Source: Patescibacteria group bacterium (GTDB lineage Bacteria; Patescibacteriota; Patescibacteriia; JAHIZJ01). Taken from it: DNA of 64,000 bases. Every line of letters starts with the position of its first letter. The stretch's first letter is position 1. A program made the translations under genes and the position numbers. The notes under the pieces are model-generated. The model had not been told where the DNA came from and ran no database searches. It saw only the letters and a list, made by a program, of their open reading frames with translations. Positions 1-64,000 of the stretch are shown piece after piece. The stretch spans positions 245,036 to 309,035 of the forward strand of contig JAQTMH010000001.1 in the NCBI GenBank assembly GCA_028714495.1. The letters are read 5' to 3'.

Positions 1-38
1 AACGCCTCATCTAAATAGCTCCTAGCTATTGGGGCGTT

Positions 39-848
39 TTATTGGCTCAGAAGTCTATCAATAATTTGCCGAAATGTGTCTTCCGGAATCACGCCGGGGA
101 TGACGTAGCCGTTGATAACAAAGGTGGGCGTCCCAGTTACGCCAATGGCTAAACCAGCCTCGACGTCTTCTTCAATGTCAGCGGCGTATTTGTCCGATTC
201 AAGGCATTTTTTGAATCGGTCCGTGTCCAGTCCGGACTGCAGGGCGTAGTATTCCAAATCAACCGCTGCTAGTTTAGCTTGATTTTGGAACAGCCGGTCG
301 TGAAATTCCCAAAATTTGTCCTGCTCATTGGCGCAAGCCGCCGCTTCAGCCGCCCTCTCGGCGTCAGGATGAATATCCGTACCTGGATAATCCCGATAGA
401 CAAAATAAATCCGGTCGCCATATTCACTCATCATTTTCCTCACTGTGGGAAAGGCTTCGCCGGAGAACGGGCATTGAAAATCAACAAACTCGACAATCTC
501 CACTTTTGCTTTGGTCGAACCAAAACCCGGATCATCGGCCGTTAGCAGTTTGTTCATATCAACAATCGTGACCTGTTCAGTCGTATCCTGGGCGCGCTGG
601 CCGAGAACGCTTAGGGCATACCAGGAAACACTGACGATAAATAAAACAATTAAAACGCCAAAAATTATCAGGGAGATGCCCCACCAGGTGCGCCACCAAC
701 GGCGTTGAGGTAAGGGTTGAGGCGCCGGTATTTTTGTCTTATTTGTAATTGGCAAGTTAGCCATATCTTTATCATAACCCGAATTCAAAAATAGTAAAAG
801 TTTTCCGAACCAAAAAACCGTCTCTCTTAAACTCGAGACGGTTTTCAA
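39..848 (-). CDS. DsbA-like thiol:disulfide oxidoreductase (thioredoxin fold), membrane-anchored; true start probably the internal Met (MANLPIT..., ~764)
   Basis: Translation contains CPFS (CxxC-type) motif in 'FVDFQCPFSGEAF' and a C-terminal 'GTPTFVINGY' DsbA-like cis-Pro region. An N-terminal hydrophobic helix precedes the domain. A hairpin terminator-like palindrome lies downstream at 1-40. Confidence 0.7.
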   Translation of the reverse strand: MKTVSSLRETVFWFGKLLLFLNSGYDKDMANLPITNKTKIPAPQPLPQRRWWRTWWGISLIIFGVLIVLFIVSVSWYALSVLGQRAQDTTEQVTIVDMNKLLTADDPGFGSTKAKVEIVEFVDFQCPFSGEAFPTVRKMMSEYGDRIYFVYRDYPGTDIHPDAERAAEAAACANEQDKFWEFHDRLFQNQAKLAAVDLEYYALQSGLDTDRFKKCLESDKYAADIEEDVEAGLAIGVTGTPTFVINGYVIPGVIPEDTFRQIIDRLLSQ

Positions 849-1115
849 ATATCCCCTCTCTGGGCCGGCAAAGGCACACGGGGTTATACCAACTGCGGGA
901 CCCGAAACGCCTGAGGAGAGAGCAACAAGCGCTCAAATCGCTGCAATCGGATCCGTAGACACTTTGCCGGCTTAGAGAAAGGACCTTTTCTGAATCAACC
1001 AGTATAATACTAATAAATTCGGAAAAGGTCCCCTGTACCGGAAGCGCAAAGCGCGACTGGTACAGGGGGTTATGGCTTCTCCTCAAAAGCCATCAGACTT
1101 GACGAACCAGCCTCA

Positions 1116-1745
1116 TCAGCACGCGACCCAGGCAACACCTGAATCGCCTTGTTCACGTTTCGTTCTGACCAGAAAGTTCTTGATCGCTTGGGCCTGCTTC
1201 AGCGAAGCTTGGTTAACGGCTACCACCTTCAGGCAATAGCCAAACGACTCGTGGGGTATAATCTGGCTGGTTACTTCGATGTACCAGCCACAGCCCCAGA
1301 TGCGGAAATTCCGCGGATCAGCCAGCGACAGCCTAATGCTGACACAGCTATCACTCAAACTCACGGTTTCGGACGCATCAGCCGTCAGCTCATCCAATGT
1401 CTGAAACGCAACCTGATCAGCTAGAGGATCTTTCGTCGGTACACGGCCCTGGGTCAGAAACTCAGCGGTGGCCTGAAGCGAGTAGCGCTCTCCAAAGAGC
1501 ATCGTTACATCGCCGCCACGTGTGGGCGCGATGTAGGCCCGCCTGCTGTAGCTGGTCGCCGGCAAACCAAGTTGTCTCGCCTGCACATCAAAGAGCTGGT
1601 TTAGCAACTCGGTCGCCTCGCTGGTGTCCATTTCGGTCTGATACACGACCTGGATCTGGGTCGTCTCTGGCTCGCCAGAGCAACCGAAGATCAGCGAAAA
1701 GGCTAGAGCCAACACGACGCCGCCAAACAACCTCATTATCTTCAT
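1116..1745 (-). CDS. hypothetical lipoprotein
   Basis: N-terminus MKIMRLFGGVVLALAFSLIFGC has a signal peptide plus lipobox (IFGC). No recognisable domain. Confidence 0.5.
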   Translation of the reverse strand: MKIMRLFGGVVLALAFSLIFGCSGEPETTQIQVVYQTEMDTSEATELLNQLFDVQARQLGLPATSYSRRAYIAPTRGGDVTMLFGERYSLQATAEFLTQGRVPTKDPLADQVAFQTLDELTADASETVSLSDSCVSIRLSLADPRNFRIWGCGWYIEVTSQIIPHESFGYCLKVVAVNQASLKQAQAIKNFLVRTKREQGDSGVAWVAC

Positions 1746-1919
1746 CCAGAACCTCCTTGTCCACTGAGAAACGTTCCCGAGCTCTCCACATCTTGGAAAG
1801 CCCTAACCTTCATATTCAAAATCGGGTTATGAATGAGCTTTTTTCCCTTCTGAATCTACGAAGCTTTTCTTCCTAGACTCGGAAAGGTGAAGGTGTTTTA
1901 GCTAAAGCTAGGTACACCC

Positions 1920-2951
1920 TCAAGACCTGTTCAATGGAAAGTCAAGAGCTGAGAAGACCTCTCGCCACCGGGCAAGAAACGCCTCCCATTTGTCCAACGG
2001 CACCTGGACCCTTGTTCTCAACCGACCGCTCACACCATCCGGAAGATGGACGCGGAGATCAATCTTGCCCCACCAGTCCCTCGGCAATTCGACATAGACT
2101 TGCTCGCCCATGTGACCGATGCCAATGACGCAGAGCAAGACGTTTCCGTGACGGCGCAGAACCTCATATCTCCAGGTGGGGAGAGAAACCTTGATGCCCG
2201 AATGGGCGGCCGGCCGAAGGTCAGAGAGCACCACCCGACCTGGCAGTTCTATGGCTTCATCAGCCAGCTGATAAGCCGCCAGTTTGGCCACGTAACATGC
2301 GGCTGAGACCTCGTATTTCAACTGATGGATCGTATCGCTGGCCTGGCAACCGCTGGCTACCCAGTCAGCAATGGTCTGGTAGACCCTCTGTTTCTCCCGC
2401 AGATGTCCTTCGGGGTCCATACTGAAATACGGTATTGTGTTGAGGCTTTCAACCAGAAGTCTGCCTACCCGACTCAGCCTAGATATTCCGTTGCTGGATC
2501 TCTCGCTGATGTCGGCATCATCCTCCAGACCCAGATACCAGGCACCGCAAGCCTTGAGAAAACCCAGGAAGCCGTCGTTGTCGGCGTGAAAAAGCACCAC
2601 GCTGACACCAGACTTCCTCCATTCATCACGGGTAATCAGATGGGCACACGAAGGCGCCGCGATTCGGTCAACCAGGCGGATTGCTTCGCCGAATCTCTGA
2701 CGCAATCCTTCGGCATTCTCCTTTTCAACTTGAACCTGGTTCAAATGATGGTCAGCGAAACACGCTAGCCGATGACCAGCCGCGATCAGTTGATCAATCA
2801 ACGCGCACATTTCAGTTGACGGTGCCAAGTCAATGCAGGCGAACCGGCTGCTGGGAGGCAGAGAGGCGACTAACTCTAGGCGATCCTTTTCCGTGATATA
2901 CGGCTGGATCGCGATGCCACGCACGCCGTTCAAATTCACCACCAGAACCAT
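1920..2951 (-). CDS. hypothetical protein (343 aa)
   Basis: Long ORF in the same orientation as its neighbours. Contains 'FADHH' and 'HADNDG' strings but in an order unlike DHH phosphoesterases. Function unknown. Confidence 0.45.
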   Translation of the reverse strand: MVLVVNLNGVRGIAIQPYITEKDRLELVASLPPSSRFACIDLAPSTEMCALIDQLIAAGHRLACFADHHLNQVQVEKENAEGLRQRFGEAIRLVDRIAAPSCAHLITRDEWRKSGVSVVLFHADNDGFLGFLKACGAWYLGLEDDADISERSSNGISRLSRVGRLLVESLNTIPYFSMDPEGHLREKQRVYQTIADWVASGCQASDTIHQLKYEVSAACYVAKLAAYQLADEAIELPGRVVLSDLRPAAHSGIKVSLPTWRYEVLRRHGNVLLCVIGIGHMGEQVYVELPRDWWGKIDLRVHLPDGVSGRLRTRVQVPLDKWEAFLARWREVFSALDFPLNRS

Positions 2952-3108
2952 GCGATCCCTCCGTTTCTTCGGCTGATGCCTCTATGGTTTTTGACAATGA
3001 GCTATCTTCTTCTGAACCCGCGAATCGTTATGATTCCCAGATTCAGGGAAAGGGGCGAACACCAGACGATATTCGCCCAATGAACAGACCTTCGTATGGC
3101 CAGTGTTG

Positions 3109-3576
3109 CTAGTAGTTCGACAGCGTCAAGACGACGCCGTCACCAGCCGGGCCTGATGTGGCCGTCTCGCCATACGCCTCAATCGTGTAGACGCCGGCTA
3201 CAAGCTGGTAGCCGATGTTGCCCTGGCTGTAGCCGAGCGGCCCAATCGTCATCGGCGCCTTGGTGAATGGGTTGTTCGGCAACACACCGCCGGTCCATTG
3301 CGACACGTCATTGAGCTGTTCCAATGTCGGATAGACGTCATCGTTCCGGACCGCAAAGTCCTCGACCACGAGCTGCGTCGAGTGGCAGTTCGCCTTGACA
3401 CTGCCTTCCTTGGCGCGGTTCACCATCGCGATGTAGTCCGGGATGGCGATCGCCGCCAGAATCCCGATGATGAGGACCACAATCATCAGCCCGATCAGAC
3501 TGAAACCATGGGAATGAGAACTCTTCATGTCCAGCTCCTCCTCTTTGAAACCGACTCTTTCTTCCGCCACTCTCAT
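3109..3576 (-). CDS. type IV pilin / pseudopilin (prepilin-type N-terminal methylation domain); likely start at internal Met MKSSHSHG (~3528)
   Basis: Translation has 'GFSLIGLMIVVLIIGILAAIAIP', the class III prepilin leader/cleavage motif G|F(T/S)LIxLMIV. Position +5 is Gly instead of the usual Glu. Confidence 0.7.
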   Translation of the reverse strand: MRVAEERVGFKEEELDMKSSHSHGFSLIGLMIVVLIIGILAAIAIPDYIAMVNRAKEGSVKANCHSTQLVVEDFAVRNDDVYPTLEQLNDVSQWTGGVLPNNPFTKAPMTIGPLGYSQGNIGYQLVAGVYTIEAYGETATSGPAGDGVVLTLSNY

Positions 3577-3771
3577 CTATCAGCCAACAGCCAACTCCGC
3601 AGGCCAATGCCTGACAGATAAATCTGGCTTGTCAATCTTAACGCGTGACCCGATGTTTGATGCAAAGAGCAATTCTTCCTCTGAGCGCTCAATCGTTTAT
3701 TGCGCAATCAAGAACTCGGAGAAAGGGGGTATTGCCAGTCAAACCAGCAAAATACCCCACGACCAGGCGAA

Positions 3772-4050
3772 TCACTGCCCTTGGTTAGGCAATTGAAGGC
3801 GGGAGATCAGGTGGTTCCTGTTGATCAACCAGTAGAAGATCATGGGTATTGTCAGGCAGAGCGACACCCCCGCATAAAATAGGAATGGTGGTTTACCTGA
3901 CAGTAAGTATGACAGCATGCCGAGTGTTGCCACAATGCCAGCGCCGACAACCTCATTCCAGATGGGCTTGGGCCAGCGCCACGACGCGTAGAGCCAGCCA
4001 GCCACCGGAGCTGCCAGCAACGCAATGAGATGGTACAGAGTCATAGACAC
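3772..4050 (-). CDS. small integral membrane protein (92 aa), hypothetical
   Basis: Three hydrophobic segments. Same strand as the neighbouring genes. Confidence 0.35.
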   Translation of the reverse strand: MSMTLYHLIALLAAPVAGWLYASWRWPKPIWNEVVGAGIVATLGMLSYLLSGKPPFLFYAGVSLCLTIPMIFYWLINRNHLISRLQLPNQGQ

Positions 4051-4266
4051 CTCCTGGATCGAGCCTGTTGCGAAAAGAAACTGTCAAAAGAGCTATCCTT
4101 CTCTGAAGTTATTATGGTACCTCTCCATAAAGTCGAGGAATAATAAATTCAGAGAAAGAGGGCAGAACCAGTTAAGCTTGCGCTTTTCCAGTTCTGCCCA
4201 AGGGGCAGTACCGGAACCCTAGAACCATTACGGTTCAGGGGACTGGTACTGCCCTGTGTTGTGAAG

Positions 4267-4899
4267 CTAGGACTCGGCGATGAAGTGGGCGTGGCTGCAG
4301 CGCTGGCATTGGGCCTTGGCGAGTGCCGCGTCTACTGCCGGACGATACCGAATGAGCGACTCGGGGAAAGCCTCGAGTGAGCCCTGGTAGAGCGTCTTGG
4401 CCACGATTCTGGCCAGGCGCTCCGCCTCGTCCTTCACCACCTCGCGCGACTGCACCCGAACCCGCGACCCCGTAGAACTGAGCCTGAGCTCGATCACGAC
4501 GATTCCGCCGGGCACCGAGAAGAGCGCGTGCGGATCATCCTGCTCCCGGCCCACGAAGAATGGCCGAAGCGCCTTGCCGGAGAAACCGCAGATGATCGTA
4601 GCCTGGCCGATCTCGCCGAGACCGCCGCCCTCCTCCGCAATCTGGATGAGCGGCGGCTGTCCGTTGACGCAGGACGGCATCTGGAAGACGCCATCCTGCC
4701 CCTCGACCTGCGGCAGGTCCACGACGACACCGGTGCGAGTCTCGTGAACCTCCACATCCTCCGCCCCCTGGTCCCAGAGCTGCGCGAGAATGGCTTCCCG
4801 ATTGCCCTGGGCGAGTTTCACGATGAGCTTCATCATGGCGATACCCCTTTCTGCTCGAACACCTAAACCCTTGGCAACAATTCCTTGTTGCCAGTTCAC
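4267..4899 (-). CDS. hypothetical protein (probable start at MKLIVKLAQGN...)
   Basis: GC-rich ORF of 210 aa. No recognisable motif. Confidence 0.4.
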   Translation of the reverse strand: MNWQQGIVAKGLGVRAERGIAMMKLIVKLAQGNREAILAQLWDQGAEDVEVHETRTGVVVDLPQVEGQDGVFQMPSCVNGQPPLIQIAEEGGGLGEIGQATIICGFSGKALRPFFVGREQDDPHALFSVPGGIVVIELRLSSTGSRVRVQSREVVKDEAERLARIVAKTLYQGSLEAFPESLIRYRPAVDAALAKAQCQRCSHAHFIAES

Positions 4900-5109
4900 A
4901 CCTGTCTGGGGCTGCTAGCTTCACTAATTGTAAAGAACCAACCCCCACACCAAATTCTTCAGAATAATTATTGAAAAATTTGGTGTGGGGGAACAAACTA
5001 TTCTACCTCAACTCTCGAAAAAAATCAAGGGCTGGAGTAGAACGGGGAAGAAGTGATTGGCTGCTTCCCCGTCAATGTGTCTCACTGTACGAGTAGGTCA
5101 TTTCACCTC

Positions 5110-5406
5110 CTAGGCCACCAGCAACAAAGGGTCGCCGGAAAAGGCCTGGTTGATGAGTGCGCGGATAGCGTGCTCATGGTGAATTCGACAAACATCCAGG
5201 TGAAGTATTTCTGCCACCTGGGGCACAAGATTCTCGATCGGGTATCCCCGATACCAGACCCACCCGTCAAGGTAGGCCTTGAGGACCGTTGCCGCTTCAA
5301 GCTGCGACCTGATGCGCATATCAAGCCCCCCTTCTGTGGAAGAGCCTTCCTCTGAACCTTGGACCATGATTGGTTCAAAGCTCGGAAGAAGTGGGGGCTC
5401 ACACAC
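5110..5406 (-). CDS. small hypothetical protein (~98 aa)
   Basis: ORF fills a 530-bp gap between flanking genes on the same strand. No motif recognised. Confidence 0.3.
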   Translation of the reverse strand: MCEPPLLPSFEPIMVQGSEEGSSTEGGLDMRIRSQLEAATVLKAYLDGWVWYRGYPIENLVPQVAEILHLDVCRIHHEHAIRALINQAFSGDPLLLVA

Positions 5407-5427
5407 AGTGTAAGCCCCCTCAAAAGA

Positions 5428-5913
5428 TCACTGTCGGTACCAGAGCTTGACAGTCAACCCTGGACAGATCATGTTCAGCTTCCGCACAGAGTCCCGGAAG
5501 TTCATGGCCGCCTCCCTTGACGGCCGCGGCTTGAAGCCAATGACCGCGTAGACTTCCTGATCAGTCATCTTTGGACCGGCTATCTTGTTGATATCCGAGC
5601 CCCAGGCGTCGTGAACCCAGACTACCAGACCCATGAACTTGATCTGGAAGGTAGGGTCAACCTCGAGCTTCTTCATGTCCACGCTCGGGTCAGTGCCGAG
5701 CCGAACAATGTGTACGACTTCAAAGAAGTAATCGTACAGCTCATACTTGCATCCTTCGAAGACAAAGGACGCACAAGCCTGTGTCCAGTCATCGACTGGC
5801 ACATTGATGCTGTCCAGCTGTGACGCTGTCAGCTCGATAGTGACGGTTTCCGCTCCTGCGTACGCCTGGCAAAATGCCAAGGTCGCGACCACCAAGATCA
5901 CCAAACTCTTCAT
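5428..5913 (-). CDS. secreted hypothetical protein (161 aa)
   Basis: N-terminal signal peptide MKSLVILVVATLAFCQAYAGA. Confidence 0.5.
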   Translation of the reverse strand: MKSLVILVVATLAFCQAYAGAETVTIELTASQLDSINVPVDDWTQACASFVFEGCKYELYDYFFEVVHIVRLGTDPSVDMKKLEVDPTFQIKFMGLVVWVHDAWGSDINKIAGPKMTDQEVYAVIGFKPRPSREAAMNFRDSVRKLNMICPGLTVKLWYRQ

Positions 5914-6169
5914 TTTAGCCTTCCTCCGTTTGGTACGGGCTGGTCATCGTTGGCCACCAGCAAGCCAGTGTCAAAGAGCATTCCTTCCTCTGAACCCTCA
6001 ATCCGCTATTCCCGATTAATATCAGGAGTCTTGGGATTAAGAGTTCGGAAGAAGTTCCCAGCACCGGAAATCCCGAAGGATAACTAGTGCTGGGAGCCCC
6101 GAACCGGAACCCTGTAACGAAGCGCTTCGCGCCTGGTTCAGGGGACTGGTTCGTGGAAGAAAGAGCAGA

Positions 6170-6556
6170 TCACAGATGATAGGCAACCGCACCCTGCTGT
6201 GGAATGGCCCACCAGCAGTCAACCTCGAATCGGTGACCATCATAGTTCCAGGCAGGCACCCAGACCTTGTATCGCGAGTAAACCTTCCCTGAATCAGTCG
6301 TCAGGTGATGGCACGCCCGGATGATGATCCCCCGGGCTTCAGCATCTCGGCTGAAGGCGCTAGGAAGGATGTAATCATTCTTGTCCTTTGGGGTCGCCGC
6401 GTCGGCATTGAACACCCAGACCGTGTCGCCGACGGCGAATTCAGTCTTGGCGAAGTTGATGTAGCCGGGCTCACTCGGTTGAGCCAGTTGAAGAACATCA
6501 GCCGCCGAGGAAGAAACCACGGCCATCGCGACCAGAAGAACCACTAGCCACTTCAT
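6170..6556 (-). CDS. small secreted protein, paralog family (EPG...VGDxVWV motif)
   Basis: Start MKWLVVLLVAMAVVSSSAA has an RBS GGAGGG 6 nt upstream (reverse complement of 6557-6566). Shares 'EPGY...FAVGDTVWVFN' with the 7414..7827 product. Confidence 0.55.
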   Translation of the reverse strand: MKWLVVLLVAMAVVSSSAADVLQLAQPSEPGYINFAKTEFAVGDTVWVFNADAATPKDKNDYILPSAFSRDAEARGIIIRACHHLTTDSGKVYSRYKVWVPAWNYDGHRFEVDCWWAIPQQGAVAYHL

Positions 6557-6671
6557 GATACCCTCCTGACGCATAGCGTCTGTCTTGAACCAGGCTGATT
6601 GGATTGACTTCAATCCATACCAACCCAGTTACTAACTTGTAAAGAGCTCCGCTTGAACCTGTCTTTAGTGG

Positions 6672-6830
6672 GGAACCCCGAACCAATTGCGCTAAAGCGC
6701 TTCCGGTTCAGGGCAAGCCCCGAACCGGAGTCCCGTCGAATGACAGAACGACTGGTTTGGGGTAAAGACAGGCTCGAGTGAAGCCCTGACCCCATACCGA
6801 AGCTTTAGCGCCTGGTACGGGGTCAGGGGG
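6672..6830 (+). repeat. compound nested-hairpin element (three tandem units), family 1
   Basis: Units of outer stem CCCCGAACC/GGTT(C/T)GGGG or CCCTGACCCCATACCG/CTGGTACGGGGTCAGGG around central palindromes GCGCTAAAGCGC and AAGCTTTAGCGC. Related copies at 976-1070, 4095-4258, 6054-6160 and 22300-22440. Confidence 0.6.
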
Positions 6831-7010
6831 TGATTTCTTGGCAGCTACGAGAGTCGAACTCGTCATCCTTCCTTGGAAGGAGCCCGAACACCCGGACGGG
6901 CTGACCACCGGGCCACTTTACGTCGGGAAGCCGCCTGATTTATTTCGGCAAGGAGATATATCCTCTCCCGTAACCCGAAATCTTGTTTCGGGTGGTGTTA
7001 AAAGGACGTT

Positions 7011-7085
7011 TCTCTTCCGAACCCGCGAACCTAGATGATTTCCAGACTCGGAAAAGTGGAGGAAGGGCAGGACTTCCTCCGAAGA
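7011..7085 (+). repeat. repeat family 2 (TTC(T/C)GAACCCGCGAACC...GGAGGAAGGGCAGGACTTCCTCC)
   Basis: Second copy at 9100..9172. Partial copy at 3007..3050. 3' part forms hairpin GGAGGAA-gggcaggac-TTCCTCC. Confidence 0.7.
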
Positions 7086-7153
7086 TGTTCAAAATGTGCG
7101 TTGGAGCTCTCGCGCCTGCCTTGTTCCGAAGAACAACGCGAGAGGATGCGGGT

Positions 7154-7456
7154 TTAGAACCAGAAGGTGATGCACCACACGAAGCTGGCAAGCATAGCCA
7201 CCAATCCCGTGCTGGTCTGGAGCCTCTGATCAGGGGCTTCGTTCAAAGACCATGTCCAGAGCCGAGTCGCCAGCGCGACACCCCCGGCAGACCCGAGCGT
7301 GCAGAACCCGAGCAGAGCATTCCTGAACCACATCATGATTCCCTCCTCGCAGCACATTGCTGCATCAGTTTCCATAAACCCCTTGGCGGACTCGCTATGA
7401 GCCGCCGCGACAACTACCAATACAACGCAAGGAAGTAGCGAGAGTAGGCTGCCCAC
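7154..7456 (-). CDS. possible small membrane protein (100 aa)
   Basis: Hydrophobic N- and C-terminal segments. Weak call. Confidence 0.25.
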   Translation of the reverse strand: MGSLLSLLPCVVLVVVAAAHSESAKGFMETDAAMCCEEGIMMWFRNALLGFCTLGSAGGVALATRLWTWSLNEAPDQRLQTSTGLVAMLASFVWCITFWF

Positions 7457-7827
7457 CTTTGAGGCAGGTTATACGCCTCATAGAGGTTGCCAAACTCTGC
7501 TTCCTCCTCGAAGTCCTCTCCCGACAGGGAGACAGCAACCCTGTAGAACCAGTAATCACCATACTGGAAGATCGCCACAACCCTTGCCAACGCGTACTCC
7601 TGCATGCAGGAATCGTCCGCGCCAGGGTACAACCCGCCGTAGGCGCATTCAGTTTCACCTACGTTCACCCACACCGAGTCACCGACCTCCAGCGGCTTCG
7701 AGTTGAAGACGCCGTAGGGGTAAAAGCCGGGCTCTACGTTCTGACCAAACGCCAACGGCGCCAGGACAGCAAAGAGTGAGGCAACGGCCAGACAGATCAG
7801 CACCCAACAGTACGTTCGATGCTGCAT
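7414..7827 (-). CDS. small secreted protein, paralog of 6170..6556
   Basis: Start MQHRTYCWVLICLAVASLFAVLA is preceded by AAGGAGGT RBS (reverse complement of 7833-7840). Motif 'EPGFYPYGVF...EVGDSVWVNV' is shared with the 6170 gene. Confidence 0.55.
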   Translation of the reverse strand: MQHRTYCWVLICLAVASLFAVLAPLAFGQNVEPGFYPYGVFNSKPLEVGDSVWVNVGETECAYGGLYPGADDSCMQEYALARVVAIFQYGDYWFYRVAVSLSGEDFEEEAEFGNLYEAYNLPQRWAAYSRYFLALYW

Positions 7828-7979
7828 TTTGGTACCTCCTTGATGGTTCGAGACCTCTAGGAGAATGATATTATCAATGTAATGAGCCTTTCTCCTACCT
7901 GAGCGCTGCAGTACAGAAGTACTGAAACGCTCGGGTAGGACCCGATGCGCACCAGAGGTGGCACGCATCGGGATGAACG

Positions 7980-8819
7980 TTAGAATGAGTAGGAGAATGA
8001 AACTGAACACTCGGCATGCTTTTCACGCGTGTCATAGTACGCGCGAAGAAAGCACTTCGGCGCGTACTCCGCAGTTGCGCCGACAAGCCATCGCGAGCCG
8101 CGCGCATCGCCGCAGTCGTACTGGGCATAGAGACGCGCCCAAGGGCTAACCCTCACGTAGTTCTGCAGGAAGTACGGAGCGCGTCCCTCCTGCTCCGGAT
8201 CAAACCAGCTTGCGCCGATTGCCGGGTTGAAGAACCGCATGGGTTCCCAAGTCGCGATTGCCGCGTACCCGATGTTCCTCTCCCAGCATGCCTTGACGGA
8301 CGCTGGGGCTCCGGCGAGCGAATCGGTCACCGCCACGTACGCCGCCCAGTGCCGGTCGTCTTTGAAACTGACGACCGTAGTCGTGAACGAGCTAACGATG
8401 TGCGTCGCGGACACGCCGAACTGATTTGACGAGAACTTGCAGTTCGCGTCAGGGTTCCGTGTCAGACGAAGCTCCTGAGGACCAGGGAAGACGGACTGGA
8501 TTGGCAGAGCTTGCTGGCCAATGGCAACAGCAGTCCTGCCGAATTCAGTCACGAACGTCTTCATCGCATACGCCTTTGTCAGTCGCACGCTGGTGACGCC
8601 CGTGCCGTCGATTTCCGCACGGAAGAACAGGGCGTGTGCCTTGTCTTCCTGACAGAGACCCGCCCGCAGAATGCCGAGCGTGTAGGCATGATCGTTGCTC
8701 CGGTCCGGCATGGACACGGAGCCGTACACGTAGTTGCTCGCACCGGCGTTCGCAGCCAGTACCAACGCGAAGATGATCGCGAACAGCATGGCGACTTTGA
8801 ACCGACAACCGGAAATCAT
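7980..8819 (-). CDS. secreted beta-rich protein, outer-membrane-protein-like (C-terminal ...FSYSF)
   Basis: Signal peptide MISGCRFKVAMLFAIIFALVLAANAGAS. Alternating hydrophobic pattern. Terminal Phe is typical of beta-barrel OMPs. Confidence 0.5.
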   Translation of the reverse strand: MISGCRFKVAMLFAIIFALVLAANAGASNYVYGSVSMPDRSNDHAYTLGILRAGLCQEDKAHALFFRAEIDGTGVTSVRLTKAYAMKTFVTEFGRTAVAIGQQALPIQSVFPGPQELRLTRNPDANCKFSSNQFGVSATHIVSSFTTTVVSFKDDRHWAAYVAVTDSLAGAPASVKACWERNIGYAAIATWEPMRFFNPAIGASWFDPEQEGRAPYFLQNYVRVSPWARLYAQYDCGDARGSRWLVGATAEYAPKCFLRAYYDTREKHAECSVSFSYSF

Positions 8820-8885
8820 TGATCCCCCCTTGTTTCTGCCGTTTTGGTAGACCGTTAGCGCACTTCAAGGAAGCCGCCTAAATCT

Positions 8886-9031
8886 CTCCACACCGAACTG
8901 GAGGTGAGTTTGTCCATCTTTGAGCCGAAGCTCGATGGACCGGCTGAACTTAGTGAAGGCGTTGAGTTGTTCACCCGACGCGATCACCTCGTCTAGCCAC
9001 TCTCTTCTCCCCTCCATGTCGGTGCGGAGAA
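8886..9031 (+). repeat. 143-bp direct repeat, copy 1
   Basis: Near-identical (one internal mismatch) to 10311..10455. A diverged third copy lies at ~10625..10770, sharing the core TTTGAGCCGAAGCTCG. Confidence 0.85.
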
Positions 9032-9238
9032 ACGGTAGTCGTTCCCCGACTTGATCGGGGAACCTAGAAATTCTACTTAGTGTGTGTAATAAATAACTTC
9101 TCCTCTTCTGAACCCGCGAACCGAATTGATTCCCAGGTTCGGAAGATAGGAGGAAGGGCAGGACTTCCTCCAAGAACGAATGAGCATAGTAATTCTCACA
9201 CCTGCCTGCGAGCTAAGCTCGATTTGTGAGAGGCGAGA

Positions 9239-10069
9239 TCACCGAACGTAGCAGTGGTACTCCTTCCAGAGGAAATCCCTCTCCTTCTGGGTGAGCCCGA
9301 GCTCACGCCCGGCGATATTGTACTCGTTGATGGCCCAAGACAATCGCAGTATGGCCCAGCCATACTGTTCCATATCCTGAAGGGAACGGGCATAGACGAG
9401 CACGTCCCGGCAGTCCTGGACCAGCTTGGCCCTGAACTGTTCCGGACTCAGGCCATAGTCCTGGATGGTCGTCCCACTGGCGTTCACCAGGTGGACGATT
9501 TCGCGACCGACGTCCCAGGGGTCATCGAGCATGATGGTGCCCTCGCCCTGTCCGATGTCATGGCCGCGGCGGGCGGAAATCGGCTGGTCCAAGCACTGGA
9601 TCAATTCGGTCGCGATGGTACGTCCGAGCCGGTTGTGTGCGGAGTGCACTTCGCTTGCGTTGACCCCGACGTCTTCCCAGGTGACATTCCAGTCACCGAG
9701 ATTGCGCATCGCCGATCCGACTTTGCGATACTGATCGAAGCGCTGGTCGAGGACTCCGTAGGAATCCTGCGCCATCTTCACTTCCTGCTCCCAGCTCGGA
9801 GACAGGAAGCCAGTGAAGACCTGCCGCATCTGCTCGGCGTACTGCGTGCGCTGTTCGAAAGCCTGGCGAGCTTCGTTGAGGGACACCTGTGCGGCCTTCA
9901 GGTTCTCGGCCTGCTTGTTCAGCGTGGCCTCCTTGACCGCCAGCTCCTCGCTCCATGAGTTCAGGTTGGCCTTCTGGTCGCCGAGGTGATGGAACCCGAC
10001 CAGCGTGATGACCAGAAGCACCGCCCAGACGATCCCGACTGCTCCAACGATTCCGATCCGCTTCTTCAT
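9239..10069 (-). CDS. membrane-anchored coiled-coil protein, hypothetical
   Basis: Start MKKRIGIVGAVGIVWAVLLVITLVG with AGGAGG RBS. Long Q/E/A/K-rich coiled-coil segment follows. Flanked by 143-bp direct repeats. Confidence 0.5.
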   Translation of the reverse strand: MKKRIGIVGAVGIVWAVLLVITLVGFHHLGDQKANLNSWSEELAVKEATLNKQAENLKAAQVSLNEARQAFEQRTQYAEQMRQVFTGFLSPSWEQEVKMAQDSYGVLDQRFDQYRKVGSAMRNLGDWNVTWEDVGVNASEVHSAHNRLGRTIATELIQCLDQPISARRGHDIGQGEGTIMLDDPWDVGREIVHLVNASGTTIQDYGLSPEQFRAKLVQDCRDVLVYARSLQDMEQYGWAILRLSWAINEYNIAGRELGLTQKERDFLWKEYHCYVR

Positions 10070-10310
10070 GACCTTCGGTCCTCCTTTGACAGCTTGACCT
10101 GCCGTCTGACATACCCCCATGCTTCATATCCGAGACCGATCATCCCGACCTTTCGACTTCTCTCAAGATCAGGACGCTCCCGCAACCCAGCACCACGTAG
10201 GGCGCCGGGCTCTGGGAGTATTTAATTGTCAAAGTTCTGGTAGCGCTCTCATTTGCAGGAATAACCATCCTTCATCCTTCATTCTTCCTTCTGAATTCTT
10301 AATTCTAAAT

Positions 10311-10455
10311 TGGCTTCTCTCCACCGAACTGGAGGTGAGTTTGTCCATCTTTGAGCCGAAGCTCGATGGACCGGCTGAACTTAGTGAAGGCGTTGAGTTG
10401 TTCACCCGACGCGATCACCTCATCTAGCCACTCTCTTCTCCCCTCCATGTCGGTG
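10311..10455 (+). repeat. 143-bp direct repeat, copy 2
   Basis: See copy 1. The two copies flank the 9239..10069 gene. Confidence 0.85.
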
Positions 10456-11252
10456 CGGAGAACAATCCTATTGCGTATCCCGAAATCTTGTTTCGGGTTT
10501 GTTGTAAAGAACGTGGTCTCTCAATAAGCAGAATGCATTATTTCCCTGCCAGCTCGAGGCCGGTGGACTCGGCCCTTTTGCATGGTTTGTGACCGCCTCC
10601 GGTCCTCGAATTGGCAGGGAAACAATTTGTCTAAAAAGCACTGATCTGGAGGCGAGTCCAAACGCCCTTTGAGCCGAAGCTCGGGCGCTCAAACTGAATT
10701 GTGTTGAAGCCATCGAGGCATGGCCCGATGAGATCAACTCCTTCAGCCTCCTCCCTCCTCCATATCAGTGCTATTTAACGTCGTTCATGGTCCGCCTTGG
10801 GCGGACGGCAATTTAAAATGGGTGACAGTTTGCTGCTGTCAAACCCGAGAAGAGAGTTTTCGACAGAAACAAACCACCACCCATTGATTATGAATGCCGG
10901 TTTTCCAACCGCAATTTGAAGCGATTGGCTCTCTCCTCATTTATTTTATGTAATGTGCTCGCGAACTCTCCCCACAAGATTCTTGAGCATAACTGGAGAG
11001 TATAGCGTACCAAAAAAGACCTGTCAAGACCCCATGAGATGATATTGGCTAATGTAAGCCAAAATATTTTATCAATTAATTTATTTATTGGGTTTTTTAA
11101 CATATTACTACGTAGGCGAGGTTGATCAACCTCGCCTGCTTTGGAAGAGCTTATTTACTATGGAATAGTTGCGCCGGGGTGGTTCTACGCGTTTACTTAC
11201 AAAAAAAACTGTGATAAAGTGACCGCGAAAGTGTTGTTTCGCGACTTTCTTT

Positions 11253-11687
11253 ATGCCAAAAGCAAACAAAAATTTCCACGTCGGCCTGAAGGCTTTTCTT
11301 CAAAAAGACTCTTCATTCCTGGCGCTCAAAGATGCTTATAGCGATTACTGGGATGTTCCCGGCGGCCGGATTGAAGCCTCGGAAATCGATCAGCCGGTTA
11401 CCGAATGCCTGCGCCGCGAACTTTTAGAAGAGTTAGGTTTAAGTTTTCGCTATAAAATCAATAATCTTTTCGAGGTTTGCCAATTCCGCGTCGATGCCAA
11501 AAACAAACGTTCGCCCGGCGTTAATCTCTTCTTGGTTTTTTATGTCTGCCAATACTTAGGCGGCGATATTGTTATCAATAATGAATCGACGAAATACGAG
11601 TGGCTGACAAAAGAAAACTATCAACTTTACAATTTCGGTTCACAGCAAAAAGTGATTGAGCAATTTGTCCGGCAACGTCTTTCTTAA
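11253..11687 (+). CDS. NUDIX hydrolase
   Basis: Nudix box 'GGRIEASEIDQPVTECLRRELLEELGL' (GX5EX7REUXEEXGU). Confidence 0.7.
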   Translation: MPKANKNFHVGLKAFLQKDSSFLALKDAYSDYWDVPGGRIEASEIDQPVTECLRRELLEELGLSFRYKINNLFEVCQFRVDAKNKRSPGVNLFLVFYVCQYLGGDIVINNESTKYEWLTKENYQLYNFGSQQKVIEQFVRQRLS

Positions 11688-11693
11688 AGCGCG

Positions 11694-12155
11694 ATGAATA
11701 AAAAAGAGATTGTTCTAGTCCTGCACAATGTCCGGAGCCGTTTCAATGTCGGCGCGATTTTTCGAACCGCCGATGGCGCGGGTGTAGCCAAGATTTTTTT
11801 ATGCGGAATTACTCCGCGACCGCCCCACGATAAAATCGCCAAGGTCTCGCTCGGCGCCGAAAAATATATCCCATGGGAATATTACCTCCAAACCGTCCGG
11901 CTTCTAAAAAATCTCAAAAAGCTCGGCTATCAAGTAGTCGCCCTTGAACAATCCAGAAAAAGCCTTCATTATAATAAGTGTGGGTCCGTAAAGCCAGTGG
12001 CCCTGGTGGTTGGCAATGAAATTAGCGGTTTGCCTGCGACTATCCTGAACCTAGCCAACCAAGTAATAGAAATACCTATGCACGGTCAGAAGGAATCGCT
12101 CAACGTGGCTGTGGCAACTGGAATCGTTCTCTTTAATATGATAAATACAAGGTAA
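11694..12155 (+). CDS. SpoU/TrmH-family RNA 2'-O-methyltransferase, minimal TrmL-like
   Basis: 153 aa with a SPOUT core only. Motifs 'FNVGAIFRTADGAG' and 'LVVGNEISGLP...ESLNVAVATGIVLF'. Lies immediately upstream of tRNA-Leu(UAA). Confidence 0.65.
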   Translation: MNKKEIVLVLHNVRSRFNVGAIFRTADGAGVAKIFLCGITPRPPHDKIAKVSLGAEKYIPWEYYLQTVRLLKNLKKLGYQVVALEQSRKSLHYNKCGSVKPVALVVGNEISGLPATILNLANQVIEIPMHGQKESLNVAVATGIVLFNMINTR

Positions 12156-12206
12156 GCGAGCCTAACTAGTCCGCCTCTGGCGGAAGGCTCGCCTCCGAGA
12201 ATACAT

Positions 12207-12279
12207 GCCGCGGTGGTGGAACCCTGCACCATGTAAGGTGCAGGGCTCCGAACCTGGCATGGTTCGAGGCTGGGTAAAA
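12207..12279 (+). repeat. tRNA-Leu 5'-end-derived hairpin element A
   Basis: Begins GCCGCGGTGGtGGAAC, which is the first 16-17 nt of the downstream tRNA-Leu. Continues into the hairpin CCCTGCACCatgtaaGGTGCAGGG and a second stem. Ends GGGTAAAA. Confidence 0.6.
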
Positions 12280-12311
12280 TTTAATAACAAATATTCTTTA
12301 GAATAGTTGGT

Positions 12312-12413
12312 GCCGCGGTGGCGGAACTGTCCCGTACCACAATGGGTACGGGACACCCAGAACTCCACGCAGTTCTGGGTGGTATCCGGCACCCAACGTG
12401 GTGCCGGGTAAAA
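12312..12413 (+). repeat. tRNA-Leu 5'-end-derived hairpin element B
   Basis: Begins GCCGCGGTGGCGGAAC, identical to the tRNA-Leu 5' end. Followed by three perfect hairpins (GTCCCGTACC/GGTACGGGAC, ACCCAGAACT/AGTTCTGGGT, CCGGCACC/GGTGCCGG). Ends GGGTAAAA. Confidence 0.6.
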
Positions 12414-12445
12414 TCACAAACTGCAAATTATTCAGCCCAACTGGA

Positions 12446-12532
12446 GCCGCGGTGGCGGAACTGGTATACGCGACGGACTTAAAATCCGTTGGAGGAAACT
12501 CCATGAGAGTTCGATTCTCTCCCGCGGCACCA
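12446..12532 (+). tRNA. tRNA-Leu (anticodon UAA), type II with long variable arm, CCA encoded
   Basis: Cloverleaf checked by hand. Acceptor GCCGCGG pairs CCGCGGC. Anticodon stem ACGGA/TCCGT with loop CTTAAAA. Variable arm GGAGgaaaCTCC. T-loop TTCGATT. 3' end ACCA. Confidence 0.85.
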
Positions 12533-12573
12533 GCTGGGCTGAAAAAAGACAGCGGGGAGAACGTGGAGTTTAT

Positions 12574-12906
12574 ATGCATTATGTGTACTTTCTTCTTTCT
12601 CCATTTTCTAGTAAAACATACGTTGGCCGAACAAATTCTCTCGTCAGGAGAATTGCCGAACACCGAAATGGTAAATGCTGGACTACGGTTCGAATGGGAA
12701 AATTCATAGTAATTGGCTACGAGGCCTTTATGTCAAAAAGTGATTCTTTTAGACGCGAGAGGTACTTCAAAACATCAAAGGGCAGATCAACCCTACGATT
12801 AATGTTCCGAGATAGCATCGCCACGACACTTTTCCCTAACCACGCTGGGTTCGGGGTACCTAGTACCGGAACGAAGCGACTGGTGATGGGTAAAATCCCA
12901 AAATAA
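12574..12906 (+). CDS. GIY-YIG nuclease-domain protein (small, stand-alone)
   Basis: N-terminus 'HYVYFLLS...KTYVGRTNSLVRRIAEHRNG' matches the GIY...YIG...R...E...N signature. Confidence 0.55.
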   Translation: MHYVYFLLSPFSSKTYVGRTNSLVRRIAEHRNGKCWTTVRMGKFIVIGYEAFMSKSDSFRRERYFKTSKGRSTLRLMFRDSIATTLFPNHAGFGVPSTGTKRLVMGKIPK

Positions 12907-12946
12907 TAAACAGCTCAAGTTTAACCGAGCCATTTTTAAAATATCT

Positions 12947-13984
12947 TTAAGACTTTTTCTCTTCGGATGACTGGCCAGCTGAATCGGCGGCCGTGGTTGT
13001 CTCAGCCATGGCGATCGGCAAGACAATCTGCCGGGCAATGATGCCTAAAAGTATCTGGTTATTGTAGCTGAATTCTCGTCCCCTCTCTTTGTCGCCCAGG
13101 AGAATCGCACCGACTACCCGATTGCCAACCTGCATCGGCACTCCCAGCATGTTCTGGCTGGAATATCCGGTTGCTAGATTTTTCTGCTTGCGGTATTGCT
13201 CTTTGACTATTGAAATCTCGCGTCGCGTGCGGTAGATCTGCCCGAGAATCGGGTCTTTAAATAAATCGATCTTTAAATTTTTGACGCGCTGGTTATTGCC
13301 ATAACCCCGGGCGTCCTGGATTACCACTCGGCCCTCCGCCGGGTAATAAAGGGCAAAGATGGCTTTTTGAGCCTTGATGATTTTCAGAATCGTGGTAATT
13401 AATAGGTCGGTCAAATTATCCAAATCCGAGTAAGAGGAGGCGATTTTGCCAGTCGAATAAATAGTTACTAGCTTGTTATTAGCGTGGTGGAGCCGTTCAG
13501 TCAAATTTTCTATGATGTTTGAATAAATCTTATTGACTATTTGAGAATAGTCTTCAGCCAGCTTCAAAAAATCCTTGCCTAGTATTTCAATCATGTCGCC
13601 TGACTCAGTCACCTCGCAACTATGCGAGTGTTTTAATTTTGGGTTAGTCAGAGCGCTCTCCACCGCGAAACTGTGCTTACCTAGAATCGCCAAAGTCTGG
13701 ACTTCTTCATTGAAAATCCGGTAGATGTGCGCTTGGCCGCTTAAGACGATAAAAAAAGATTTGCGGGCTTCTCCGGCTTCAAAAAGTATTTCGCCTTTAT
13801 TATATTTCTTGACTGTGATAATTTTGGCGAGTACCTGAAGCTCGGGGTCGCTTAAGCCCTCAAGAACCGGAATGTTTTGGATAATTTTCGTGTCAATCAT
13901 TCTAGTTAAGATTATATCAAATCCGAACCAATTAAGCCACTTCCTTGTCTTAGCCACCGGTAGCGAGTGAATCAATCTTGGCAA
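12947..13984 (-). CDS. cyclic-nucleotide-binding (CAP-like) + GAF domain protein
   Basis: N-terminal half has a cNMP-binding pattern (GEILFEAGE...FFIVLSGQA). C-terminal half is GAF-like. Start possibly the internal Met MIDTK (~13900). Confidence 0.6.
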   Translation of the reverse strand: MPRLIHSLPVAKTRKWLNWFGFDIILTRMIDTKIIQNIPVLEGLSDPELQVLAKIITVKKYNKGEILFEAGEARKSFFIVLSGQAHIYRIFNEEVQTLAILGKHSFAVESALTNPKLKHSHSCEVTESGDMIEILGKDFLKLAEDYSQIVNKIYSNIIENLTERLHHANNKLVTIYSTGKIASSYSDLDNLTDLLITTILKIIKAQKAIFALYYPAEGRVVIQDARGYGNNQRVKNLKIDLFKDPILGQIYRTRREISIVKEQYRKQKNLATGYSSQNMLGVPMQVGNRVVGAILLGDKERGREFSYNNQILLGIIARQIVLPIAMAETTTAADSAGQSSEEKKS

Positions 13985-14525
13985 GCATCTTGGGAAGTTT
14001 TTTGAAATCTTGGATTAGCGTCTGGCGCAGTCCGCCGTGATAGAGGGCCGCGGCTGGATGGTAGAGCGGCGTTATAAACTTGCCCTGACGCCGGAAGATT
14101 TTGCCGTGTTCTTTTGAAATCCGAAAATCCGAAGGCAAGAATCGGTACATCGCGTGACGGCCAAGCAGGACAATCAGCTTTGGTTTAATCGCCTCGAGCT
14201 GGGCGTCGAGATACGGCCAGCAGGCGTCAATTTCTTCGGGCAGCGGATCGCGGTTTCCGGGCGGCCGGTGTTTCACGATATTTCCGATGAAAACATCCTC
14301 TCGTTTCCAGCCGATCAGTCCCAGCATTTCTTCAAGGAATTTACCAGCCTGTCCGACAAACGGCCGGCCTTGCTTGTCCTCTTCCTGGCCTGGCCCCTCG
14401 CCAATGAAAAAAACCCGGGCTTCTGGATTTCCCTCGCCGGGAACGCCCTGGATAGCGTTTTTGTATAACGCACAACGCTGGCAGGTTTTTACCTCACTGG
14501 CGATTTGATCGATTTTATTATTCAC
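13950..14525 (-). CDS. uracil-DNA glycosylase, family 4
   Basis: 'FFIGEGPGQEEDKQGRPFVGQAGKFL' is the GE(A/G)PG motif. 'LYHPAAAL' is an HPSPL-like motif. Four Cys (CQRCALY...) are near the N-terminus. Confidence 0.75.
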   Translation of the reverse strand: MNNKIDQIASEVKTCQRCALYKNAIQGVPGEGNPEARVFFIGEGPGQEEDKQGRPFVGQAGKFLEEMLGLIGWKREDVFIGNIVKHRPPGNRDPLPEEIDACWPYLDAQLEAIKPKLIVLLGRHAMYRFLPSDFRISKEHGKIFRRQGKFITPLYHPAAALYHGGLRQTLIQDFKKLPKMLAKIDSLATGG

Positions 14526-14567
14526 GTCAGAAACGATATCAATAAGTCTATTATAATTTCAGCCGAT

Positions 14568-15035
14568 CTAAGATTTTATTTTAGCTTTAAGTCTCGCCAT
14601 TTCCACAGCCGCCCAGCCGGCTTCGTAGCCTTTATTTGTTTCTCCGGTGGAACGGGCCATGGCCTGGGCTAAATTATCACATGTCAGAACGCCAAAAATC
14701 ACCGGTATGTTTGTTTGCCGGCCCACCTCGCTGATGCCGCGAGCGGTTTCAGTGGCAACATAATGATAATGGTCTGTTTCGCCTTTGATAATCGCCCCTA
14801 AACATATTACCGCGTCATACTTCCGGTTAATGGCCGCCGCTTTAGCCGCCCAGGGCAGTTCGAACGCTCCCGGTACTTCAATCTGGGCAATGCGCGATTT
14901 CTTAACGCCTGCTTCTTTCAACGCCTTGAGGCAGCCGTTTAAAAGACTACCGGTAATCTTTGGGTTGAAGCGCGCGGTAATGACCACGAAACGATAGGCC
15001 GCGCCTGAGATTTTTTTCAGAGTAGCTTGTTTCAC
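14568..15035 (-). CDS. ribH: 6,7-dimethyl-8-ribityllumazine synthase
   Basis: 155 aa. Lumazine synthase pattern 'RFVVITARFNPKITGSLL...GAFELPWAA'. Confidence 0.85.
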   Translation of the reverse strand: MKQATLKKISGAAYRFVVITARFNPKITGSLLNGCLKALKEAGVKKSRIAQIEVPGAFELPWAAKAAAINRKYDAVICLGAIIKGETDHYHYVATETARGISEVGRQTNIPVIFGVLTCDNLAQAMARSTGETNKGYEAGWAAVEMARLKAKIKS

Positions 15036-15622
15036 TTTTTTGGCAATAATCGTTCGAGATATTTGGCCATCATGTCTACCTCAACATTAACCGGATCGCC
15101 TTTCTTCTTATACTTAAATATGGTGTGTTGCCTGGTGTAAGGAATTATCGCTACTTGAAAATTCACGGTATCTGGATTTAAACCGGTTAGACTGATTCCA
15201 TCCAGGGCGATAAACCCCTTGTTAGCCACGTACTTCATCAGCTTGATTGGAAGCTCAACCGTGAAGATGACATCATGCTTGGTGTCAAAAATATCCTTGA
15301 TTATGCCGACTCCATCGATGTGTCCCTGAACCAGGTGGCCACCCAGTTCATCAAACGCCCGAATCGCTGGCTCGAGATTTACTTGTGAACCAACCTTAAG
15401 TTTGCCAAAATAGGTCCGGCGCATAGTTTCAGCCACGACATCCACCCAAAAGCCGCCCGGTACCTTTTTGGTAACTGTTAAACAGGCGCCATTGATCGCC
15501 ACGCTGCTCCCAGGCTTCAAACGGCCTAAAATTCTACCGGCTTTTATCTGAAACGACCAGGCTTTTTTTCGTTTTTTTATTTCTTTGATTGTCCCAATTT
15601 CGTAAACAATGCCGCTAAACAT
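15032..15622 (-). CDS. ribE: riboflavin synthase alpha subunit
   Basis: 'MFSGIVYEIGTIKEI' N-terminus. Duplicated lumazine-binding halves. 'GHIDGVG' motif. Confidence 0.8.
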   Translation of the reverse strand: MFSGIVYEIGTIKEIKKRKKAWSFQIKAGRILGRLKPGSSVAINGACLTVTKKVPGGFWVDVVAETMRRTYFGKLKVGSQVNLEPAIRAFDELGGHLVQGHIDGVGIIKDIFDTKHDVIFTVELPIKLMKYVANKGFIALDGISLTGLNPDTVNFQVAIIPYTRQHTIFKYKKKGDPVNVEVDMMAKYLERLLPKK

Positions 15623-15632
15623 AGGTTTATAT

Positions 15633-16004
15633 TTAGTCTTTTAATACATTTTTAGCCTGATAAATATCTTCCTGGATCTGGGCCACTAAGCGAGTCTCAT
15701 CGGGATAAGTCTGAAGCGAGCGTAACCGTTTAACTAATCGGGCTTCAAGTACCAGGCCTCTAAAATCCTCTCTCACGCCCAACACATGGATTTCAATTTT
15801 AAAATCTTTCTTTTTCTTTCGCGATGGCGCGCCGATAATCACCAAGCTGGGGTATTTTTTAGCACCCACTGCTGTCCAGGCCGCGTAAACTCCTTTGGGT
15901 ACGGGATGGAGTTTATAATAACGCCGATCGAGATTAGCGGTGGGATAACCCAGGCCCTCTCCCCGGCCCTCTCCCCGAATTACCTTGCCTTTGACAATAG
16001 ACAT
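15633..16004 (-). CDS. riboflavin kinase domain protein (RibF C-terminal-like)
   Basis: 'KGKVIRGEGRGEGLGYPTANL' and 'EIHVLGVREDFRG' are typical of a flavokinase domain. No FAD-synthetase N-domain is present. Confidence 0.6.
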   Translation of the reverse strand: MSIVKGKVIRGEGRGEGLGYPTANLDRRYYKLHPVPKGVYAAWTAVGAKKYPSLVIIGAPSRKKKKDFKIEIHVLGVREDFRGLVLEARLVKRLRSLQTYPDETRLVAQIQEDIYQAKNVLKD

Positions 16005-16064
16005 TTTTATCTGCTATTTAACTTCTGTGAATCGGGGGGTCGCCGTCCAGGGCAACTATTTTCT

Positions 16065-16712
16065 TCACACGGTAATGCTTTCCCGCTCTTCAAGAATTCG
16101 ATAAGGGATCTTGGCTTCTTCGAAAGCTTTGGCAAAAACCGCGGTATCAGTGATATAATTCTCATTGTGGTAATGCATCGGAATCGCCAATTGCGGCTTA
16201 ATCTTTTTAAGGTACTTAACCGCGTCTTTGGGCGAGAAGCAAACCTGGCCGCACATCGGAATCAGCACAATTTCCGCCGGCACCTTGTCGCTTTTGACCG
16301 TATCGCCTAAATGCAAAAGTTGTCGATCGATCAAGAAGCCGATTACCTCAGGTGGCTGGCCTCCACCAGGAAGCGGTCCGTGTTTGGATTTAACGCCCAT
16401 AAATTCGACGTTGTCCACGTTTGTCATTTCGCCCGGCTCGATGTCCAAACTTTCAATCCCGGCGTCTTTTAATTTTCCCTGGACCGCCTGGTTAGTAATG
16501 ATTTTCGGTTGATTGTTCCGCAGAATTATCTTCAGACTCTCCAAATCAAAATGGTCCGAGTGCTCATGGGTAAACAGAATTACGTCTATTTTCTGCCAAT
16601 TTTCAGGTTTTAACGGCAGGGCGCTGTAAACATAACTGCCCGGGTCAATCAGAATCCTTTTATCCTTTAGTTCGACCAGAAAACACGACTGGGGATACTT
16701 TGTAATTTTCAT
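16065..16712 (-). CDS. MBL-fold metal-dependent hydrolase
   Basis: 'ILFTHEHSDHFD' (HxHxDH) metallo-beta-lactamase motif. Confidence 0.7.
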   Translation of the reverse strand: MKITKYPQSCFLVELKDKRILIDPGSYVYSALPLKPENWQKIDVILFTHEHSDHFDLESLKIILRNNQPKIITNQAVQGKLKDAGIESLDIEPGEMTNVDNVEFMGVKSKHGPLPGGGQPPEVIGFLIDRQLLHLGDTVKSDKVPAEIVLIPMCGQVCFSPKDAVKYLKKIKPQLAIPMHYHNENYITDTAVFAKAFEEAKIPYRILEERESITV

Positions 16713-17376
16713 ATGGAATTTTTTTATTGATTGTTTGGTAGTTATTTTGAGTTTGCCGGCGCCAGGCTAAGAGATAGCAGAAGGGCGTGCCGATAAGCGA
16801 GAAAAAGGTTTTGACCATGAAATGAGAGCCGATGATTGTCCAGGCCGTAGCCGCTGGAATTACTCCAAACCACATAAGAAGAACTATCAAAATCACCGTG
16901 TCCAGCAGCTGGCCGATAATGGTTGCCGCGTTATTTCTTAACCAGAGATATTTGCCCTTGGTCCGCTCTTTCAAAAAACTGAAAATCCAAACGCCGTTGG
17001 ACTGGGCCACGAGGTAGGCAATGATGCTGGCCAGAATGACTTTCGGGGCGAAGTCCATTATCAAATTGAAGGCGGCGGTATTTTTCCAGAAATCAGCCGG
17101 GGTCAGCCAGATGGAAAACTTGATGAGCAGCAGAACAATCAGATTGGCGTAGAAACCGAGCCAGATAATCCGCTGGACAGCCTTTTTCCCGTAGAGCTCG
17201 CACAGAACGCCGGTAAAAAGAAAAGTCAGCGGGTAGAGCAATGTTCCGGCTGGCAAATTTAGCCACATAAACTTCACAAACTTGACTGACACGATATTCG
17301 CTATGACATAAGCGACGATAAAGCCCACAGTCAGCAGTTCACGGCGCGAGGGTAATTGATTGCGATTAAAAATCAT
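16660..17376 (-). CDS. polytopic membrane protein (possibly YhhQ/VUT-type precursor transporter)
   Basis: Six or more TM helices. The family assignment is tentative. Confidence 0.4.
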   Translation of the reverse strand: MIFNRNQLPSRRELLTVGFIVAYVIANIVSVKFVKFMWLNLPAGTLLYPLTFLFTGVLCELYGKKAVQRIIWLGFYANLIVLLLIKFSIWLTPADFWKNTAAFNLIMDFAPKVILASIIAYLVAQSNGVWIFSFLKERTKGKYLWLRNNAATIIGQLLDTVILIVLLMWFGVIPAATAWTIIGSHFMVKTFFSLIGTPFCYLLAWRRQTQNNYQTINKKIPYENYKVSPVVFSGRTKG

Positions 17377-17655
17377 ATGTGAATTCCTTTCTAATAATAA
17401 ATTAATGGTAAAGTCGGAGGTTAAAAAAATAATTATCTTAGGACTTACGCGTTTGAGCCAAGTTCGAGGAAAAATCGAGGATTATGGCCGAGACGTAGCA
17501 AAGCTACGGCGAGGTCAAACCGGAGATTTTGACAAAGAAATTGGCCAAACCGGGTTCCCAATCCGCCTCTTTGGCGGATTGGGTGGTAAAGCCGCTTGCT
17601 GACCCAGCTTCGCCGGGTCAAAAGCGGCAAGCGCGTAAGTCCTATATTTAATGTG

Positions 17656-19020
17656 TCATGTCTTTTGTTCCAGTTGATTATCATCCATCCGGTCCACTCG
17701 CTTCGAGGTTTTTGGCCGCAATAGCCTCAAGACCTCGCCAGCAAGATAGAAAGAGCCGGTTATTAAAATCATATCATTTTTTCCGCCTATTGTCTTGGCA
17801 AAAGCCAGAGCCTTGGGCAGAGAACTCTTTACCCGGCCGGCTGGATAAATTCTCTTTAGTTCTTGGGCGGAAACCATGTTCGGGATTGCTAGCTTCGGGA
17901 AAATGATTCTTTTTGAACGCCGGCCCAATAAACTAACCATTGGCCAATAGTTTTTCCGCTCTTTGACTCCAAAAACCGTGATTAAACGCTCTTTTGAATA
18001 ACCGAGCTCTTTGAGAGTTTTTAAAAGATGGCTGATTGCCGGCAGATTGTGCGCTCCGTCCAAAATGGTCAGCGGCTTTTTTCTGATAACCTCAAATCGG
18101 CCTTCCAGCCTGGTTCGCTTCAAGCCGGCTAAAACCGTCTTGACCGGCAAACGCAGAACCCGGCGCAGAATTTCAAAAACCGCCGCGGCATTTATTGCCT
18201 GGCGCGCTCCGACCAACGCAATTTCAGCCGGCAGTTCTTTCTTAGTTGATTTGATTGTAAAAAGAGTTTTACCAATTTCTAATTGTTCCAAGCTAATCTT
18301 CGGCATTTCAAGAAGACGCGCTCGCGTCTTTTGGCTACGTGATTGAATTACTTTAAGCGCTTTGCCGGAATTGGTGGTGATGACGATATCGCCCGGTTTG
18401 ATAATTCCGGCTTTTTCTTTGGCAATTCTTTTTATTGACCGTCCCAGGATATGGGCATGGTCCATTCCAATTTCAGTAATTACTTTATATTTCAAGCCCA
18501 AAGCCGTGGTCGCGTCCAGCCGGCCTCCCAAACCAACTTCAAAAACCACCCAGTCAACTTTCTCCCGGGCAAAATAGACCGCCGCGGCAGCGGTTAAAAC
18601 TTCAAACCAGGTCGGCTGGTCATGGAGCTGTTCAGTCACGTGGTCAATCGCCGGTTTAATCGCGGAAATTAATTGAGCCAACCGCGCCTGGCTGATCGGC
18701 TGGCCGTTCAATCGGAATCTTTCAGTGTAGGAAACCAAATGCGGCGAATAAAAAGCGCCGACCCGAAAGCCGGCTTGCCGCAGAACTGAATCGAGAAATG
18801 CCACGGTTGAGCCTTTGCCGTTTGTTCCGGCTATTTGGAAACCCTTAAGTTGGCGCTCGGGATGTCCTAATTCAGCCAGCAGGGCTTTGATCCGGTGCAA
18901 ACGCAAATATTCCTCGCTGCCAAATCGCGGAAATTTCCGCAAATATTCTACGTACTGGTCTAGGTCTTGGTATTTCATAGTCAACATTGTCAATATAACA
19001 AAAAAGAAAGAACCCCGCAC
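17656..19020 (-). CDS. folC: folylpolyglutamate synthase / dihydrofolate synthase
   Basis: Mur-ligase P-loop 'IAGTNGKGST'. ~450 aa FolC architecture. Confidence 0.85.
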   Translation of the reverse strand: MRGSFFFVILTMLTMKYQDLDQYVEYLRKFPRFGSEEYLRLHRIKALLAELGHPERQLKGFQIAGTNGKGSTVAFLDSVLRQAGFRVGAFYSPHLVSYTERFRLNGQPISQARLAQLISAIKPAIDHVTEQLHDQPTWFEVLTAAAAVYFAREKVDWVVFEVGLGGRLDATTALGLKYKVITEIGMDHAHILGRSIKRIAKEKAGIIKPGDIVITTNSGKALKVIQSRSQKTRARLLEMPKISLEQLEIGKTLFTIKSTKKELPAEIALVGARQAINAAAVFEILRRVLRLPVKTVLAGLKRTRLEGRFEVIRKKPLTILDGAHNLPAISHLLKTLKELGYSKERLITVFGVKERKNYWPMVSLLGRRSKRIIFPKLAIPNMVSAQELKRIYPAGRVKSSLPKALAFAKTIGGKNDMILITGSFYLAGEVLRLLRPKTSKRVDRMDDNQLEQKT

Positions 19021-19130
19021 CCATCATTCGCTTTGGTAAGCAATTGACAGATGCGGGGCCTGAAGATTCAGTCCAGAGGGCCGGAGATCAGAATCCATAG
19101 GAGGATCCAGGGGCTCACGGGTCCTAAGGA

Positions 19131-19718
19131 CTACGCTGACGCTTCGCTGGCTAGCGTAACGGACTCGCGAACGGCCAGAATGTAGACTCCACTCCCCCAC
19201 TCACAATCGAACGTTCGCCAGCTCATGTTGGTGGCGCCGTAGAAGTAGACGGTTGCGGTCTCGAACCTTGTGCCGTTGACTCGGGCGCGGCCGCAGAAAG
19301 CAGCCAGTTTGTTCTTGAAGTTTCCCCCGTTACACTCGATGAACGTTTCGGACTCGGCACGATCGGGTAACCTGAGCCCCTGGCCGCTGAACTTATCGAT
19401 GACGGCCTTCGGAGCGGTCGACCGAGGCAGTTCGATGATTTCGAAGACAACTTCGGCCGCCCCCTGTCTCTCGACAGGAAAGTCGGAAGCGACGATGTCT
19501 TCAGCAACGCATCCATCACGCCGCATCTTGCCCACGGTTTTCCAGCGCAGATCGCCGTAGTTCACCGTCAGCCTAAGCTTGATCTCGAAGGGATTTTCGC
19601 CCCTCAAGAAACAAGCGAGCTGCTCGGGAGTCCGAACCCCATGTTGCATTTTGAGAGCAAGGTCCGCAAACATGCCAAGGACATTCCCCGGCACTTCACC
19701 GATCATTTCGAGCTTCAT
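19131..19718 (-). CDS. hypothetical protein (in high-GC islet)
   Basis: 195-aa ORF. Local GC is clearly above that of the flanks. Confidence 0.4.
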   Translation of the reverse strand: MKLEMIGEVPGNVLGMFADLALKMQHGVRTPEQLACFLRGENPFEIKLRLTVNYGDLRWKTVGKMRRDGCVAEDIVASDFPVERQGAAEVVFEIIELPRSTAPKAVIDKFSGQGLRLPDRAESETFIECNGGNFKNKLAAFCGRARVNGTRFETATVYFYGATNMSWRTFDCEWGSGVYILAVRESVTLASEASA

Positions 19719-20057
19719 GATCAGTTTCTCCTCTCGGTCTCCTTCTCCCGATACCGTCGGGACGGTGCTGCTGTCTTAGCCGCAGCTTCAAAAATGCAAA
19801 ATTTTACACTCTTAAAGCTACGGCTTACATTCGCAAATCAATTGTCAAAGATATGCAATAATACACCTAAATAGCTAACTTGTCAAGCCAGTCATTCGCG
19901 AATGGCAAGATTAACAAGCCGTTAGCGAACGCCACCTCTTCTTCAAACCGACTTTCCCGCCACTCTACCTTCTAACTGACTTTAGTCAGGTAGAGAAAAA
20001 GGCGGGATAGTCGGATACGCCACTAAAGTGGCTAGGAAGGGGAGGGGGAAACTCTCT

Positions 20058-20888
20058 TTATGCCCTCAACCCTTTCAAGACCTCGACATCATTAACCCGC
20101 TGGCCGTCAGCCGGGGTTTCGAGAATCAAATTCAGATGCTTCAGCCGCGGCTCGTGGAGAATGGCTTTAAATCCTTCTTGGCCAATCTTGCCCAAGCCAA
20201 TATGGTCATGCCGATCCAGATGAGAATCAAATTCGGCCTTTGAATCGTTGGCGTGGATCAGCTTGAGCCGCTTTAAGCCAAGCGTTTTATCGAACTCGTC
20301 AAATGTTTTTTTTACCGCCATCTTGGTCCTCAAATCATAGCCCGAGGCAAAAGCATGGGCTGTATCAAAACAAACTCCGATTTCATTATGTCCGGAGAGT
20401 TTTATCAGCTTGGCAATTTCCTCAAAAGTATCGCCGATAATCAAACCCGAGCCGGCTGACATTTCAATCAAAAATTCCGTCGAGCCTTGGTAACCATCCA
20501 GTATCCTCTTTAATCCGTCAGCCACTTGCTCCTGGGCTTTTGCCTCGCCCAAATCCTTGGCTGAACCGAGATGCGTCATTACCGCGTCAATCCCGAGCAA
20601 GCTCCCACGTTCCAGCTCCTCCCTGATAACCTTGATCGAGCCGAAGCGAATCCGGTTGTTCGAAGACGCCAGATTAATATAGTAAGGCGTGTGAATATAG
20701 CTTCCGTTTTGGTGATAGCGTTCGATGTTGCTTCTGAATTCCTTGATCACCGGAGCGGTCAGGGCCGGAGCCGGACCACCGCGGGGCGAACGGCTGAATA
20801 TCTGAAAACATTCGCAGCCGGCTTTAGCCGCGCGCTTCGGTGCTTCGCTTATTTTTCCGGCGATGGAAATGTGTGCGCCGATTTTCAC
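20058..20888 (-). CDS. nfo: endonuclease IV (AP endonuclease family 2)
   Basis: 'MKIGAHISIAG' start. 'CFDTAHAFASGYD' and 'GLKRLKLIHANDSK' motifs. Confidence 0.85.
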   Translation of the reverse strand: MKIGAHISIAGKISEAPKRAAKAGCECFQIFSRSPRGGPAPALTAPVIKEFRSNIERYHQNGSYIHTPYYINLASSNNRIRFGSIKVIREELERGSLLGIDAVMTHLGSAKDLGEAKAQEQVADGLKRILDGYQGSTEFLIEMSAGSGLIIGDTFEEIAKLIKLSGHNEIGVCFDTAHAFASGYDLRTKMAVKKTFDEFDKTLGLKRLKLIHANDSKAEFDSHLDRHDHIGLGKIGQEGFKAILHEPRLKHLNLILETPADGQRVNDVEVLKGLRA

Positions 20889-22178
20889 TTATTTTGGCGG
20901 ATTAATGAGAGAGTCCAAATAATCGAAGACCTTTCGATTCAGCAGCATCTCTTCATACTGGTCGCGGTATTCCGGGGAGTCAATTTTATTATAGGTATCT
21001 AAGTCGTTTTTGTATACCTCCTTCTGTTTTTTGATTTCCGCTTCGAGTTGACTCGTGTCAACCGTGATGTTTTCCTTCAGACGTATGGCGCGCAATACCA
21101 GAGCGCTTTTAATCCGATTCACGGCTTGCGGCTGAAAATCTTTGGCAATCTCCGCTTCGCTTTTCTTGAGATGCTCGAGGTAGTCATCATATTTTATTCC
21201 CCGCTCTTCTATGCCTGATTTGAATTCCGCCATCATGCGCTGGCCCTCGGCTTCCAGCAAAATTTCGGGAATTTCCCCGAACTCGGTCCGGTCAATAATT
21301 TCTTTCAAAAGTTCCCGTTCAAACCGGTGCTCTTCTTCATGATCCGCTTCAGCCTTGAGATTGACCTCAATTTTTTCTTCAACCTCTTGGATATTCTTGA
21401 AGCTGCCTAATAACTTGGCGAAAGCGTCATCCCAGGCTGGTAGCTCTATCTGGTAGACAGTGTTAACCTTGGCCGAGCAATCTACTTTTCGGCCGGCCAG
21501 ATTTTTCTGAAAATACTCCTTCGGGTATTCGAGTTGAAAATCTTTTTTGGCTCCGGCCTTTAATCCGATAAGATTTTTTTCAAACCCCGGCACTAATCTA
21601 TTTTCACCGAGAACAACCGGAAACTTCTTATTTGAACCTCCGTCAACCGGCACGCCGTCAATCGACAATTCAAAATCTATCTCAACCTTATCTCCGGTCT
21701 GGGCCGGTCGGTTGGCTAATGTCTCTTTGGCCCGCATCTTTCTCAATTCCGCCATGGTTTTCTTCAGTTCTTCCGGTTTTACTTCAGCCTTCTTTTTTCG
21801 GGTTTTTAGTTTTTGATAGTCGCCCAATTTTACCTCGGGCATGAGCGCGACCGTGGCTGTATAAACCAGGAGGTTGCCTGGCGCCATTTTTTGGATTTGG
21901 ATTTGAGGCCGGCCGATCACTTCAAGTTTTTGTTCAAGCACTGCTTCGATATAAGTTTTTTTCACGACTTCCTCAGCCACTTCTTCATAAATCGCGGCTT
22001 CGCCAAAACGCTGTTTGACCAGATCATAAGGCGCTTTGCCCGGTCGGAAACCCGGGATCTCGGTTCTCTCGGATAAACGGCTTGCCGCGGAAAGCAAATA
22101 GGGTTTTATCTCGTCAGGATTCAGCTCAATCGTAAGTTTGATTAAATTCTTTGGTTGTTTTTCATTTACTACTTTCAT
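20889..22178 (-). CDS. tig: trigger factor
   Basis: Three-domain architecture: N-terminal ribosome-binding region, central PPIase-like 'FPVVLGENRLVPGFE', C-terminal arm. Confidence 0.85.
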   Translation of the reverse strand: MKVVNEKQPKNLIKLTIELNPDEIKPYLLSAASRLSERTEIPGFRPGKAPYDLVKQRFGEAAIYEEVAEEVVKKTYIEAVLEQKLEVIGRPQIQIQKMAPGNLLVYTATVALMPEVKLGDYQKLKTRKKKAEVKPEELKKTMAELRKMRAKETLANRPAQTGDKVEIDFELSIDGVPVDGGSNKKFPVVLGENRLVPGFEKNLIGLKAGAKKDFQLEYPKEYFQKNLAGRKVDCSAKVNTVYQIELPAWDDAFAKLLGSFKNIQEVEEKIEVNLKAEADHEEEHRFERELLKEIIDRTEFGEIPEILLEAEGQRMMAEFKSGIEERGIKYDDYLEHLKKSEAEIAKDFQPQAVNRIKSALVLRAIRLKENITVDTSQLEAEIKKQKEVYKNDLDTYNKIDSPEYRDQYEEMLLNRKVFDYLDSLINPPK

Positions 22179-22491
22179 TCTTATCTCCTTTTAAAAAATC
22201 ACGACTTTGCGTTTTTATATCGTATCTCATTGAATCGTTTTTGTAAACCCCCGGCTAATTGACAAAAAATTTCCATTATCCTAATATAAGACCGTCGTTT
22301 GAGGAGTTGTACCGAGTGGCGTGAGGGAACTGGACCGTTATTAGCGCCACAGCAACCTATCCGCCCAGGGCGGACAAGGTGCTCTCCAGCCCCCTGCACA
22401 GGAGTCCTGCGTAAGCTTACGACTGGTACAGGGGAACGACAACTTTCTCTCTGCCTTATGACCACAATGGTCTTTGGGAGGAGGGAGTTCG

Positions 22492-22686
22492 ATGAACATG
22501 GTGGATTATAACTTCCAAGGCGCTACCAAGCCCTGCGAGCAATCAACGCATCAGCCGACGGGACGACCCGAAGGTCCGCACTGCGCTGGGCGGGAAAACT
22601 GTTGCTGGTTCCCGATGTGCGATCTGTCGCACAAAAACCCGCCTGCTCCACCGACCCGGCCTAAGACCGGCCGCATACCTTGCTGA
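22492..22686 (+). CDS. small Cys-rich protein (64 aa), hypothetical
   Basis: ATG at 22492 is preceded by GGGAGGAGGGAG RBS. Sequence ...CEQSTH...HCAGRENCCWFPMCDLSH...PPAPPTRP. An intrinsic terminator follows at 22709-22737. Confidence 0.4.
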   Translation: MNMVDYNFQGATKPCEQSTHQPTGRPEGPHCAGRENCCWFPMCDLSHKNPPAPPTRPKTGRIPC

Positions 22687-22708
22687 GACAGCTCTTCGCA
22701 CGACACAA

Positions 22709-22737
22709 TCGGGGAAGTCAAATGGCTTCCCTTTTTT
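22709..22737 (+). terminator. intrinsic terminator
   Basis: GGGAAG-tcaaatgg-CTTCCC followed by TTTTTTT. Confidence 0.6.
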
Positions 22738-23009
22738 TATTATAACAACAGCTTGTATTTTCTTAATTTATGTGTTATAATTACTTTACCTTTAAATAGC
22801 CTCTTCTAATGGAGGATACTATAATTATGTTTGATAATAAGTATCTAGTCCAAATCTTGTCGGGTTGGTCTGGTATAATTCCTTCCGGAATTAAATTTAG
22901 ATTACATATTTTTGCGGCCAAATTCTCTGGCCGTTCTTTTGTTTCTATCATAACCCTAGGCTTATTCGAGTTCAGGACTCCATAATACGCGTGATAAAAT
23001 ATACTAATA

Positions 23010-26000
23010 ATGCTAAGAGTTCTTCACCGACAATATCGTAAAAATGTCACATGTGACCAAGGCGGCTCACGCATACGCTCTTCGCTTTATTTTGCTTTTG
23101 GTATCGGGGTGGCTATATCAGCGCTTGTGGCTATCGGATTAACGGTCTTTGTGCCTCACCCAGTAGTCGCTGACACGACTGCCACGCTCGAACAGAACGC
23201 GTTTCGTTTTTATGTCGATAATGATCTTGTCCAGCCAGCTGATCCCTGGCCAGCCGGCGCGACCGATCTGGCAGAAAATGCGGCGATCACCACAGCGGAC
23301 GTTCCGCCAGATGACGCTAATCTCATCCGTATGCGCATGTCTCTTGGTATCACTGGCGACACCCTGGCTGCTGGATCGCAAGATTTTAAATTACAATATG
23401 GCGAGGGAACGGACTGCGCGGCGATCGTGAGCTGGAATGATGTTGGCGCGGCCAGTTCGGCGACCATCTGGCGAGGTGAATCAGACACGAACCCAGCTGA
23501 TGGTACCACGATATCTTCAGCCTTACTCTCGACCGCTGGAACGCTACAGACATATGAAGAGCAGAATAATTCCGCTCTCAACCCAAATCAAGCGACTGCC
23601 GGGCAATCAGCCGAGTGGGATTGGCTCGTGGAAAACAACGGCGCTCTCCACGATACGACCTACTGCTTCCGCATGGTCAAAAGCGACGGTACCGCGCTCA
23701 ATACCTATACCCAGTATCCAAAAATCCAGACGGAAGCAACAGTTTTTGACAGCACCCTTGAGGGCGGCAATGGCGCGAGCTTCACCAAACCATACACTGG
23801 CGATGCCTCAAAAATCAGCTTTGCCAGTGAACTTGATGGTGGTGGACCCTTGGGGCCGTGCACTGACGCCCGTAGGCAGAACTGGTTTTATTTCTCAATG
23901 AGCAACGCCCTAAATCAGACACTCACAATAAAATTAATCAACGCCATGGCCGGCAGCAATGAAAATACTGATTGGGTTGATCATAAACCTGTCTATTCTT
24001 ACGATCAGGTAAATTGGTATCGGATCAGCAGTACCGGCACTGTGAGCGGCAGTGATATGATCTATACCTTTCCCGGCGCTGGAATTGAATTTACCTCCGA
24101 TACTGTCTATATCGCTCACGGCATTCCCTACACCTACACTGATTCCGAAAACGACCTTACGACCTGGTCAGCCTCTCCCTATGTAACCGTCACTGATATC
24201 GGCAATTCGGTTCAAAGTAGAATGATGCACCTGGTAACGATCCAGGACACGGCCTCGCCCATTACTGCGGCCAATAAAAAAGTGTATTGGTTTATTGCCA
24301 GGCAGCATGGCATGGAACCTATGGGAAGCTATGCCATCCAGGGAGTCATTAATTTCTTGATTGGCTCAAGTGACGAAGCCAAGCTTATGAGGCGAACTTC
24401 GATCTTTAAAATTATTCCGATGATGAATCCTGACGGTGCCTATCAGGGTTGGACCACTGCCAACGCTGAATATTGCAATGAGAATCGGGACTGGACTGAT
24501 TTAGTGCCGAACCCCGCCACCGAAACTGATGAAGTTTATAATGCCCACTATGCCATTCATGATTGGATGACGAATGGCACCCCAGCTGATGCTGAAGTAA
24601 TAACAGATGTTCATACCCGCTGCGCCAATCCGGGTGTTTACACGGGAGACGCAGTCTACGATGGCAACAGAGAAAATCCTTATGAAGTACTGTGGAAAAT
24701 TCTAGACGGCAATGATCATGATGATGAATTTACGTACTCAGGCACGGCCGGCCTCTTTAACGTGGAGATGTATGACCAATATTACCCCACCTGGGGAACC
24801 GAGGTCTTCAATACCGAGGGAACAACTTACGATTTTGTCGATCATACATACCCGACCGCGGCTACTGCGGCTGCCTATGAGGTTTCTTATTTAAAAACAA
24901 TTTGGGCTATGAGGGAGACCAGCTCAAGTGTTTTTCTGTTAACTCAAGTTGATCCGACCGGCGCCACTACTCCGCCCCAATATACCGTTGTCGGCTCACC
25001 CAGTCAGTATTTTGCCGTGTTCAATAATGACAAAGGCGGCGGAATATCGGATTGGTATGACCGGGAAAATGATCAGTATTTACTCAATAATCTTGTTGAC
25101 GCTGATTCAGTTCTTGACCCGATTGACTGGAACGACGGTTCGGCGGTGCGATCATTGATCAGTACTACCAACGCAACTTTTTCTGTAGCAAATAATTCTG
25201 GAAACCGAACTGAATTTAGCTATTCGGGCGAGTTGGCTGGAATCTCGGGCGAAGACTACATTCTCAATCGAGTAATCTGGGGTGATGGCCGGATTTGGAC
25301 AAAGTTTAGTCTAACTAATACAACCGGTTCAACTATCGACTGGGGTGAGATGAAAAACTCCGTGAATATTGATTTTGCCGAAGCGGCGAATTTCACCGCC
25401 AGTCGCGACAATTCCGATGATACCCCCACTCCTGGGACAGACAATTGGTGGGGGATGCTTGGCACTGGTGCCATGAAATCTTCGGCGATTGCCCATTATG
25501 TCGGACAGTCCGGCGGCTGGACCTACGATACCTACAATACTGCCTCTGACGCTACCTATGGAAAATCCAACTGGTATTCGGATGCTGACGGACCGACTTT
25601 AACTGATGGCAGCACAATCAGCACAACCGTGAGCTATCAGGTCAGGCCAGACACTGATGTCATGAGCAATGAAGCGGCTATTGACGTGTATCGAAACGAT
25701 ATTGCCAGTCCGGATACGCCGACCATGACCACTGGCACCTTTTCGAGCTTTGATAAACAAGAGGGTGGCCTCTCTTTTGCCGCCGACAATAACCGAGTCA
25801 TATTTACTTACACCAACGCGGACACGGTCACGAAAAAAAAGCCGACTTACACCATAACCGACTACGCTGCCTCAACCGCTCCGGTCTTAAGCGTCAATAA
25901 TGCCTTCCTCGATGGCGAGGATGGTTCGGCTCATACCGGAACTACCCATACGAGCACAACCTACACCTCGTCGGTTGATACGACAAACGATATCGCCTAT

Positions 26001-29000
26001 GTTCAATATCTCAGTGATATCTCAGCCAATCAAAAAATCCGAATTGGTGATCTCCTCTATCTCGACAATGTGACAGTTTCCGGAAATATCTACAGCGACG
26101 AGGGAACAACGCCGATTGATTGCTCACTTGGGAATAAAACTGTGGCTTTGCGAGTGGCCGGCGCTGGAACCTACACGGCTGAATGCACGCTGGACACGGG
26201 TGCGTTCAGCATTGGTTCGATCACCATTGATAACCCCAGCGATATCGTGACGGTCTTTCTCGACGGCGAGACGGAGAAAGCGGTGACTGTGACAAGAGCG
26301 GCTGACCTAATAACTACTATCGACGATATTGATCTGTACCAAAATAGAGTTGTTGTCCGCCATGAAGACGCTGGTCCAACCACCAACGCCAATCTTGATG
26401 CGTATGATAGCGGCAATGACGACGATATTCCATTCACTGTCACTGGCGGCGCTTTAACTGTGCCGACTGGAACCGAACTTCATGTATGGTCTGGTTCCAC
26501 TTATACGCCTGGCGGCTCTATAACAACGAATGCCACGGGTGGGGATCTCCACATCGATGATACTGCCACAGCGACACTCGGTTCTGGCACAGCCAGTATC
26601 GGCCGTGACATTTTAGTTGATACCGGAGCAACGCTCAATCTTAATGTTGATACATCAATAGGCGGAGGTGATATCACTACTGCTGGAACAGCCACTGTCA
26701 CCACCTCAAGCGGCACTCCAACAATAACGGTTTCTGGTAGCGGTTCGCTCGGTGGTGGCGCAAATGTTCTTACCTTCTATAACCTCACCCTCTCGGGCAC
26801 GCCGACCTTGGCCTCAAACATTACAGTAAACAATAACCTCACTCTGCCCAGCTCAGTCACGGCTGGCACTAAAGCCGTAACAATGGCCGGCACAGCCGGC
26901 GTTCTTACTGGCGGTGGAGCAACCCTCTATGACCTGACCATCAATCCAACCAGCGCTGGAACAATCACCCTCTCCACCTCTGACCTGACTGTTTCGCATA
27001 CTCTGGCCGTGGCCTCGGGTGATACTCTTTCGCTTGGCGCTTCACGAACGCTGACTTCAGGCACCGGCGGTTCCGTCTCTATCTCTGGTACGATCAGTGG
27101 CTCTGGCACGCTCGTTATTCAAAACTCTAGTCTGGGTACTGGGGGAACGCTTTCCGCTCCAGTAAGTTTTGATGCCACCAGTGGTGCTCTCACTCTACCG
27201 GTCCGAACCTACGGTGGAGCCGTGACAGTCACGAATACCGGGGCAACAGATCGGACTGTGACAGCTGGCAGCGGAACGCTCGCGCTGGCTTCAGACCTTA
27301 CCCTATCAATGAGCGGCGCTGGAACAACTACTTTAAATCTCGATACCAACGATCCAACTGCCACCGTGACTGGTGATACAACCATCGGAAGCGATACCAC
27401 TCTCATAGCAAGTTCAGACAGTACTCTTTCGCTCAAGGGCGATTATGCGAACAGTGGAACCTTCACCCATAGCAGCGGAACTGTGGCCGTGGCTGGAACG
27501 ACGCTTCAGACTTTCAGTGGGACAATGATTAGTACTTCGGCGTTTAATAATCTAACCTTGACCAATGCGTCTGGGAGCTCCACTGGCTGTTCTGACGCCT
27601 TCACTCCCGGGATCCGTTTCTCAGATCCGGCAACCGTGGCCAACACTTACACGATAACGACTGGCGATGTAAAGGTGGAATATGATTCAGGTTCAACCTA
27701 CACTTTGAATGATATCAATTGGAACGGACAAGCGGCTGGAACTCCGATAATCTTCCGCAATTCAACGCTGACTTCTGGAACCTGGCTACTGGCCATAAGT
27801 GGCAGTCAAAACGCCATTTCCTATGTTGATGTGGCGCGCTCTGATGCCAGTTCCGGCGATCTGATTCTGGCTGATGATGGAACAAATACTGACTGTAGTT
27901 CAAATACCAACTGGCAATTTGACACGCCGGCTGTATATTCGAACATTGAATCAGCGGCCGAACCCACCTCGCTGATCATCACCTGGACCAGCAACGAAGG
28001 AACAACCTCTCAAGTCCAGTATGGTTTAACTGACAGCTATGGCCTCGAAACAACCGAGGTTGTCGACTTGGAAACAAGCCACACGGTTGAGGTTTCTGGC
28101 TTAGATTCTGATACTCAATATCATTACCGGGTAACCGGAACCGACTCGTATGGGAACCGAACCACCTCAAGCGACCAGGTGGCCACTACGCTGTCGGCAA
28201 CTACCATCAGTGAAACAAGCGCGGATGAAATCACCGCCACTTCGGCTGTTATAAATTGGACAACCAGCCGAACTACCACCTCAATAGTCGATTATGGTCT
28301 AACCACTTCTTATGGAGATGAGGCAACCGACAGCGCTTCAACAATCGATCACAGCCTCGCCCTTACTGGTTTAACACCTGGCACGACTTATCACTACCAA
28401 ATTTCCGGCCTTGACAGCTATGGCCTCACGGCAAATTCCGGTGATCTTACTTTTACCACCTTACCCGCTACCACCCTATCAAATATCGAAGTAACCAACC
28501 TCACACTCACCTCGGCGACTATAACTTGGCAGACTAATCATGCGGCCACCGCCCATGTGGATTATGGTCTGACCGAAGAATACGACAAAAGCAGCGCGAC
28601 TGAGACGGGAACAACTGAACCAAGTTTTACCTTGACTGATTTGACCCCCGGTACTACCTATCATTACCGAGTAATTTCTGTCGGCAACACTGAAGCGATC
28701 AGTGCTGACGCGACCTTCACCACCCTGCCGACAACCGCGATCAGTGATATTCAAGTCGTTGGGATAACTACCAGCACCGCGACTCTAACCTGGAAGACGA
28801 ATCACGCGGCAAATTCGAAAGTTAAGTACGGCGAATCAACAACTTACGGCAGTGAAGTTTCGGATAGCGCCCTGACCGTGGACCACTCATTCACCCTCAC
28901 TGGTCTGAAATCAGGCGCGGTCTACCATTATTTTGTCACCAGCGTTGGAAATACCGAGACAAGTTCAGCTGACGCGACCTTCACCACCTACATCCCCACC

Positions 29001-29771
29001 CCCACCATTGTCTATCCGACAAACAACACGATTGTCGAAACGCCAAAACCGACTATCACCGGACTCTCCGTTTCAAACACCGACGTTTTCCTGATTCTCG
29101 ACGGTGAAATCCTGGAGGTGGTCAAAGCGTCAACCGGCCGCGGGGGCACTGGCAATTATCACTACTCCGTGAAACAGCCACTGGCCTATGGCTGGCATAC
29201 TCTGGCTGTCCGGGCCCGCAACGCTGATGCCAAGGTAAGCGCCGAGTCAACCGCCATCCGTTTCAAAATTGACCCGCCCTTTATCACCCCGACTATCTTT
29301 CCACCGATTATCGTGGATGCTAAAAACGCCAGTATCCGGTTAGTCGGCCTCTCAGCGGCTAATTCAACAATTCTCGTTTATCTGGACGGCATTGTCATTG
29401 ACACGTTTTCCGTTGGTAGCGGCCAAAAGGGCACGGCTTCATTTTGGCGGGATGTCAAAAATCTCAAACCCGGAAAACACACCATTCAGCTTCAAGCTCA
29501 AAATATCATTGGGAAACTCAGCCACAAAACTCCTGAATACACTTTTAGCATCATCCAGCCTGCCAATGATAAGTTTTTCCGGCCACAACTCTTCTTCCGC
29601 TACGTCGTGCGGCTAGGCGATTCACTCTGGAGGATCTCCAAGTTGATTTACGGCAAGGGCAGCTTTTGGGAATTGATTCTCGACGTAAATAAAGTAAAGT
29701 TTCCTTCAATTCTCAATCCCGATAGGATGCTCCAGCCCGGCTGGCTGCTGAACATTCCACGAATCGATTAA
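23010..29771 (+). CDS. giant (2253 aa) cell-surface protein: N-terminal TM, M14 carboxypeptidase-like domain, Gly/Thr-rich beta-helix-like repeats, 5x fibronectin-III repeats, Ig-like domains, C-terminal LysM
   Basis: M14-like motifs 'ARQHGMEPMGS', 'IIPMMNPDGAY' and 'TDVHTR'. Long TG(S/A)GT...L(T/S)L repeat tract. Five ~88-aa FN3-like repeats ('...TWxTN...YGLT..YG...HS..LTGL.PGT.YHY'). LysM at end ('YVVRLGDSLWRISKLIYG...LQPGWLLNIP'). Confidence 0.85.
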   Translation: MLRVLHRQYRKNVTCDQGGSRIRSSLYFAFGIGVAISALVAIGLTVFVPHPVVADTTATLEQNAFRFYVDNDLVQPADPWPAGATDLAENAAITTADVPPDDANLIRMRMSLGITGDTLAAGSQDFKLQYGEGTDCAAIVSWNDVGAASSATIWRGESDTNPADGTTISSALLSTAGTLQTYEEQNNSALNPNQATAGQSAEWDWLVENNGALHDTTYCFRMVKSDGTALNTYTQYPKIQTEATVFDSTLEGGNGASFTKPYTGDASKISFASELDGGGPLGPCTDARRQNWFYFSMSNALNQTLTIKLINAMAGSNENTDWVDHKPVYSYDQVNWYRISSTGTVSGSDMIYTFPGAGIEFTSDTVYIAHGIPYTYTDSENDLTTWSASPYVTVTDIGNSVQSRMMHLVTIQDTASPITAANKKVYWFIARQHGMEPMGSYAIQGVINFLIGSSDEAKLMRRTSIFKIIPMMNPDGAYQGWTTANAEYCNENRDWTDLVPNPATETDEVYNAHYAIHDWMTNGTPADAEVITDVHTRCANPGVYTGDAVYDGNRENPYEVLWKILDGNDHDDEFTYSGTAGLFNVEMYDQYYPTWGTEVFNTEGTTYDFVDHTYPTAATAAAYEVSYLKTIWAMRETSSSVFLLTQVDPTGATTPPQYTVVGSPSQYFAVFNNDKGGGISDWYDRENDQYLLNNLVDADSVLDPIDWNDGSAVRSLISTTNATFSVANNSGNRTEFSYSGELAGISGEDYILNRVIWGDGRIWTKFSLTNTTGSTIDWGEMKNSVNIDFAEAANFTASRDNSDDTPTPGTDNWWGMLGTGAMKSSAIAHYVGQSGGWTYDTYNTASDATYGKSNWYSDADGPTLTDGSTISTTVSYQVRPDTDVMSNEAAIDVYRNDIASPDTPTMTTGTFSSFDKQEGGLSFAADNNRVIFTYTNADTVTKKKPTYTITDYAASTAPVLSVNNAFLDGEDGSAHTGTTHTSTTYTSSVDTTNDIAYVQYLSDISANQKIRIGDLLYLDNVTVSGNIYSDEGTTPIDCSLGNKTVALRVAGAGTYTAECTLDTGAFSIGSITIDNPSDIVTVFLDGETEKAVTVTRAADLITTIDDIDLYQNRVVVRHEDAGPTTNANLDAYDSGNDDDIPFTVTGGALTVPTGTELHVWSGSTYTPGGSITTNATGGDLHIDDTATATLGSGTASIGRDILVDTGATLNLNVDTSIGGGDITTAGTATVTTSSGTPTITVSGSGSLGGGANVLTFYNLTLSGTPTLASNITVNNNLTLPSSVTAGTKAVTMAGTAGVLTGGGATLYDLTINPTSAGTITLSTSDLTVSHTLAVASGDTLSLGASRTLTSGTGGSVSISGTISGSGTLVIQNSSLGTGGTLSAPVSFDATSGALTLPVRTYGGAVTVTNTGATDRTVTAGSGTLALASDLTLSMSGAGTTTLNLDTNDPTATVTGDTTIGSDTTLIASSDSTLSLKGDYANSGTFTHSSGTVAVAGTTLQTFSGTMISTSAFNNLTLTNASGSSTGCSDAFTPGIRFSDPATVANTYTITTGDVKVEYDSGSTYTLNDINWNGQAAGTPIIFRNSTLTSGTWLLAISGSQNAISYVDVARSDASSGDLILADDGTNTDCSSNTNWQFDTPAVYSNIESAAEPTSLIITWTSNEGTTSQVQYGLTDSYGLETTEVVDLETSHTVEVSGLDSDTQYHYRVTGTDSYGNRTTSSDQVATTLSATTISETSADEITATSAVINWTTSRTTTSIVDYGLTTSYGDEATDSASTIDHSLALTGLTPGTTYHYQISGLDSYGLTANSGDLTFTTLPATTLSNIEVTNLTLTSATITWQTNHAATAHVDYGLTEEYDKSSATETGTTEPSFTLTDLTPGTTYHYRVISVGNTEAISADATFTTLPTTAISDIQVVGITTSTATLTWKTNHAANSKVKYGESTTYGSEVSDSALTVDHSFTLTGLKSGAVYHYFVTSVGNTETSSADATFTTYIPTPTIVYPTNNTIVETPKPTITGLSVSNTDVFLILDGEILEVVKASTGRGGTGNYHYSVKQPLAYGWHTLAVRARNADAKVSAESTAIRFKIDPPFITPTIFPPIIVDAKNASIRLVGLSAANSTILVYLDGIVIDTFSVGSGQKGTASFWRDVKNLKPGKHTIQLQAQNIIGKLSHKTPEYTFSIIQPANDKFFRPQLFFRYVVRLGDSLWRISKLIYGKGSFWELILDVNKVKFPSILNPDRMLQPGWLLNIPRID

Positions 29772-29902
29772 AGCTATATATAAAATCGTCCCTAGTGAAA
29801 AACGGGGGATGGTTTTTATTGTAAAAGCCTTAAACCTGCCCTCAATTCCTCATTCAACTAATTAACTAATCAACCAATAAACTAATTAACTAATTTTTGT
29901 AA

Positions 29903-31357
29903 TTACTTCGGCCTCGCGTCGACAATCCTCTTATCTTTCAATTCCGTCTCCATCCCGACCTTCTGAAGCAGCGCGGCTAAATCGCATGGCTGGACGGTTA
30001 CGCTAACTCCCACATCGCTGTAAATCATTTTTTCCAGGCGATGCTGAAATTGATCGAAATCAAGGCCGTCTTTGGTTGCTACCTCAACGATCAGTTCGTC
30101 AACTTCGAAAGGATCATTATTTTTCTTCTGAATTGTCACCTGCCACTCTTCGATTTCTTTAATACCCGAGAGCAATGGAAAGAAGTTATTTAAGTTGACC
30201 AGTTCGCCCTTGACCTTAGTTAAGTTAAATTCTTTGACCTCGGAATTTCTCTGAATATCCGGACGGATCCGGGGAACAGTCCGGCCGCAATTAGGACAGG
30301 GTTCATAATCAATGCCTTGGCACGTATCGCCAGTCTTATAGCGCAGAACCGCTGAACCGCGCCAGTCCAGGGCCGAGTAAATCAGCTCGCCTGGTTCGCC
30401 CTCCTTTACCGGCCGGCCCTCCTTATCAACTACTTCAAAATATTCGATATCCGGATATAGGTGATAGCCCGACTCTTCGCTACACTGAATCCAGGCGGTT
30501 TTACCTTCAGTCAGCGCGTAAGTAGCATAAATCCTTGGATTCTTCGCGCCCCGCTGCTGAAGCAGCTCGCGCACCTTTTCCCGCAAACCCGGACTGACCC
30601 GCTCGCCGCCGAAAACTACGTGCTGGACGCTCGATAAATCTCTTTTTTGATTGACTGCTTCGCGGATCACGTGATAGCAATAGCCGGGGATAAAAATTAA
30701 GATGCCGGCCTTTAATCTTTCAATCGCGTCTAAAATCTTCTGCGTACCCATTACCTTGCCACCGCCGGTCTGCAAACTGGTGATACCCAGCTTGACCAGA
30801 GCGTAATGAGCCAGCCAAAAAGCTAAGTGTGGCGAATAGGGAAACCCGTTTAGGGCAAAAAGGCTCCGATCAACATTTATTACATTGAACATCCGCTCGC
30901 CGCTTTCCTTCAATATTTCCAAATCGTAAGCCGAATAAACAAAGGGCGTGGGCAGAGCGGTCCGGCCGGTCGTAAAATGCATGTGGACGGGTTTGAATTC
31001 CCATTCCAATTTCCGCTGCACGTTTTGACCGGTGATCTTGCCCCAGATTATTTTTGCCAGCTGGCTTTTTGGAGCGTATTTTTTTATTAATTTTTCATCG
31101 GGCTGGAGAATAAATTGGCGCGGCTTGGCTCGATCATCTTCGGTCGGCGCCAAATCAGCCTTTGAAGTAAAAGGTAATTTTATTAAATCGCTGGTCGATC
31201 TGATATCCGAATAGCATAAATTGTTTTTCTTAAACAGCTCGCGGTAGTACGGGCTGTAGGGAATATAATGTCTGATAAAAGTCCGGAGTTTCTTGTTTTG
31301 AAGTGCCTGAATCTTTTCTTTCGGCAAATGCGATAATTTTGACCAAGATTCAACCAT
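29903..31357 (-). CDS. phenylacetate-CoA ligase / coenzyme F390 synthetase-family adenylate-forming enzyme (CapK-like)
   Basis: PaaK-family size and pattern ('YSPYYRELF', 'ATYALTEGKTAW', 'YKTGDT'). The ORF extends to 31444 but the start is more likely the internal Met MVESW, which avoids overlap with the upstream gene. Confidence 0.7.
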   Translation of the reverse strand: MVESWSKLSHLPKEKIQALQNKKLRTFIRHYIPYSPYYRELFKKNNLCYSDIRSTSDLIKLPFTSKADLAPTEDDRAKPRQFILQPDEKLIKKYAPKSQLAKIIWGKITGQNVQRKLEWEFKPVHMHFTTGRTALPTPFVYSAYDLEILKESGERMFNVINVDRSLFALNGFPYSPHLAFWLAHYALVKLGITSLQTGGGKVMGTQKILDAIERLKAGILIFIPGYCYHVIREAVNQKRDLSSVQHVVFGGERVSPGLREKVRELLQQRGAKNPRIYATYALTEGKTAWIQCSEESGYHLYPDIEYFEVVDKEGRPVKEGEPGELIYSALDWRGSAVLRYKTGDTCQGIDYEPCPNCGRTVPRIRPDIQRNSEVKEFNLTKVKGELVNLNNFFPLLSGIKEIEEWQVTIQKKNNDPFEVDELIVEVATKDGLDFDQFQHRLEKMIYSDVGVSVTVQPCDLAALLQKVGMETELKDKRIVDARPK

Positions 31358-31364
31358 ATTTTTA

Positions 31365-31976
31365 TTAAAATTTGTAAGTCTTTTGAGACAATCTGGCGAC
31401 CTCCTGCATGACTGCCCGCATAACTCGTTCCAAATTTTGGTCATTTATTTCTTCCGGGGGAAATCGCATTATCTGACCGACCCTCATTTCCACCTGGCCG
31501 CGCTTAAACAATAACAATTTTACTGAATGGAGGAAAGAGCGTCCGCTTGGTCCCCTTAAACCAATCGGCAAAACCGGCACCTGGCAGGTCAGGGCCAGCC
31601 GGGCCAGGCCCGATTTGCCACGCAAAAGTTCAGGTGAAGAATTTCTTATTCCCTCCGGAAAGATGGCGATTACCCAGCCGCTTTTTATTTTCTCGACAGC
31701 CTCGGCTAGAACACCGGCTTTGTTCTCGGGATTGATGGCAATTGTCGAGCCGGGAAACCAGCGTGCGTAATTATTGGTTTTTGAAATAAAACAGACTTCT
31801 CGACCGGTAATATCAGAAATTGCCAAAGCCAGCCGGATGCCGTCCAGGTAATCGATATGGTTCGCGGCGATTAAAAATGGCCCCTGCTTTGGAACGTTCT
31901 CGAGCCCGGCCACTAAACGAAAATTTCGTTTAAACAGACTCCCAGCAATGAACCGTGTTCTAAAATATGGCTTCAT
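31365..31976 (-). CDS. lysophospholipid (1-acyl-sn-glycerol-3-phosphate) acyltransferase family, paralog 1
   Basis: 'ANHIDYLD' (NHxxxxD) and 'IFPEGIRN' (FPEG) motifs. Confidence 0.7.
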   Translation of the reverse strand: MKPYFRTRFIAGSLFKRNFRLVAGLENVPKQGPFLIAANHIDYLDGIRLALAISDITGREVCFISKTNNYARWFPGSTIAINPENKAGVLAEAVEKIKSGWVIAIFPEGIRNSSPELLRGKSGLARLALTCQVPVLPIGLRGPSGRSFLHSVKLLLFKRGQVEMRVGQIMRFPPEEINDQNLERVMRAVMQEVARLSQKTYKF

Positions 31977-31977
31977 G

Positions 31978-32613
31978 TCAGTATGGATAAATTTTATGGC
32001 AGAGTTCGCCGATCGCGCCCATGATATCCCGGGTAATGGACTCCAATCTTTCCTTGGTAATTTCCTGGCCAGGCTCGCTTGAAAACTCTAAGGGCTTTCC
32101 CAAGACTATGCCTAGCGGCTGGCGGGTAAAGAAAAAGGTCTTGATGGCTCCTCCGATTGTCCGCAGAGGTGGAGCGATAACCCCGATTGGTACGACGGGC
32201 AAATCCGTAGCCAGAACTAAACGCGCCGCGCCGGTTTTGCCTTTTTTCAGCTGCTGGGTATCATAATTGCGACCGCCTTCCGGAAAAATCCCGATATTTT
32301 TACCTGCTTTAACCGCGGTCTTGGCAATCTCAATGACCTGAGCTTTATTATCTGGCGGGATCGAAATCATTCCCAAAAAGCGCTCGCCGATCAGCCGGCC
32401 AAACCACTTGGCTACACCTTTGTGTGTCAGATAATAGGCCCGAGCATTTCTCTCAACTGCCAAGACAATACCGATCATTGGGGCGTCAAGGTAGCTGACG
32501 TGATTAGCCACTAAAATATATGGCGTTTGGATGGGTAAATTCTCCAGCCCAGTGACATAAATCCTGCGCCGGAAAAGCCGCATCAAAGTTTGGCGTAAAA
32601 TTGGATAGGCCAT
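31978..32613 (-). CDS. lysophospholipid acyltransferase family, paralog 2
   Basis: 'ANHVSYLD' and 'IFPEGGRN' motifs. Confidence 0.7.
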   Translation of the reverse strand: MAYPILRQTLMRLFRRRIYVTGLENLPIQTPYILVANHVSYLDAPMIGIVLAVERNARAYYLTHKGVAKWFGRLIGERFLGMISIPPDNKAQVIEIAKTAVKAGKNIGIFPEGGRNYDTQQLKKGKTGAARLVLATDLPVVPIGVIAPPLRTIGGAIKTFFFTRQPLGIVLGKPLEFSSEPGQEITKERLESITRDIMGAIGELCHKIYPY

Positions 32614-32688
32614 AGACTTTTAGTATCAAATTTCGAAGCACGAAATCCTAAACTTTAAACTGTTTACTTCGATATCCGGATTTCGAAA

Positions 32689-33297
32689 TTAATGCTTATA
32701 GAGTTTGCCGCACAATCCGGCTATTTTCTCCATTACCACCGTAGTCCTGTTACAAAGCTCTTTATAGGTGGTAACTGTTTTGTCCTGACGCGGGAAGGTG
32801 ATGGGTTGACCAAAAATAATTTGAATATTGCGTTTCGGCGAAAAAAATTTCCAAATCGCCCTCAGTGGGTTGACTCCGCTGGTACCGATAATCCCGGCTG
32901 GAACAACCGGATAACCAGACCAAAGCGCTAATCGAGTCACGCCAGTTTTGCCCCGATTCAAAGTCCGTATGCCATTGGCTCGGCCCTCTGGAAAAATTCC
33001 GATAATCTGATTGCTCGCTAAAAGCTTTAAACCCGAATTAACCACTTTGGCTGGATTTTTTTTATCAACTGGCAAGGCGCCGAGACTTTTATATTTCTTT
33101 GTGGCCGCCACGAAAAAAACCTGCTTTTTCAAAAGACTGAAAATAACGCTGATCAGAATGGCCGAGTCGAGCCAGCTCGAGTGATTCGCCGCGACAATAA
33201 ACCCGCTTTGCTTCGGAAGATTTTCCGCCCCTTCGATCCGAGCCACGCCTTTCCGCAAAAGTGGAATAATGGTGTATCTCAGCGGGCCATAGGGCAT
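32689..33297 (-). CDS. lysophospholipid acyltransferase family, paralog 3
   Basis: 'ANHSSWLD' and 'IFPEGRAN' motifs. Confidence 0.7.
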   Translation of the reverse strand: MPYGPLRYTIIPLLRKGVARIEGAENLPKQSGFIVAANHSSWLDSAILISVIFSLLKKQVFFVAATKKYKSLGALPVDKKNPAKVVNSGLKLLASNQIIGIFPEGRANGIRTLNRGKTGVTRLALWSGYPVVPAGIIGTSGVNPLRAIWKFFSPKRNIQIIFGQPITFPRQDKTVTTYKELCNRTTVVMEKIAGLCGKLYKH

Positions 33298-33303
33298 TGG
33301 CTT

Positions 33304-35298
33304 TTAAACTATCAATGAAATTATTAGCAGCGCGACAATATTCAGAATTTTTATCATCGGGTTGATGGCTGGACCGGCCGTGTCTTTGTAAGGATCGCCG
33401 ACCGTGTCTCCGGTTACCGCCGCTTGATGGGCTAGCGAGCCCTTGCCGCCGTGGTGGCCTTCTTCAATATATTTCTTGGCATTGTCCCAGGCCGCTCCGC
33501 CAGTAGTCATTGAGATTGCCACAAATATCCCGGTAACGATACTGCCGACCAAAACTCCGCCTAAAACCACCGGCCCGAGCAGAAAACCCACGGCAATCGG
33601 TATAACCACCGGGATTAAGGCGGGCACAACCATTTGCTTGATAGCAGATCTGGTGACGATATCAACCGCCTGGCTGTAGTCGGCTTCGGCCTGGCCTTCC
33701 ATTAAGCCTTTGATTTCTTTGAATTGGCGTCTGACTTCAGTCACCACCGCGCCAGCTGCCCGGCCCACAGCTTCCATGGACAAAGCCGCGAAGAAATAAG
33801 GCAAGAGTCCGCCGATGAATAGTCCGACTAAGACTTTCGGGTCAGACAAAATAAAATTAAATACTTTATCGGACGCACCCAGCTCCTGAACGTATGAAGC
33901 GAAGAGGACTAAAGCCGCCAGACCGGCTGAACCAATCGCATAACCTTTGGTCACGGCCTTGGTAGTATTGCCGACAGCGTCCAATTGATCAGTCACGGTT
34001 CTGACCGAATCAGGAAGTTCGGACATCTCGGCAATTCCGCCAGCGTTGTCCGTAATCGGCCCGTAGGCGTCAATTGCCACGATTATGCCGGTCAGCGACA
34101 ACATAGCCACGACTGCCAGAGCCACTCCGTAGATTCCGGCCAAACCATGCGCCACTAAAATTCCAGCTACAATTACTAACACCGGCCAAGCCGTGGATTT
34201 CATCGAGATGGCCAAGCCGCTAATTATATTTGTGGCGTGGCCGGTTTCCGATGATTTGGCAATGTGCCGAACCGGCGGGTATTTTTTCGAGGTATAATAT
34301 TCCGTGATCATCACGATCGCCGCGGTCACCACCAAGCCAACCAGAAGCGACAAATAAATCCGCCAGACCGAATAATCAGCTAAATCGCTCATTAACCACC
34401 GCGTAATCGGGTAAAAAGCGGCCGCCGCCAATAATCCGCTTAAACCCAGGCCGCGATAAAGCGCGCCCATGACATTATTATTCTTCCCCAGCCTGACCAC
34501 GAGCGTTCCAATAATCGAGGCGACGATTGAAACCGCGCCGATAGCCAGCGGAAAAACCAAGCCATTGCTAAATCCTTTGAAAAGCAAAGAACTTAAGAGC
34601 ATCGCGGCTACTACTGTCACGGCGTAGGTTTCAAAAAGATCGGCAGCCATGCCCGCGCAATCGCCCACGTTATCTCCGACATTGTCGGCAATCACCGCCG
34701 GATTACGCGGATCGTCTTCAGGTATGCCGGCCTCAACCTTGCCCACCAGGTCAGCGCCGACATCGGCGGCTTTCGTATAAATGCCTCCGCCCAGACGGGC
34801 AAACACTGAAATCAAGCTGCCGCCGAAGCCCAGGCCGATCAGGGCTTTTAAATCATTGGTCAAAGCGAAAAATCCGGCCACTCCCAAAAGCGCCAGACCG
34901 ACTACCAAAAGTCCAGTTATTGATCCGCCGCGGAAAGCCACGGCCAAAGCCTGCTTTAAACCCTTCTGGGCTTGGTCAGCTGTTCGGACATTGGCCCGAA
35001 CCGAGATATTCATCCCGATATAACCGGCGGCTGCCGAAAAAACCGCTCCGACTAGAAAGCCCAGGGCAGTTTTATAACCGAGAAAACCCCAGAGCAGAGC
35101 AAATAAAATAACGGCGATAATGCCGACAGTCCGATACTGCCGGTTGAGGTAGGCTTGCGCGCCTTTCTGAATCGCCTGGGCAATTTTTTGCATTCGTTCA
35201 TTGCCCTTGGGCAGACGTAAAACTAAACGGATGAGGATGGCTCCGTAGGCAAGCGCTGCCAGGCTCGCCAGCAAGGCAAAAAGGGTTGCACTCGACAT
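33304..35298 (-). CDS. hppA: membrane-bound proton-translocating pyrophosphatase
   Basis: '[19 protein letters not shown]', 'DNVGDNVGD' and '[14 protein letters not shown]' motifs. ~16 TM helices. Confidence 0.9.
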
Positions 35299-35321
35299 AG
35301 TGTGTTTCGAAAATTAAAAAT

Positions 35322-36731
35322 TTATTCTTTATCTGGAGAAGGCTCTTCCTTCTCTGTTTTTTTCTTGCGTTTGGGCTTGACTGTCGGCTTCTCTTCCTTG
35401 ACTTTTTCCGCGGCTGGTTTTTCCTCGATCTTCTCCTCGACAACTGTTTCGTTCTTTGGTTCTTCCGCGACTGGCTCGGTCTTTGTTTCGTCAACATCCT
35501 TTTCAGCCTTTTCTTCAGTTTTGGGCGGGACCGTATCACCCTCTCTGATAATATCAATCTTCCAGCCAGTTAATCTGGCGGCGAGTCGGACGTTTTGTCC
35601 TCCCCGGCCGATGGCCAGTGATAATTGGTCTTCCTTGACCTCAGCCAGGGCGGTTTTTTCCGCCTCCTTGGTCTGGACGCTTAAAACCTTAGCCGGTGCC
35701 AGGGCATTGATGATAAATTTAACCGGGTCTTCTTCATATTCCACAATATCGATTTTTTCTCCGCCCAACTCCGAAATGACCGTTTGAACCCGGGTTCCGC
35801 GCTGACCCACGCACGAGCCGACCGGGTCAATGTTCGGCTCCAGGGAGGCGACGGCAATTTTCGTCCGCGAACCGGCCTCACGGGCGATTGATTTAATCTC
35901 CACCGCGCCCGAAGCGATTTCCGGCACCTCAAACTCGAAAAGTCTTTTCACCATTTCTGGGTGGGACCGCGACACAATAATCTCCGGTCCTTTTGGCGCC
36001 TGGCTGATGTTGACCAGGTAGAACTTCAGGCGCAGGCCTGGCTGGTAACTCTCACTCTCAACTCGTTCAGAGGGCGGCATGATTGCCGCGGTATCGCCTA
36101 AATCGACGAAAGTTAATTTACCCTCAACCCGCTGGATTGTCCCATTGATTATCTGGCCTTCTTTGTCCTTATAATGCTTAAAGACCGTTTCACGTTCAGC
36201 TTCGCGCAACCTCTGGATAATAACTTGCTTGGCTGTTTGGGCGGCCATCCGGCCATAGGCTTGGGGCGGGAATAATTCTGTTTTTATCACGTCGTCAACT
36301 TTTGCCTTAGGATTGTTTTTCTTGACTTCCTCAAGGGGTATCATGGTTTTCGGATCGTACGCCTTTTTTGCCTCAGCTTCGTCTTCAGCCGGTTCAGCGG
36401 TTTCTTTTTTATCCCCAACCTCTTTCTCTACCTCTTTCTTCTCGGTAATCGGAGCCAACTTGTTCTCTTGGAAAGCCTTTCTCCGCTCTTCCCGTTTTCG
36501 CTCTTCCTCTTCAATTTCTTCCTGCGTAATATCCACGACTGTTTTCACGTCGAAAACACGGCTTTGGGCCGTCTCAGTATTGAATTCAACCTTGATGTTC
36601 TGATTTTTTTCACCAAAATCCTTGCGGTAGGCCACCGCTAACGCCGCTTCGATCGTTTCAATAACCGACTCTACCGGAATATTCTTTTCCTCGCAGATTT
36701 GTTTGATTGCCTGGGTGATTGGGGAACTCAT
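35322..36731 (-). CDS. nusA: transcription termination/antitermination factor NusA with Lys/Glu-rich C-terminal tail
   Basis: NusA N-terminal domain, S1 and KH regions ('IVSRSHPEMVKRLFEFEVPEI', 'IGRGGQNVRLAARLTGWKIDI'). Confidence 0.85.
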   Translation of the reverse strand: MSSPITQAIKQICEEKNIPVESVIETIEAALAVAYRKDFGEKNQNIKVEFNTETAQSRVFDVKTVVDITQEEIEEEERKREERRKAFQENKLAPITEKKEVEKEVGDKKETAEPAEDEAEAKKAYDPKTMIPLEEVKKNNPKAKVDDVIKTELFPPQAYGRMAAQTAKQVIIQRLREAERETVFKHYKDKEGQIINGTIQRVEGKLTFVDLGDTAAIMPPSERVESESYQPGLRLKFYLVNISQAPKGPEIIVSRSHPEMVKRLFEFEVPEIASGAVEIKSIAREAGSRTKIAVASLEPNIDPVGSCVGQRGTRVQTVISELGGEKIDIVEYEEDPVKFIINALAPAKVLSVQTKEAEKTALAEVKEDQLSLAIGRGGQNVRLAARLTGWKIDIIREGDTVPPKTEEKAEKDVDETKTEPVAEEPKNETVVEEKIEEKPAAEKVKEEKPTVKPKRKKKTEKEEPSPDKE

Positions 36732-36954
36732 AGATCTATAGTCAATTTATAATTAATAATTCAGAAGGAAGAATGTTGGTTGTCCCGTTGCGGGATTTCC
36801 TAAATTGATAATTTTTAATTCTTAATTTTGAATTTCTTACTAAAATGGACCAGTTAATAAAGAACTAGTCCTAGCTTGAGTATAGCGGAACGGTAAAATC
36901 TTGGCAAGACTAAGTAGACGAGGATGGTCATCCTCGTCTACTTTATCTATTGTT

Positions 36955-38055
36955 CTATTTCATATCAGGCGGTGGCGGCGGGAAAAGCTGGTCGGTATGA
37001 TCCTCTTTTACTTCAGTCTTTTTTAATTCGGGGGGCGGTTCTTTATTCTCGGCAGGAGGCTTAAAGGGGTCAGGCGCCGGATTCTGGCGCGGTCGCCTCA
37101 CTAAGTTATCGATGAGTAGAATTAAGCCAACGGCCAAGATCATTAGGCCGACAACTAATAGCCAATTTGAATCCTCATCTTCATCAGTCTTTGCTGCCGT
37201 GGAATTTTCGGAGTTAGTATCGTCGGTTTTTTCTTCAGAGTTGGTCACCGGTGTTTTTTGGGTTTCCTGTCCGTCCGTTTTATCTGTTTCCTCGCCCTTC
37301 ACCTCGGTAGTTTTTTCACTTACTGCCTCTGGCGCCGGGTTCTGGGGAATAACAAATTCGATGATGGCCGAGGGTTGGCTGGCTTTGCCGTTTGGATCCT
37401 CGGCTAGCGCAAAAACCGTGTGCCGGCCTGGCGTCATTTCATAGTAAGTTTGATAGGAAAAGCTGGCCGCGCCAGATGGATGGTTTTTTACCATGAACTG
37501 GCCGTTTAATATCCCGTCGATATAAATCTTCACCAGCGAATCGTTAATCGCCAATCCGACAAACCATGGCTGGGTGGCTTTTGTCTGTTCATTTACCACC
37601 GGCTGAAACAGGGTCGGCGCCGACATTGGGTATTCCACGAAAAAGTTGAGCGTATTTGAGGATATACTCACTTGGCCCTTGGCGTCTGTAGCAGTTGTAA
37701 GCACCTTATGCCAGCCCGGCCGTAAATTTAAAAACGGCTCATAGCCAAAATTCGCCGTGCCAGAAGGGTCGTTTTTTACCATGAACTGGCCATTAAGCTC
37801 ATCATCAATAAACACCTTTATCAGCGAATCGTTCAAAGCCAACCCGGTGACAATGGGCTTGGTTTGGCTCGTGAAACTTCCGTCAGCCGGCGCGATTAGA
37901 GTTGGCGCGGGAAAAGCCGAGCCTTCGGCCACCGCGGCGGTAACTGAAGCTATCGGCCCGAATAAAACCGCGAAAATAATCAAAAAAACGAAAGCTATCT
38001 TCGTTTCTCGGTTTACCTTTTTCCCTCCTTTGGGCAAAAAGTTTATCTGTACCAT
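36955..38055 (-). CDS. surface protein with two Ig-like repeats, Thr/Glu-rich linker, C-terminal TM anchor and Pro-rich tail
   Basis: Two ~90-aa repeats ('...P.ITGLA.NDSL.K..ID..LNGQFMVKN.PSG...') resemble the Ig-like repeats at the C-terminal end of the giant protein. Confidence 0.55.
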   Translation of the reverse strand: MVQINFLPKGGKKVNRETKIAFVFLIIFAVLFGPIASVTAAVAEGSAFPAPTLIAPADGSFTSQTKPIVTGLALNDSLIKVFIDDELNGQFMVKNDPSGTANFGYEPFLNLRPGWHKVLTTATDAKGQVSISSNTLNFFVEYPMSAPTLFQPVVNEQTKATQPWFVGLAINDSLVKIYIDGILNGQFMVKNHPSGAASFSYQTYYEMTPGRHTVFALAEDPNGKASQPSAIIEFVIPQNPAPEAVSEKTTEVKGEETDKTDGQETQKTPVTNSEEKTDDTNSENSTAAKTDEDEDSNWLLVVGLMILAVGLILLIDNLVRRPRQNPAPDPFKPPAENKEPPPELKKTEVKEDHTDQLFPPPPPDMK

Positions 38056-38115
38056 CGCTCTGTTTATAAATTAGTTAATGTTTTTTCGGTCACTCCATCT
38101 TACAGTTTTATTACC

Positions 38116-38508
38116 TTAATCGTCAAGCGATTGATCGTCGAGATCGGAAATGGCGTTTTCTACATGTCTAATCTTGACCTTGTTTGATTGATTATCAAGT
38201 TCGACAACTATCAAATCGATCCGAAACCTTCTGTTTTCCAGCAAGTTTTTCATTAAATAATCTTGGGTTATTTTAGCTAAGGTTAGAGCCTTTTTATGTG
38301 TTATCGCTTCCTCTGCCAGTCCATATGTTTTACTTCTCCGGGTCTTTACTTCAACAAAAACAACCAGCTGGTTTTTCTGGCAGATTAAATCAAGTTCGCC
38401 TTTTTTAGTTCGGATGTTTTTCGCCAATACAATATAGCCCTGGTTTTCAAGATAACGCCGAGCCAGGGATTCGCCCAGCTGTCCAATTTTTATTTTTTCT
38501 TGGCCCAA
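38116..38508 (-). CDS. YraN-family (UPF0102) endonuclease
   Basis: 'LGESLARRYLENQGYIVLAKNIRTKKGELDLI...VVFVEVKTRRS' is the typical YraN pattern. Confidence 0.7.
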   Translation of the reverse strand: MGQEKIKIGQLGESLARRYLENQGYIVLAKNIRTKKGELDLICQKNQLVVFVEVKTRRSKTYGLAEEAITHKKALTLAKITQDYLMKNLLENRRFRIDLIVVELDNQSNKVKIRHVENAISDLDDQSLDD

Positions 38509-38563
38509 AATAGAAAAAGGCTTTCTCCCAAAAGCCGTCTTTTTGTCTAATTCTAGCTAAAAT

Positions 38564-39127
38564 CTATGGGTTAGGATTAACGAATAATAATCCGTAGTGG
38601 TAAGGACCAGCCTCAAAAGTCTCTAATAATTGAAGACCGAGGTCGCTGGCTATGGCCTTGATTTTCTCAGCTGGGACGCGGTCTTTTTCCAGCGGGCCAA
38701 ACGGCGCGCCCTGAGGCTTCCATTCAACCACCAACAGCATGCCTTCTCGCTTTAACATGCGCTTGGCTTCCTGCATCATTTCTTTATGCTTTTTCGTCTG
38801 GAACAAGGTATTAATCAGCAGAGCCCGATCTAAACCACCAGTCGGTATTTTAGTGGCGCCGTAGATCTCAAGATTTGACCAGACTGTTCTGACATTATTT
38901 ATTCCCTGCATCCGGGCCTTACTAATCACGCTGGCTAAAACGGACTTGAGAATATCAACCGCGTAAACTACGCCTTTTTCACCAACCGCTTTGGCTGACT
39001 GAAGGACAAAAACCCCGCTGCTCCCACAACCTAAATCAGCTACTGACATTCTGAAAGAAATGCCGGCTTTTTGGATCAGCTTCATTGGGTCGAGCAGCTC
39101 ATTGCCGCCCGGTATTCGTTCAACCAT
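38564..39127 (-). CDS. class I SAM-dependent methyltransferase
   Basis: 'VADLGCGSSGVFVL' motif I. 'VYAVDIL' motif II. Confidence 0.65.
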   Translation of the reverse strand: MVERIPGGNELLDPMKLIQKAGISFRMSVADLGCGSSGVFVLQSAKAVGEKGVVYAVDILKSVLASVISKARMQGINNVRTVWSNLEIYGATKIPTGGLDRALLINTLFQTKKHKEMMQEAKRMLKREGMLLVVEWKPQGAPFGPLEKDRVPAEKIKAIASDLGLQLLETFEAGPYHYGLLFVNPNP

Positions 39128-39168
39128 AGACTGTTTTAAGTAAATTCATTATACCAAAATATCAATGC

Positions 39169-39777
39169 CTAGACAATAAGATGCTTCATCGGTCGGTAGC
39201 TTTTGCGGTGGAACTGACTGACACCATGTTTTTTGATCAGGGCTAAATGGTGTTTCGTGCCATAGCCTTTGTGGAGATGGAAATCGTACTGGGGAAGTTT
39301 CTCGTGCTGGCCGATGAGAATTCGATCGCGCGTCACCTTGGCCAGAATCGAAGCGGCCGCGATGGAAAAAACTTTTTGGTCGCCGCGCACGATGGCTTGA
39401 CTCGGCAGTAAGTGATCAAACTTCAGCGCGTCGATTAAAAGATAGTCTGGTGCGACTGAAAGTTTTTTGATGGCCAGCACCATAGCCAAAATATTCGCCG
39501 GGCCGATTCCCTTTCGGTCAATTAACCGGTGGCTGACAATTCCGACGCTCCAGCTAATCGCCACCTTGGCAATCGCCGAAAACAATTTCTCCCGTTGGCC
39601 AGGCGAAAGCTGTTTTGAATCGCGCAAACCCTCTAAACGGATTCGCGGCGGCAAAATTACCGCGGCTGCCACAATCGGACCAGCCCAGGCTCCCCGGCCA
39701 GCCTCATCCAGGCCGGCGATATTCCGATACCCAAGCTTCCATAATTTTTTCTCCTCAAGCCGGCTTGGTTTTGTCAT
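39169..39777 (-). CDS. rnhB: ribonuclease HII
   Basis: 'AGLDEAGRGAWAGPIVAAAVIL' and 'DSKQLSPGQRE' motifs. Confidence 0.85.
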   Translation of the reverse strand: MTKPSRLEEKKLWKLGYRNIAGLDEAGRGAWAGPIVAAAVILPPRIRLEGLRDSKQLSPGQREKLFSAIAKVAISWSVGIVSHRLIDRKGIGPANILAMVLAIKKLSVAPDYLLIDALKFDHLLPSQAIVRGDQKVFSIAAASILAKVTRDRILIGQHEKLPQYDFHLHKGYGTKHHLALIKKHGVSQFHRKSYRPMKHLIV

Positions 39778-39946
39778 GGCTTAAGTATACTCTTCTTCAA
39801 GAAATACCGTAGGCGAGGTTGACCAACCTCGCCTATGTAGTATTTACATTACTATGTCCTAATAAACGACCTTTATCCAAAAAAATGCCCGACCGCATGG
39901 TGGGTCGGGCTCTAGTAAGAACTCTCAACAGTCTTGGATCAAGGTA

Positions 39947-41197
39947 CTACTGCCAGATCGTCGCGCTCGCATAAATTCCCTGGGCTGTTTCGTCGAATCG
40001 AAACGATGTCTCCAGCCGCAGATAGTCGACTTTCTTCCGCTGCATCGGGTCAGGCGTATTTGTCACGTGGATTTTGCATCCGAGAGTGATGGCTTTCCAG
40101 TCCTGGCCAGGGTCGTCGAGCGTGCGCGGACGAGAACCTGGGACCAAATCAGTGGCTGTCTGATAGACTAGACCGAGATAGGGGTTGTGAACCGGGCCGA
40201 AGACCCGGGGCCAAGTACCATATAGTGCGTACTGGGATTCCCGAAGCTCCGCTTCCATGCCCGCTTCGATATCGACGGTGGTAAAGGTAGCAGTCACCAG
40301 TCCAAAATCCACTGCGTCGTATCCCCGGCCCACGCCGAGCGTGCCAAAGTCTCGGTTTCGCACTACGCGTGATCGGCTGAGCGCGCCGTGAGCAAAGGAA
40401 TTAGCGATGGCGGAACTAACCGGCTGGTTCAAGGCACGCCCCCAGAGAGTGGCAATGCCTAGATAACAGGTTGCCTCGGGCTTCTTTCTCATGACAAAGA
40501 GCGCTGCTGGATTAGCGCCACGATTCTCAACATCGGCATAACGCGCGATCCCGCCGATCCACGTCGGCGAATCCTCCTGGTTCACCGCTGATCCAGCCAG
40601 AGCGAGTATTCGTGGGGCGCTTGCTTGCCAATCCAGGACAGAAATATACCGTTTTTCTTCGATCGGGCCGGCGTGTGATACTGCTTTCTCATTGGAGGCT
40701 CCCAAGTATAGTCCGAGGTTGCCATGCTGCACCCGCGCCGTACCGTCGAGATGCACAGTTTCATCAGCATCGCGTTCAGCCGAGAAACCGAGAGCGAAGT
40801 TCTTCCGCTCGTATGAAGGATACAGGCCAAACGCCCAGTAATCTTCGCCGAGCAAATACCGGGCGATCGAACCGGCCAGCTTGAGCTGAACCGGCGCGAG
40901 CGGCGCGCAGACCCCGAAATCAAGCGACTCTTCGTCAAGCTCGAGTCCGTATACTGGCGACACGCGGTTGTCGGCGTTCGAATACTCCAAAGCGAGTAGC
41001 CGCGTCCGATCCGGCGAATCCACATAGAATCGGAATCCGCCGTTCTTAATCGTCCCAACCTGTTCACTCCCGAGGTACCGATCCAGTTGACTGGCCTCGA
41101 CCGTGAATCGGTAGGGCACGATTGACTGGGCTGAAATCGGTTGGACAGCCAACACGCAGAAAAACGCGCACACCGCAAAAGCTAAACCGTATCGCAT
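39947..41197 (-). CDS. secreted beta-rich protein, possible outer-membrane barrel (in high-GC islet with fbaB)
   Basis: Signal peptide MRYGLAFAVCAFFCVLAVQPISAQS. Alternating hydrophobic strands. Aromatic residue near the C-terminus. Confidence 0.45.
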   Translation of the reverse strand: MRYGLAFAVCAFFCVLAVQPISAQSIVPYRFTVEASQLDRYLGSEQVGTIKNGGFRFYVDSPDRTRLLALEYSNADNRVSPVYGLELDEESLDFGVCAPLAPVQLKLAGSIARYLLGEDYWAFGLYPSYERKNFALGFSAERDADETVHLDGTARVQHGNLGLYLGASNEKAVSHAGPIEEKRYISVLDWQASAPRILALAGSAVNQEDSPTWIGGIARYADVENRGANPAALFVMRKKPEATCYLGIATLWGRALNQPVSSAIANSFAHGALSRSRVVRNRDFGTLGVGRGYDAVDFGLVTATFTTVDIEAGMEAELRESQYALYGTWPRVFGPVHNPYLGLVYQTATDLVPGSRPRTLDDPGQDWKAITLGCKIHVTNTPDPMQRKKVDYLRLETSFRFDETAQGIYASATIWQ

Positions 41198-41381
41198 TCG
41201 AGACCTCCTTGTGAACGTACTACTGCCGCAACTACCTCTAGCCAGGTTAACACAGCTTGTTTGCAGCCCTGCATATTATCACTTGTCAAATCAGATGGTC
41301 AAGTTACCAATGCCGCATTCAATAAATAAAAAGGGGCGTTTCTCGAAGGAGAAACCGCCCCAGGTCATTCAAAGGTTCAAA

Positions 41382-42458
41382 CTAGGCCACTGTGACCTCC
41401 GGACAGAGGTAGACGTCTTGAACCGCGTTCAGCAGCTCGACGCCTTCAGCCATCGGCCGCTGAAAAGCCTTCCGTCCAGTGATCAAGCCCATACCGCCAG
41501 CCCGCTTGTTGATGACTGCAGTACGGACTACCTGGGCAATGTCGTCCTTGCCAGAAGAAGCACCGCCTGAGTTGATAAGCCCGACACGGCCAAGGTAATT
41601 GTGAACTACTTGAACCCGACAGAGATCAATCGGATGAGGTGAAGACAATTTCGTGTACATCTCTTCCTTGAACTTGCCGAATCTCGCACCCCCCGCATTC
41701 ATCGCTTTGAACCCGCCATCGCAGGTCGGCAGCTTCTGCTTGATGATGTCAGCCTGAATCGTAGCGCCCAGATGATCGGCCTGGCCAGTCAGATCAGCGC
41801 TTTCTTCGTGGTTGACTCCTGCCACCTTGAAAGCCGGGTTGCGCAGATAGCACCAGAGGATGGTCGCCATGCCCAGCTGATGCGCCAGCTCAAACGCCTG
41901 GCTGACCTCAACGATCTGATGCCGCGACTCGGCTGAACCGAAATAGATCGTCGCGCCCACTGCCGCCGCACCCAGATCAAACGCCTGCTGAACGCTGGCA
42001 AACATGGTCATGTCCCAGATGTTGGGATGGCTTAGGAGCTCGTTGTGATTGAGCTTCACGATGAAAGGAATCTGATGCGCGTACTGACGTGCCATTGAAC
42101 CAAGCACGCCCAGCGTTGAGGCCACGCCGTTGCAGCCGCCTTCGATTGCGAGCTTCACAATGTTTTCGGGATCGAAGTATTCGGGGTTCGGCGCAAAGCT
42201 GGCTCCGGCCGAGTGCTCGATCCCCTGGTCAACCGGCAGAAACGAAAGATAGCCGGTCCCAGCCAAACGTCCATGATTGAACAGTCCGGCTAAGCTGGTC
42301 AAGACTCGACAGGAACGATCGCTCGCCGAACATACCCGATCAATGAAATCCGGTCCGGGCAGATGGAGCCGGCTGCTGGGCACTGTCTGACACTGATGCG
42401 TCAGCAGCTCCTCCGCCTCTTCACCAAGTAATTCGGCAATTCTGTCTCTGGTCAACAT
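41382..42458 (-). CDS. fbaB: class I fructose-bisphosphate aldolase, FbaB/DhnA type
   Basis: Near-colinear with E. coli FbaB as recalled ('[53 protein letters not shown]', '[18 protein letters not shown]'). Start [12 protein letters not shown] has AAAAGGAGG RBS. ORF track start at 42506 is an upstream extension. Confidence 0.85.
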
Positions 42459-42666
42459 CTGTTCCTCCTTTTGTTGACCGCCCTTGTTTGCGAAAGGACC
42501 TGCCAAAATCGGCTTTACTAGCTTAGCTCGTTTATTTCTTTTGTCAATTTTGATATTAACATTATATTAAAAACGCAGGCGCGCCTATATAACTTTTTTT
42601 AATAATCATAGGGTAAATTTCAGAGTATTATTATCGCCTCAACTCACGACACTGGGATAAACTAAA

Positions 42667-42686
42667 AGGCGGCTTCAGCCGCCTTC
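42667..42686 (-). terminator. intrinsic terminator downstream of gdhA
   Basis: Minus strand reads AAGGCGGC-tgaa-GCCGCCTT followed by TTTTAGTTT. Confidence 0.55.
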
Positions 42687-42725
42687 CTTCATTCTTACTT
42701 CTAAATTCTGAATTCTAAATTGCCC

Positions 42726-43970
42726 CTAGTACCCCCTTAACTTAATCGCCTCAGCCACCCGCGACACTGCCAAGATATACGCTCCCATGCGCAGGTCAAC
42801 CTGGTGGAGCTTGGCAGTTTCAAAAGTCTGCTTAAATGCTCGAGTCATTACCTTTCTTAATTGCGCCATGACCTCCTCTTCATCCCAATAATATTGCTGC
42901 ATGTTTTGGACCCACTCGAAATACGAGACTGTTACCCCGCCGGCATTTGAGAGAATGTCGGGAATGACCAGAATATTCTTTTTATTCAGTTTGTCGTCAG
43001 CCTCCGGGGTAATCGCGCCATTAGCCAATTCGAGAATGATCTTGGCTTTAATGCGGTTGGCGTTTTGACCCGTGATTTGATTGTCCAGGGCGGCTGGGAT
43101 GAGAATTTCGCACGGCTGTTCAAGCAATTTTGCATTAGTCAGTTTCTTGGTTCCGGGATAGCCCACCACTGATCCGGTTTTATCTTTGTATGTTTCAACT
43201 TTATTCGGATCCAAGCCCTTCAAATCCATAATCGCGCCTTTTGAATCTGACAAGCCGATAATTTTGAATTTCATCGAGTGGAGTATTTTGGCGGTATAGC
43301 TGCCGGCATTGCCAAATCCCTGGATTATCACCCGGCTGAAACGGTCGCACTTCACGCCCTTCATCCCGCAGACTTCCTGGAGCACGAAAATTCCACCCTG
43401 GGCTGTGGCGTACTGCCGGCCATGACTTCCGCCAATCTCCACTGGCTTACCAGTCACAATCCCCGGCACATTATAGCCAGTCAGACGGCTGGCCTCATCC
43501 ATGATCCAAGCCATAATCTGCGGGTTAGTATAAACGTCCGGCGCGGGAATGTCGCGATTCGGGCCGATGAAGCCGTTTAAGCCGCGCACATAGCCCCGGG
43601 TCAGCCGTTCTAATTCTCCGTGGCTCAGTTTTTTCGGGTCAACTACCACGCCGCCCTTAGCGCCGCCATAAGGAATGTCCATCAGGGCGCACTTCCAGGT
43701 CATCAGCATGGCTAGGGCTTTAACCTCGCTCAGATCGGCCTTTGGATGATAACGAACCCCGCCCTTGGTCGGACCGCGCGATTCATTATGCTGGACGCGA
43801 TAGCCGTGAAATACCTTCACCTTACCATCGTCCATCCGAACCGGAATATAAACTTGTAGGATCCGAATCGGATTGCGCAGGATGTTTAGAATGTCTTCAT
43901 TTAAATTTATTTTCTTCGCCGCCCGGTCAAGCTGGCGTAGGGCGTTTTGAAAGGGATTGGCTGCTGGCAT
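42726..43970 (-). CDS. gdhA: NAD(P)-dependent glutamate dehydrogenase
   Basis: '[11 protein letters not shown]' and '[15 protein letters not shown]' motifs. Confidence 0.85.
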
Positions 43971-43977
43971 GCTTGAT

Positions 43978-45195
43978 TTAATTTAATTGTTTAAGATACT
44001 GGGTTATTCCTTCTCGCAAAATGGTCAGGGCTTGATTTAGTTTATCATTTTCCAGGACAAAAGCCAGGCGGAATTCGAGCCGGCCATCTTCAGGCTTGAG
44101 ATAAAATCCGGTGCCCGGCGCCACCACCACGGTTTGGTTTCGATGAGCGAAGTCGCTGACCAGCCAGCGGCAGAACTTTTCGCTGTTGTCCAATTTCGGA
44201 ATCTTGATAAAGGCGTAAAAGGCTCCAGTCGGCTGAATATACTCAGCCCCGGGTAAATCGCCAAAGGCTCGAGTAACCATTTCGCGTCTGGCCCGGAACG
44301 TTTCTACGTAGGATTTGATATAATCTTGTCCATAAGCCAGAGCTGAAATAGCTGCGCGCTGGCTCGGCACCGGAGCTGAAAGCCGGCTTTGGCACATATG
44401 CCTGACCGCTGTCATAATCTCCTGGTCTCGGCTTACCAGGCAGCCGATCCGGCAACCGCATAGGCTGTAGCGTTTCGACACGCTGTCAAGCATTATTACC
44501 CGGCCCTTAAACTCTGGAAATTGGAGAATGCTTGTCGGCCTACCCTCATACACCAATTCGCGATATACTTCGTCAACAATCAATGCCAAGTTGTTTTCCG
44601 CTGCCAAGCGTCCGAGCGAGGCCAATTCCTCGCGCGAGTAAACATAGCCGCTGGGATTGGATGGATTGTCAAAAATAATCGCGCGGGTTTTGTCTGTCAC
44701 TTGCTGGCGCAGATTTTCAAATGGCGGCAAGCGAAAAGATTCCCTGCTTCTGACCAGGGACACGCTTCTCAATTTCAGACCCAGCAGCGTGGCAATGCTT
44801 AAATAGTTCGGATAGAAAGGCTCAAAAACCAAAACTTCGTCGCCGGGATCTGCCACCGCGGCCAGCGAAAAAAGTATCGCCTCGCTCGCCCCGGTGGTTA
44901 CGATAATTTCATCGGTGCTGATATTAACGCCGAAGTCATTATAATATTTTTGCCAGGCGGAAATCAGCTCGGGTTCACCAGACGATTGGCCGTATTTAAT
45001 TTTTCGCGAAGCAAAATCAGCCAAAGCCAAGCTGACTGACTGAGGCGGAAATTCATCCGGCTCGCCCAGATTCAGGTAATAAACTTGGCGGCCGGTTTTT
45101 TCGACCAATTGGGCGGTCGAAATCAGCAGGCGCAAGGGGGATTCTGGAATCTCCCGGCCGCGTTTTGAAATCCCGTTAGTCCTCATAAATCGCAA
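43978..45195 (-). CDS. class I/II pyridoxal-phosphate aminotransferase (aspartate aminotransferase-like)
   Basis: ~400 aa. '[14 protein letters not shown]' is a Lys-containing PLP region. 'GEPDEFPP' is near the N-terminus. Confidence 0.75.
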
Positions 45196-45253
45196 AGAGG
45201 TCTCGCGTCGCCTTCTTGATCGGCGGACGAACGAGACCTCGCTGGATAAATTA

Positions 45254-45580
45254 TTATTTTAAAATCTGATTAAGTTCGTCCGCGATCTTTTGCTTTGGCT
45301 GCGACCCGACCAATTGCTTGACCAGCTGGCCTTTTTGAAATATGACCAGGGTCGGGATGCTCATGACGTTGAATTTCCCGGCCGTGACTGGATTTTGGTC
45401 AACCTCGATCTTGCCAACCTTCACCTTGCCCTCAAATTCCTTGGCTAGCTCTTCGATTACCGGCGCGAGGGCCCGGCAGGGACCGCACCATGAAGCCCAG
45501 AAATCAACTAATACTGGTAATGATTCTTCTTTGACCACTTCTTGTTCGAAATTTTGATCAGTCAATGTTACTTCCGCCAT
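45254..45580 (-). CDS. trxA: thioredoxin
   Basis: 'WASWCGPCR' active site. ORF-track start at 45631 is probably an N-terminal extension. [11 protein letters not shown] is the likely start. Confidence 0.8.
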
Positions 45581-45704
45581 AATATTCTTTTTATTAATTA
45601 TTGGTTTATTAATTGTAAGCCAGTCAGTCAAAAAAGTCCAGAAAAGAAAAACGCCCTCCTCTATTCCTATTAGGAAGGCGCGAACCTCTATCAGTGGTAA
45701 TGGG

Positions 45705-45977
45705 CTAGACAGCCTGACCCGCAGGCTCTCTTTTGCCCAATTCCCGCTTCACACGATCAATGACTTGCTGAACCGTCCGGAAACACTCCACTTCGCCTTC
45801 TGGAATCTCGACCTTGAATTCCTCATTGAGAGCTGCGGCCAGATCGGGCACGTCATCGGGTCCGGCCCTCAGATCTTCAATGAGCCTCATCCCAGGCCCT
45901 ACCCTCTCCGACGATGTGTCCAATTGTCCTGCGATGACCTGTCTTGCCCGTTCCTCAACCGTACCTTGCCTTGGCAT
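45705..45977 (-). CDS. acyl-carrier-protein-like small protein lacking the phosphopantetheine Ser
   Basis: Alignable by eye to ACP ('IEDL.A..D.V.DL......EF..EI'). The DSL serine position reads 'GPDDV'. Confidence 0.4.
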
Positions 45978-46112
45978 ATTTTCCCTCCCATTTTCCGTAA
46001 AAGGTGAATGTGCTGACCGAATCTTAACAAAATCTTTAGAAAAGTCAAGTGCTTGTCTAGAAAAAAGTGCGCAAAAAAAGACCTCGAATCAAAGGTCATT
46101 TTTTCAATAATA

Positions 46113-47381
46113 TTATCGTCTGGCAGCTGGTCGGCGACGGCGCCTAGGAAAGTTCATGTGAAATGGCCGGCTGTTGCCATAAGGTGAGGTGGTCTGTATC
46201 CGAGTCGACGGTTGCGGCTGCTGAAAACGGGGTGGTTGGGGCCGGGCTGGCGGTAAATCAGGCAAGGCGGATATGCGTAGTGTCGTACGGATAAGCCGTT
46301 CAATCGCCCTTAAATCGCCGCGCTGGTCAGGCATGGCAAAGGAGATCGCCCGGCCTGGCTGTCCAGCTCGACCAGTGCGGCCGATCCGATGCACGTAGTC
46401 TTCTGCCTGTGACGGCAGGTCATAATTCACGACTAGTTCAATGCCGCGCACATCAATGCCTCGGGCAGCAATATCAGTGGCAACTAACACTCGGTATTTG
46501 CCGGACTTAAAACCGTCGAGCGCGTCCCGGCGCTGGTTCAGTGTTCGGTTCGAATGGATCTCAGCCGCTGGAATTCCCATTGACTTAACAGTACGAGTCA
46601 GTTTTTTTGCCGTATGCTTCGTGCGCATGAAAACGAGCACAGCGCCCCGAGTGTCTTGGAGCAATTTTTCAAGTAAACGAGTTTTTTCCGCTTTCGCCAC
46701 GACAAACACCTCTTGTTCGACAGTAGCCGGGGCAGTGCCTGATCGGGCTACCTCAATACGTACAGGCAGGCGCATTTGGCGCCGGGCTATCTGCATGATT
46801 GCGTCTGGAATTGTGGCTGAAAACAGCATGGTCTGTCGTTTAGCCGCCGGCGGTACAGACGCCAAAATCCGATTGATCTGGGGCGCGAAACCCATGTCGA
46901 GCATCCGGTCGGCCTCATCGAGGACGAGGATATGGACATCGTCGAGGCGAATATTTTTCTGCTCAAGGTGGTCGATCAGCCGACCAGGCGTGGCAATAAT
47001 AATATGGGGTTTTTTCCGAAGAGCCTCGAGTTGTTTGACTTGGGAAGCGCCGCCAATCAACACAGCGGTCCGCAAACCGACGCCGCGACCGATGTCGTGG
47101 AGCGCTTCATCCACTTGCATAGCCAGTTCGCGTGTCGGGAGAATAACCAAGCCACGGCCTTTTACCTGGGCCAGACGTTGAATCATCGGTATGCCAAAAG
47201 CAATCGTCTTGCCCGTGCCGGTTTGGGCCACTCCGACCACGTCTTTTCCCTCAATGGCCGGAGGAATTGATTGGTGCTGAATCGGCGTCGGCGTGGTAAA
47301 ACCCAGCCGCTCGAGCGTATCGAGAAGCTGCGGCGCGATGCCAAGACCGAGAAAGTTTTGTTGCTCTGTGTTAGTGTTCAT
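46113..47381 (-). CDS. DEAD-box ATP-dependent RNA helicase with Arg/Pro-rich C-terminal tail
   Basis: Q-motif, 'AQTGTGKT', 'PTRELA', 'DEAD', 'SAT', 'HRIGRTGR'. Confidence 0.85.
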   Translation of the reverse strand: MNTNTEQQNFLGLGIAPQLLDTLERLGFTTPTPIQHQSIPPAIEGKDVVGVAQTGTGKTIAFGIPMIQRLAQVKGRGLVILPTRELAMQVDEALHDIGRGVGLRTAVLIGGASQVKQLEALRKKPHIIIATPGRLIDHLEQKNIRLDDVHILVLDEADRMLDMGFAPQINRILASVPPAAKRQTMLFSATIPDAIMQIARRQMRLPVRIEVARSGTAPATVEQEVFVVAKAEKTRLLEKLLQDTRGAVLVFMRTKHTAKKLTRTVKSMGIPAAEIHSNRTLNQRRDALDGFKSGKYRVLVATDIAARGIDVRGIELVVNYDLPSQAEDYVHRIGRTGRAGQPGRAISFAMPDQRGDLRAIERLIRTTLRISALPDLPPARPQPPRFQQPQPSTRIQTTSPYGNSRPFHMNFPRRRRRPAARR

Positions 47382-47609
47382 AGAACGCGGAGAGTATAAC
47401 GTATTTTCACCGTTGCGTAAAGCACCCGAGACCGACGTGACGATTTAATCGGCGGCTGCTTCGATACGACGTTCAGTAGACAATGTCATTCTTGACTTTC
47501 TTAGATAATGGGCTAAGCTAGGCTCGACAGTTGATCTCTGACATCTCGCAATAGGCCGTATTTACACGGCGGTTGTGCACAACTACCTTTTATACCATGG
47601 AGGGAGGTC

Positions 47610-49436
47610 ATGAGGCCTAAGGAAATTACTTGGCAGTCTCTGGTCGGAGCATTCGTTGTCTCCACACTCATCGCAATGTCGTACCCCTACATCGTATTGA
47701 AGCTTGGCATGGGGCCAAATGTCTCCGTATTGGCCGCATTTCTCGGCGCGCTTTTCCTCATGGCTACGGCCAGGCGAACACGTGGTCAGAATGCAGTCCG
47801 CAACAACATCATCCAGACAGCCGCCACCAGCGCTACCTCGACCGCTTTCATGTGCGTGGTAGCCGCGGCCTTCGGCTACCTGAACATGAATGAGTCGGTC
47901 AGCCTCAAGGTACACATCACGCCCTGGCAGATGTTTTCGTGGCTATCTCTCTCGGGTACCATCGGCGTGCTGATTGCTGCGCTTTTCCGGCGCTACTTCA
48001 TCGACGACCCTGAGATGATCTTTGCCGACGGCGTGGCCGCAGCTGAGACCATCAATGTGCTTGACACAACGGGGTCGGAAGGCGGCCGGAAAATGCGTAC
48101 CCTGGGTTTTGGCGCCGTCGTCGGTGTCGCGGTTGCCTTTATCCGCGACGGGCTGCATAAGCTCGCGACCGTTCCGCTCATGATGCGATTCTCTATCGGC
48201 CTCGACTGGAGTCCGTTGTCCTTCGGCACGGGCCTACTCATCTCGCTCAACGTCGGACTCTCAATGTTGGCGGGAACGATTCTGGTCGCTTTGCTCGGCC
48301 CCCAGATCATGCACCTGGCGGGCCTGCAGATCGTACAGCAGGGCATCGCCCCGCAATATCTCAACCAGGTCATGGACTTTATTCGCTCTGGCGCGGTCCC
48401 GCTACCCGACTCACCGGAATGGCTTTTCCTGACGCAGCACGGCGGCATGGCCTTGAACTACCTGCGTGGCAACCACTACCCGATCATCATGCTCTGGTTC
48501 ATGTGGCCGGCGACCGCCATGATGATCACCGCTTCGCTCACGGCCGTGCTCCTGAAGTGGCGATCGATCACACGCATGTTCCAGTCTCTCTCCCTGAAGA
48601 AGAGTTCAACTACTGGCCGGCGCGAGGACGTCTCGCTCAAGACCATTGTCTGGCTGACCCTCGCCCTGACCGCATTCCTCGCTTATGTCCAGCACGAACA
48701 TTTCGGGATGCCGATCTGGCAAACTGTCATGTCCATTGTATTCAGCCTCCCGCTCATCCTCGTAGGCGTGCGGGTACTCGGCGAGACAAATCAGGGCCCA
48801 GTCAGTCTGATGGCCAACGCGCTCCAAGCCGTGTTCCGGCTGTTCTCGCCCCATGTCGGCCACAACCTTGTGGCCGCGGGCATGGCCGGAGACATCAACT
48901 CCCAGGGCGAGGGTACTATGCAGGTCTATCGCACCGGCCAACTTGTCGGCTCGACGCCACGCGTTCTGACCTGGATTCAGTTTAGCTTTATTCCGGTCGG
49001 AGCTGCCTCGGTGGCCATCATGTACCCGCTCTTAGTCCAGCGTTACGGTTTGGGTGAAGGTCTGGCCGCTCCGACCGGACTAAAACTCGCAAACATGGCC
49101 GTCCTGATGAGCAAAGGCCTTTCGGCTTTCCCGCCGGGCGCCCTCGCTTGGACGGTTGTGGCCGCGATTGCCGGCGTCTTCCTGACGCTTGGCAAAAGCA
49201 TCGGCAAACAGGCCTGGCTTCCGAGTGCGGCAGCGTTCGGCTTCGCCCTCATCCTCCCCGGTTTGCTCAATGTACCGATCGCTCTCGGCGCTGTTTGCGG
49301 CTGGTGGTGGAAGAAAGTGGCGCCCGAACACTATGATCGCCATCGCATCACGCTGGCTTCCGGTTTCATCGGCGGCGAAGCGCTGATCGCCGGCTTGCTC
49401 CTTCCGATTCTTTTCTACTTCGGCATCATTCGCTGA
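47610..49436 (+). CDS. OPT-family oligopeptide transporter (polytopic membrane protein)
   Basis: 608 aa with ~15-16 TM segments. Family call is based on size and topology only. Confidence 0.55.
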   Translation: MRPKEITWQSLVGAFVVSTLIAMSYPYIVLKLGMGPNVSVLAAFLGALFLMATARRTRGQNAVRNNIIQTAATSATSTAFMCVVAAAFGYLNMNESVSLKVHITPWQMFSWLSLSGTIGVLIAALFRRYFIDDPEMIFADGVAAAETINVLDTTGSEGGRKMRTLGFGAVVGVAVAFIRDGLHKLATVPLMMRFSIGLDWSPLSFGTGLLISLNVGLSMLAGTILVALLGPQIMHLAGLQIVQQGIAPQYLNQVMDFIRSGAVPLPDSPEWLFLTQHGGMALNYLRGNHYPIIMLWFMWPATAMMITASLTAVLLKWRSITRMFQSLSLKKSSTTGRREDVSLKTIVWLTLALTAFLAYVQHEHFGMPIWQTVMSIVFSLPLILVGVRVLGETNQGPVSLMANALQAVFRLFSPHVGHNLVAAGMAGDINSQGEGTMQVYRTGQLVGSTPRVLTWIQFSFIPVGAASVAIMYPLLVQRYGLGEGLAAPTGLKLANMAVLMSKGLSAFPPGALAWTVVAAIAGVFLTLGKSIGKQAWLPSAAAFGFALILPGLLNVPIALGAVCGWWWKKVAPEHYDRHRITLASGFIGGEALIAGLLLPILFYFGIIR

Positions 49437-49456
49437 TTTCCTCTTCGGAAATCGCA

Positions 49457-49486
49457 ACAGAGCCCGTCTCTAGGCTCTGTTTTTAT
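49457..49486 (+). terminator. intrinsic terminator after the transporter gene
   Basis: ACAGAGCC-cgtctcta-GGCTCTGT followed by TTTTAT. Confidence 0.65.
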
Positions 49487-49731
49487 ATTGTAATGAATGT
49501 TGATATGGTCCCATATTGCAAGACAATCATGCCCTTCATCAATGGGTGAATTCCACAATTATAGTCATATGTGCCCGAAGCCGAGAAAATGGATTTACTG
49601 ACTTAATTTTACATAGATGCTTGGCCAGTCAAATATATTCTAGCCGAACAAATACCGAACAGACAATTATTCCCTATTTTAAACCAAAAGGGTTGATTTT
49701 TATTTAATTTTTATTATAATCAAATGTACGT

Positions 49732-49807
49732 GGGCCTGTAGCTCATCTGGTAGAGCGCTTCCATGGCATGGAAGAGGTAAGGGGTTCGAGTCCCCTCAGG
49801 TCCACCA
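49732..49807 (+). tRNA. tRNA-Ala (anticodon GGC), CCA encoded
   Basis: GGGCCTG/CAGGTCC acceptor with G3:U70. Anticodon loop ATGGCAT. T-loop TTCGAGT. Confidence 0.9.
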
Positions 49808-49859
49808 AATTTAATTCCGATAACTACTTGCAATCAAAAATATATATCATGCCAATTAT

Positions 49860-50909
49860 ATGTTCAATGAAAATAAATTTTATTTGAATAAAGAGAGGAC
49901 TTCCCCAGACGCGGAAGAACAAGAAAGGATAAGAACGTCAAAAGAGGCTGTCAACGAAGTCATCGAGGAACGCGCACAATCTGTCCGCGAACGGTCAGTT
50001 GAATTTTCCCCAGAAATGGAAAGGTTTATTGCCGAAGCAAGGACCTGGCACGAAGAACGATTTCGTAAATTAGGCATAGATTGTATCACTTGGGGAAAGA
50101 ATTTTTTTAAAGTTCGTGAAGTCGAGGGTGGAACTTCCGGAAGTTCCGGATTAGGAATAAATCAGATTAAAGATTTAAGCACTGAAAGGCTTATGCCTAT
50201 TTCAATAGAGGAAGCAACGCGGCAAAACCAATTTCTTCCCATCGAAGTGCCGGATGAAATCCTTTCTGGAATTCCAAAAGGAGAGGCGGCAAGACAACTA
50301 CGCAATTACGTTGAGGCGTTGTTCATCGCTCACGAACTTTATCACGACGCGGCTCCAACATCAGTTTTATTCAAAACAGAAACCGATGAGACCACTGGGG
50401 AAAAATATCACGTAGCCGATTCGTTACCCTATGATCGGCATGGCGTACGTTATATTCGGCGCACTGAACACAGCGCTCCTCCGGCCGTTGAAGAGGGTTT
50501 AGCCATGACTATACAAAAACAAAGTGAGGGTTTTGCCGCTCAGCATTTTCCTGAAGGCGCCCGTATTTACCAGAAGCTATTGGATTATGTAGTAAGCAAT
50601 GATCCGAGGTTGAAAGATTATGACAGATCTCTTTTAAGTATCAGAAATTTTGATGGACATAATGTCAGGTATGGTCCGATGCAATACCTGGATGGATATA
50701 TTCTTACGACATTTTTATCTCGGCAAATTCCAAAATTTTTCGAAATAATTGAGCAAGCACGGATTAATGGAAAAGTCTTACCGCTTGCTCGCGCTGTTGA
50801 AAATAAATTTGGAAGAGGAAGTTATAAAAGGATTTTTACTGCTGGAGAAGATGAAGCACTCAATGTTTTAGAAGAGATAAGAGAGAAAGTAGACTCAAAG
50901 CAAAAATAA
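49860..50909 (+). CDS. hypothetical protein (349 aa, AT-rich)
   Basis: Long ORF followed by a hairpin/T-run at 50914-50946. Confidence 0.5.
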   Translation: MFNENKFYLNKERTSPDAEEQERIRTSKEAVNEVIEERAQSVRERSVEFSPEMERFIAEARTWHEERFRKLGIDCITWGKNFFKVREVEGGTSGSSGLGINQIKDLSTERLMPISIEEATRQNQFLPIEVPDEILSGIPKGEAARQLRNYVEALFIAHELYHDAAPTSVLFKTETDETTGEKYHVADSLPYDRHGVRYIRRTEHSAPPAVEEGLAMTIQKQSEGFAAQHFPEGARIYQKLLDYVVSNDPRLKDYDRSLLSIRNFDGHNVRYGPMQYLDGYILTTFLSRQIPKFFEIIEQARINGKVLPLARAVENKFGRGSYKRIFTAGEDEALNVLEEIREKVDSKQK

Positions 50910-50953
50910 CAAAAAACAGCCCTCTAAAAAGAAAGCTGTTTTTTTATTATTAG

Positions 50954-51664
50954 CTACATCTGCTGATTGTCTTTTCTATCAGTCACATCCCGGTGTATTT
51001 TTTCCAACACGTCTTTTGCCTTTTCCCGGCCGCCTAGACCAAAGGCCAATCCGCCAGCTAATGCCAGCATGGCGACTAAGCCGGTGAATAGGGTCTCCAG
51101 CAAGTTTGCCGCGACTTTTAATTGAACCAACGCTGCTAAAATGCTGAAAATCAGTATTGCCCATTTAGCCACACTAGCTAGGAAATTAGCTGATAATAGG
51201 CCAGCTGCTTCGACCGACTTTCTTACAATGCTTTGCGCAAAATTTGCGAAAACAACGCCTAAAAGCAGTATAATCACAGCCACAATAACATTTGGCAGAT
51301 AGGACACAACGCCATCTAGAAACTCAGTCACTTGCTGGAGATTTAATACTTCAGAAGCAGAAACAATAAAAACGATAAACAAGAACCATTTCACCAGAAA
51401 ACCGCCGCCTTTGGCTATGTTTAGCTTAATTCCTGCTTTTTCAAACCCATCTTTAATGCCTAGTTTTTTCAAGGCATTATCAATCCAAACAATCTTTAAA
51501 ATCCTGACAACCAGCTTCTCAACCAGAATCGCGATGTACCAGCCAATGATCAGAATTAATATTGCGCCGATTAAATTTGGGAGAAAATTAATGACCCCTC
51601 TCCAAATATCCTGAAGTGAAGACATTAATACATCCCCCCAATCATTTACTGTCATTTTTCTCAC
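50954..51664 (-). CDS. membrane protein with repeated TM-helix modules (mechanosensitive-channel-like), hypothetical
   Basis: Four or five TM helices. Ends in a charged tail. Function uncertain. Confidence 0.45.
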   Translation of the reverse strand: MRKMTVNDWGDVLMSSLQDIWRGVINFLPNLIGAILILIIGWYIAILVEKLVVRILKIVWIDNALKKLGIKDGFEKAGIKLNIAKGGGFLVKWFLFIVFIVSASEVLNLQQVTEFLDGVVSYLPNVIVAVIILLLGVVFANFAQSIVRKSVEAAGLLSANFLASVAKWAILIFSILAALVQLKVAANLLETLFTGLVAMLALAGGLAFGLGGREKAKDVLEKIHRDVTDRKDNQQM

Positions 51665-51769
51665 CTCCTTTCTTTTGGCTAATGTTAGCCATTTAAATTG
51701 TTTTTATAAACACAATATTCACATTATTTAAAGATCTAATTCTTGACAATAAACTACATTTTGCTAGTT

Positions 51770-52090
51770 TATATAGGCGAGATATTCCTTGTCCGGTGGT
51801 TCGTTCTTCCTTGTCAGGTGCCAACGAGTTACCTGACTAAGGTCCTTGGAATTGCGCGGCTACCCGGAAGATATGGGAGGGTGCACCTGGTCTTTCTGGG
51901 GAAACTAGTGCCAAGCACTCGAATGAGCTTGACGTTAATGGTCACTCCAACCTCTCTCGCTCAAGGTAAGTGCTCCAGGCGAAAAAAATCGGACGCAAGA
52001 ACCAACCAAATCGCAGGAAACTGCCACCACTGCCGCTCCTTAGACAAGGAGTCATTCTCGCACACGGGATAGAGCTCTGCTCGATTCCCG
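51770..52090 (+). ncRNA. candidate ~320-nt non-coding RNA of unknown family
   Basis: Exact -35 TTGACA at 51733-51738 with an AT-rich -10 region (TTTATA/TATATA) about 19-21 bp downstream. Strong intrinsic terminator at 52055-52090. Internal stems such as GTGCcaaGCAC. The overlapping 109-aa ORF has no RBS. Confidence 0.3.
52055..52090 (+). terminator. intrinsic terminator
   Basis: CGGGA-tagagctctgctcgat-TCCCG followed by TCTTTTTTTT. Confidence 0.6.
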
Positions 52091-52113
52091 TCTTTTTTTT
52101 GCTTATTTTAGCA

Positions 52114-52127
52114 ATTTTTCAATGTTC
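52114..52127. promoter_or_regulatory. perfect 14-bp palindrome GTTCCACGTGGAAC (copy 1 of 3)
   Basis: Exact dyad. Copies at 52825-52838 (one mismatch) and 53125-53138. Each lies 50-90 bp 5' (on the minus strand) of an RNA-gene cluster. Confidence 0.5.
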
Positions 52128-52181
52128 CACGTGGAACAACCGACCAATCAACCAATTTACCAATTAACTAGCTTTGGTGCC

Positions 52182-52770
52182 TTTCCGCAACCCGCCTGAC
52201 AAAGCGTGGTGGAGACACGGGGAGTCACCGCCATAGGCGCCTGCCCGACGGCTGGCGGGGGTCCGCCTTATCTATAATTTTTTATTTAGTTGTGGCGGAG
52301 AACTCTCCTAATCTCTTCCATTTCCCCGTATTCGAAGTGTAAGCATCAAGGCGTGCCAAGTAAAAATTATGGTTTTTTGGTCTGTACTTGGTGGGCCTAG
52401 GCGGCCCCGGACTCGGATCCGGGGGAACCGCTGTTTCCACAATGCGAATGCGGGGTCTCGCCTGCTTACCTATGCTTGGTGGAGATGGGGGGACTCGGAC
52501 CCCCTACCTCAGTCCCGCAACCGGGTGGAACCGTGCCCCGCCGCATGGCGGGGCGACCTCCGCAACCCGCCTGCCAAAGCGTGGTGGAGACAGGGGGAGT
52601 CGAACCCCCGACCTTCGCAATGCGAATGCGACGCTCTACCAACTGAGCTATGTCCCCACCACGCGGCGGGCAGGTGCGAATGCGGCGCTCTACCAACTGA
52701 GCTAACGGCCCACCCTGGTGCGGGACGAATGCTGCGCTCTACCAGATGAGCTACATCCCCATCAAGCATA
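52182..52770 (-). repeat. array of tRNA-Ala-derived fragments (5' halves and CCA-ended 3' pieces) surrounding the intact tRNA-Ala(CGC)
   Basis: On the minus strand: GGGGATGTAGCTCATCTGGTAGAGCGCAGCATTCG...CACCA; GGGCCGTTAGCTCAGTTGGTAGAGCGCCGCATTCGCA...; the intact tRNA; then GGTAGGGGGTCCGAGTCCCCCCATCTCCACCA, ...CCGAGTCCGGGGCCGCCTAGGCCCACCA and GACTCCCCGTGTCTCCACCA. The overlapping six-frame ORFs here are artefacts. Confidence 0.6.
52582..52657 (-). tRNA. tRNA-Ala (anticodon CGC), CCA encoded
   Basis: Minus strand GGGGACAtaGCTCagttggtaGAGCgTCGCAttcgcatTGCGAaggtcGGGGGttcgactCCCCCTGTCTCCacca. G3:U70 present. Confidence 0.85.
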
Positions 52771-52824
52771 GGCGGGCAGGTCTTACCGCTGGACCATAGG
52801 CCCTAATATTAGCTAATTTTCGAT

Positions 52825-52838
52825 GTTCCACATGGAAC
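52825..52838. promoter_or_regulatory. palindrome GTTCCACATGGAAC (copy 2)
   Basis: Lies 56 bp on the 5' side (minus strand) of the tRNA-Ala fragment array. Confidence 0.45.
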
Positions 52839-52980
52839 AAATATTCCGTCCAACAATTAACCAATCAACTTATAGGCCAATTTCTATAAACAATCTGCTG
52901 ACCTTTGAGGACCCGGACTCTGAACCGGGGGAACCACCATCTCAACCATAGAATAGGTTAGTCTTGCCTGCCCTTGCCCG

Positions 52981-53052
52981 TGCCCCCACCATGAATCGAA
53001 CATGGATCCAGGGCTTAGGAGTCCCTTGTTCTATCCGTTGAACTATGGGGGC
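52981..53052 (-). tRNA. tRNA-Arg (anticodon CCU), CCA not encoded
   Basis: Minus strand GCCCCCAtaGTTCaacggataGAACaAGGGActcctaaGCCCTggatCCATGttcgattCATGGTGGGGGCa. A31-G39 mismatch at the base of the anticodon stem. Confidence 0.75.
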
Positions 53053-53124
53053 ATAGGCTAGGGTAGGCATAATTAACCATTGCTAATCTGTTCTTTTATC
53101 TAATATTAGCAATATAACATATAT

Positions 53125-53138
53125 GTTCCACGTGGAAC
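53125..53138. promoter_or_regulatory. palindrome GTTCCACGTGGAAC (copy 3)
   Basis: Lies ~73 bp 5' (minus strand) of tRNA-Arg(CCU). TTGTTC-N17-TTATAT promoter-like spacing overlaps it on the minus strand. Confidence 0.45.
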
Positions 53139-53195
53139 AATATTTTCACTATTTATTATTTTTGCTTGTACTAGCATTAATTATGCGTCGTAAAA

Positions 53196-53414
53196 CTATA
53201 TAATAGCATTAAAAACATTTTCTGATAAATTAGTAATAAAGTCCTGTTTCACCTCAAAATAGTATAAAATACCCAAGCCAGCGAATATTATAATACAAAT
53301 AATTAATATTGTCAATAAATCCCTTTTCAAAATGTTTACCGGCTTTTTTTCTTTGGTTGGTTCATTGACTAATTCTGGCTGTTGAATAGGTTGGCTCTGA
53401 TCCTGGTTGCTCAT
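53196..53414 (-). CDS. small membrane protein (72 aa), hypothetical
   Basis: GGGAG RBS upstream. Single TM helix 'LLTILIICIIIFAGLGILYYF'. Confidence 0.35.
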   Translation of the reverse strand: MSNQDQSQPIQQPELVNEPTKEKKPVNILKRDLLTILIICIIIFAGLGILYYFEVKQDFITNLSENVFNAII

Positions 53415-53510
53415 AAATCTCCCATTAGTTAATTGTTACGAGTTCAGTGTATCTTATTTTTACCTTTTCTCAAAAGATTTCTTTGACAAAGTGAGCAAAA
53501 AAAACCTACT

Positions 53511-53954
53511 ATGGGAGTAGACTACCTATTAACTTATACAAACATGTTTACCAAAGACAACAAAACCGACTCCGAAACCGAAACCATCATCGGCCAATCA
53601 GTCCGGGTTGAGGGAAATTTCACCAGCCAAGGCAATATTGTAGTCGAGGGGGGCGTTGCCGGCACTCTTAAAACCAGCGGCAATTTGAGAATCGGGCCAA
53701 ACGCCAAACTCAAAGCCGACGTTCAGGCTAAGAGCATTTTTACCTCTGGTGAAATTCGCGGTAATAACATCATCGCCTCGGAAAAAATCGAAATGACAAA
53801 AACCGCGAAAATTTTCGGCAACGTGCAGGCCCCTACCATTTCCATGGAGGCGGGCGCCATTTTAAACGGTAAAGTCAATATGTCGGCGGCACCTGAAGTC
53901 GTCGACGCCAGTTTGCCCTTGCCGGAGAAAAAGGAGCGGAAGAACAATAAATAA
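53511..53954 (+). CDS. bactofilin-family cytoskeletal protein
   Basis: Repetitive beta-helix pattern 'VEGNFTSQGNIVVEGGVAGTLKTSGNLRIGPNAKLKADVQAKSIFTSGEIRGN', typical of DUF583/bactofilin. Confidence 0.7.
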   Translation: MGVDYLLTYTNMFTKDNKTDSETETIIGQSVRVEGNFTSQGNIVVEGGVAGTLKTSGNLRIGPNAKLKADVQAKSIFTSGEIRGNNIIASEKIEMTKTAKIFGNVQAPTISMEAGAILNGKVNMSAAPEVVDASLPLPEKKERKNNK

Positions 53955-53961
53955 TTTTTTC

Positions 53962-54735
53962 ATGTACGTTTATCTGTACGATACGTTTGTTGCTGAACCA
54001 AAATGGCAAAGCCAAATAGCCCGGATAGAAAATCGGCTGACTGATTTGGGTATTGCCGGAAGAATCTGCCGTCTCTCGATTTTGACCAGTCTCGAGGAAA
54101 TAATTACCGAAGCGATAAAAAAAGGCGCTGATACGATTGTGGCGGTCGGGAACGACAACACGGTCAGAAAAGTTATTCCGCTGGTGGCCAGCCAAACAGT
54201 CAGTTTCGGTATCATCCCGGTCGGGGGACCGAGCCGGCTGGCTGAACTTCTCGGAATACCCGAAGGTGAAAAAGCCTGCGACGTTCTTTCGGCCCGAGTA
54301 GTCGAGCGCCTCGATCTAGGCAAAGTAAACGAACAATATTTCTTAACTCAGCTGGAAATCCCCTTTGGCGATCTTGAGCTTTCACTCGACAACCAATACA
54401 CGGTGAGACCGTTAAACCCAGAACAGAGCATCACCATTTATAACCTGGGCATTTTTTCACCTAAAAATTCACCTGAAAATTATAAAAGCAACCCGCGCGA
54501 TGGTCTTCTGGAGCTGGTTGTTTCAGGCGGCGCTTCAGGCGGACTGGGACATTGGTTCAAAAAGGGCGAAGAGCACAACAGCGTTTTTTCCCTGCGGACC
54601 GCCCGAATCAACTGCCCGCAAACCAGCCAACAGTCGGTCATTGCCGACGGCTATACCGTAGTCAATACGCCAGTCAAGATCGCGGTGGCACCTAAAAGAT
54701 TGAAGGTGGTGGTAGGAAAAAACCGAGCTTTTTAA
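53962..54735 (+). CDS. YegS/DAGK-catalytic-domain lipid kinase-like protein
   Basis: 'DTIVAVGNDNTVRKV' is a GGDGT-like motif. ~260 aa size matches the family. Confidence 0.55.
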   Translation: MYVYLYDTFVAEPKWQSQIARIENRLTDLGIAGRICRLSILTSLEEIITEAIKKGADTIVAVGNDNTVRKVIPLVASQTVSFGIIPVGGPSRLAELLGIPEGEKACDVLSARVVERLDLGKVNEQYFLTQLEIPFGDLELSLDNQYTVRPLNPEQSITIYNLGIFSPKNSPENYKSNPRDGLLELVVSGGASGGLGHWFKKGEEHNSVFSLRTARINCPQTSQQSVIADGYTVVNTPVKIAVAPKRLKVVVGKNRAF

Positions 54736-54879
54736 ATGTGGGCGTCAATCAAGAACCTTTGAAAAGGTCTTTTTTATTGACAACTTTTACCAAAGTAGCT
54801 AAGGTTCAGTTGTTGAAATTACGCGTCAGTGGCCACTTCAGGAGGCAGTTAAAACGTTCGTTCACAAAGGGAGGGGGAA

Positions 54880-56001
54880 ATGGATTCACGCTACGAAAAG
54901 CTAGCCCAGGTGCTCGTTCGCCATTCCACGAAGGTGCGGAAGGGTGATCGGGTGTTACTCATGACAGATGTATCAACACCACATGACATGAATCTCGCGG
55001 TCATCCAGGCGGTGCGTGATGCGGGAGGCGTGTGTCTTGAGCCGTATATCATGGATCAGCGACTGCAAGCGGCCGCGCGAATCGGCTGCACTGCTAGGCA
55101 GCTTCGCGTGGACGCGGCCGCGCAGCTCGTCCGGTATCTCGGTGCCGCCGTGCGGATCGCTATTCGGGGGTACATGAATCCGCTTGAGATCGGAGATGTA
55201 CCACCTGAAGATTCCCAACGGTATAGTCGGGAATACCTCAACATCGTCATGGACGAAGGCGTCGAGGGGACACGGTGGGTTCTGACGGAATGGCCAACAC
55301 CAGGCTTTGCCGTTCTCGCGAACATGTCCACGACTGGAGCAGAGCAGTTCTTCTTCGAGGCTGTATTCGCGGACTATCCCGCGATGACTCGCGCTGCCCA
55401 ACCCCTTCGGCATCTCATGGAGCGGACCAAGCAGGTCCGCATTGTGGGGCCGAAGAGAACCGACCTCACCTTTAGCATCGAAGGTGTCCCGGTTGTTCCG
55501 TGCATTGGGAAGAAGAACATCCCGGACGGAGAGATGTACACGGCACCGGTTCTCAATTCCGTGAACGGTGTGATCGAGTTCAATACCGTTTCCATCACGC
55601 GCGAAGGAGAGCGTTTCAGCGGCATTGGGTTTGAGGTGAAAGATGGGGTGATCGTCCGCGAGTGGTGCGAAACCGGCGATTCCGACCGTCTTAGCAAGAG
55701 ACTCGATACTGATGAGGGTGCTCGTCGGTTTGGAGAGTTCTCTCTCGGGCTCAACTGGGATGTGACGCGGACGATTGGCGACACGCTTTTCGACGAAAAG
55801 GTCGGCGGGTCGTTCCATCTCACTCCGGGGAGATCATACGATGATGCCCCAAACGGGAACTCGAGCGCGACTCACTGGGATCTCGTCTGCGATCAGCGCG
55901 AGGGATTCGGCGGAGGTGATATCTACTTCGACGGCAGGCTCGTTCGCAAGAATGGCCTTTTCGTTCCCAAGGTCTTGGCAAACCTGAATCCCAGAGCATA
56001 G
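54880..56001 (+). CDS. aminopeptidase, M29 (AmpS/PepS) family (high-GC islet)
   Basis: Size and N-terminal pattern 'YEKLAQVLVRHSTKVRKGDRVLLMTD'. Call is by general resemblance. Confidence 0.55.
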   Translation: MDSRYEKLAQVLVRHSTKVRKGDRVLLMTDVSTPHDMNLAVIQAVRDAGGVCLEPYIMDQRLQAAARIGCTARQLRVDAAAQLVRYLGAAVRIAIRGYMNPLEIGDVPPEDSQRYSREYLNIVMDEGVEGTRWVLTEWPTPGFAVLANMSTTGAEQFFFEAVFADYPAMTRAAQPLRHLMERTKQVRIVGPKRTDLTFSIEGVPVVPCIGKKNIPDGEMYTAPVLNSVNGVIEFNTVSITREGERFSGIGFEVKDGVIVREWCETGDSDRLSKRLDTDEGARRFGEFSLGLNWDVTRTIGDTLFDEKVGGSFHLTPGRSYDDAPNGNSSATHWDLVCDQREGFGGGDIYFDGRLVRKNGLFVPKVLANLNPRA

Positions 56002-56052
56002 GGGGATCAATCGTTCACTTGACCCGGCGTTACTACGCGCCGGGCTTTTTTA

Positions 56053-57891
56053 TTGACAGAAAAGGTGATACTCTGTAGAATATATGGAAGCTCAATTGCT
56101 ATGACTGAACCTAAACTCAAAAAAATCGAAATACCGTCCAGGATAGTGGTGCGCGAGCTGGCTGAAAAACTTGGCCGGCCGGTGACTGACATTATCTCCC
56201 AGCTCATGCACAGCGGAGTAATGTCTTCGCTCAATGAACTGATTGATTTTGATACTGCCGCGATCGTGGCGGGTGATTTAGGTTTTGAGCTGGTGCTTAA
56301 AGAGGGTGAGGACGATGAAAAGACTAGCGTTGAAAGTCTGGTTAGTACTGAAGCTAAAGAGAATTTAAAGCCTCGGCCGCCGGTTGTAGTAGTGATGGGC
56401 CATGTCGATCATGGCAAAACCAAACTACTTGACGCCATCCGTCAGACAAACGTGGTTGACCAGGAAGCTGGCGGCATAACCCAGCACATCAGTTCATACC
56501 AGGTGACAGAACGAGACCGGATTATCACTTTCATCGACACCCCCGGCCACGAAGCCTTCACAGCGATGCGCTCGCGCGGCGCCCGAGTAGCTGATTTGGC
56601 GATTCTGGTTGTAGCGGCTGATGACGGGGTCAAGCCGCAAACCGTGGAAGCTATAAAAATTATCGAGGAGGCGCGGATTCCGATGATCGTGGCTATAAAT
56701 AAGGTTGACTTGCCAAGCGCGAATCCTGACCGGATCAAACAACAACTGGCTGAAAAAAACGTGCTGGTCGAGGATTGGAGTGGAAAGGTTCCGGTGATCA
56801 ATGTGTCAGCCAAGAATAAGACTGGCATAACCGAGCTTCTTGATCTGATTCTGCTGGTAACCGACATGCATCAAGGCGAAATCATGGCTAATCCAAACCG
56901 CGAGGCAATCGGTACCGTAATTGAATCCCACATTGATAAAGGCATTGGTCCGGTGGCCGTGGTGGTTATTCAAACCGGCACCTTGCGAATCGGCGACCTG
57001 ATAACCGTAGGCGGAACAGGCGGTGGCAAGGTCCGGGTGATGCACGACTTCCTCGGCCGGAATGTCCTCGAGGCAATTCCCTCCCAGCCGGTCGAAATAT
57101 GTGGTTTAAAAACCGCCTCAAAAGTTGGCGATATTCTCACGGTCATCGATAAAAAAGAGCTGGCTAAGATAAGAAAACAAAAAATCTACAAGCCCTCCAC
57201 GCCCACGGTTCATCTGATAAAAAAAGAGGTGGAAGAACAGAAAGCCGCCGGCGGTGAAAAGAAAGAAATAAAAAAATTCAACCTCGTGCTCAAAGCCGAT
57301 ACTCTGGGCTCGCTCGAGGCGATTATCAATTCCTTGCAAAAGATAAAATGCGAAGAGATTTCAGTGAACGTTGTGGCTAAAGGATTGGGTAATATTACCG
57401 AAGCTGACGTCTTGAGAGCCACGACTTCTCAAGCCGAGCTTTATGGATTTCACGTGGCCGTGACACCGTCAGCTGAAGAAGTGGCCAAGGGCCAAAAATT
57501 TACCATTCAGACTTTTACGATAATCTATGATCTAATAAATGCCGTGCTGGCCGAGCTGGAAAAGCTTCTGGAGCCGGAGATTATTCATACGACCCTGGGT
57601 GAATTGAAGGTTCTGGCTGTCTTCCGAGTCAAGCTTCCGACTATTATCTCTGGCGGCCGGATCACTTCCGGGAAATTTACGACTGGCGCCCGGGTAAAAA
57701 TAATCCGCCAGGGCCAGGAAGTGGGTTCGGGCAAAATCGAACAGCTTCAAATCAACAAGCAGGGGGTGGCTGAAGCGCCGGCCGGCCGCGAAATCGGGAT
57801 GAAAATAAACAGCCGGCAGCCTATTGAAGTCGGCGATACCATTCAGGCCTTTAGCGAAGAGGTGAAGCAAAAAAAACTTATTCTCGAATAA
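56053..57891 (+). CDS. infB: translation initiation factor IF-2 (short form)
   Basis: 'VVVMGHVDHGKTKLLD', 'DTPGHEAF' and 'NKVD' GTPase motifs. Likely start MTEPKLKK at ~56100. Confidence 0.9.
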   Translation: MTEKVILCRIYGSSIAMTEPKLKKIEIPSRIVVRELAEKLGRPVTDIISQLMHSGVMSSLNELIDFDTAAIVAGDLGFELVLKEGEDDEKTSVESLVSTEAKENLKPRPPVVVVMGHVDHGKTKLLDAIRQTNVVDQEAGGITQHISSYQVTERDRIITFIDTPGHEAFTAMRSRGARVADLAILVVAADDGVKPQTVEAIKIIEEARIPMIVAINKVDLPSANPDRIKQQLAEKNVLVEDWSGKVPVINVSAKNKTGITELLDLILLVTDMHQGEIMANPNREAIGTVIESHIDKGIGPVAVVVIQTGTLRIGDLITVGGTGGGKVRVMHDFLGRNVLEAIPSQPVEICGLKTASKVGDILTVIDKKELAKIRKQKIYKPSTPTVHLIKKEVEEQKAAGGEKKEIKKFNLVLKADTLGSLEAIINSLQKIKCEEISVNVVAKGLGNITEADVLRATTSQAELYGFHVAVTPSAEEVAKGQKFTIQTFTIIYDLINAVLAELEKLLEPEIIHTTLGELKVLAVFRVKLPTIISGGRITSGKFTTGARVKIIRQGQEVGSGKIEQLQINKQGVAEAPAGREIGMKINSRQPIEVGDTIQAFSEEVKQKKLILE

Positions 57892-57892
57892 C

Positions 57893-58240
57893 GTGTCCGC
57901 CAAACGCTTGGCTCAAGTTAATGAACTTATCCGGCAGGAGCTTTCACTAATCCTGAACCGCGAGCTTGATTTTCCAGCTGGCTGTCTGGTCACGGTTAGC
58001 GGGGTCAAAGTTTCGGTTGATCTCGAACACGCCAGCGTCTATGTAAAAATATATCCGACTGCCCATACCCAGGCAGCTTGGCATATCCTGATTCACCGGC
58101 TTAAGGAAATTCAAACTTTGCTTAATCGAAAGCTGGTCATGAGATTCGTGCCAAAAATTTTTTTTCGGCTTGACGCTTCGGAAGAAAAAGCGGACCACAT
58201 CGAAAGACTAATTGACCAACTCCACAAAAACAATGGTTGA
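57893..58240 (+). CDS. rbfA: ribosome-binding factor A
   Basis: 115 aa. Directly downstream of infB as in many bacteria. KH-like RbfA pattern. Confidence 0.75.
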   Translation: MSAKRLAQVNELIRQELSLILNRELDFPAGCLVTVSGVKVSVDLEHASVYVKIYPTAHTQAAWHILIHRLKEIQTLLNRKLVMRFVPKIFFRLDASEEKADHIERLIDQLHKNNG

Positions 58241-59198
58241 GAGAATGATTTGGGAAACAATTAACCAAAAAATTCAGGCGGCTGGCAATATATTGATTCT
58301 TAATCCCAAGGATTCGGACGGCGACAGCCTTGGTTCAAGCTTGGCTTTGGCTCACTACCTCAAATCTTTGGAAAAACCGCATTTGGTTTTTGCCGCCAAG
58401 CCGCCCTCCTCGCAATTGGATTACCTGCCCGGCTTTGAAGAAATCTCTTCTGACCTTGGATCACTCGATCTTAACAGCTTTGATCTAGTTATCGCCGTGG
58501 ATTTTGCCGATTTAAAAATGCTGGGTTTCGCCCCTGAATTAATCGGAAAACTGCTAAAAAAGACGATTATCAACATTGATCATCATCCGACTAATTTCCG
58601 TTACGGCCAGATTAATGTCGTTGAGCCGACGGCTGCGGCTACTTCTGAATTGCTTTTTTACTTTTTTGAAGATTTGAATTTGCCTTACGACAAATTAATC
58701 GCCACCTGTCTTTTATCTGGAATAATCCACGACACCGGCAGTTTCGCCCATTTGAATACCACACCGTCGGTGATAGAGATTTCAGCCCGCTTGCTGGTCA
58801 AGGGCGCGCGCCTGAAAACTATCACCGCTTATGCTCAAAACAAGTCATTGCCCACATTAAAACTATGGGGCGTCGCTCTCTCCCGGCTGACACATAACCA
58901 GCGCTATGGCCTATCAACAACAGTCATCACCCAAAAAGACCTGGCTGGCCTGAACACCAACGGCGAGGCAACCGAAGGAATCGCCAACTTTTTAAATAAC
59001 CTGACCGAGGCTAAAGCAATCATGGTTTTAAAGGAGGATTCTGACGGCCGGATCAGAGGCAGCCTGAGGACTACCACCTCGGGCGTGGACGTCTCGCGCC
59101 TGGCAGCGCTCTTGGGCGGCGGCGGCCACAAAAAAGCCTCAGGTTTCAACCTCAGGGGCAAACTCATCCACACCGGCAGGTATTGGCAAATTGTCTAA
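58212..59198 (+). CDS. DHH/DHHA1 phosphoesterase, NrnA-like oligoribonuclease/pAp phosphatase
   Basis: 'NPKDSDGDSLGS' (motif I), 'INIDHHPTN' (DHH), C-terminal 'GGGGHKKASGF' (DHHA1). Confidence 0.75.
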   Translation: MTNSTKTMVERMIWETINQKIQAAGNILILNPKDSDGDSLGSSLALAHYLKSLEKPHLVFAAKPPSSQLDYLPGFEEISSDLGSLDLNSFDLVIAVDFADLKMLGFAPELIGKLLKKTIINIDHHPTNFRYGQINVVEPTAAATSELLFYFFEDLNLPYDKLIATCLLSGIIHDTGSFAHLNTTPSVIEISARLLVKGARLKTITAYAQNKSLPTLKLWGVALSRLTHNQRYGLSTTVITQKDLAGLNTNGEATEGIANFLNNLTEAKAIMVLKEDSDGRIRGSLRTTTSGVDVSRLAALLGGGGHKKASGFNLRGKLIHTGRYWQIV

Positions 59199-59242
59199 TC
59201 TCTTCTATAATATCTATTACCAAACATTAACTTAAAAACCAT

Positions 59243-59821
59243 ATGTACTTAATACCCACTGTTATCGAAAAATCGTCTTTCGGCGAACGCGCCTATGACA
59301 TTTATTCCCGCTTGCTGAAAGAAAGGATTATTTTTCTCGGTTCACCCATTGACGATGGCGTGGCGAATACCGTCATTGCTCAATTTCTCTTTCTCGAAAG
59401 CGAAGACAAAAACAAAGAGATCAAACTGTATGTCAATACTCCGGGCGGCTCGGTTACGGCCGGCATGGCTATCTATGACACCATGCAATATGTGAAGCCG
59501 CCGGTTTCAACTATCTGCGTCGGCTTGGCTGGCAGCATGGGCGCGGTCTTGCTGTCTGCCGGCCAGAAAGGGAAGCGCTTTGCCTTGCCGAATTCCGAGA
59601 TTCTAATCCACCAAGTGATGGGCGGAGCCGAGGGGCAAGCCATTGACGTCGACATTCGGGCCCGGCACATCATTAAGATCAAGGACCGGCTGAATAAGAT
59701 TCTGGCTTTTCACACTGACCAGCCACTTAAGAAAATTGAGAAGGACACTGATCGCGATTATTTCATGTCCGCCGAGGAAGCCAGGCTCTATGGCATCATT
59801 GACCGGATTATCAAGAAATAG
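59243..59821 (+). CDS. clpP: ATP-dependent Clp protease proteolytic subunit
   Basis: '[14 protein letters not shown]' (catalytic Ser region) and 'ILIHQVMGG' (His). Confidence 0.9.
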
Positions 59822-59934
59822 GTCTAATCAACAATAATAATCCGTTTTTATTCTTGTCTAAATTTAGCCAATATGGTACGATGGCTAATGAATTTATAGT
59901 TCACTATCTAAACCGACCAATAACGTGATTCACT

Positions 59935-61461
59935 ATGTCAGTAACAACTTTGATCGTCTTGGTGGCAGCCGGTTTTGCGGTAGGCGGCTTACTTGGATTT
60001 CTGATTTACAAAATATTGATTTCCAAGCGGGCGGATTCGGCCGAAGCCAAGGCGCAGGAACTTATCAGGCAAGCTCAGAACAAACAAAAGGAAATACTCC
60101 TCTCGGCCAAGGACAAGGCGCTTAGAACCATTGAAGACGCCAAAAGAGAGGAAGGCCGCCGGCACGAGGAAGTCACTCACCTCCAGGAACGCCTGGAAAA
60201 ACGCGAGGGCATGTTCGATCAAAAGCTGATGGAACTTGAAAATCGTCAGCAGAAGCTCTATGAACGGGCTCAGCGCATCGAACACGTAAAAAAGGAAGTT
60301 GAAGGCATACGGGCTGAACAAGTCGCGCTTCTGGAAAAGGTTTCATCAATGAGCCGGGACGATGCCAAAAAATACCTCCTCGACCAAACCGAGAAACAGA
60401 TCAAGGACGATTTGGTCCAACGCATGAGAAAAATCAAGCAAGAGGGCCAGGAGGAAATTGAAAAAGAGGCGAAAAATCTTTTGAGTTTGGTTATCCAGCG
60501 CTGCGCTTCCTCCCACGCGGCTGAAACCACCACGACCACGGTGGCCCTGCCGTCAGATGAAATGAAAGGCCGGATTATCGGCCGCGAGGGTCGCAATATT
60601 CGAGTTATCGAGCAGCTGACCGGCGTTGAAATCGTGGTCGATGATACGCCGGAAGTCATCATTATTTCAGGCTTCAGCCCGATCCGCCGGCATCTGGCAA
60701 AACGGGCGCTCGAAAAGCTTATCCAGGACGGCCGGATTCATCCTTCACGCATTGAGGAGACGGTTGAAATAGCCAAAAAAGAATTAGCCAAGGATATCAA
60801 GGAAGCCGGCGAAGAAGCCGCCTATGAAGCTGGCGTAGCCGGTCTTGACCCGAAACTCGTCCAACTGCTCGGCCGGCTGAAATACCGGACCAGTTACGGC
60901 CAAAACGTTCTTAAACATTCGATTGAAGTCGGCCTCTTAGCCGGCATGCTGGCTGAAGAATTGAAAGCTAATGTCCCGGTTTGCAAAAAAGGCGGGCTAC
61001 TTCATGACATCGGCAAGGCTGTCGATCATGAAGTTCAGGGCGGCCACCCGCAAATCGGCTATGATATCATGAAAAAATTTCATCTGCCCGAAGAGGTTGC
61101 TTATTTGGCCGCCGCCCACCATGAAGACGCGCCCAAAACCCTAGAAGGCATTATTGTTAAAGTCGCCGATGCCATTTCCGGGGCCCGTTTCGGCGCCCGA
61201 AAAGACTCTTACGAGAATTATCTCCAGAGATTAAACGAGCTTGAAACTGTAGCCAATGGTTTCCCCGGCGTTGAAAAATCCTATGCCATCCAGGCCGGCC
61301 GCGAAGTCAGAATTTTCGTCAAGCCGGAGGAAATTGACGACCTCCAGGCCGAACGCCTGGCCCGAGATATCGCCAACCGGATTGAAGAAGAGCTCCGTTA
61401 TCCCGGTGAAATAAAAGTAAATCTCATCCGCGAAAAACGGGTGATCGAATATGCCCGTTAA
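59935..61461 (+). CDS. rny: ribonuclease Y
   Basis: N-terminal TM, coiled coil, KH ('GRIIGREGRNIRVIEQLTGVEIVVDD') and HD ('LLHDIGKAVDHE') domains. Confidence 0.9.
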   Translation: MSVTTLIVLVAAGFAVGGLLGFLIYKILISKRADSAEAKAQELIRQAQNKQKEILLSAKDKALRTIEDAKREEGRRHEEVTHLQERLEKREGMFDQKLMELENRQQKLYERAQRIEHVKKEVEGIRAEQVALLEKVSSMSRDDAKKYLLDQTEKQIKDDLVQRMRKIKQEGQEEIEKEAKNLLSLVIQRCASSHAAETTTTTVALPSDEMKGRIIGREGRNIRVIEQLTGVEIVVDDTPEVIIISGFSPIRRHLAKRALEKLIQDGRIHPSRIEETVEIAKKELAKDIKEAGEEAAYEAGVAGLDPKLVQLLGRLKYRTSYGQNVLKHSIEVGLLAGMLAEELKANVPVCKKGGLLHDIGKAVDHEVQGGHPQIGYDIMKKFHLPEEVAYLAAAHHEDAPKTLEGIIVKVADAISGARFGARKDSYENYLQRLNELETVANGFPGVEKSYAIQAGREVRIFVKPEEIDDLQAERLARDIANRIEEELRYPGEIKVNLIREKRVIEYAR

Positions 61462-62266
61462 ATCCCCGCTCACCTTTCTAATCTTCGGGGATGTGGTGGG
61501 CCGTCCCGGACGAACCGCCCTCTCAAAAATCGTACCCCGGCTCCGCGAGGAATTAAATCCTACGCTGGTTATCGCCAATGCTGAGAATCTGGCGCACGGC
61601 ACGGGAGTCACCAGAAAATCACTGGCCGAATGTCAGCAAGCGGGGATTGATTTCTTCACCTCGGGAAACCATATCTTCAGAAGAAAGGAGACAACCGAGC
61701 TGCTCACTGAAAGAGACTCCGTGCTCATCCGGCCGGCCAACTACCCGCCGAGTACTCCTGGTCAGGGAGCTAAACTTCTCACCCTTGGAACAAAAAAAGT
61801 TCTTATCATAAATCTGAACGGCCGGGTTTTTCTCAATGAAGACTTCGACTGCCCCTTCCGCAAACTGGATGAGATACTGAAAACCTACGAATCAGAAGAG
61901 CCCAACGCCATCCTCGTGGATTTCCACACTGAAGCCACTTCTGAAACCGTCGCTTTTGGCTGGTACGCCGACAGCCGCGTTTCCTTGGTTTTCGGCACGC
62001 ACACTCATGTTCCGACCGCTGATCAGAGAATCCTGCCTGGCGGCACCGGCTACATCACTGATGTCGGGATGGTCGGCGTAAGAGATTCAGTGCTGGGTGT
62101 TGATAAAGACGTGATTATCAGAAGATTTCTGACCCAGCAGCCTTTTAGCCACGACATCCCAGAGTCTGGCATTGTCCAAGTAAACGCCATCCTGGTAACC
62201 GTGAATCCTAAAACCATGAAAACAGAATCAATCGAACGTTTAGATCGCGAAGTATCCGTCGAATAA
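61451..62266 (+). CDS. ymdB: YmdB-family metallophosphoesterase (2',3'-cyclic-nucleotide phosphodiesterase-like)
   Basis: 'FLIFGDVVGRPGR', 'IANAENLAHGTG' and 'GNHIF' calcineurin-like motifs. Conserved position directly after rny. Confidence 0.75.
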   Translation: MPVKSPLTFLIFGDVVGRPGRTALSKIVPRLREELNPTLVIANAENLAHGTGVTRKSLAECQQAGIDFFTSGNHIFRRKETTELLTERDSVLIRPANYPPSTPGQGAKLLTLGTKKVLIINLNGRVFLNEDFDCPFRKLDEILKTYESEEPNAILVDFHTEATSETVAFGWYADSRVSLVFGTHTHVPTADQRILPGGTGYITDVGMVGVRDSVLGVDKDVIIRRFLTQQPFSHDIPESGIVQVNAILVTVNPKTMKTESIERLDREVSVE

Positions 62267-62303
62267 TTTTTTGAAAAATAATATACTAAAAAAGGAGGGT
62301 AAT

Positions 62304-62681
62304 ATGGAAAAATCAATGAGTAAAGCCGAATTAATGGAAAAAATCGGCGAACGCGCTCACGTTTCAAAAAAACAGGCCGAAGACGTGATGCAATCTTTTG
62401 AAGACATTGTCTATGAAACGCTTCGGTCTGGCGGTGAAGTCACGCTTACCGGCTTCGGTACGTTTCTGGCCAAAGAACGGCATTCGCGCATGGGCGTCAA
62501 TCCGCAAAAACCGACTGAGCGGATAAAAATCCCGGCCGTAACCGTGCCGAAATTCAAGGCCGGCAAAGCCCTGAAAGACGCCTTGAAGCAGGGTGGCGCG
62601 ACAGCCCCAGCTGAACCTGTCAGCCCGCCGCCAGCTGAACCAACGCCTCCAGTCGAACCAACACCCCCGCCCGCTTCTTAA
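62304..62681 (+). CDS. hup: HU-family DNA-binding protein with Pro/Ala-rich C-terminal extension
   Basis: AAAGGAGGG RBS then MEKSMSKAEL. 'GFGTF...R.GVNPQ' HU arm. Tail 'APAEPVSPPPAEPTPPVEPTPPPAS'. Confidence 0.85.
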   Translation: MEKSMSKAELMEKIGERAHVSKKQAEDVMQSFEDIVYETLRSGGEVTLTGFGTFLAKERHSRMGVNPQKPTERIKIPAVTVPKFKAGKALKDALKQGGATAPAEPVSPPPAEPTPPVEPTPPPAS

Positions 62682-62800
62682 AAGAAGGCCTTTTATCACT
62701 TGGGAAAAGAAGTGTCCATCCTGCCCATTTTCCTGACTGAAATTGATCGGGTGTTTCTTGCCTTTTTCATGATTGTTTATTATTCTAACGAATACTTCAT

Positions 62801-62875
62801 GCGCCCGTAGTTCAATGGATAGAATGCTTGGCTTCGGACCAAGAGGTTGGGGGTTCGAGTCCCTCCGGGCGCACT
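62801..62875 (+). tRNA. tRNA-Arg (anticodon UCG), CCA not encoded
   Basis: Acceptor GCGCCCG/CGGGCGC. Anticodon stem CTTGG/CCAAG with loop CTTCGGA. T-loop TTCGAGT. Confidence 0.85.
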
Positions 62876-62924
62876 TTAGAAACCACAATGCATCTTGAAT
62901 AAGTAAGCTTGTGTTTGATATAGA

Positions 62925-63052
62925 GTGGACTCGAAGGGCACCCTGCACCATGACGGTGCAGGGTAGAGCTAGAATCCGCGCCCCACACTCGATTCTGAAC
63001 CTGAGTGTAGCGACTGGTTCAGAGAGTGGTGCGGTGGCCTCCGGGCGCACCA
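62925..63052 (+). repeat. tRNA-Arg 3'-end-derived hairpin element
   Basis: Contains CCCTGCACCatgacgGGTGCAGGG, the same hairpin as element A near tRNA-Leu. A tRNA-like shell GCGCCCC...[TCTGAACC/GGTTCAGA stem]...CCTCCGGGCGCACCA reuses the acceptor ends of tRNA-Arg(UCG) and adds CCA. Confidence 0.55.
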
Positions 63053-63134
63053 TTGATACTAGTTCGAATCAATTCACAAAGTGGTAAAGTAGTTTTACCT
63101 GCTTTTTTATATAAAAGGGACTCCGAGCAGATGC

Positions 63135-63926
63135 TTACGGAGTCCTTAACTTTCCACTTTGGTCGGATTCGTGCCTTTCAATTAGACACTGCAGCGCGAA
63201 TTGAGCAGTCGAGATTTCGAGGTCACCTGGCTGGCGGGTAGTCAGATATCTCTGAAGCAAGTGATTGGTTTGTCTGGTTATAGGCAGTTTGCCCCAATCG
63301 ACTAGCTTGTCAATCCAGAGAACACACTCCATGCCGATCAGGGAGACTATCACCTGATCGATTTTCAACTGACTGGCGATTGACATTGCGGCGAAATCAG
63401 CCATGATCAACGGCAGAATCAAGCGCCCGCCGCAACGATCATTAATTCGGCTCTCTCGACTAATATTCTCGACTTCAGTGGTACCAGTGCGCTCGTAGGC
63501 GGCGATGGCCATGTGCTCGGCTGCGTGATATGAAGCAATGTAGCGACGCAGTATGTAGATGAAATAAACCAGGGCACCAACCGTCAATATCCAAAACTCG
63601 GCGATTTGCCAGTCGCTCATTAGTCGAGGCTGGGGCGTGGGGTGCATGATACGACTAATGTAGCCACAAGCCAGACCAATCACTATACCGGCCGCACAAA
63701 CCAGCATGCCTTTGGGAGGCATGCCATCCAGCAACAAAAGGCATAGACGAACCAACCTGGGAATCGGCCACCGGTCCAAACGTGCCAGCAGGCTCGATAT
63801 TCTCCGTGGCTTAACATCACAAGTTATCTTCCCATTTCTGTCTACCACGGCCGTGGCTGCGTATTTCACAGACATTATACTGATACGGTAAGGCCCTGAC
63901 ATGCCTCCGACGATTTTCACCTTCAT
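63135..63926 (-). CDS. polytopic membrane protein (DUF1385-like, 'YHAAEHM' motif), hypothetical
   Basis: 263-aa ORF with several TM helices and an AAEH motif reminiscent of the YqhQ/DUF1385 family. Tentative. Confidence 0.45.
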   Translation of the reverse strand: MKVKIVGGMSGPYRISIMSVKYAATAVVDRNGKITCDVKPRRISSLLARLDRWPIPRLVRLCLLLLDGMPPKGMLVCAAGIVIGLACGYISRIMHPTPQPRLMSDWQIAEFWILTVGALVYFIYILRRYIASYHAAEHMAIAAYERTGTTEVENISRESRINDRCGGRLILPLIMADFAAMSIASQLKIDQVIVSLIGMECVLWIDKLVDWGKLPITRQTNHLLQRYLTTRQPGDLEISTAQFALQCLIERHESDQSGKLRTP

Positions 63927-64000
63927 GATATTCCTCCAAAGAGAGAACCTCTAAATCTTGGTCTGCCAACTCGTTTGGCTGACAGACTCGAATCCGATCT

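Follow-up and report, generated by a model that had tools for sequence, protein, structure and literature searches.

Flexible genomic islands are AT-rich more often than not. Among those described, the closest to the locus considered here are the envelope islands of aquatic prokaryotes (Alteromonas, Pelagibacter, Haloquadratum), and they share with it a fixed position between core genes, a content that differs in close strains, a bias towards envelope-exposed functions, an atypical composition and an exchange for which homologous recombination at conserved flanks is the best explanation (PMC4033161, PMC4535781). For flexible genomic islands of the replacement type this mechanism is documented (PMC4033161). 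Similarly, integron arrays and CALINs with attC sites resemble the locus in their short ORFs of one orientation, few of which have a known function, in imperfect palindromes that are conserved at bases close to the stem foot and vary in the centre, and in cassette-scale polymorphism, an adjacent integrase not being required in a CALIN. At the level of the transcript, intercistronic stem-loops, REP/BIME elements and leaky terminators shape expression in pilus and transport operons (pap and malEFG of E. coli), and the likeness here lies in hairpins placed right behind stop codons in co-oriented arrays, repeated from gap to gap and with weak or absent U-tracts. Also, the antiterminator RNAs put of phage HK022 (PMC9378689), conAn (PMC8191782) and EAR of the Bacillus eps operon are, like the RNA presented below, structured RNAs of ~70-150 nt that stand both at the start of a long co-oriented operon of extracellular function and within it, the operon having several terminator-like hairpins.

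The window, by which I mean the whole 64-kb stretch of DNA that was analysed, contains at ~850-10,800 a fixed-position, fast-changing gene island of an uncultivated Patescibacteria (CPR) bacterium, whose genome is a MAG. It is probably a lineage-conserved flexible (hypervariable) island of the replacement type for envelope proteins, in which RNA-level signals punctuate the genes and double as recombination anchors.

Position, composition and gene content

The slot is bounded by dsbA-hydrogenase genes on one side and by NUDIX, spoU and tRNA-Leu genes on the other (the tRNA-Leu gene lying 1.6 kb from the island's right edge), and an array stands between DsbA/Fer4/hydrogenase and NUDIX/SpoU in two independent assemblies (L001, L004), in the genome of a sister strain (L007) and in those of two further species (L011, L013). 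A sequence-only reading had placed all called genes of the first ~10.8 kb on the minus strand, and the 13 plausible genes of 1-10,800 are all so oriented, 12 of them, B to M, forming the island (Table 1). The remaining one encodes the DsbA-like oxidoreductase, rightly named in that reading but not a member of the island, since with a GC of 0.49 and a GC3 of 0.51 it is the left flank, compositionally core, and it adjoins the island in L007, L011 and L013 too. At the opposite end, the structured region extends to the promoter at 10,999-11,027, slightly beyond the limit first proposed.

The GC content, which had been described as higher than in the rest of the window, is not uniform: in 2-kb windows it is 0.54-0.59 over 1,000-11,000 and ~0.46-0.50 alongside, and genes B-M have a mean GC of 0.578 versus 0.490 in the 45 other window genes (Mann-Whitney p = 6e-6) and a mean GC3 of 0.72 versus 0.54 (p = 7e-7). 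GC3 ranges from 0.62 to 0.83 in the 12 island genes and is 0.54±0.07 in the other 45, a few ordinary window genes (OPT transporter, M29 peptidase, DeoC) also reaching 0.65-0.74; the highly expressed core genes for IF-2, NusA, HU and trigger factor are not GC3-rich, and GC3 against strain divergence gives rho = -0.52 (p = 0.08).

Most island genes are without a family match in Pfam, PHROGs, PADLOC and NCBIfam. Their products had been taken for small exported proteins, which agrees with the N-terminal hydrophobic segment (signal or membrane) in nine of the 12 but not with C, F and G, which lack one and are predicted to be cytoplasmic; these hydrophobic N-termini, together with one pilin motif, suggest that the island's products are exposed at the surface. 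The type IV pilin-like protein is gene D, at 19.3 bits above the TIGR02532 cutoff of 16.3, and the two small proteins regarded as paralogous, I and K, are both secreted by prediction, but their similarity is weak and confined to 46 N-terminal residues (E = 2e-4). Gene B, matched in none of the four collections, has homologues of 26-29% identity at the equivalent place in L011 and L013. Gene C, without a Pfam match, encodes what its AF2 model (pLDDT 84) indicates to be a divergent DHH/DHHA1-fold protein, with DHH and GxGH motifs invariant across five homologues and best Foldseek matches to PAP phosphatase 8a8k, RecJ-Cdc45 7bhi, NrnA 5j21 and PggH 7d62 (E 1e-5 to 1e-3). Gene L, the OMP-like protein of the sequence-only reading and a candidate outer-membrane protein, is an orphan, with no homologue beyond its own species among 5.8e9 proteins and a single-sequence structure model of pLDDT 45, and for the family of gene M a search of 1.84e9 proteins at E <= 1e-3 gave only 14 representatives.

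Table 1. Features of the island and its left flank, in window coordinates.
Position	Strand	Feature	Detail
39..764	-	DsbA-like thioredoxin-fold gene	Pfam Thioredoxin_4 8.5e-29, DSBA 1.9e-21
798..771		dsbA promoter-like site TTTACT-16-TATGAT	terminator 807-846 immediately upstream
807..846	-	canonical intrinsic terminator closing the island	AAAACCGUCUC...GAGACGGUUUU fold then UU, -16.8 kcal/mol
984..1068	-	3' module behind gene B	ACCAGUC...UUCCGGU-type GC hairpin 1030-1068, then IR hairpin 984-1028
1116..1745	-	gene B, 209 aa, lipoprotein-like	signal sequence ends LIFGC; N-terminal hydrophobic segment
1845..1918	-	hairpin + IR module, C-B gap
1920..2951	-	gene C, 343 aa, predicted cytoplasmic, divergent DHH/DHHA1-fold phosphoesterase-like	motifs, AF2, Foldseek
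3006..3078	-	hairpin + IR module, D-C gap
3109..3528	-	gene D, type IV pilin-like	Pfam N_methyl 1.8e-6
3675..3758	-	hairpin + IR module, E-D gap
3772..4044	-	gene E, 90-aa membrane protein
4097..4254	-	two GC hairpins + IR module, F-E gap
4267..4833	-	gene F, 188 aa, predicted cytoplasmic	GC 0.65
4942..4991	.	50-bp palindrome, near-perfect stem, F leader	fold -33.0 kcal/mol
5000..5028	-	sigma-70-like promoter candidate TTGATT-17-TAGAAT upstream of F, best internal candidate	consensus match only
5110..5319	-	gene G, 69 aa	without signal sequence
5346..5422	-	hairpin + IR module, H-G gap
5428..5913	-	gene H, 161 aa, secreted (predicted)
5984..6160	-	two hairpins + IR module, I-H gap
6170..6556	-	gene I, 128 aa, secreted (predicted)
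6838..6935	-	tRNA-like element	acceptor stem, long variable arm, T-arm; without recognisable anticodon arm
7012..7080	-	hairpin + IR module, J-I gap	69-nt repeat family
7154..7336	-	gene J, 60-aa membrane protein
7414..7827	-	gene K, 137 aa, secreted (predicted)	weakly similar to I
7980..8819	-	gene L, 279 aa	signal peptide, predicted all-beta, C-terminal F
8885..9030	-	RNA motif copy c (the 143-bp repeat)	covariance model (CM) R1 154.8 bits; fold -80.6 kcal/mol, z = -7.9
9103..9171	-	hairpin + IR module behind gene M
9239..10069	-	gene M, 276 aa	N-terminal membrane anchor + coiled coil
10316..10461	-	RNA motif copy b	CM 155.1 bits; z = -7.8
10633..10776	-	RNA motif copy a	CM 105.9 bits; z = -6.7
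10808..10992	-	leader RNA	ends in long hairpin + U-tract; fold -33.5 kcal/mol
10999..11027	-	sigma-70-type promoter TTGACA-17-TATACT, island head	11/12 consensus positions

Structured RNA in the gaps and at the head

Structured repeats had been reported from almost every intergenic gap, and a hairpin + inverted-repeat (IR) module is indeed present in nine of the 12 gene-to-gene gaps. It is built of a GC hairpin followed directly by a second hairpin, which covaries and takes the pyrimidine tract behind the first as its 5' arm; the module always adjoins the upstream gene's hairpin, and between it and the next start codon lie 26 to >400 nt. The 69-nt repeat family and the GC hairpins are real, as are the two CCCGAAATCTTGTTTCGGG hairpins (6975-6993 and 10479-10497), and the GGTTCAGAGGAAG motif (<=2 mismatches) occurs seven times in the window against 1.6 expected, six of the seven inside the island. 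A strict paired-arm scan found five elements, all on the gene strand and in the island, and none in the other 53 kb. When 21 module copies from four contigs were aligned, 87% of cells pair and eight of 12 pairs show compensatory change, a level matched by none of 500 shuffles (slid controls 40-59%), with the proviso that the IR arms were registered by hand and the copies are paralogues, so that part of the excess over shuffles may reflect relatedness. G.U pairs number 38 and A.C pairs six (plus 12 A.C at one conserved position), an excess that favours gene-strand RNA.

The 143-bp repeat of the sequence-only reading is equally real, being a ~145-nt three-way-junction RNA in which 95% of cells are paired and 22 of 36 pairs are compensatory. 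Copies b and c form a 147-nt direct repeat of 98% identity (8885-9031 and 10316-10462), and copy a, ~66% identical to both, has the identical fold with compensatory changes; tandem copies stand at the island head and the third lies within the island. This RNA occurs on 13 contigs, in 11 of which a strong promoter and leader precede it, and the head promoter is conserved on 10 other contigs before the same leader and RNA. Canonical promoters and terminators show no enrichment within the island, and the terminator that closes it has an equivalent in L013, a hairpin and T-run ahead of dsbA.

Another explanation is that the operon is kept readable by RNA-mediated processive antitermination, in which the ~145-nt RNA and/or the leader would modify RNA polymerase in cis, in the manner of HK022 put or Bacillus EAR, and the polymerase would pass the hairpin modules up to the terminator before dsbA. 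A single strong conserved promoter with leader and tandem structured RNA at the head and a further RNA copy inside the array would suit it, as would a terminator-like hairpin with a weak U-tract in nearly every gap, a canonical terminator at the island end only, an RNA unit that also precedes co-oriented genes in L019 and L020, and the precedent of RNA-only antiterminators (PMC9378689, PMC8191782). However, in L016, L018, L020 and L021 the unit is found behind, not before, a polysaccharide-type operon, the leader's own terminator lies between promoter and RNA in the window clade, promoter-like sites occur upstream of both M and F, and the RNA has no family in Rfam 15 and no similarity to put or EAR, all of which leaves this explanation unlikely.

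Open reading frames replaced between retained modules

Between the window and the sister strain L007, identity is 95-100% in the flanks and in most intergenic modules; at the protein level it is 96-99% for L, K, I, C and B, 85% for D, 56% for E and 27% for F. In L007, gene M is replaced by an unrelated 185-aa gene and gene J by an unrelated 187-aa pilin-like gene, the 3' half of gene E is replaced, and two extra genes (86 and 116 aa) are inserted exactly at the D-C module. The gaps either side of F are 95% and 98% identical, the F-E module is 98% identical, and homology restarts exactly at the module behind M; some breakpoints lie off a module, for example at the J start codon (7336). Furthermore, L011 and L013 fill the equivalent slot with other genes, again GC-rich, Pfam-less and arrayed in one orientation (slot GC 0.54-0.63 versus 0.41-0.49 in L011, island genes 0.55-0.67 versus flanks 0.44-0.56 in L013), and between these two species DsbA is 93% identical and M just 27%. 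Single ORFs are thus replaced or inserted between strains and species, and the intergenic modules are retained, which, with the composition and with repeats that are block-specific within the window, upholds the original description of an accessory-type, cassette-like envelope-protein island rather than core genome. Phase variation, also suggested at the outset, found no support: neither the repeat listing nor a reading of the sequence showed a homopolymer or a short tandem switch, and the sole hint is that the 50-bp palindrome has its central part in opposite orientations in the window strain and L007.

The same comparison makes it distinctly unlikely that the region is an ordinary fast-evolving core operon, its repeats the lineage's terminators or regulatory leaders and its composition a by-product, with no significant cassette dynamics. 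The slot is syntenic in all relatives examined, distant orthologues of B and M stand at the corresponding place in other species, the hairpin + IR module is also found in arrays elsewhere (L026, L020) and a few window genes are equally GC3-rich, yet F at 27% identity and unrelated M and J amid DNA that is 95-100% identical are not producible by point-mutation divergence, the module is not found among the window's 45 core genes, and the highly expressed ones among these are not rich in GC3.

More improbable again is an integron-like cassette array (CALIN-type), whose repeats would be sites folded as single-stranded DNA and acted upon by a site-specific recombinase encoded elsewhere. It draws on the short co-oriented ORFs, mostly without homologues, the imperfect inverted repeats between them with conserved arms and variable-length loops, the gene-sized gain, loss and replacement between strains and the insertion exactly at a module in L007. 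Against it, the window is, as first stated, without integrase, transposase or other recombinase (the large ORFs that were checked by Pfam are all housekeeping), and no attC family was among the Rfam search results, whether or not Rfam includes one. The repeats were rejected as attC-like because the arms are without conserved AAC/GTT boxes and the strain breakpoints are not at the 3' arm; only two of the 21 module copies have a 5' arm that ends in AAC, and C, not R, stands at the fourth position after GTT. The G.U excess and a UUCG tetraloop point to RNA. Integron cassettes bring their own attC, and here, in reverse, ORFs are swapped and modules stay.

Recent acquisition of foreign DNA (a prophage since degraded, an integrative element or a segment from a GC-rich host organism), for which the atypical GC and GC3, the nearby tRNA-Leu, the tRNA-like remnant inside and the missing homologues of most genes might speak, is largely refuted and extremely improbable, since position and high GC are kept across species with flanking proteins 43-74% identical, no integrase was found, PHROGs and PADLOC gave no phage or defence signature (the pilin is the sole PHROG match), phage and plasmid collections gave no DNA match, the RNA pattern is not in viral contigs, the homologues that M and C do have belong to Patescibacteria MAGs or to metagenome contigs whose arrays are of similar type, and the tRNA-like element is unrelated to tRNA-Leu. 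This element occurs in the window strain and L007 only; its fold closes the acceptor stem, Rfam tRNA-Sec reaches just 17.1 bits (E 1.4) and ARAGORN reports nothing.

In the replacement-type island, which I consider the probable reading, transcription would run one way, as one or few long units, and the intergenic modules, working at the RNA level as leaky terminators or as signals for processing or stability, would set each gene's output. Conserved as they are between unrelated ORFs, the modules may serve as homology anchors at which incoming DNA could swap ORFs one by one via homologous recombination, and the pay-off may be cell-surface variation that helps an episymbiotic bacterium to attach to its host or to evade phage or host defence.

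Comparison with known systems

Set beside the flexible genomic islands of aquatic prokaryotes, the unit of exchange here is a single small ORF between structured modules and not a whole multi-gene cluster, the GC lies above that of the genome and not below it, there are no recognisable glycosyltransferase or O-antigen functions, and a dedicated promoter, leader and structured RNA stand at the head. From integron arrays the locus differs in having neither R''/R' boxes (RYYYAAC/GTTRRRY) nor an integrase within 64 kb, in modules that outlast the ORFs between them and in pairing statistics that favour RNA of the gene strand. In contrast to REP/BIME and intercistronic stem-loops, the elements are confined to the island (within the 64 kb) rather than dispersed over the genome, and they have a two-hairpin architecture, with a pyrimidine tract reused as the second hairpin's 5' arm and a conserved C.A mismatch, which is not known as a REP/BIME form. 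Lastly, the three-way-junction RNA is unlike put, conAn and EAR in sequence and structure, follows the neighbouring operon on several contigs, and is present in one to four tandem, diverged copies.

Gene content and composition of the block

All 13 genes called in the first 10.8 kb of the window, DsbA and B to M, lie on the minus strand, as the sequence-only reading of this DNA had stated, and its remark that GC is higher here than elsewhere is borne out by a GC3 of 0.62-0.83 (mean 0.72) for genes B to M versus 0.54±0.07 in the window's 45 other genes (p = 7e-7). The DsbA gene, which had been counted into the block, has a GC3 of 0.51, which places it in the flank. Outside the block the window consists of housekeeping genes and is itself non-uniform, since GC3 is also high in an OPT transporter, an M29 peptidase and a DeoC aldolase; IF-2, NusA, HU and trigger factor, all expected to be highly expressed, are not, which rules out expression-linked codon bias as the cause of the block's composition, and across the block genes GC3 follows strain divergence only as a weak trend. 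Two further GC3-rich, Pfam-less genes outside the island (19131-19718, with its own strong TTGACA-type promoter at 19886, and 39947-41197) may be singletons of the same accessory gene pool. The window also holds a 2253-aa ORF for a giant protein (23010-29771, +).

Features of the block and its flank, with the plan shared by the intergenic modules
Feature	Position	Strand	Description
DsbA gene	39-764	-	Pfam match
Canonical terminator	807-846	-	closes island, just before dsbA promoter-like site
Gene B	1116-1745	-	signal-like or membrane N-terminus
Gene C	1920-2951	-	no signal/membrane segment; predicted DHH/DHHA1 fold
Gene D	3109-3528	-	prepilin N-terminus, signal-like or membrane segment
Gene E	3772-4044	-	signal-like or membrane N-terminus
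Gene F	4267-4833	-	no signal/membrane segment
50-bp palindrome	4942-4991 (L007 14182-14231)		near-perfect stem, in leader of hyper-divergent F
Gene G	5110-5319	-	no signal/membrane segment
Gene H	5428-5913	-	signal-like or membrane N-terminus
Gene I	6170-6556	-	signal-like or membrane N-terminus
tRNA-like element	6838-6935	-	7-bp acceptor stem, long variable arm, T-arm (UUCGACU T-loop), no anticodon arm
Gene J	7154-7336	-	signal-like or membrane N-terminus
Gene K	7414-7827	-	signal-like or membrane N-terminus
Gene L	7980-8819	-	signal-like or membrane N-terminus
RNA copy c	8885-9030	-	fold -81 kcal/mol, z about -7.8
Gene M	9239-10069	-	signal-like or membrane N-terminus
RNA copy b	10316-10461	-	fold -73 kcal/mol, z about -7.8
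RNA copy a	10633-10776	-	~66% identical to b/c, same three-way junction, z = -6.7
Module part 1	directly after stop codon	gene strand	one or two GC hairpins, conserved ACCAGUC...UUCCGGU shoulders in one type
Module part 2	immediately after GC hairpin(s)	gene strand	pyrimidine tract YUUYYCYGA, 5' arm of second hairpin
Module part 3	between arms	gene strand	loop of 20-50 nt
Module part 4	end of module	gene strand	3' arm UCAGARRAAG

The block had been described as encoding small exported proteins, which stands for the 9 of 12 with a signal-like or membrane N-terminal segment (B, D, E, H, I, J, K, L and M) and fails for C, F and G. Pfam matched only DsbA and the prepilin N-terminus of D among the 13 proteins, and PHROGs, PADLOC and NCBIfam added for the block proteins only pilin-type N-terminal matches of D and a few weak coiled-coil-type matches of M; island proteins of the other genomes, searched with all four collections, likewise gave nothing beyond DsbA, the pilin N-terminus and weak coiled-coil noise. 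The type IV pilin-like protein of the earlier reading is gene D, a predicted type IV pilin judged by its prepilin-type N-terminal cleavage/methylation domain (PF07963 at 1.8e-6; TIGR02532 at 19.3 bits versus a cutoff of 16.3), with Gly at position +5 instead of the usual Glu. An outer-membrane beta-barrel, as the earlier OMP-like call on gene L would imply, has a barrel fold with a C-terminal beta-signal and belongs to a diderm organism; Patescibacteria are in general considered to lack an outer membrane. Gene L has no homologue beyond its own species among 5.8e9 proteins, leaving none for an alignment, and its single-sequence AlphaFold model (pLDDT 45) is too low in confidence for a fold search; gene M has one close relative and a family of 14 representatives among 1.84e9 proteins (full HMMER). 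Gene C, for which a homologue search found four relatives, has invariant DHH and GxGH motifs and an AlphaFold model of pLDDT 84 whose best fold matches are PAP phosphatase, RecJ-Cdc45, NrnA and PggH (E 1e-5 to 1e-3, TM only 0.3-0.4); it has no Pfam DHH match, and a PDB sequence search with its profile yielded nothing meaningful. By motifs and predicted fold, it is probably a divergent member of the DHH/DHHA1 phosphoesterases, which are marked by a two-domain DHH fold and by DHH and GGGH-type motifs. The genome also encodes a canonical DHH/DHHA1 protein with Pfam matches (58212-59198).

Structured RNA elements of the array

The claim that almost every intergenic gap carries a structured repeat proved sound, as 9 of 12 gaps share one plan of hairpins and an inverted repeat (IR) when read on the gene strand, and the reported 143-bp repeat folds as a three-way junction. 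The module is anchored to the 3' end of the upstream gene, with 26 to >400 nt to the next start codon, and is absent from the window's other 53 kb. In an alignment of 21 paralogous copies from the window, its sister strain L007, L013 (a further Patescibacteria species) and the contig L026, with the arm register set by hand, 87% of cells in the second hairpin pair and 8 of 12 pairs show compensatory change, a level reached by 0 of 500 shuffles, versus 40-59% in slid controls. One position is a conserved C.A mismatch; besides it, G.U pairs far outnumber A.C (38 versus 6), which favours the gene strand and hence RNA. The GCTCTTTG box that follows the IR was ruled out as a uORF, its start codons not being conserved.

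The second element is a 145-nt RNA, present as a 147-nt direct repeat in which copies b and c are 98% identical. A covariance model built from 10 copies, after pattern scans of genome and metagenome collections, found 25 copies on 13 contigs; two of four genome-scan matches (L009, Rhodothermales) and the metagenome match L025 received no covariance-model score and were treated as chance. Across 22 copies, in an alignment fitted to the model and thus somewhat inflated in pairing, pairing reaches 94.9% of cells and compensatory change is seen in 22 of 36 pairs, which none of 500 shuffles matched, against 32-50% in slid controls. Independently of the model, an extra 7-bp stem around a near-invariant NNGC-UUCG-GCNN hairpin and an AAA bulge covaries, being fully paired in all of at least eleven sequence versions, and reverse-strand model scores are 5-6 times lower. 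The diverged copy, which keeps the fold despite a stop at codon 7, led to the rejection of a small-ORF reading. In Rfam 15, tRNAs alone pass the gathering scores across the whole window, and relaxing the search to E <= 1-10 for the block, the leader, the J-I gap and a distant RNA copy gave chance-level miRNA/snoRNA matches only. As judged from its sequence alignment, the 145-nt repeat is a structured RNA, strongly supported by covariation and absent from Rfam 15.

A strong TTGACA-17-TATACT-type promoter followed by a conserved leader (~130-200 nt) stands ahead of this RNA in 11 of the 13 contigs, namely the window (10808-11027, -), L007, L010, L011, L013 and L016-L021, and the DNA examined from the other two (L023 and L024) shows no such promoter. 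A long hairpin and a U-tract close the leader in the window clade, and an invariant GGAGAGAG further upstream is complementary to the loop of this hairpin, CUCUCUUC. The RNA copies are single or tandem, up to four, and stand on both sides of the first cassette in L019 and the window strains. On L016, L018, L020 and L021 a polysaccharide-type operon has the promoter-leader-RNA unit directly on its 3' side; on L020, another IR-like element and small co-oriented ORFs come after the unit. This operon encodes a sugar transferase, GT4-like glycosyltransferases, a Wzz-like protein and a 740-aa protein. RNA-mediated processive antitermination would be, by analogy, an attractive reading of the RNA, partly at odds with where the unit lies on some contigs.

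Within the block, a consensus scan gave promoter and terminator counts equal to those of shuffles. The best internal promoter candidate (5028..5000) lies directly upstream of the 50-bp palindrome, whose central ~20 nt are inverted between the window strain and L007. The tRNA-like element is 93% identical in L007 and was not found in the other loci compared; it fails as a tRNA or tRNA-Sec, having no full cloverleaf, no credible ARAGORN call even in relaxed and intron modes, and 17.1 bits against Rfam tRNA-Sec (gathering score 47), to which only its acceptor, V-arm and T-arm align. Nor is it a duplicated 3' end of the adjacent tRNA-Leu, to which it is unrelated.

Exchange of single ORFs in a fixed chromosomal slot

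In the Patescibacteria MAG from which the window comes, Fer4, FAD-binding, HypC and NiFe-hydrogenase genes lie left of DsbA, and NUDIX, SpoU, tRNA-Leu and GIY-YIG genes lie right of the island. The tRNA is a tRNA-Leu(TAA), followed 42 nt on by the GIY-YIG nuclease-domain gene (12446-12906), a pair also found in L012/L013. Both island junctions recur in independent Logan contigs (L001, L004) and in three other MAG contigs, so the segment is no assembly chimera.

An array fills this dsbA...NUDIX slot in the window, L007, L011 and L013. Compared with L007 (GCA_028717285.1), whose flanks are 97-99% identical to those of the window, the block proteins range from 96-99% identity (L, K, I, C, B) through 84-86% (H, G, D) to 56% (E) and 27% (F); an unrelated 185-aa gene replaces M, a 187-aa pilin-like gene replaces J, and two additional genes (86 and 116 aa) are inserted exactly at the D-C intergenic module, which is the strain-to-strain polymorphism that the earlier reading had proposed to look for. 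The gaps flanking F stay 95% and 98% identical while the ORFs differ, which argues that exchange concerns the ORFs and leaves the intergenic DNA as a conserved scaffold. The breakpoints fall at 10169, 9172, 7336, 7121, 3958 and 3697, none of them at a module 3' arm.

Such an array could suggest an integron-like system, as its short ORFs are co-oriented (12 of 12) without enrichment of consensus promoters, like the mostly promoterless ORFs of integron or CALIN arrays, and yet three of the four defining features failed. Pfam found no Phage_integrase or other recombinase in any large ORF of the 64 kb, so that the earlier statement that no integrase or transposase is visible holds; a tyrosine-recombinase integrase (IntI) next to the array is optional for CALIN. 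Sites of the attC type have extrahelical bases and two conserved boxes, R'' (RYYYAAC) and R' (GTTRRRY); here 2 of 21 copies have AAC at the end of the 5' arm, the 3' arm GTTCAGA carries C as its fourth base, and the Rfam searches, in a database that may or may not hold an attC family, reported none. An integron cassette is an ORF plus its own attC, with its boundary at the G/TT of R', whereas here the ORFs change between strains and the intergenic modules stay. The missing boxes, the retained modules and the breakpoints away from the 3' arms together rule out an attC reading of the IR. Of the earlier reading, the observation as a whole stood with corrections and the interpretation, a cassette-like or phase-variable island rather than core genome, in part only.

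Other element classes left no trace. For a prophage or integrative element, which would show an integrase, phage or conjugation hallmark genes or att repeats, PHROGs gave pilin-type matches only, and phage and plasmid DNA searches and a viral-contig scan gave no match. For an anti-phage defence island, PADLOC had 0 matches for 10 block proteins. As regards a diversity-generating retroelement, which pairs a reverse transcriptase with template and variable repeats, the latter within a target gene, Pfam found no RT domain in the window, whose sole long direct repeat is the non-coding RNA motif.

In L013 and L011, two further species, the same slot holds co-oriented arrays of small Pfam-less genes, mostly for membrane or secreted proteins and GC-rich relative to their own flanks, with distant counterparts of B and M only; between the two, DsbA is 93% identical and M 27%. 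The species comparison argues for an old and fixed island, and this cross-species conservation contradicts a recent foreign acquisition. ORFs that are unrelated or 27% identical, set between neighbours of 95-100% identity, cannot be accounted for by an ordinary operon. As far as sequence comparison goes, the island is old, position-fixed and continually re-stocked from a Patescibacteria-type gene pool. L011 (CAYJKP010000002.1) and L010 (CAZBMC010000001.1) are both titled 'uncultured Gammaproteobacteria' MAGs and are probably mis-binned or mis-labelled: L011 has the dsbA...NUDIX synteny and a DsbA 93% identical to that of a Patescibacteria contig, and L010 carries the promoter-leader-145-nt-RNA unit.

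Homologues of gene C (40-48% identical) occur on other contigs in similar arrays adjoining TsaE and a type IV pilus ATPase, and the same hairpin and IR module lies in the gaps of one of them, L026, so it is not confined to the dsbA-NUDIX slot. On L026-L028 these homologues sit within conserved five-gene, Pfam-less sub-arrays adjoining TsaE, with the ATPase also present on L026.

A probable replacement-type island and its relation to known systems

The best-supported reading of the block is a replacement-type flexible genomic island for proteins with a predicted envelope role: the same core-bounded position holds different content or highly divergent alleles between relatives, a signal or membrane segment is predicted in 9 of the 12 proteins, and one has a pilin domain. 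Transcription would proceed in a single direction and yield one or a few long units; the modules would act on RNA as leaky terminators or as processing/stability signals, and their conservation could make them recombination anchors. It is improbable, in our judgement, that modules, leader and 145-nt RNA form a dedicated RNA-based operating system for Patescibacteria cassette islands, in either of two forms. In one, the RNA would be a cis-acting processive antiterminator or processing guide, letting polymerase traverse the hairpin-punctuated array and setting cassette dose; in the other, the structured modules would be substrates of a non-integron cassette-exchange mechanism, which, if true, would be an integron analogue in a phylum from which integrons are not known.

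Patescibacteria are abundant, mostly episymbiotic and tiny in genome, most of their surface proteins lack annotation, and host recognition and retention are little understood. The locus offers a concrete syntenic handle on such proteins, with pilin-like and other predicted envelope proteins swapped ORF by ORF, and as one chromosomal slot varying between strains and species it could serve as a natural metagenome marker for host-range or phage-pressure variation. At least two covariation-supported structured elements not in Rfam 15, the ~145-nt three-way-junction RNA and the two-hairpin intergenic module, could show by what means a reduced genome that employs no dedicated mobile-element enzymes for it regulates and diversifies an accessory array.

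The flexible-island concept itself is already known: such islands are established in aquatic prokaryotes, with replacement driven by homologous recombination at conserved flanks (PMC4033161). Compared with known replacement flexible islands, the exchange unit here is a single ORF between conserved structured modules, the GC content is higher than that of the genome, and the array has its own promoter-leader-RNA head.

Follow-up and report, generated by a model that had tools for sequence, protein, structure and literature searches.

The window, i.e. the whole 64-kb stretch of DNA analysed here, is part of a MAG contig of an uncultured bacterium of the Patescibacteria (CPR). An island at approximately 850-10,990 comprises a co-directional array of minus-strand genes, about 10 kb in length, GC-rich and strain-variable, with one strong promoter ahead of it (Table 1). 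The ORFs of the array are co-oriented and mostly small, have no Pfam matches, and lack internal promoters. Neither canonical promoters (7 versus 4.7 expected) nor canonical terminators (9 versus 9.8 expected) are enriched in the island; in the core of the contig both are (39 versus 17.6 and 38 versus 25.6, respectively), and U-tract terminators of the canonical type are used there. The GC content of the array exceeds that of its flanks both in the window and in the relative L149, where a promoter homologous to the one heading the array can be read from the sequence at about 9140-9170. A gene for RNase Y is present in the host (59935-61461). Recombinases of the tyrosine or serine type were absent both from the 40 ORFs of the window that were scanned and from the precomputed Pfam hits for L149, L010, and L011, and the window likewise yielded no Y1 transposase. 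A tRNA-like pseudogene within the array was called by ARAGORN at relaxed thresholds only; default settings and Rfam gave no call.

Organization of the intergenic modules

In ten of the 13 gene gaps of the island, the stop codon is followed by one to three GC-rich palindromes, here termed B, and directly thereafter by a second type of hairpin, termed A. The first B palindrome starts 0-13 nt past the stop codon, B and A are separated by 0-2 nt, and a module is about 100 nt long; the imperfect palindrome behind each ORF measures 45-145 nt, its ends conserved and its self-pairing centre variable. The model for hairpin A (R2; B palindromes were scored with model R3) has a significant match in nine of the 13 gaps and a weak one in a tenth (7892-7941, E 0.016), and two more gaps contain only A-like hairpins, which are divergent or compound (5000-5043, E 1.2; arms at 6643-6787). 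In the covariance models, a margin of over 20 bits sets the island copies apart from everything else. The tract behind the GC stem of the modules contains only 3-4 U in 8 nt and does not pass a scan for canonical terminators. No Rfam family matches the module, and strict pattern scans (596 Gb genomes and JGI metagenomes) gave no further convincing members, the family comprising five contig lineages so far.

The original prediction of a family of compound nested hairpins was right in that the family is real and greatly exceeds chance expectation: relative to dinucleotide shuffles, the compound elements have fold z-scores of -3.2 to -9.2, and the pattern ACCRG...CYGGT with an outer stem has 18 matches versus a mean of 1.17 and a maximum of 5 in 100 shuffles. 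The delimitation of the elements was wrong, however. The pieces at 976-1070 (A1 and B1), 4095-4258 (A5, B5b, and B5a), and 6054-6160 (B7b and B7a) are present, but the last is not a complete element, as its hairpin A falls just outside; the three units described at 6672-6830 are indeed three B palindromes, but a larger A-like inverted repeat encloses two of them in its loop. Six further A hairpins (A2, A3, A4, A6, A8, and A9) had been missed, as had the weaker A-like hairpins at 7892-7941 and 5000-5043 and the B copy at 12859-12890. The proposed order, A followed by a GC stem, has to be reversed, because both the genes and the favoured fold are on the minus strand and the order in the RNA is therefore B, then A. 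It had also been overlooked that the element recurs as punctuation behind almost all genes of a hypervariable array resembling an integron.

Table 1 Intergenic modules, promoter, and pseudogene of the island, and B-family copies elsewhere in the window
Feature	Position	Strand	Remarks
Hairpin A1, downstream of g1 with its B1	983..1029	(-)	R2 44.9 bits; orthologue in L149 at 15936-15985; fold z-score of B1 and A1 together -9.2
B1 palindrome, CCCCTGT-ACCAGTC-GCGCTTTGCGC-TTCCGGT-ACAGGGG	1030..1068	(-)	R3 46.7 bits; orthologous B in L149 at 15879-15930
Hairpin A2	1843..1889	(-)	preceded by GC hairpin 1892-1919, its start directly at the g2 stop
Hairpin A3	3005..3053	(-)	preceded by GC hairpin 3053-3078; loop ~79% identical to A8 and A9 loops
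Hairpin A4	3674..3726	(-)	preceded by GC hairpin 3726-3758
Hairpin A5	4096..4159	(-)	fold z-score -5.6
B5b (4160-4199, inverted) and B5a (4203-4254, sense, nested inner ACC..GGT hairpin)	4160..4254	(-)	BIME-like inverted pair; R3 42.3 and 44.5 bits on opposite strands; fold z-score -8.4
Weak A-like hairpin	5000-5043		E 1.2
Hairpin A6	5345..5392	(-)	preceded by GC hairpin 5393-5419
Hairpin A7, longest, distal stem	5983..6055	(-)	
B7b (6055-6096) and B7a (6097-6156, B-type hairpin nested in B-type hairpin)	6055..6156	(-)	fold z-score -7.7
B8a (6784-6828), then A-like inverted repeat with arms 6763-6787 / 6643-6667	6643..6828	(-)	inverted repeat I6; R3 matches; loop contains B8b (6718-6762, sense) and B8c (6672-6716, inverted)
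tRNA-like pseudogene (acceptor stem and T arm)	6839..6935	(-)	sense to genes
g9 3' module: H8 (7104-7144), GC hairpin GGAGGAAG..CTTCCTCC (7058-7080), A8 (7010-7058)	7010..7144	(-)	
Divergent B+A-type module after g11: GC hairpin 7941-7972, then A-like 7892-7941	7892..7972	(-)	A-like arms CCGAG/CUCAGG; inverted repeats I8 and I20; R2 16.3 bits, E 0.016, filters off
g13 3' module: H9 (~9195-9234), GC hairpin 9149-9171, A9 (9101-9149)	9101..9234	(-)	
Strong sigma-70-type promoter (TTGACA, 17 nt, TATACT)	10999..11027	(-)	11/12 consensus positions; heads leader and array
B-family copy	12859..12890	(+)	core ACCAGTC..TTCCGGT exact on minus strand; 3' end of GIY-YIG-like ORF
B-family hairpin	22389..22434	(+)	3' hairpin of weak SAM-I riboswitch match

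Conservation and orientation of hairpin A and the B palindromes

Hairpin A is composed of a pyrimidine-rich 5' arm (CUUYUUCCGAR), i.e. the C/U-rich tract following the GC stem, a variable self-pairing centre, and a complementary purine-rich 3' arm (YUCAGARGAAG). Among 20 copies from four genomes, 89.3% of the cells are paired, and pairing falls to at most 57% when the partner is slid; compensatory changes are found at 14 of 17 pairs, a count reached by none of 500 shuffles and made on copies that were partly selected for folding and include many paralogues. Seventeen of the 20 copies favour the sense strand, with a total folding energy of -451 versus -350 kcal/mol for the antisense strand and 57 versus 25 G.U pairs. 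All significant copies in the four main genomes are sense to the flanking genes, and so are two weak matches in a fifth genome, L151. Hairpin A invariably adjoins a GC hairpin on the 3' side of an ORF, and within the window the 53 kb outside the island contain no match at E <0.05. A3, A8, and A9 have near-identical loops (79-86% identity) between unrelated flanks, which points to copying or conversion of the element itself; a role in RNA needs no such copying.

The B palindromes are 35-60 nt long and GC-rich and lie outside genes, just past stop codons. In one subfamily, the core is CCCNNN-ACCAGTC...TTCCGGT-NNNGGG, in which ACCAGTC/TTCCGGT is invariant and contains a fixed A.C mismatch; B5a and B7a have an exact 16-mer in common. 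Of the inner cores that had been called perfectly palindromic, GAAGCGCTTC and CGTAAGCTTACG are so, but AAGCGCAAAGCGCG is a GCGC-AAA-GCGC hairpin. The covariation score of B is 0.44 versus 0.14 and was likewise reached by none of 500 shuffles. A strand bias is absent (-699.5 versus -695.3 kcal/mol), and the copies occur in both orientations, in inverted pairs and clusters (4160-4254, 6672-6828), and nested in each other (6097-6156), which is as compatible with a DNA-level or selfish element as with one acting in RNA.

These properties agree with the original proposal of conserved structure with covarying sequence, with an RNA-level role in the case of hairpin A, and with a REP/BIME-like nature in the case of B, of which a few copies lie outside the island. 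They do not agree with two other suggestions, a MITE, because target-site duplications are lacking and hairpin A has only one orientation, and a free-standing small RNA, because the modules are located in 3'UTRs or between cistrons without a promoter or terminator of their own.

Of the two B copies outside the island, the one at 12859-12890 has degenerate, non-complementary outer stems and scores 30.8 bits with R3, being itself part of the training alignment. The other, at 22389-22434, shares an exact 13-mer with B1 and scores 39.3 bits as a B-family member, again as part of the training alignment. It forms the 3' hairpin of a weak match to the SAM-I riboswitch (22304-22425; E 0.01 and 22.6 bits, short of the gathering score, 44.4) and is followed by a hairpin with pyrimidine/purine arms (22442-22485) predicted to sequester the ribosome binding site. 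The segment 22300-22440, listed originally as a further compound element, has no hairpin A upstream and is, judging from the SAM-I match, a putative riboswitch expression platform. The idea of a compound element linking island and core thus holds weakly, for the B palindrome but not for A. B-related hairpins at 12221 and 62940 adjoin tRNA-derived repeats.

Comparison with related arrays

The same module is present in three other CPR arrays. In L149, the orthologous NUDIX-DsbA locus has an almost entirely different gene content, only g13 and a weak homologue of g1 being common to both. The 3'UTR of g1 (H0, B1, and A1) is 74% identical to its L149 orthologue, the proteins only 25%. Downstream of g13, homology with L149 extends only up to the beginning of hairpin A, and the g9 module (7010-7144) is 85% identical to the L149 module behind the g13 homologue; in the GC hairpins after g13 and g9, the loop is kept and the stems have changed in a compensatory way. 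L149 contains exactly one extra ORF-plus-module unit, located between two A copies, and L010 and L011 differ in gene units which are bounded by repeated hairpin modules. Homologues of g2 have different neighbours in other arrays that also bear B+A modules; identical proteins came from two samples and always from the same context. The unrelated CPR contig L151 has weak B+A-like modules. In L149, insertions and deletions of units have their ends at the hairpins, and the modules mark sites of gene gain and loss.

Alternative explanations and proposed function

B resembles the REP/BIME elements of Enterobacteria and Pseudomonas, which are also short, GC-rich, imperfect palindromes past stop codons in co-transcribed regions, are oriented by a fixed mismatch, occur singly, as inverted pairs, or clustered with other short motifs, and stabilise upstream mRNA and attenuate transcription. 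The family might accordingly consist of selfish REP/BIME- or MITE-like palindromes that were mobilised by a RAYT, an IS200-type Y1 transposase, or gene conversion and spread into permissive intergenic sites, with incidental hairpin effects only. The size, GC richness, and location of B outside genes, its orientations, pairing, clustering, and nesting, its lack of strand bias, the extra copies at 12859 and 22389 and the related hairpins beside tRNA-derived repeats, and the shared loops of A3, A8, and A9 would be explained in this way. Yet B has no 5' GTAG or GTGG head, no associated RAYT gene or target-site duplication was observed, the window contained no Y1 transposase, the copies cluster mostly in a single variable array instead of being scattered, and B is coupled to hairpin A, which has no BIME counterpart, is always sense, abuts a GC hairpin 3' of an ORF, and is absent from the 53-kb core. 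As, in addition, conservation is higher for the g1 module than for the g1 protein and stems are maintained across genomes by compensatory changes, a selfish origin seems unlikely. Even less credit is given to integron-like cassettes, in which an ORF with its B+A module would be mobile, A (or A+B) a non-canonical attC analogue folded in single-stranded DNA, the recombinase encoded elsewhere in the genome, and the head promoter the counterpart of Pc. Integron cassette arrays, including CALINs (attC clusters without integrase), do share with our array the promoterless, co-oriented, mostly small and Pfam-less ORFs behind one strong promoter, the imperfect palindrome after each ORF with conserved ends and a variable centre, the base composition unlike that of the host, and the gene content that varies between relatives at a fixed chromosomal site, with junctions at the palindromes. 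In the present arrays, A copies are strictly oriented with the ORFs and bound unit indels and blocks, and g2 homologues are dispersed among different neighbours. However, pairs of RYYYAAC...GTTRRRY core sites number 0 on both island strands versus 1.3 expected by chance, the AAC/GTT triplet is present in only five of the nine A copies (read from the alignment), neither an IntI gene nearby nor another recombinase was found in the ORFs and Pfam hits covered, and there are at least two adjacent hairpins instead of one R/L-box hairpin. Integrons recombine the bottom strand, whereas it is the coding strand that folds better in the modules; identical proteins occur in one context only, and homologous recombination between repeats accounts for the junctions equally well.

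Ordinary, independent terminators and RBS-sequestering hairpins, similar merely through composition and shared constraints (GC stem, U/C tract, Shine-Dalgarno-like purine tract), are a highly improbable explanation. The succession of a GC stem and a C/U-rich tract does resemble a terminator, the hairpin behind the SAM-I match has the same arm design and is predicted to sequester a true RBS, and the weak modules in L151 would fit. Non-canonical intrinsic terminators of the tandem-hairpin ("V-shaped") class in WebGeSTer also have two successive hairpins past the stop and no long U-tract, but that class is purely descriptive and without shared sequence, whereas specific motifs are conserved here across copies and genomes: ACCAGTC/TTCCGGT with its A.C mismatch and CUUYUUCCGAR/YUCAGARGAAG exceed such constraints, as do the 16-mer of B5a and B7a, the identity among A3, A8, and A9, and the separation by covariance models. 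The core of the same contig employs canonical U-tract terminators instead.

The explanation we favour, tentatively and with a chance approaching even, is that the elements form an intergenic module in two parts, specific to the lineage, which serves a hypervariable Patescibacteria array as mRNA punctuation and as recombination junctions. The module most likely acts in mRNA, and the copies are best read as 3'-end modules that are transcribed between cistrons and would serve in processing, stability, or partial termination. Precedents are the RNase III hairpins in the early and late operons of phage T7 and the stabilisers of malE-malF (REP) and papBA, in which a family of hairpins with similar site sequences and stems of ~20 bp with internal mismatches separates the cistrons of one long transcript and yields discrete mRNAs with protective terminal hairpins, as proposed here from predicted cleavage; the differences are the CPR host, the bipartite design of a GC palindrome and a pyrimidine/purine-armed hairpin, and the coincidence of module sites with gene-content breakpoints. 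In such a scheme, the array would be transcribed from the head promoter as a single long sense RNA, punctuated between the cistrons by the stacked helices of B and A, which may function as a leaky terminator or as an endonuclease processing site of the RNase III or RNase Y type. After processing, B would remain on the upstream cistron as a block to 3'-exonucleases, presumably stabilising it, and A as the structured 5' end of the downstream cistron, so that stability and stoichiometry would be set for each gene unit. Because the module is repeated after every gene, it would also be a site at which recombination between copies may lead to the gain, loss, and swapping of units.

Architecture of the module in the island

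The island (window ~850-10,990) is an array of genes behind one strong promoter and has a GC content of 0.50-0.59, versus mostly 0.41-0.54 in the rest of the window (core). All plausible island genes are carried by the minus strand, and the promoter at the head of the array (TTGACA-17 nt-TATACT) agrees with the consensus at 11 of 12 positions. On the left the island is flanked by the housekeeping gene for DsbA and on the right by those for NUDIX, a SpoU methylase, and tRNA-Leu. A Pfam scan of ten island proteins gave the pilin N-methylation motif as the sole match above the cutoff and two weak sub-threshold matches (TarH, DUF2564) in one of the ten. The product of gene g2 is 100% identical to the hypothetical protein PHI73_01170 [Patescibacteria group bacterium], and exact-protein look-ups of g2, g7, and g11 returned the same genomic context every time. 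Invariant DHH and HxDxD motifs in g2 and its homologues suggest that the family may represent DHH-superfamily phosphoesterases; the Pfam DHH model matched neither g2 nor any homologue. The g11 protein (279 aa) has a signal peptide, and its C-terminus (...FSYSF) looks like those of outer-membrane beta-barrel proteins, a surprising feature for a CPR genome.

In the direction of the genes (minus strand), 10 of the 13 island gene gaps share one order of elements: one to three GC-rich hairpins, designated B, start 0-13 nt past the stop codon and are followed after 0-2 nt by a pyrimidine/purine-armed hairpin, designated A; the ribosome-binding site and start codon of the following gene come after a further spacer of 23-143 nt. 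Hairpin A measures 45-73 nt, or ~145 nt with a nested B, and is composed of a pyrimidine-rich 5' arm (consensus CUUYUUCCGAR), a variable, self-pairing centre of 12-50 nt, and a purine-rich 3' arm (YUCAGARGAAG). The folding z-scores of the compound elements versus shuffled sequence range from -3.2 to -9.2. The original prediction of a conserved structure with covarying sequence was borne out, with covariation in 14 of 17 pairs of A and, for B, 89.6% of cells paired and a covariation score of 0.44 versus 0.14 for shuffled alignments (reached by 0 of 500 shuffles), both statistics including paralogues and copies that were selected for their ability to fold. Three island copies (A3, A8, and A9) are mutually 79-86% identical, loops included, despite unrelated flanks. 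A regular expression for A retrieved the nine island copies and one chance-like match at 62994, and two covariance models, R1 built from the nine island copies and R2 from 20 copies in four genomes, gave no match over the window beyond the island copies at E < 0.05. A filters-off scan of positions 1-24000 added weak matches in island gene gaps and at two positions outside (see the table). Several ideas were considered and dropped: the C.A mismatch of A is not treated as a recognition element, since it is not invariant (by count from the alignment, 10 of 20 copies have C.A, 5 have U-A, and 3 have C-G); a leader peptide starting at a conserved ATG/TTG after A is contradicted by a TAG there in some copies; promoters inside the A loops are contradicted by the lack of consistent -10/-35 elements; and GCTCTTTGACA, considered as a -35 box, has no -10 element at the right spacing.

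One subfamily of B has the nearly invariant core CCCNNN-ACCAGTC-(inner hairpin)-TTCCGGT-NNNGGG, in which an A.C mismatch is invariant and the outer stems covary; GC hairpins without this core occupy other gene gaps. A pattern of ACCRG...CYGGT plus stem is about 15 times commoner than in shuffled sequence. Eight B copies are located in the island and two elsewhere in the 64 kb, all of them outside ORFs or at ORF 3' ends. Within two clusters neighbouring copies match R3, the covariance model of B, on opposite strands; in addition, one B-type hairpin is nested in another, and the loop of a large inverted repeat resembling A holds two B copies.

The two hairpins differ with respect to strand. In every copy and in all genomes compared, A has the orientation of the genes, and folding favours the sense strand in 17 of 20 copies (summed energies of -451 versus -350 kcal/mol for the antisense strand; 57 versus 25 G.U pairs), whereas the B regions are without bias (-699.5 versus -695.3 kcal/mol). 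Because of this asymmetry, which is the main reason, we infer that A acts at the level of the sense transcript; B, being unbiased, could act either as RNA or as DNA.

Further repeats were observed in the leader and inside the array. D1, a structured RNA repeat of ~135 nt with the conserved sequences GACAUGGAGGGGAG...GAGCUUCGGCUCAAAG...CUCGCCUCCAG, is present as a tandem pair in the leader (~870 nt from the promoter to the first array gene), both in the window and in the orthologous locus of another Patescibacteria genome (contig L149), and the array of the window holds one more copy that is 98% identical. With 45 predicted pairs, 15 of which show compensatory changes, and no Rfam match, D1 is a candidate for a new cis-regulatory (riboswitch-like) RNA. 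The repeat limits short-read assembly of the locus: independent Logan assemblies of two samples break inside the 147-nt D1 repeat at window ~8920 (starts of L001, L155, and L156). An AT-rich repeat, CCTTCATTCTT(C/A)CTTCT(G/A)AATTCT..AATTCTAAATTG, occurs in the array leader as well as downstream of the gene for glutamate dehydrogenase and holds a sequence resembling a half-site of the 3' arm of A. Finally, the array contains, in sense orientation, a tRNA-like pseudogene whose acceptor stem and T arm are well formed. ARAGORN calls it tRNA-Trp-like at relaxed thresholds only; it may be a scar left by integration or a signal for processing by RNase P/Z.

Coordinates of sequence features in the window and in compared contigs
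Feature	Position	Strand	Remark
Promoter of the array	11027-10999	minus	
g2	1920-2951	minus	
g11	7980-8819	minus	
g13	9239-10120	minus	first array gene
GC hairpins without B core	1892-1919, 3053-3078, 3726-3758, 5393-5419, 7058-7080, 9149-9171		other gene gaps
B copies inverted relative to neighbouring copies	4160-4199, 6672-6716		
Neighbouring B copies on opposite strands	4160-4254, 6672-6828		R3 matches
B-type hairpin nested in B-type hairpin	6097-6156		
Two B copies in loop of A-like repeat	6672-6762		arms 6643-6667 and 6763-6787
Stretch after g9 matched by the L149 module	7039-7144		
Weak A matches, island gene gaps	4943-4990, 5000-5043, 7892-7941		filters off
Weak A matches, outside island	12219-12248, 22442-22485		filters off
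B core with degenerate outer stem	12859-12890		core exact
SAM-I-like match	22304-22425		RF00162
3' hairpin of SAM-I-like match	22389-22434		
SAM-I-like match with apparent translational platform	22304-22485	plus	
B-related CCCTGCACC...GGTGCAGGG hairpins	12221, 62940		
D1 copies, window	10316-10462, 10639-10771, 8885-9031	minus	
D1 copies, L149	9494-9621, 9708-9842		
AT-rich CCTTCATTCTT repeat	10261-10312, 42671-42722		
tRNA-like pseudogene	6839-6935	minus	
tRNA-derived repeats	12200-12532, 52560-52780, 62801-63053		
REP-like repeat GTAGGCGAGGTTGATCAACCTCGCCT	11111-11137, 36913-36939, 39808-39834		core, intergenic
Structured upstream region	L010 112-1379; L011 5181-7221		

Copies outside the island

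The original prediction had placed a copy of the compound element near 22300 and had taken it to tie the island to the core; this was borne out only weakly and for the B part alone, there being no significant A. The locus shows a weak match to the SAM-I riboswitch family (22.6 bits, the gathering score being 44.4; E 0.01 when 401 nt were searched); it aligns over the full length and has the conserved blocks GAGGGA/CUGG/GCAACC/AAGGUGC. Its 3' hairpin has an exact 13-mer in common with B1, the B palindrome after g1, and scores 39.3 bits with the B model, having been part of the training alignment. The hairpin that follows sequesters the true ribosome-binding site and has pyrimidine/purine arms like A, its E-value with the A model being 0.56 (not significant). 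The locus apparently has a translational expression platform, in which the anti-SD sequence CUUUCUCUCU pairs with GGGAGGAGGGAG, and the divergent SAM-I-like match lies upstream of a 70-aa ORF and the gene of a 2253-aa surface protein. Since this hairpin, the exact core at 12859, and related hairpins are of B type, it is the B palindrome and not the compound element that recurs outside the island.

B-related CCCTGCACC...GGTGCAGGG hairpins were also seen beside tRNA-derived repeats, inside two of the three such regions. In these regions the 5' part of tRNA-Leu is present twice more upstream of its gene, three tandem tRNA-Ala-half-like copies adjoin tRNA-Ala, and the 3' end of tRNA-Arg recurs ~180 nt downstream.

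Related arrays and their junctions

The comparison covers 64 kb of this genome and five contig lineages. In L149, which represents the same chromosomal locus (SpoU, NUDIX, leader, g13 homologue, array, DsbA, and hydrogenase genes) and has a homologous head promoter, the g13 homologue is 68% identical to g13, the array has seven small ORFs without Pfam matches, and its GC content is 0.58-0.64 versus 0.48-0.54 in the flanks. The two arrays have only two genes in common: g13, at 79% nucleotide identity, and g1, whose homologue is 25% identical. L149 contains four A copies, each in sense orientation and each after a stop codon, and a B with the exact ACCAGTC/TTCCGGT core after the g1 homologue; among the contigs compared with R3, the B core was detected solely in the window and L149. 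The 3'UTR of g1 (small hairpin, B1, and A1) has 74% column identity to that of its L149 orthologue, versus 25% for the proteins. In L149, the g13 homologue is followed by a module that has 85% identity to the one after g9 of the window and resembles the module after the window's own g13 less; both GC stems of modules of this g9/g13 type show compensatory changes around a constant loop UCCUGCC.

Downstream of g13 the homology between the window and L149 stops at the start of hairpin A. Because the sequence past the last A copy is homologous again in both genomes, L149 has exactly one extra unit between two A copies, composed of a 5'UTR, a 95-aa ORF, a GC hairpin, and A. Homologues of g2 with 40-48% identity occur in CPR metagenome contigs (L010, L011/L012, and L014) among entirely different neighbours. 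The gene gaps of L010 and L011 carry a GC hairpin and, immediately after it, a hairpin with pyrimidine and purine arms that matches R1 and R2 on the sense strand; after five collinear genes the gene units of these contigs differ and are bounded by the repeated module of a GC hairpin and an AT-rich hairpin. Two weaker B+A modules are present in a fifth contig, L151. The breakpoints at modules and the identity of A3, A8, and A9 between unrelated flanks argue that the modules are also points of gene-unit gain, loss, or exchange. Upstream of the related arrays, L010 and L011 have a ~78% identical, highly structured non-coding region of ~0.8-2 kb, which is bounded by A copies, has no Rfam match, and may be a large non-coding RNA.

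Searches for further members and relatives gave little. A first viral pattern scan yielded seven single matches with model scores at chance level, and g2 relatives were absent from the viral contigs searched. The pattern CTTCTTCCGAR-N20-50-YTCRGNGGAAG proved too degenerate for genome contigs, as the matches listed were scattered single ones in unrelated phyla, 2 of the first 100 having E < 0.01, and none of 14 loci from a stricter metagenome pattern scan was convincing. Island DNA had no match in phage and plasmid collections, and direct repeats of the island ends or of the tRNA-like element (island att sites) were not found. The search with DsbA homologues was uninformative for orthologous loci, the family being too widespread; two loci examined that have no arrays served as negative controls.

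Comparison with known systems and implications

The Rfam check proposed for the hairpins returned no family: tRNAs were the sole matches in an Rfam 15 gathering-score scan of the whole window, an E-value scan of 800-11200 gave spurious miRNA and sRNA matches only (E at least 0.13), and E-value scans of L010, L011, and L014 yielded no family for the hairpins. Canonical terminators and MITEs were rejected as identities of the elements, each having failed its defining tests. No B hairpin was called by a consensus scan for Rho-independent terminators (at least 5 U in 8 nt), the calls in the island numbered 9 versus 9.8 expected, and the tails after the GC stems (CUUUUCC, CUUCUUCC, or CUUUCUC) do not amount to a canonical U-tract. 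Consensus promoters and terminators are both enriched in 20 kb of core sequence but not inside the island. The arms of A could count as terminal inverted repeats of a MITE, as had been suggested, but A3, A8, and A9 are not flanked by duplications and all A copies are sense. The proposed likeness to REP/BIME elements fits B alone, in size, composition, position, orientation, and clustering: B copies are short, GC-rich, imperfect extragenic palindromes located 3' of genes in multiple copies and in clusters of alternating orientation. In contrast to REP elements, they have no GTAG/GTGG head and no conserved flanks in the B alignment, a RAYT (Y1 transposase) was not detected among the 40 window ORFs scanned, and hairpin A has no counterpart. 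A GTAG head is present in another REP-like repeat of the core, GTAGGCGAGGTTGATCAACCTCGCCT.

Integrons offer another comparison, as the island resembles them in array organisation, palindrome architecture, and junction behaviour. Like attC sites (~57-141 nt), the elements are imperfect palindromes that follow ORFs; their ends are conserved, and their centre varies in sequence yet remains paired. As in cassette arrays, relatives differ in gene content, and the junctions coincide with the modules (window versus L149, L010 versus L011). However, the defining attC boxes RYYYAAC-N35-130-GTTRRRY had 0 matches versus 1.3 expected from shuffles (both strands, 800-11000), the A arms read TCYGAR/YTCRGA with AAC/GTT in only 5 of 9 copies, no Phage_integrase (IntI) or recombinase match was found among the 40 window ORFs, and precomputed Pfam matches for L149, L010, and L011 include no recombinase. 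We therefore class the elements, on this comparison with known kinds, as presumably transcribed intergenic palindromes, with two rival readings alongside. As such palindromes they would belong to an array read as one long sense transcript with leaky punctuation; RNase Y is encoded by the host. It is conceivable, if improbable, that they belong to a Patescibacteria gene-cassette system unrecognised so far, in which promoterless ORFs would be collected in a chromosomal array headed by a promoter and a structured leader and the B+A module would be a non-canonical recombination site, analogous to attC and unrelated to it in sequence, used by a recombinase encoded elsewhere and doubling as mRNA punctuation.

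A large part of bacterial diversity belongs to the CPR/Patescibacteria, and to our knowledge almost nothing is known of their RNA-level gene control or accessory-gene turnover. The analysis provides a concrete, sequence-defined module with two covariance models, which serves as a marker of hypervariable arrays located at fixed chromosomal sites and encoding secreted, pilin-like, and unknown proteins, is better conserved than the proteins preceding it, and coincides with junctions of gene gain and loss. As a signal for RNA processing or stability, the module would offer a means of annotating the operon structure of uncultured lineages; as a recombination site, it would represent a new cassette-capture system outside the integron paradigm. 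On either reading, metagenomes can be searched for such arrays with the models.

Follow-up and report, generated by a model that had tools for sequence, protein, structure and literature searches.

The window analysed here, 64,000 nt of one contig from a Patescibacteria group bacterium, contains a single gene bracketed by two long direct repeats, with a third, degenerate copy nearby. The first-pass annotation took this arrangement as a possible sign of a recently duplicated or mobilisable cassette. What are the repeats, and how do they relate to the gene between them?

Direct repeats around a single gene

A repeat search recovered the near-perfect pair around the gene at 8885-9031 and 10316-10462 (147 nt, 98% identical, offset 1431), which places the second copy 5-7 nt away from the interval first assigned to it (10311-10455). 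In the 144-nt core the two copies have three mismatches: two at the 3' end of the fold described below, and the single internal difference already noticed in the first reading (G at 8990 in copy 1 against A in copy 2, plus strand). The repeats do enclose gene A and a family-2 element (Table 1). The degenerate third copy also exists, although it lies at 10634-10775 rather than 10625-10770, and its identity to copies 1 and 2 is 61% over aligned columns, not ~65%. It retains CGAGCTTCGGCTCAAAG unchanged relative to copies 1 and 2. This 17-mer occurs exactly three times in the window, and its four matches at three or fewer mismatches were reached in none of 100 shuffles. An open reading frame (MEGRREWLDEV...) runs through copies 1 and 2. 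Since it is interrupted in copy 3 and in homologues, a coding repeat is ruled out and the earlier description of the repeat as non-coding is correct.

Two independent assemblies bear on the layout. A short-read contig (L025) stops 28 nt into copy 2, as expected of a true repeat, and the assembly of a sister genome (L028) has the identical three-copy arrangement. Pattern and covariance-model searches found no further copies in the 64-kb window, and a search of positions 1-11300 with filters off added a single match, a degenerate relative between copies 3 and 2. With one locus in 64 kb and few copies elsewhere, the repeat is not the common genome-wide dispersed element that had been considered. 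Inversion of the enclosed gene, for which the repeats had been proposed as a substrate, is impossible between direct repeats, and the analysis gave no sign that the gene is excised or amplified.

Table 1. Features of the repeat locus in window coordinates (3WJ, three-way junction)
Feature	Position	Strand	Description
Gene B	7980..8819	-	279 aa, signal peptide; cistron directly downstream of copy 1; N-terminal hydrophobic segment
3WJ RNA copy 1	8886..9029	-	Between gene A and gene B; covariance model 129.3 bits, E=3.6e-33; fold -77.4 kcal/mol, z=-8.0
Family-2 element	9103..9171	-	Structured, 3' of genes; three window copies (9103-9171, 7012-7080, 3007-3075)
Gene A	9239..10069	-	276 aa, enclosed gene; N-terminal transmembrane segment, then coiled-coil
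5'-UTR segment	10170..10316	-	Between copy 2 and gene A; conserved, ~100% identical to L028 up to abrupt break at ~10169
3WJ RNA copy 2	10317..10460	-	Covariance model 128.4 bits; fold -69.7 kcal/mol, z=-6.4
Hairpin between copies 3 and 2	10541..10622	-	Inverted repeat; 20.8 bits, E=9.5e-5, filters off
3WJ RNA copy 3	10634..10775	-	Covariance model 108.3 bits; fold -71.5 kcal/mol, z=-7.1
Small GC-rich hairpin	10790..10806	-	~15 nt 5' of copy 3; read from sequence
Leader-1	10815..10990	-	Conserved RNA ending in intrinsic terminator; 9-locus alignment
Sigma-70-type promoter	10999..11027	-	TTGACA-17-TATACT, 11/12 consensus positions; directed into array

A structured RNA family

On the minus strand, which is the gene strand, all three copies fold into a common three-way junction (z from -6.4 to -8.0), and these folds are more stable than those of the plus strand. 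The RNA is ~145 nt long in the window and ~140-165 nt across the family. It is closed by a long helix, P1, whose outer part is variable and covaries; past a 2x2 internal loop comes the invariant inner helix, UGGAGG/CCUCCA. From the purine-rich junction beyond it extend a long arm P2 with a conserved G.U/G-C tandem near its tip and an arm P3 with an AAA bulge and, usually, a UUCG tetraloop. The stretch of identity between copies 1 and 2 coincides exactly with this folded unit.

At E<1e-9, covariance model R1 recovers 39 distinct copies, which lie in 22 loci; chance pattern matches at other loci (L004, L007, L009, L013, L014, L017, L021, L023, L026 and L027) were dropped by the covariance-model search. 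Across the 39 copies the modelled pairs are formed in 94.2% of cells, compared with 39-47% when the partners are slid. Compensatory double changes occur at 24 of the 35 pairs and covariation scores 0.574, where shuffles give 0.167, in an alignment that was itself fitted to the model. G.U pairs at the tip of P2 (34 of 39 copies) and a model score of 129 bits on one strand against 29 bits on the other fix the strand of the RNA. Conservation in the 39-copy consensus resides mostly in helix P1b, the GG of P2, the AAA bulge and the UUCG loop, with a purine-rich, variable junction and very few conserved unpaired nucleotides outside the helices. The invariance of UGGAGG/CCUCCA, UUCG and AAA is in part a discovery effect, because 21 of the copies were found with search patterns that required these motifs; the remaining 18 all retain the UGGAGG/CCUCCA helix, which is perfect in 17.

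Copy 3, with orthologues in L028 and L020, appears to be an older paralogue in which compensatory changes have maintained the shared fold. The hairpin between copies 3 and 2 resembles a P1 stem alone, with UCGAGG/CCUCGA replacing UGGAGG/CCUCCA, and is conserved with covariation in L020; we regard it as a degenerate relative of the RNA. Since the shape of the fold is conserved across many genomes, the repeats are very probably three paralogous copies of a functional structured RNA and not the debris of a duplication.

We compared the RNA with known classes. No Rfam 15 model (4227 models) matched any of the three copies, either at gathering thresholds or with a cut-off of E<=10. Scans of nine related loci at E<=1 and of the whole window at E<=0.5 gave no family for the RNA either, and literature searches found no published description. 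With 39 copies, strong covariation and no Rfam match, its standing as an unclassified structured family is well supported. A tRNA-like element is rejected: ARAGORN reports only a tRNA-Leu at 12446-12532, and no Rfam tRNA or 5S model matches the copies. The catalytic core of hammerhead ribozymes has the consensus CUGANGA...GAAA...UH. No self-cleaving ribozyme model matches the copies and their junctions lack a catalytic core; the same scans did detect a type III hammerhead in L020. The copies are not the TR/VR pair of a diversity-generating retroelement either, being intergenic and non-coding with three differences that are not adenine-patterned, and none of the ten island proteins scanned has a reverse transcriptase domain. 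TIGR arrays (PMC12045711) are short repeat-spacer arrays and hence unlike this RNA.

Genomic setting and exchange of the enclosed gene

Copies of the RNA occur singly or in tandem arrays of two to four, in which spacer hairpins separate them. Each copy with a downstream gene in view lies on the same strand as that gene, at all loci except L002, which is cut at its end. The downstream genes are diverse orphans of no single family, mostly small signal-peptide or transmembrane proteins from Patescibacteria. At least nine times, 24-31 nt separate the end of the RNA from the start codon, and this stretch contains an A-rich linker and a Shine-Dalgarno sequence. Other distances are ~60-66 nt (window copy 1, L028 and L037) or, with further structured elements intervening, 138-255 nt. 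Because the spacing is not uniform, one mechanism acting close to the ribosome-binding site cannot serve every copy. Neither terminators right after the copies nor a conserved terminator or sequestering helix on their 3' side were found.

The association with this setting also holds at loci chosen without any DNA pattern. Seven of seven loci selected by Nudix homologues (49-91% identity) hold one to three copies in the gap next to the Nudix gene, where they lie on the strand opposite to it, and the positions stay syntenic even where the Nudix proteins are only 49% identical. Among loci selected by DUF4012 homologues, which adjoin polysaccharide clusters, L037 and L039 have copies and L038 has neither the small downstream genes nor the RNA.

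In the window, the promoter is directed into the array, and a promoter scoring 10-11 of 12 occurs on the RNA strand at ten of ten Nudix-syntenic loci. Leader-1, 97% identical to its counterpart in L020, ends in a terminator with a stem at 10882-10820 and a U-run at 10819-10815; the 5' GAGGAGAGAG of the leader and the CUCUCUUCUC of the terminator loop complement each other. In the nine aligned loci the terminator stems covary and are followed by U-runs. A polymerase starting at the promoter would meet this conserved intrinsic terminator ahead of the first copy, so the array can be expressed only with read-through or some form of regulation. The small hairpin before copy 3 has analogues at 10479-10497 before copy 2 and at 9041-9063 before copy 1, and the same arrangement is seen in L003 and L005. 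After copy 2, the last member of the tandem array upstream of gene A, the conserved 5'-UTR segment runs from a purine-rich CAAUUUAGAAUU..GAAGGA through UUGACAAUU to GGAGCGUCCUGA, and sequence related to it comes after the final copy of the array in L003, L005 and L020. The TTGACA found downstream of several copies was rejected as a promoter -35 box, there being no -10 box at consistent spacing.

The array heads an island of ~10 kb with ~10 same-strand genes for small exported, membrane and pilin-like proteins, among them a pilin-like and a DsbA-like gene. Its layout is cassette-like, with small orphan genes separated by structured repeats and with terminator-like elements (family-2 and other hairpins) between genes. 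Gene A has two homologues among 5.8 billion clustered proteins, both from Patescibacteria; its Pfam/NCBIfam matches are weak, sub-threshold ones to coiled-coil families, and it has no relative in the PDB. The 3' end of copy 1 lies 66 nt ahead of the start codon of gene B at 8819, and the gene B orthologue in L028 likewise has a three-way-junction copy 66 nt ahead of it; domain and structure searches with gene B gave no clue to function. PADLOC found no defence-system match for nine island proteins.

The sister genome L028 reveals how variable the enclosed gene is. Its flanks are 96-99% identical to the window, and window positions 9121-10168 are replaced by an unrelated 810 bp that encode a 185-aa signal-peptide protein unrelated to gene A. 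The breakpoints lie 89 and 148 nt from the repeats, inside flanking UTR elements: the upstream one is the 3' end of the 5'-UTR segment, and the downstream one falls in the family-2 element, of which L028 has a diverged, compensated copy. Gene A thus behaves as a swappable cassette, exchanged by recombination in conserved non-coding flanks. The repeats themselves point to exchange of another kind. Copy 2 is 99.3% identical to its L028 orthologue. Window copy 1 agrees with copy 2 at nine of the ten sites at which its own L028 orthologue differs, and it keeps a copy-1-type 3' end, a mosaic pattern indicative of recent exchange between the two. Copies 1 and 2 of L028 are only 91% identical to each other, so the most plausible source of the 98% identity in the window is a recent gene conversion in which copy 2 overwrote copy 1. 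The suggestion of a duplicated or mobilisable cassette is therefore partly right: gene A is exchangeable and the near-identity of copies 1 and 2 reflects recent sequence exchange, but the copies belong to an old, strongly covarying RNA family and are neither a duplication scar nor the ends of a mobile element. A cassette flanked by direct repeats can thus arise through gene conversion between functional RNA paralogues and recombination in their flanks, without a mobile element.

Could the repeats nevertheless act as DNA, either as recombination sites or homology arms of mobile cassettes in the manner of attC or as MITE-like selfish repeats, with the RNA fold a by-product? The replacement of the gene between copies 2 and 1 in L028, the concerted evolution of the copies and the cassette-like layout would all fit. 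Like integron cassettes, the locus has imperfect inverted repeats, which in attC sites reach ~140 bp and conserve structure above sequence, separating small orphan genes, and the enclosed gene differs between close relatives. Unlike attC, the element has no R''/R' core sites: the outer 11 bp of P1 covary freely (CUCCGCACCGA, GGGGACGAA, CUUUUUAUCAA and others) with no RYYYAAC/GTTRRRY core, so attC identity is rejected. Its branched interior is conserved and covarying, and the swap breakpoints lie away from it. No integrase or transposase was found in ten island proteins, and no integrase among the called genes of ten syntenic loci.

ERIC, REP/BIME, the Correia elements of Neisseria and the pneumococcal BOX/RUP are transcribed intergenic repeats. 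They share with this RNA a length of ~100-150 bp, inverted ends, a place between the genes of operons, an RNA fold and possible effects on mRNA stability or processing. They differ in their numbers, tens to hundreds of scattered copies, and in having conserved termini and, in the case of MITEs, duplicated targets, whereas the RNA has three copies in 64 kb at one locus, distant synteny, covarying termini and conserved internal arms. Pattern matches number at most two per contig on contigs of 71-348 kb, and no target-site duplications flank the copies. A MITE or dispersed repeat of the Correia or ERIC type is thus rejected, with one locus in 64 kb, covarying termini and no flanking duplication. 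Phage or plasmid origin was rejected as well: blastn against phage and plasmid collections found no relatives, and IMG/VR searches with the conserved 17-mer and with the general pattern yielded nothing but chance matches, all of which failed the covariance model. The internal arms covary and use G.U pairs, which indicates selection on one RNA strand. Together with the low copy number and the synteny at 49% Nudix identity, this makes a role as a DNA-level element highly improbable.

Candidate roles of the RNA

The RNA is co-oriented with the downstream gene and lies upstream of its ribosome-binding site, with a conserved promoter further upstream, the position of a cis-acting stabiliser or insulator. 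We consider it probable that the RNA acts in cis on the genes downstream. The likeliest role, with an even chance in our estimate, is that of a leader or intercistronic module which stabilises, insulates or controls translation. The copies would be co-transcribed within the long leader and the intercistronic spacers of the island, a putative transcription unit, each forming a self-contained, nuclease-resistant fold just 5' of the open, A-rich ribosome-binding site of the next cistron. In this way the cistron would be stabilised and insulated within a long mRNA that undergoes processing. The invariant GGAGG:CCUCC helix may keep Shine-Dalgarno-like and anti-Shine-Dalgarno-like sequences paired with each other, or may be the recognition site of a bound factor.

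Known 5'-UTR stabilisers and insulators include the 5' stem-loops of ompA, the leaders of Bacillus aprE and SP82, and the synthetic RiboJ. Like them, the RNA puts a very stable fold where the ribosome footprint begins on its 5' side, or just beyond that edge, and an unstructured, A-rich ribosome-binding site comes next (spacing of 24-31 nt). A parallel to the insulators is provided by a natural type III hammerhead ribozyme with a perfect core in the equivalent intercistronic spacer of the homologous island L020/L035 (L020 111-165); the Rfam scan of the window itself found neither a hammerhead nor another ribozyme. The known stabilisers are, however, simple hairpins without family-wide conservation, and the RNA, whose role is predicted, is a conserved multi-helix domain with an invariant helix. 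A plain stabiliser needs no three-way junction, G.U/G-C tandem, AAA bulge or invariant 6-bp helix; these features suggest that a protein, a ligand or the ribosome recognises the RNA specifically. The specific stabiliser or insulator mechanism is proposed here only tentatively.

These same features would suit a regulatory aptamer or operator, in which the ligand of each copy is a small molecule or a dedicated RNA-binding protein, a tandem arrangement makes the response sharper, and binding controls translation initiation or read-through. The compact junction, a bulge able to make a tertiary contact, the invariant helix and the tandem are of the expected kind, as are the 5'-UTR position, the tandem copies, the end often 24-31 nt before the start codon and the conserved terminator in the leader. 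Tandem leader aptamers and riboswitches such as the glycine riboswitch can likewise be ~100-150-nt three-way-junction RNAs of the 5' UTR with covarying helices and adjacent copies. In contrast to these, the RNA seems to lack a conserved set of unpaired nucleotides resembling a ligand pocket, and it has no single regulated gene family, no evident conserved expression platform or alternative pairing and no Rfam riboswitch match; its copies also lie between cistrons, and many are more than 130 nt from the ribosome-binding site. The steady association with one pathway expected of a riboswitch is not seen: the genes downstream encode diverse orphan exported and membrane proteins, and no expression platform follows the copies. 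We find the aptamer or operator unlikely.

Arrays of two to four copies would also fit a dosage-dependent RNA acting in trans. In such a scheme the copies would be cut from the leader, for example by RNase III or P or beside ribozymes, and serve as decoy, scaffold or ribosome-interacting RNA, with GGAGG:CCUCC mimicking a Shine-Dalgarno/anti-Shine-Dalgarno duplex. In 14 of the 39 copies the 3' strand is CUCACCUCC, which shares UCACCUCC with what we take to be the canonical 3' end of 16S rRNA. The variable number per array (one to four), the spacer hairpins between copies and the exact match of identity and folded unit in copies 1 and 2 are in keeping with this. Against it, no terminators directly follow the copies, single copies occur between cistrons too, and the copies are co-oriented with, and positioned against, the downstream start codon, so that a trans-acting RNA array seems distinctly unlikely.

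Processive antitermination would give the RNA a different target: it would modify the polymerase to pass the terminator-like hairpins of the 10-kb island, as do put of phage HK022 and EAR of the Bacillus eps operon, both processive antitermination RNAs. These are folded RNAs that act in cis, placed close to the promoter or within long operons for surface structures, and a transcription unit may have more than one. The copies are similarly promoter-proximal and intra-operonic, they head a same-strand cluster of ~10 genes with family-2 and other terminator-like hairpins in between, and the products of the island are surface and exported proteins, which is equally true of the polysaccharide clusters next to DUF4012 loci. 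The best-conserved terminator, however, lies upstream and not downstream of the first copy; the RNA resembles put and EAR neither in sequence nor in fold and has no Rfam match, and the tight 24-31-nt spacing to the start codon is left without explanation. Antitermination appears very unlikely to be its role.

Patescibacteria (the candidate phyla radiation) make up a large, mostly uncultured share of bacterial diversity, and to our knowledge almost nothing is known of their gene regulation. Hypervariable islands for pilin-like and other exported proteins carry the RNA at their head and in their internal spacers, and these proteins are likely the host-contact surface of episymbionts. If the RNA controls or stabilises these transcripts, it would offer a handle on the expression of surface proteins. 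With a leader-terminator, a family-2 element and, in a related island, a hammerhead, the locus offers a compact system in which to test RNA-based control in reduced genomes. A wider proposal, which we think unlikely, is that the RNA is a Patescibacteria-specific modular class whose GGAGG:CCUCC helix mimics a Shine-Dalgarno/anti-Shine-Dalgarno duplex, with the ribosome or a dedicated factor as its reader. Combined with the terminator leader, family-2 and occasional hammerheads, it would form an undescribed scaffold for the expression and exchange of hypervariable surface-protein cassettes, its modules doubling as expression adaptors and homology arms.

The RNA can further serve as a sequence tag for finding such islands in metagenomes. 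Two of the loci, L002 and L003, are titled 'uncultured Gammaproteobacteria' in their records; their synteny and protein names agree with Patescibacteria MAGs, and the titles are probably mislabels.

Direct repeats and their fold

A repeat search of the window bore out the near-identical direct repeats that the first-pass annotation had placed around one gene: a 147-nt sequence at 8885-9031 recurs at 10316-10462 (offset 1431, identity 98%). Over the 144-nt core, copies 1 and 2 differ by three mismatches, one internal (G at 8990 vs A, plus strand) and two at one end. The third copy is 61% identical over aligned columns and keeps the 17-mer CGAGCTTCGGCTCAAAG exactly; within the 64 kb, this 17-mer occurs exactly only at the three copies, a count reached by none of 100 shuffles. 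The annotation had misplaced copies 2 and 3 by 5-9 nt and was otherwise correct in its description, including the gene (9239-10069, 276 aa; gene A) and the element of family 2, a structured element lying 3' of genes, between the repeats. Searching the whole 64 kb found no further copies. The sole additional match to R1, our covariance model of the repeat RNA, run with filters off over 1-11300, is a degenerate relative at 10541-10622.

The same three-copy layout is present in the sister assembly (locus L028, GCA_028717285.1; handles of this form denote related loci). An independent short-read contig of the same sequence stops 28 nt inside copy 2, as expected of a real repeat; an assembly artefact is ruled out. 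A coding repeat was rejected because copy 3 and homologues break the ORF that spans copies 1 and 2; the repeat is non-coding, as had been proposed.

All neighbouring genes lie on the minus strand, and the same strand gives a shared three-way junction (3WJ) in all three copies, while their plus strand folds more weakly. Despite ~40% of positions differing from copies 1 and 2, every helix is retained in copy 3 by compensatory changes: in P1, CACCGA/UCGGUG becomes CACUGA/UCAGUG, and in P3, UCCAUC/GAUGGA becomes GCGCCC/GGGCGU.

Features of the 3WJ locus (window positions unless a locus is named; z, folding energy relative to dinucleotide shuffles)
Feature	Position	Strand	Description
3WJ copy 1	8886-9029	minus	-77.4 kcal/mol, z -8.0
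3WJ copy 2	10317-10460	minus	-69.7 kcal/mol, z -6.4
3WJ copy 3	10634-10775	minus	-71.5 kcal/mol, z -7.1
sigma-70 promoter	11027-10999	minus	near-consensus TTGACA-17-TATACT, directed into the array
leader-1 terminator	10882-10815	minus	intrinsic; covarying stems and U-run
conserved 5'-UTR module	10170-10316	minus	last array copy to first gene: UUGACAAUU ... CUCC..GGAGCGUCCUGAYC..GRUCGGGA
family-2 element	9103-9171, 7012-7080, 3007-3075	minus	
hammerhead type III ribozyme	L020 111-165 = L035 8030-8084	minus	perfect catalytic core

A conserved, strand-specific RNA fold

Pattern scans of GTDB representative genomes and of JGI metagenomes, one each, recovered clear homologues, often two adjacent, along with some chance matches. 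R1, built from 21 copies, finds 39 distinct copies at 22 loci at E<1e-9 (45-129 bits). In the alignment of these 39 copies, which was fitted to R1 and consists of mutually related sequences, standard pairs fill 94.2% of pair cells (39-47% after a shift of the 3' partners by 1-3 columns), both sides change in 24 of 35 pairs, and the covariation score of 0.574, against 0.167 in column shuffles, is reached by none of 500 shuffles. Covariation was also assessed on an earlier set of 26 sequences and by RNAalifold on an independent MAFFT alignment. G.U pairs are abundant, with 34/39 copies having one at a single P2 position beside an invariant G-C, and R1 scores 129 bits on one strand and 29 on the other, which together fix the functional strand. 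The result is a conserved, strand-specific RNA fold present in 1-4 copies per array.

The consensus begins with P1a, ~11 bp of variable, covarying sequence, separated by a 2x2 internal loop from P1b (UGGAGG/CCUCCA), which is invariant in 38-39 of 39 copies. P1c (2-3 bp) leads into a purine-rich junction, from which extend P2, a long irregular arm, and P3, with 7 bp, an AAA bulge (34/39), 4 bp and a UUCG loop (32/39). Some clades add a hairpin before P2 or after P3. Patterns demanding ATGGAGG, CTTCGG, CAAA and CCTCCAG account for 21 of the 39 copies; the 18 found only via the model or synteny include 17 with a perfect P1b.

The RNA was also looked for in loci fetched independently of any DNA pattern. 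Patescibacteria MAGs encode homologues, at 49-91% identity, of the Nudix gene at 11253-11687, which diverges from the array. All seven loci fetched through these homologues bear 1-3 copies in the >1-kb gap adjoining Nudix, on the strand opposite to it. At a second type of locus the copies follow a glycosyltransferase/DUF4012 cluster. We fetched three more distant DUF4012 homologues, whose relatives bear the names Patescibacteria and Candidatus Kerfeldbacteria: at two of these loci small genes come after the copies, and the third has neither small genes nor RNA. Two RNA-bearing TPA MAGs (L002 and L003) are titled 'uncultured Gammaproteobacteria'. The label of L003 is probably wrong, since its Nudix-SpoU-tRNA synteny is common to Patescibacteria MAGs; that of L002 is suspect only because it shares the RNA family with L008.

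No Rfam 15 family matches the window copies or nine related loci, no copy was found in IMG/VR, phage and plasmid collections, and literature searches returned no description of the RNA. Its form recalls tandem leader aptamers, its placement 5' stabilisers, its size transcribed intergenic repeats and its genomic layout attC-bounded cassettes. It did not pass the defining tests of any family, whether defined by sequence or by mechanism, that could be examined here. We class it as a structured bacterial leader/intercistronic RNA whose modular use is unusual. Its family, hitherto unclassified, is solidly supported, belongs to a poorly understood phylum and has a putative role only; the surrounding locus holds many other conserved non-coding modules.

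Placement within the transcript and possible roles

In this Patescibacteria MAG the array heads a ~10-kb island of 54-64% GC, above most of the window. All island genes are read from the minus strand, and most products have N-terminal signal peptides or transmembrane segments; they are largely signal-peptide, transmembrane or pilin-like orphans, with one type IV pilin-like protein and a DsbA-like last gene. Other genomes keep the Nudix...DsbA frame and differ in island length and gene content, the span from the DsbA-like to the Nudix gene being ~3 to 10 kb (window 1-10800 vs L028, L031, L032 and L035).

The promoter upstream of the array scores 10-11/12 in 10 of 10 syntenic loci. It is followed by leader-1, a conserved terminator-bearing RNA of ~190-260 nt (10815-11027 with the promoter; also in L003, L005, L029 and L031-L035), whose terminator loop CUCUCUUCUC is complementary to its conserved 5' GAGGAGAGAG, a pairing that covaries in L032. 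Leader-1 has no Rfam match and has the look of an unclassified small RNA or attenuator in its own right. The first 3WJ copy starts 30-100 nt past its terminator; processive antitermination by the copies is less well supported and seems quite improbable. Non-Nudix loci have a long hairpin with a conserved base, GAAAGAGAGAGC(A/G)GC ... GGUGCUCUCUC(N)CAGAGGACCUG 80-120 nt upstream of the first copy (L016, L018, L022 and L006 at DUF4012/glycosyltransferase loci; L008 and L002 with other upstream genes), which may be akin to the GAGAGAG/CUCUCU pairing of leader-1.

Each copy with its downstream gene in view has the same orientation as that gene. A small GC-rich hairpin precedes each copy, and further hairpins separate copies within arrays. 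The distance from the end of the RNA to the start codon is 24-31 nt in at least nine cases, where an A-rich linker and a Shine-Dalgarno sequence occupy it; it is ~60-66 nt in others, including window copy 1, and 138-255 nt in the rest, where it contains other conserved structures. From this position in front of genes and downstream of a conserved promoter we infer that the copies are part of a long leader and polycistronic transcript, acting in cis; that they are trans-acting small RNAs is less well supported and rather improbable.

We tentatively favour a stabiliser or insulator role, in which each copy would be a self-contained nuclease-resistant domain just outside the 5' edge of the next cistron's ribosome footprint. 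Consistent with this role are the spacing of 24-31 nt, the open, A-rich ribosome-binding site, the use of one module before different genes, and the ribozyme found in an equivalent spacer. That hammerhead, at 42 bits slightly under the Rfam cut-off of 48.5, lies between 107-aa and 282-aa genes of the homologous island of GCA_016294925.1; the window has none. A simpler fold would do for a stabiliser. With its invariant 6-bp GGAGG:CCUCC helix, conserved G.U/G-C tandem and AAA bulge, this one may be recognised by a bound protein, ligand or ribosome. A riboswitch or operator, which this elaboration would suit, is possible though unlikely. Fourteen of the 39 copies carry CUCACCUCC on the 3' strand, and the UCACCUCC within it is presumably shared with the canonical 16S rRNA 3' end, a lead only.

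The conserved 5'-UTR module also occurs in L003, L005 and L020. Its TTGACA has no consistent -10 partner and therefore probably belongs to the RNA, not to a promoter. Purine-rich CAAUUUAGAAUU(A/C)AGAAUU..AAGAAUGAAGGA occurs on the minus strand at 10266-10312, directly after copy 2, and at 42676-42722, with the stop codon of a glutamate-dehydrogenase-like gene immediately before it and a terminator hairpin after it; in L003 and L011, 3WJ copies also have related sequence after them. The conserved family-2 elements lie 34-330 nt downstream of stop codons, each with a variable hairpin that leads into UUCCGAACC..GGUUCGCGGGUUCAGAAGAG. The copy in L028 (~4070-4150) carries compensatory changes. The family has no Rfam match and could be a terminator-like or processing element.

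Gene exchange and other repeats

L028 (Nudix identity 91%) aligns collinearly with the window at 93-99% identity, in a mosaic with adjacent blocks of 99.1%, 95.9% and 92.8%. It has orthologues of all three copies, with 99.3% identity to the window for copy 2 and likewise for copy 3. Within L028, 13 sites and a 26-nt insertion distinguish copy 1 from copy 2. Between the genomes, copy 1 differs at 10 sites; at nine of them window copy 1 has the copy-2 state, and it lacks the insertion, yet both share the copy-1-specific 3' end (TG vs GA). Such a mosaic is expected from a gene-conversion tract, and copy 2 probably converted copy 1 in the window's lineage. The alternative, that all ~10 changes and the insertion arose on the L028 branch, is less parsimonious.

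Window positions 9121-10168 (gene A and proximal UTRs) are replaced in L028 by an unrelated 810 bp encoding a 185-aa signal-peptide protein. Identity drops from ~100% to none inside the conserved 5'-UTR element, and on the other side breaks inside the family-2 element, 148 and 89 nt from the repeats, respectively. Gene A is therefore a cassette exchanged by recombination in its conserved non-coding flanks. The suggestion of a cassette holds for the enclosed gene, but the repeats are not the crossover points; that the copies are a DNA-level recombination site or MITE is less well supported and highly improbable.

Other repeats in the window adjoin tRNA genes. The first ~18 bases of tRNA-Leu(taa) (12446-12532) and ~40 nt upstream are duplicated 134 nt upstream at 70% identity (12269-12329, 12403-12463), which could be a tRNA/promoter duplication remnant or an old integration scar. 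A cluster at 52184-52949, around two minus-strand tRNA genes (52585-52657, 52981-53052), looks like a tRNA gene or pseudogene array: three tandem ~50-nt copies within 52621-52773 hold tRNA-like sequence, and further repeat pairs lie at 52184/52559 and 52396/52902. Elsewhere, a 106-nt direct repeat (37453-37558 and 37741-37846) has 74% identity between copies 288 nt apart.
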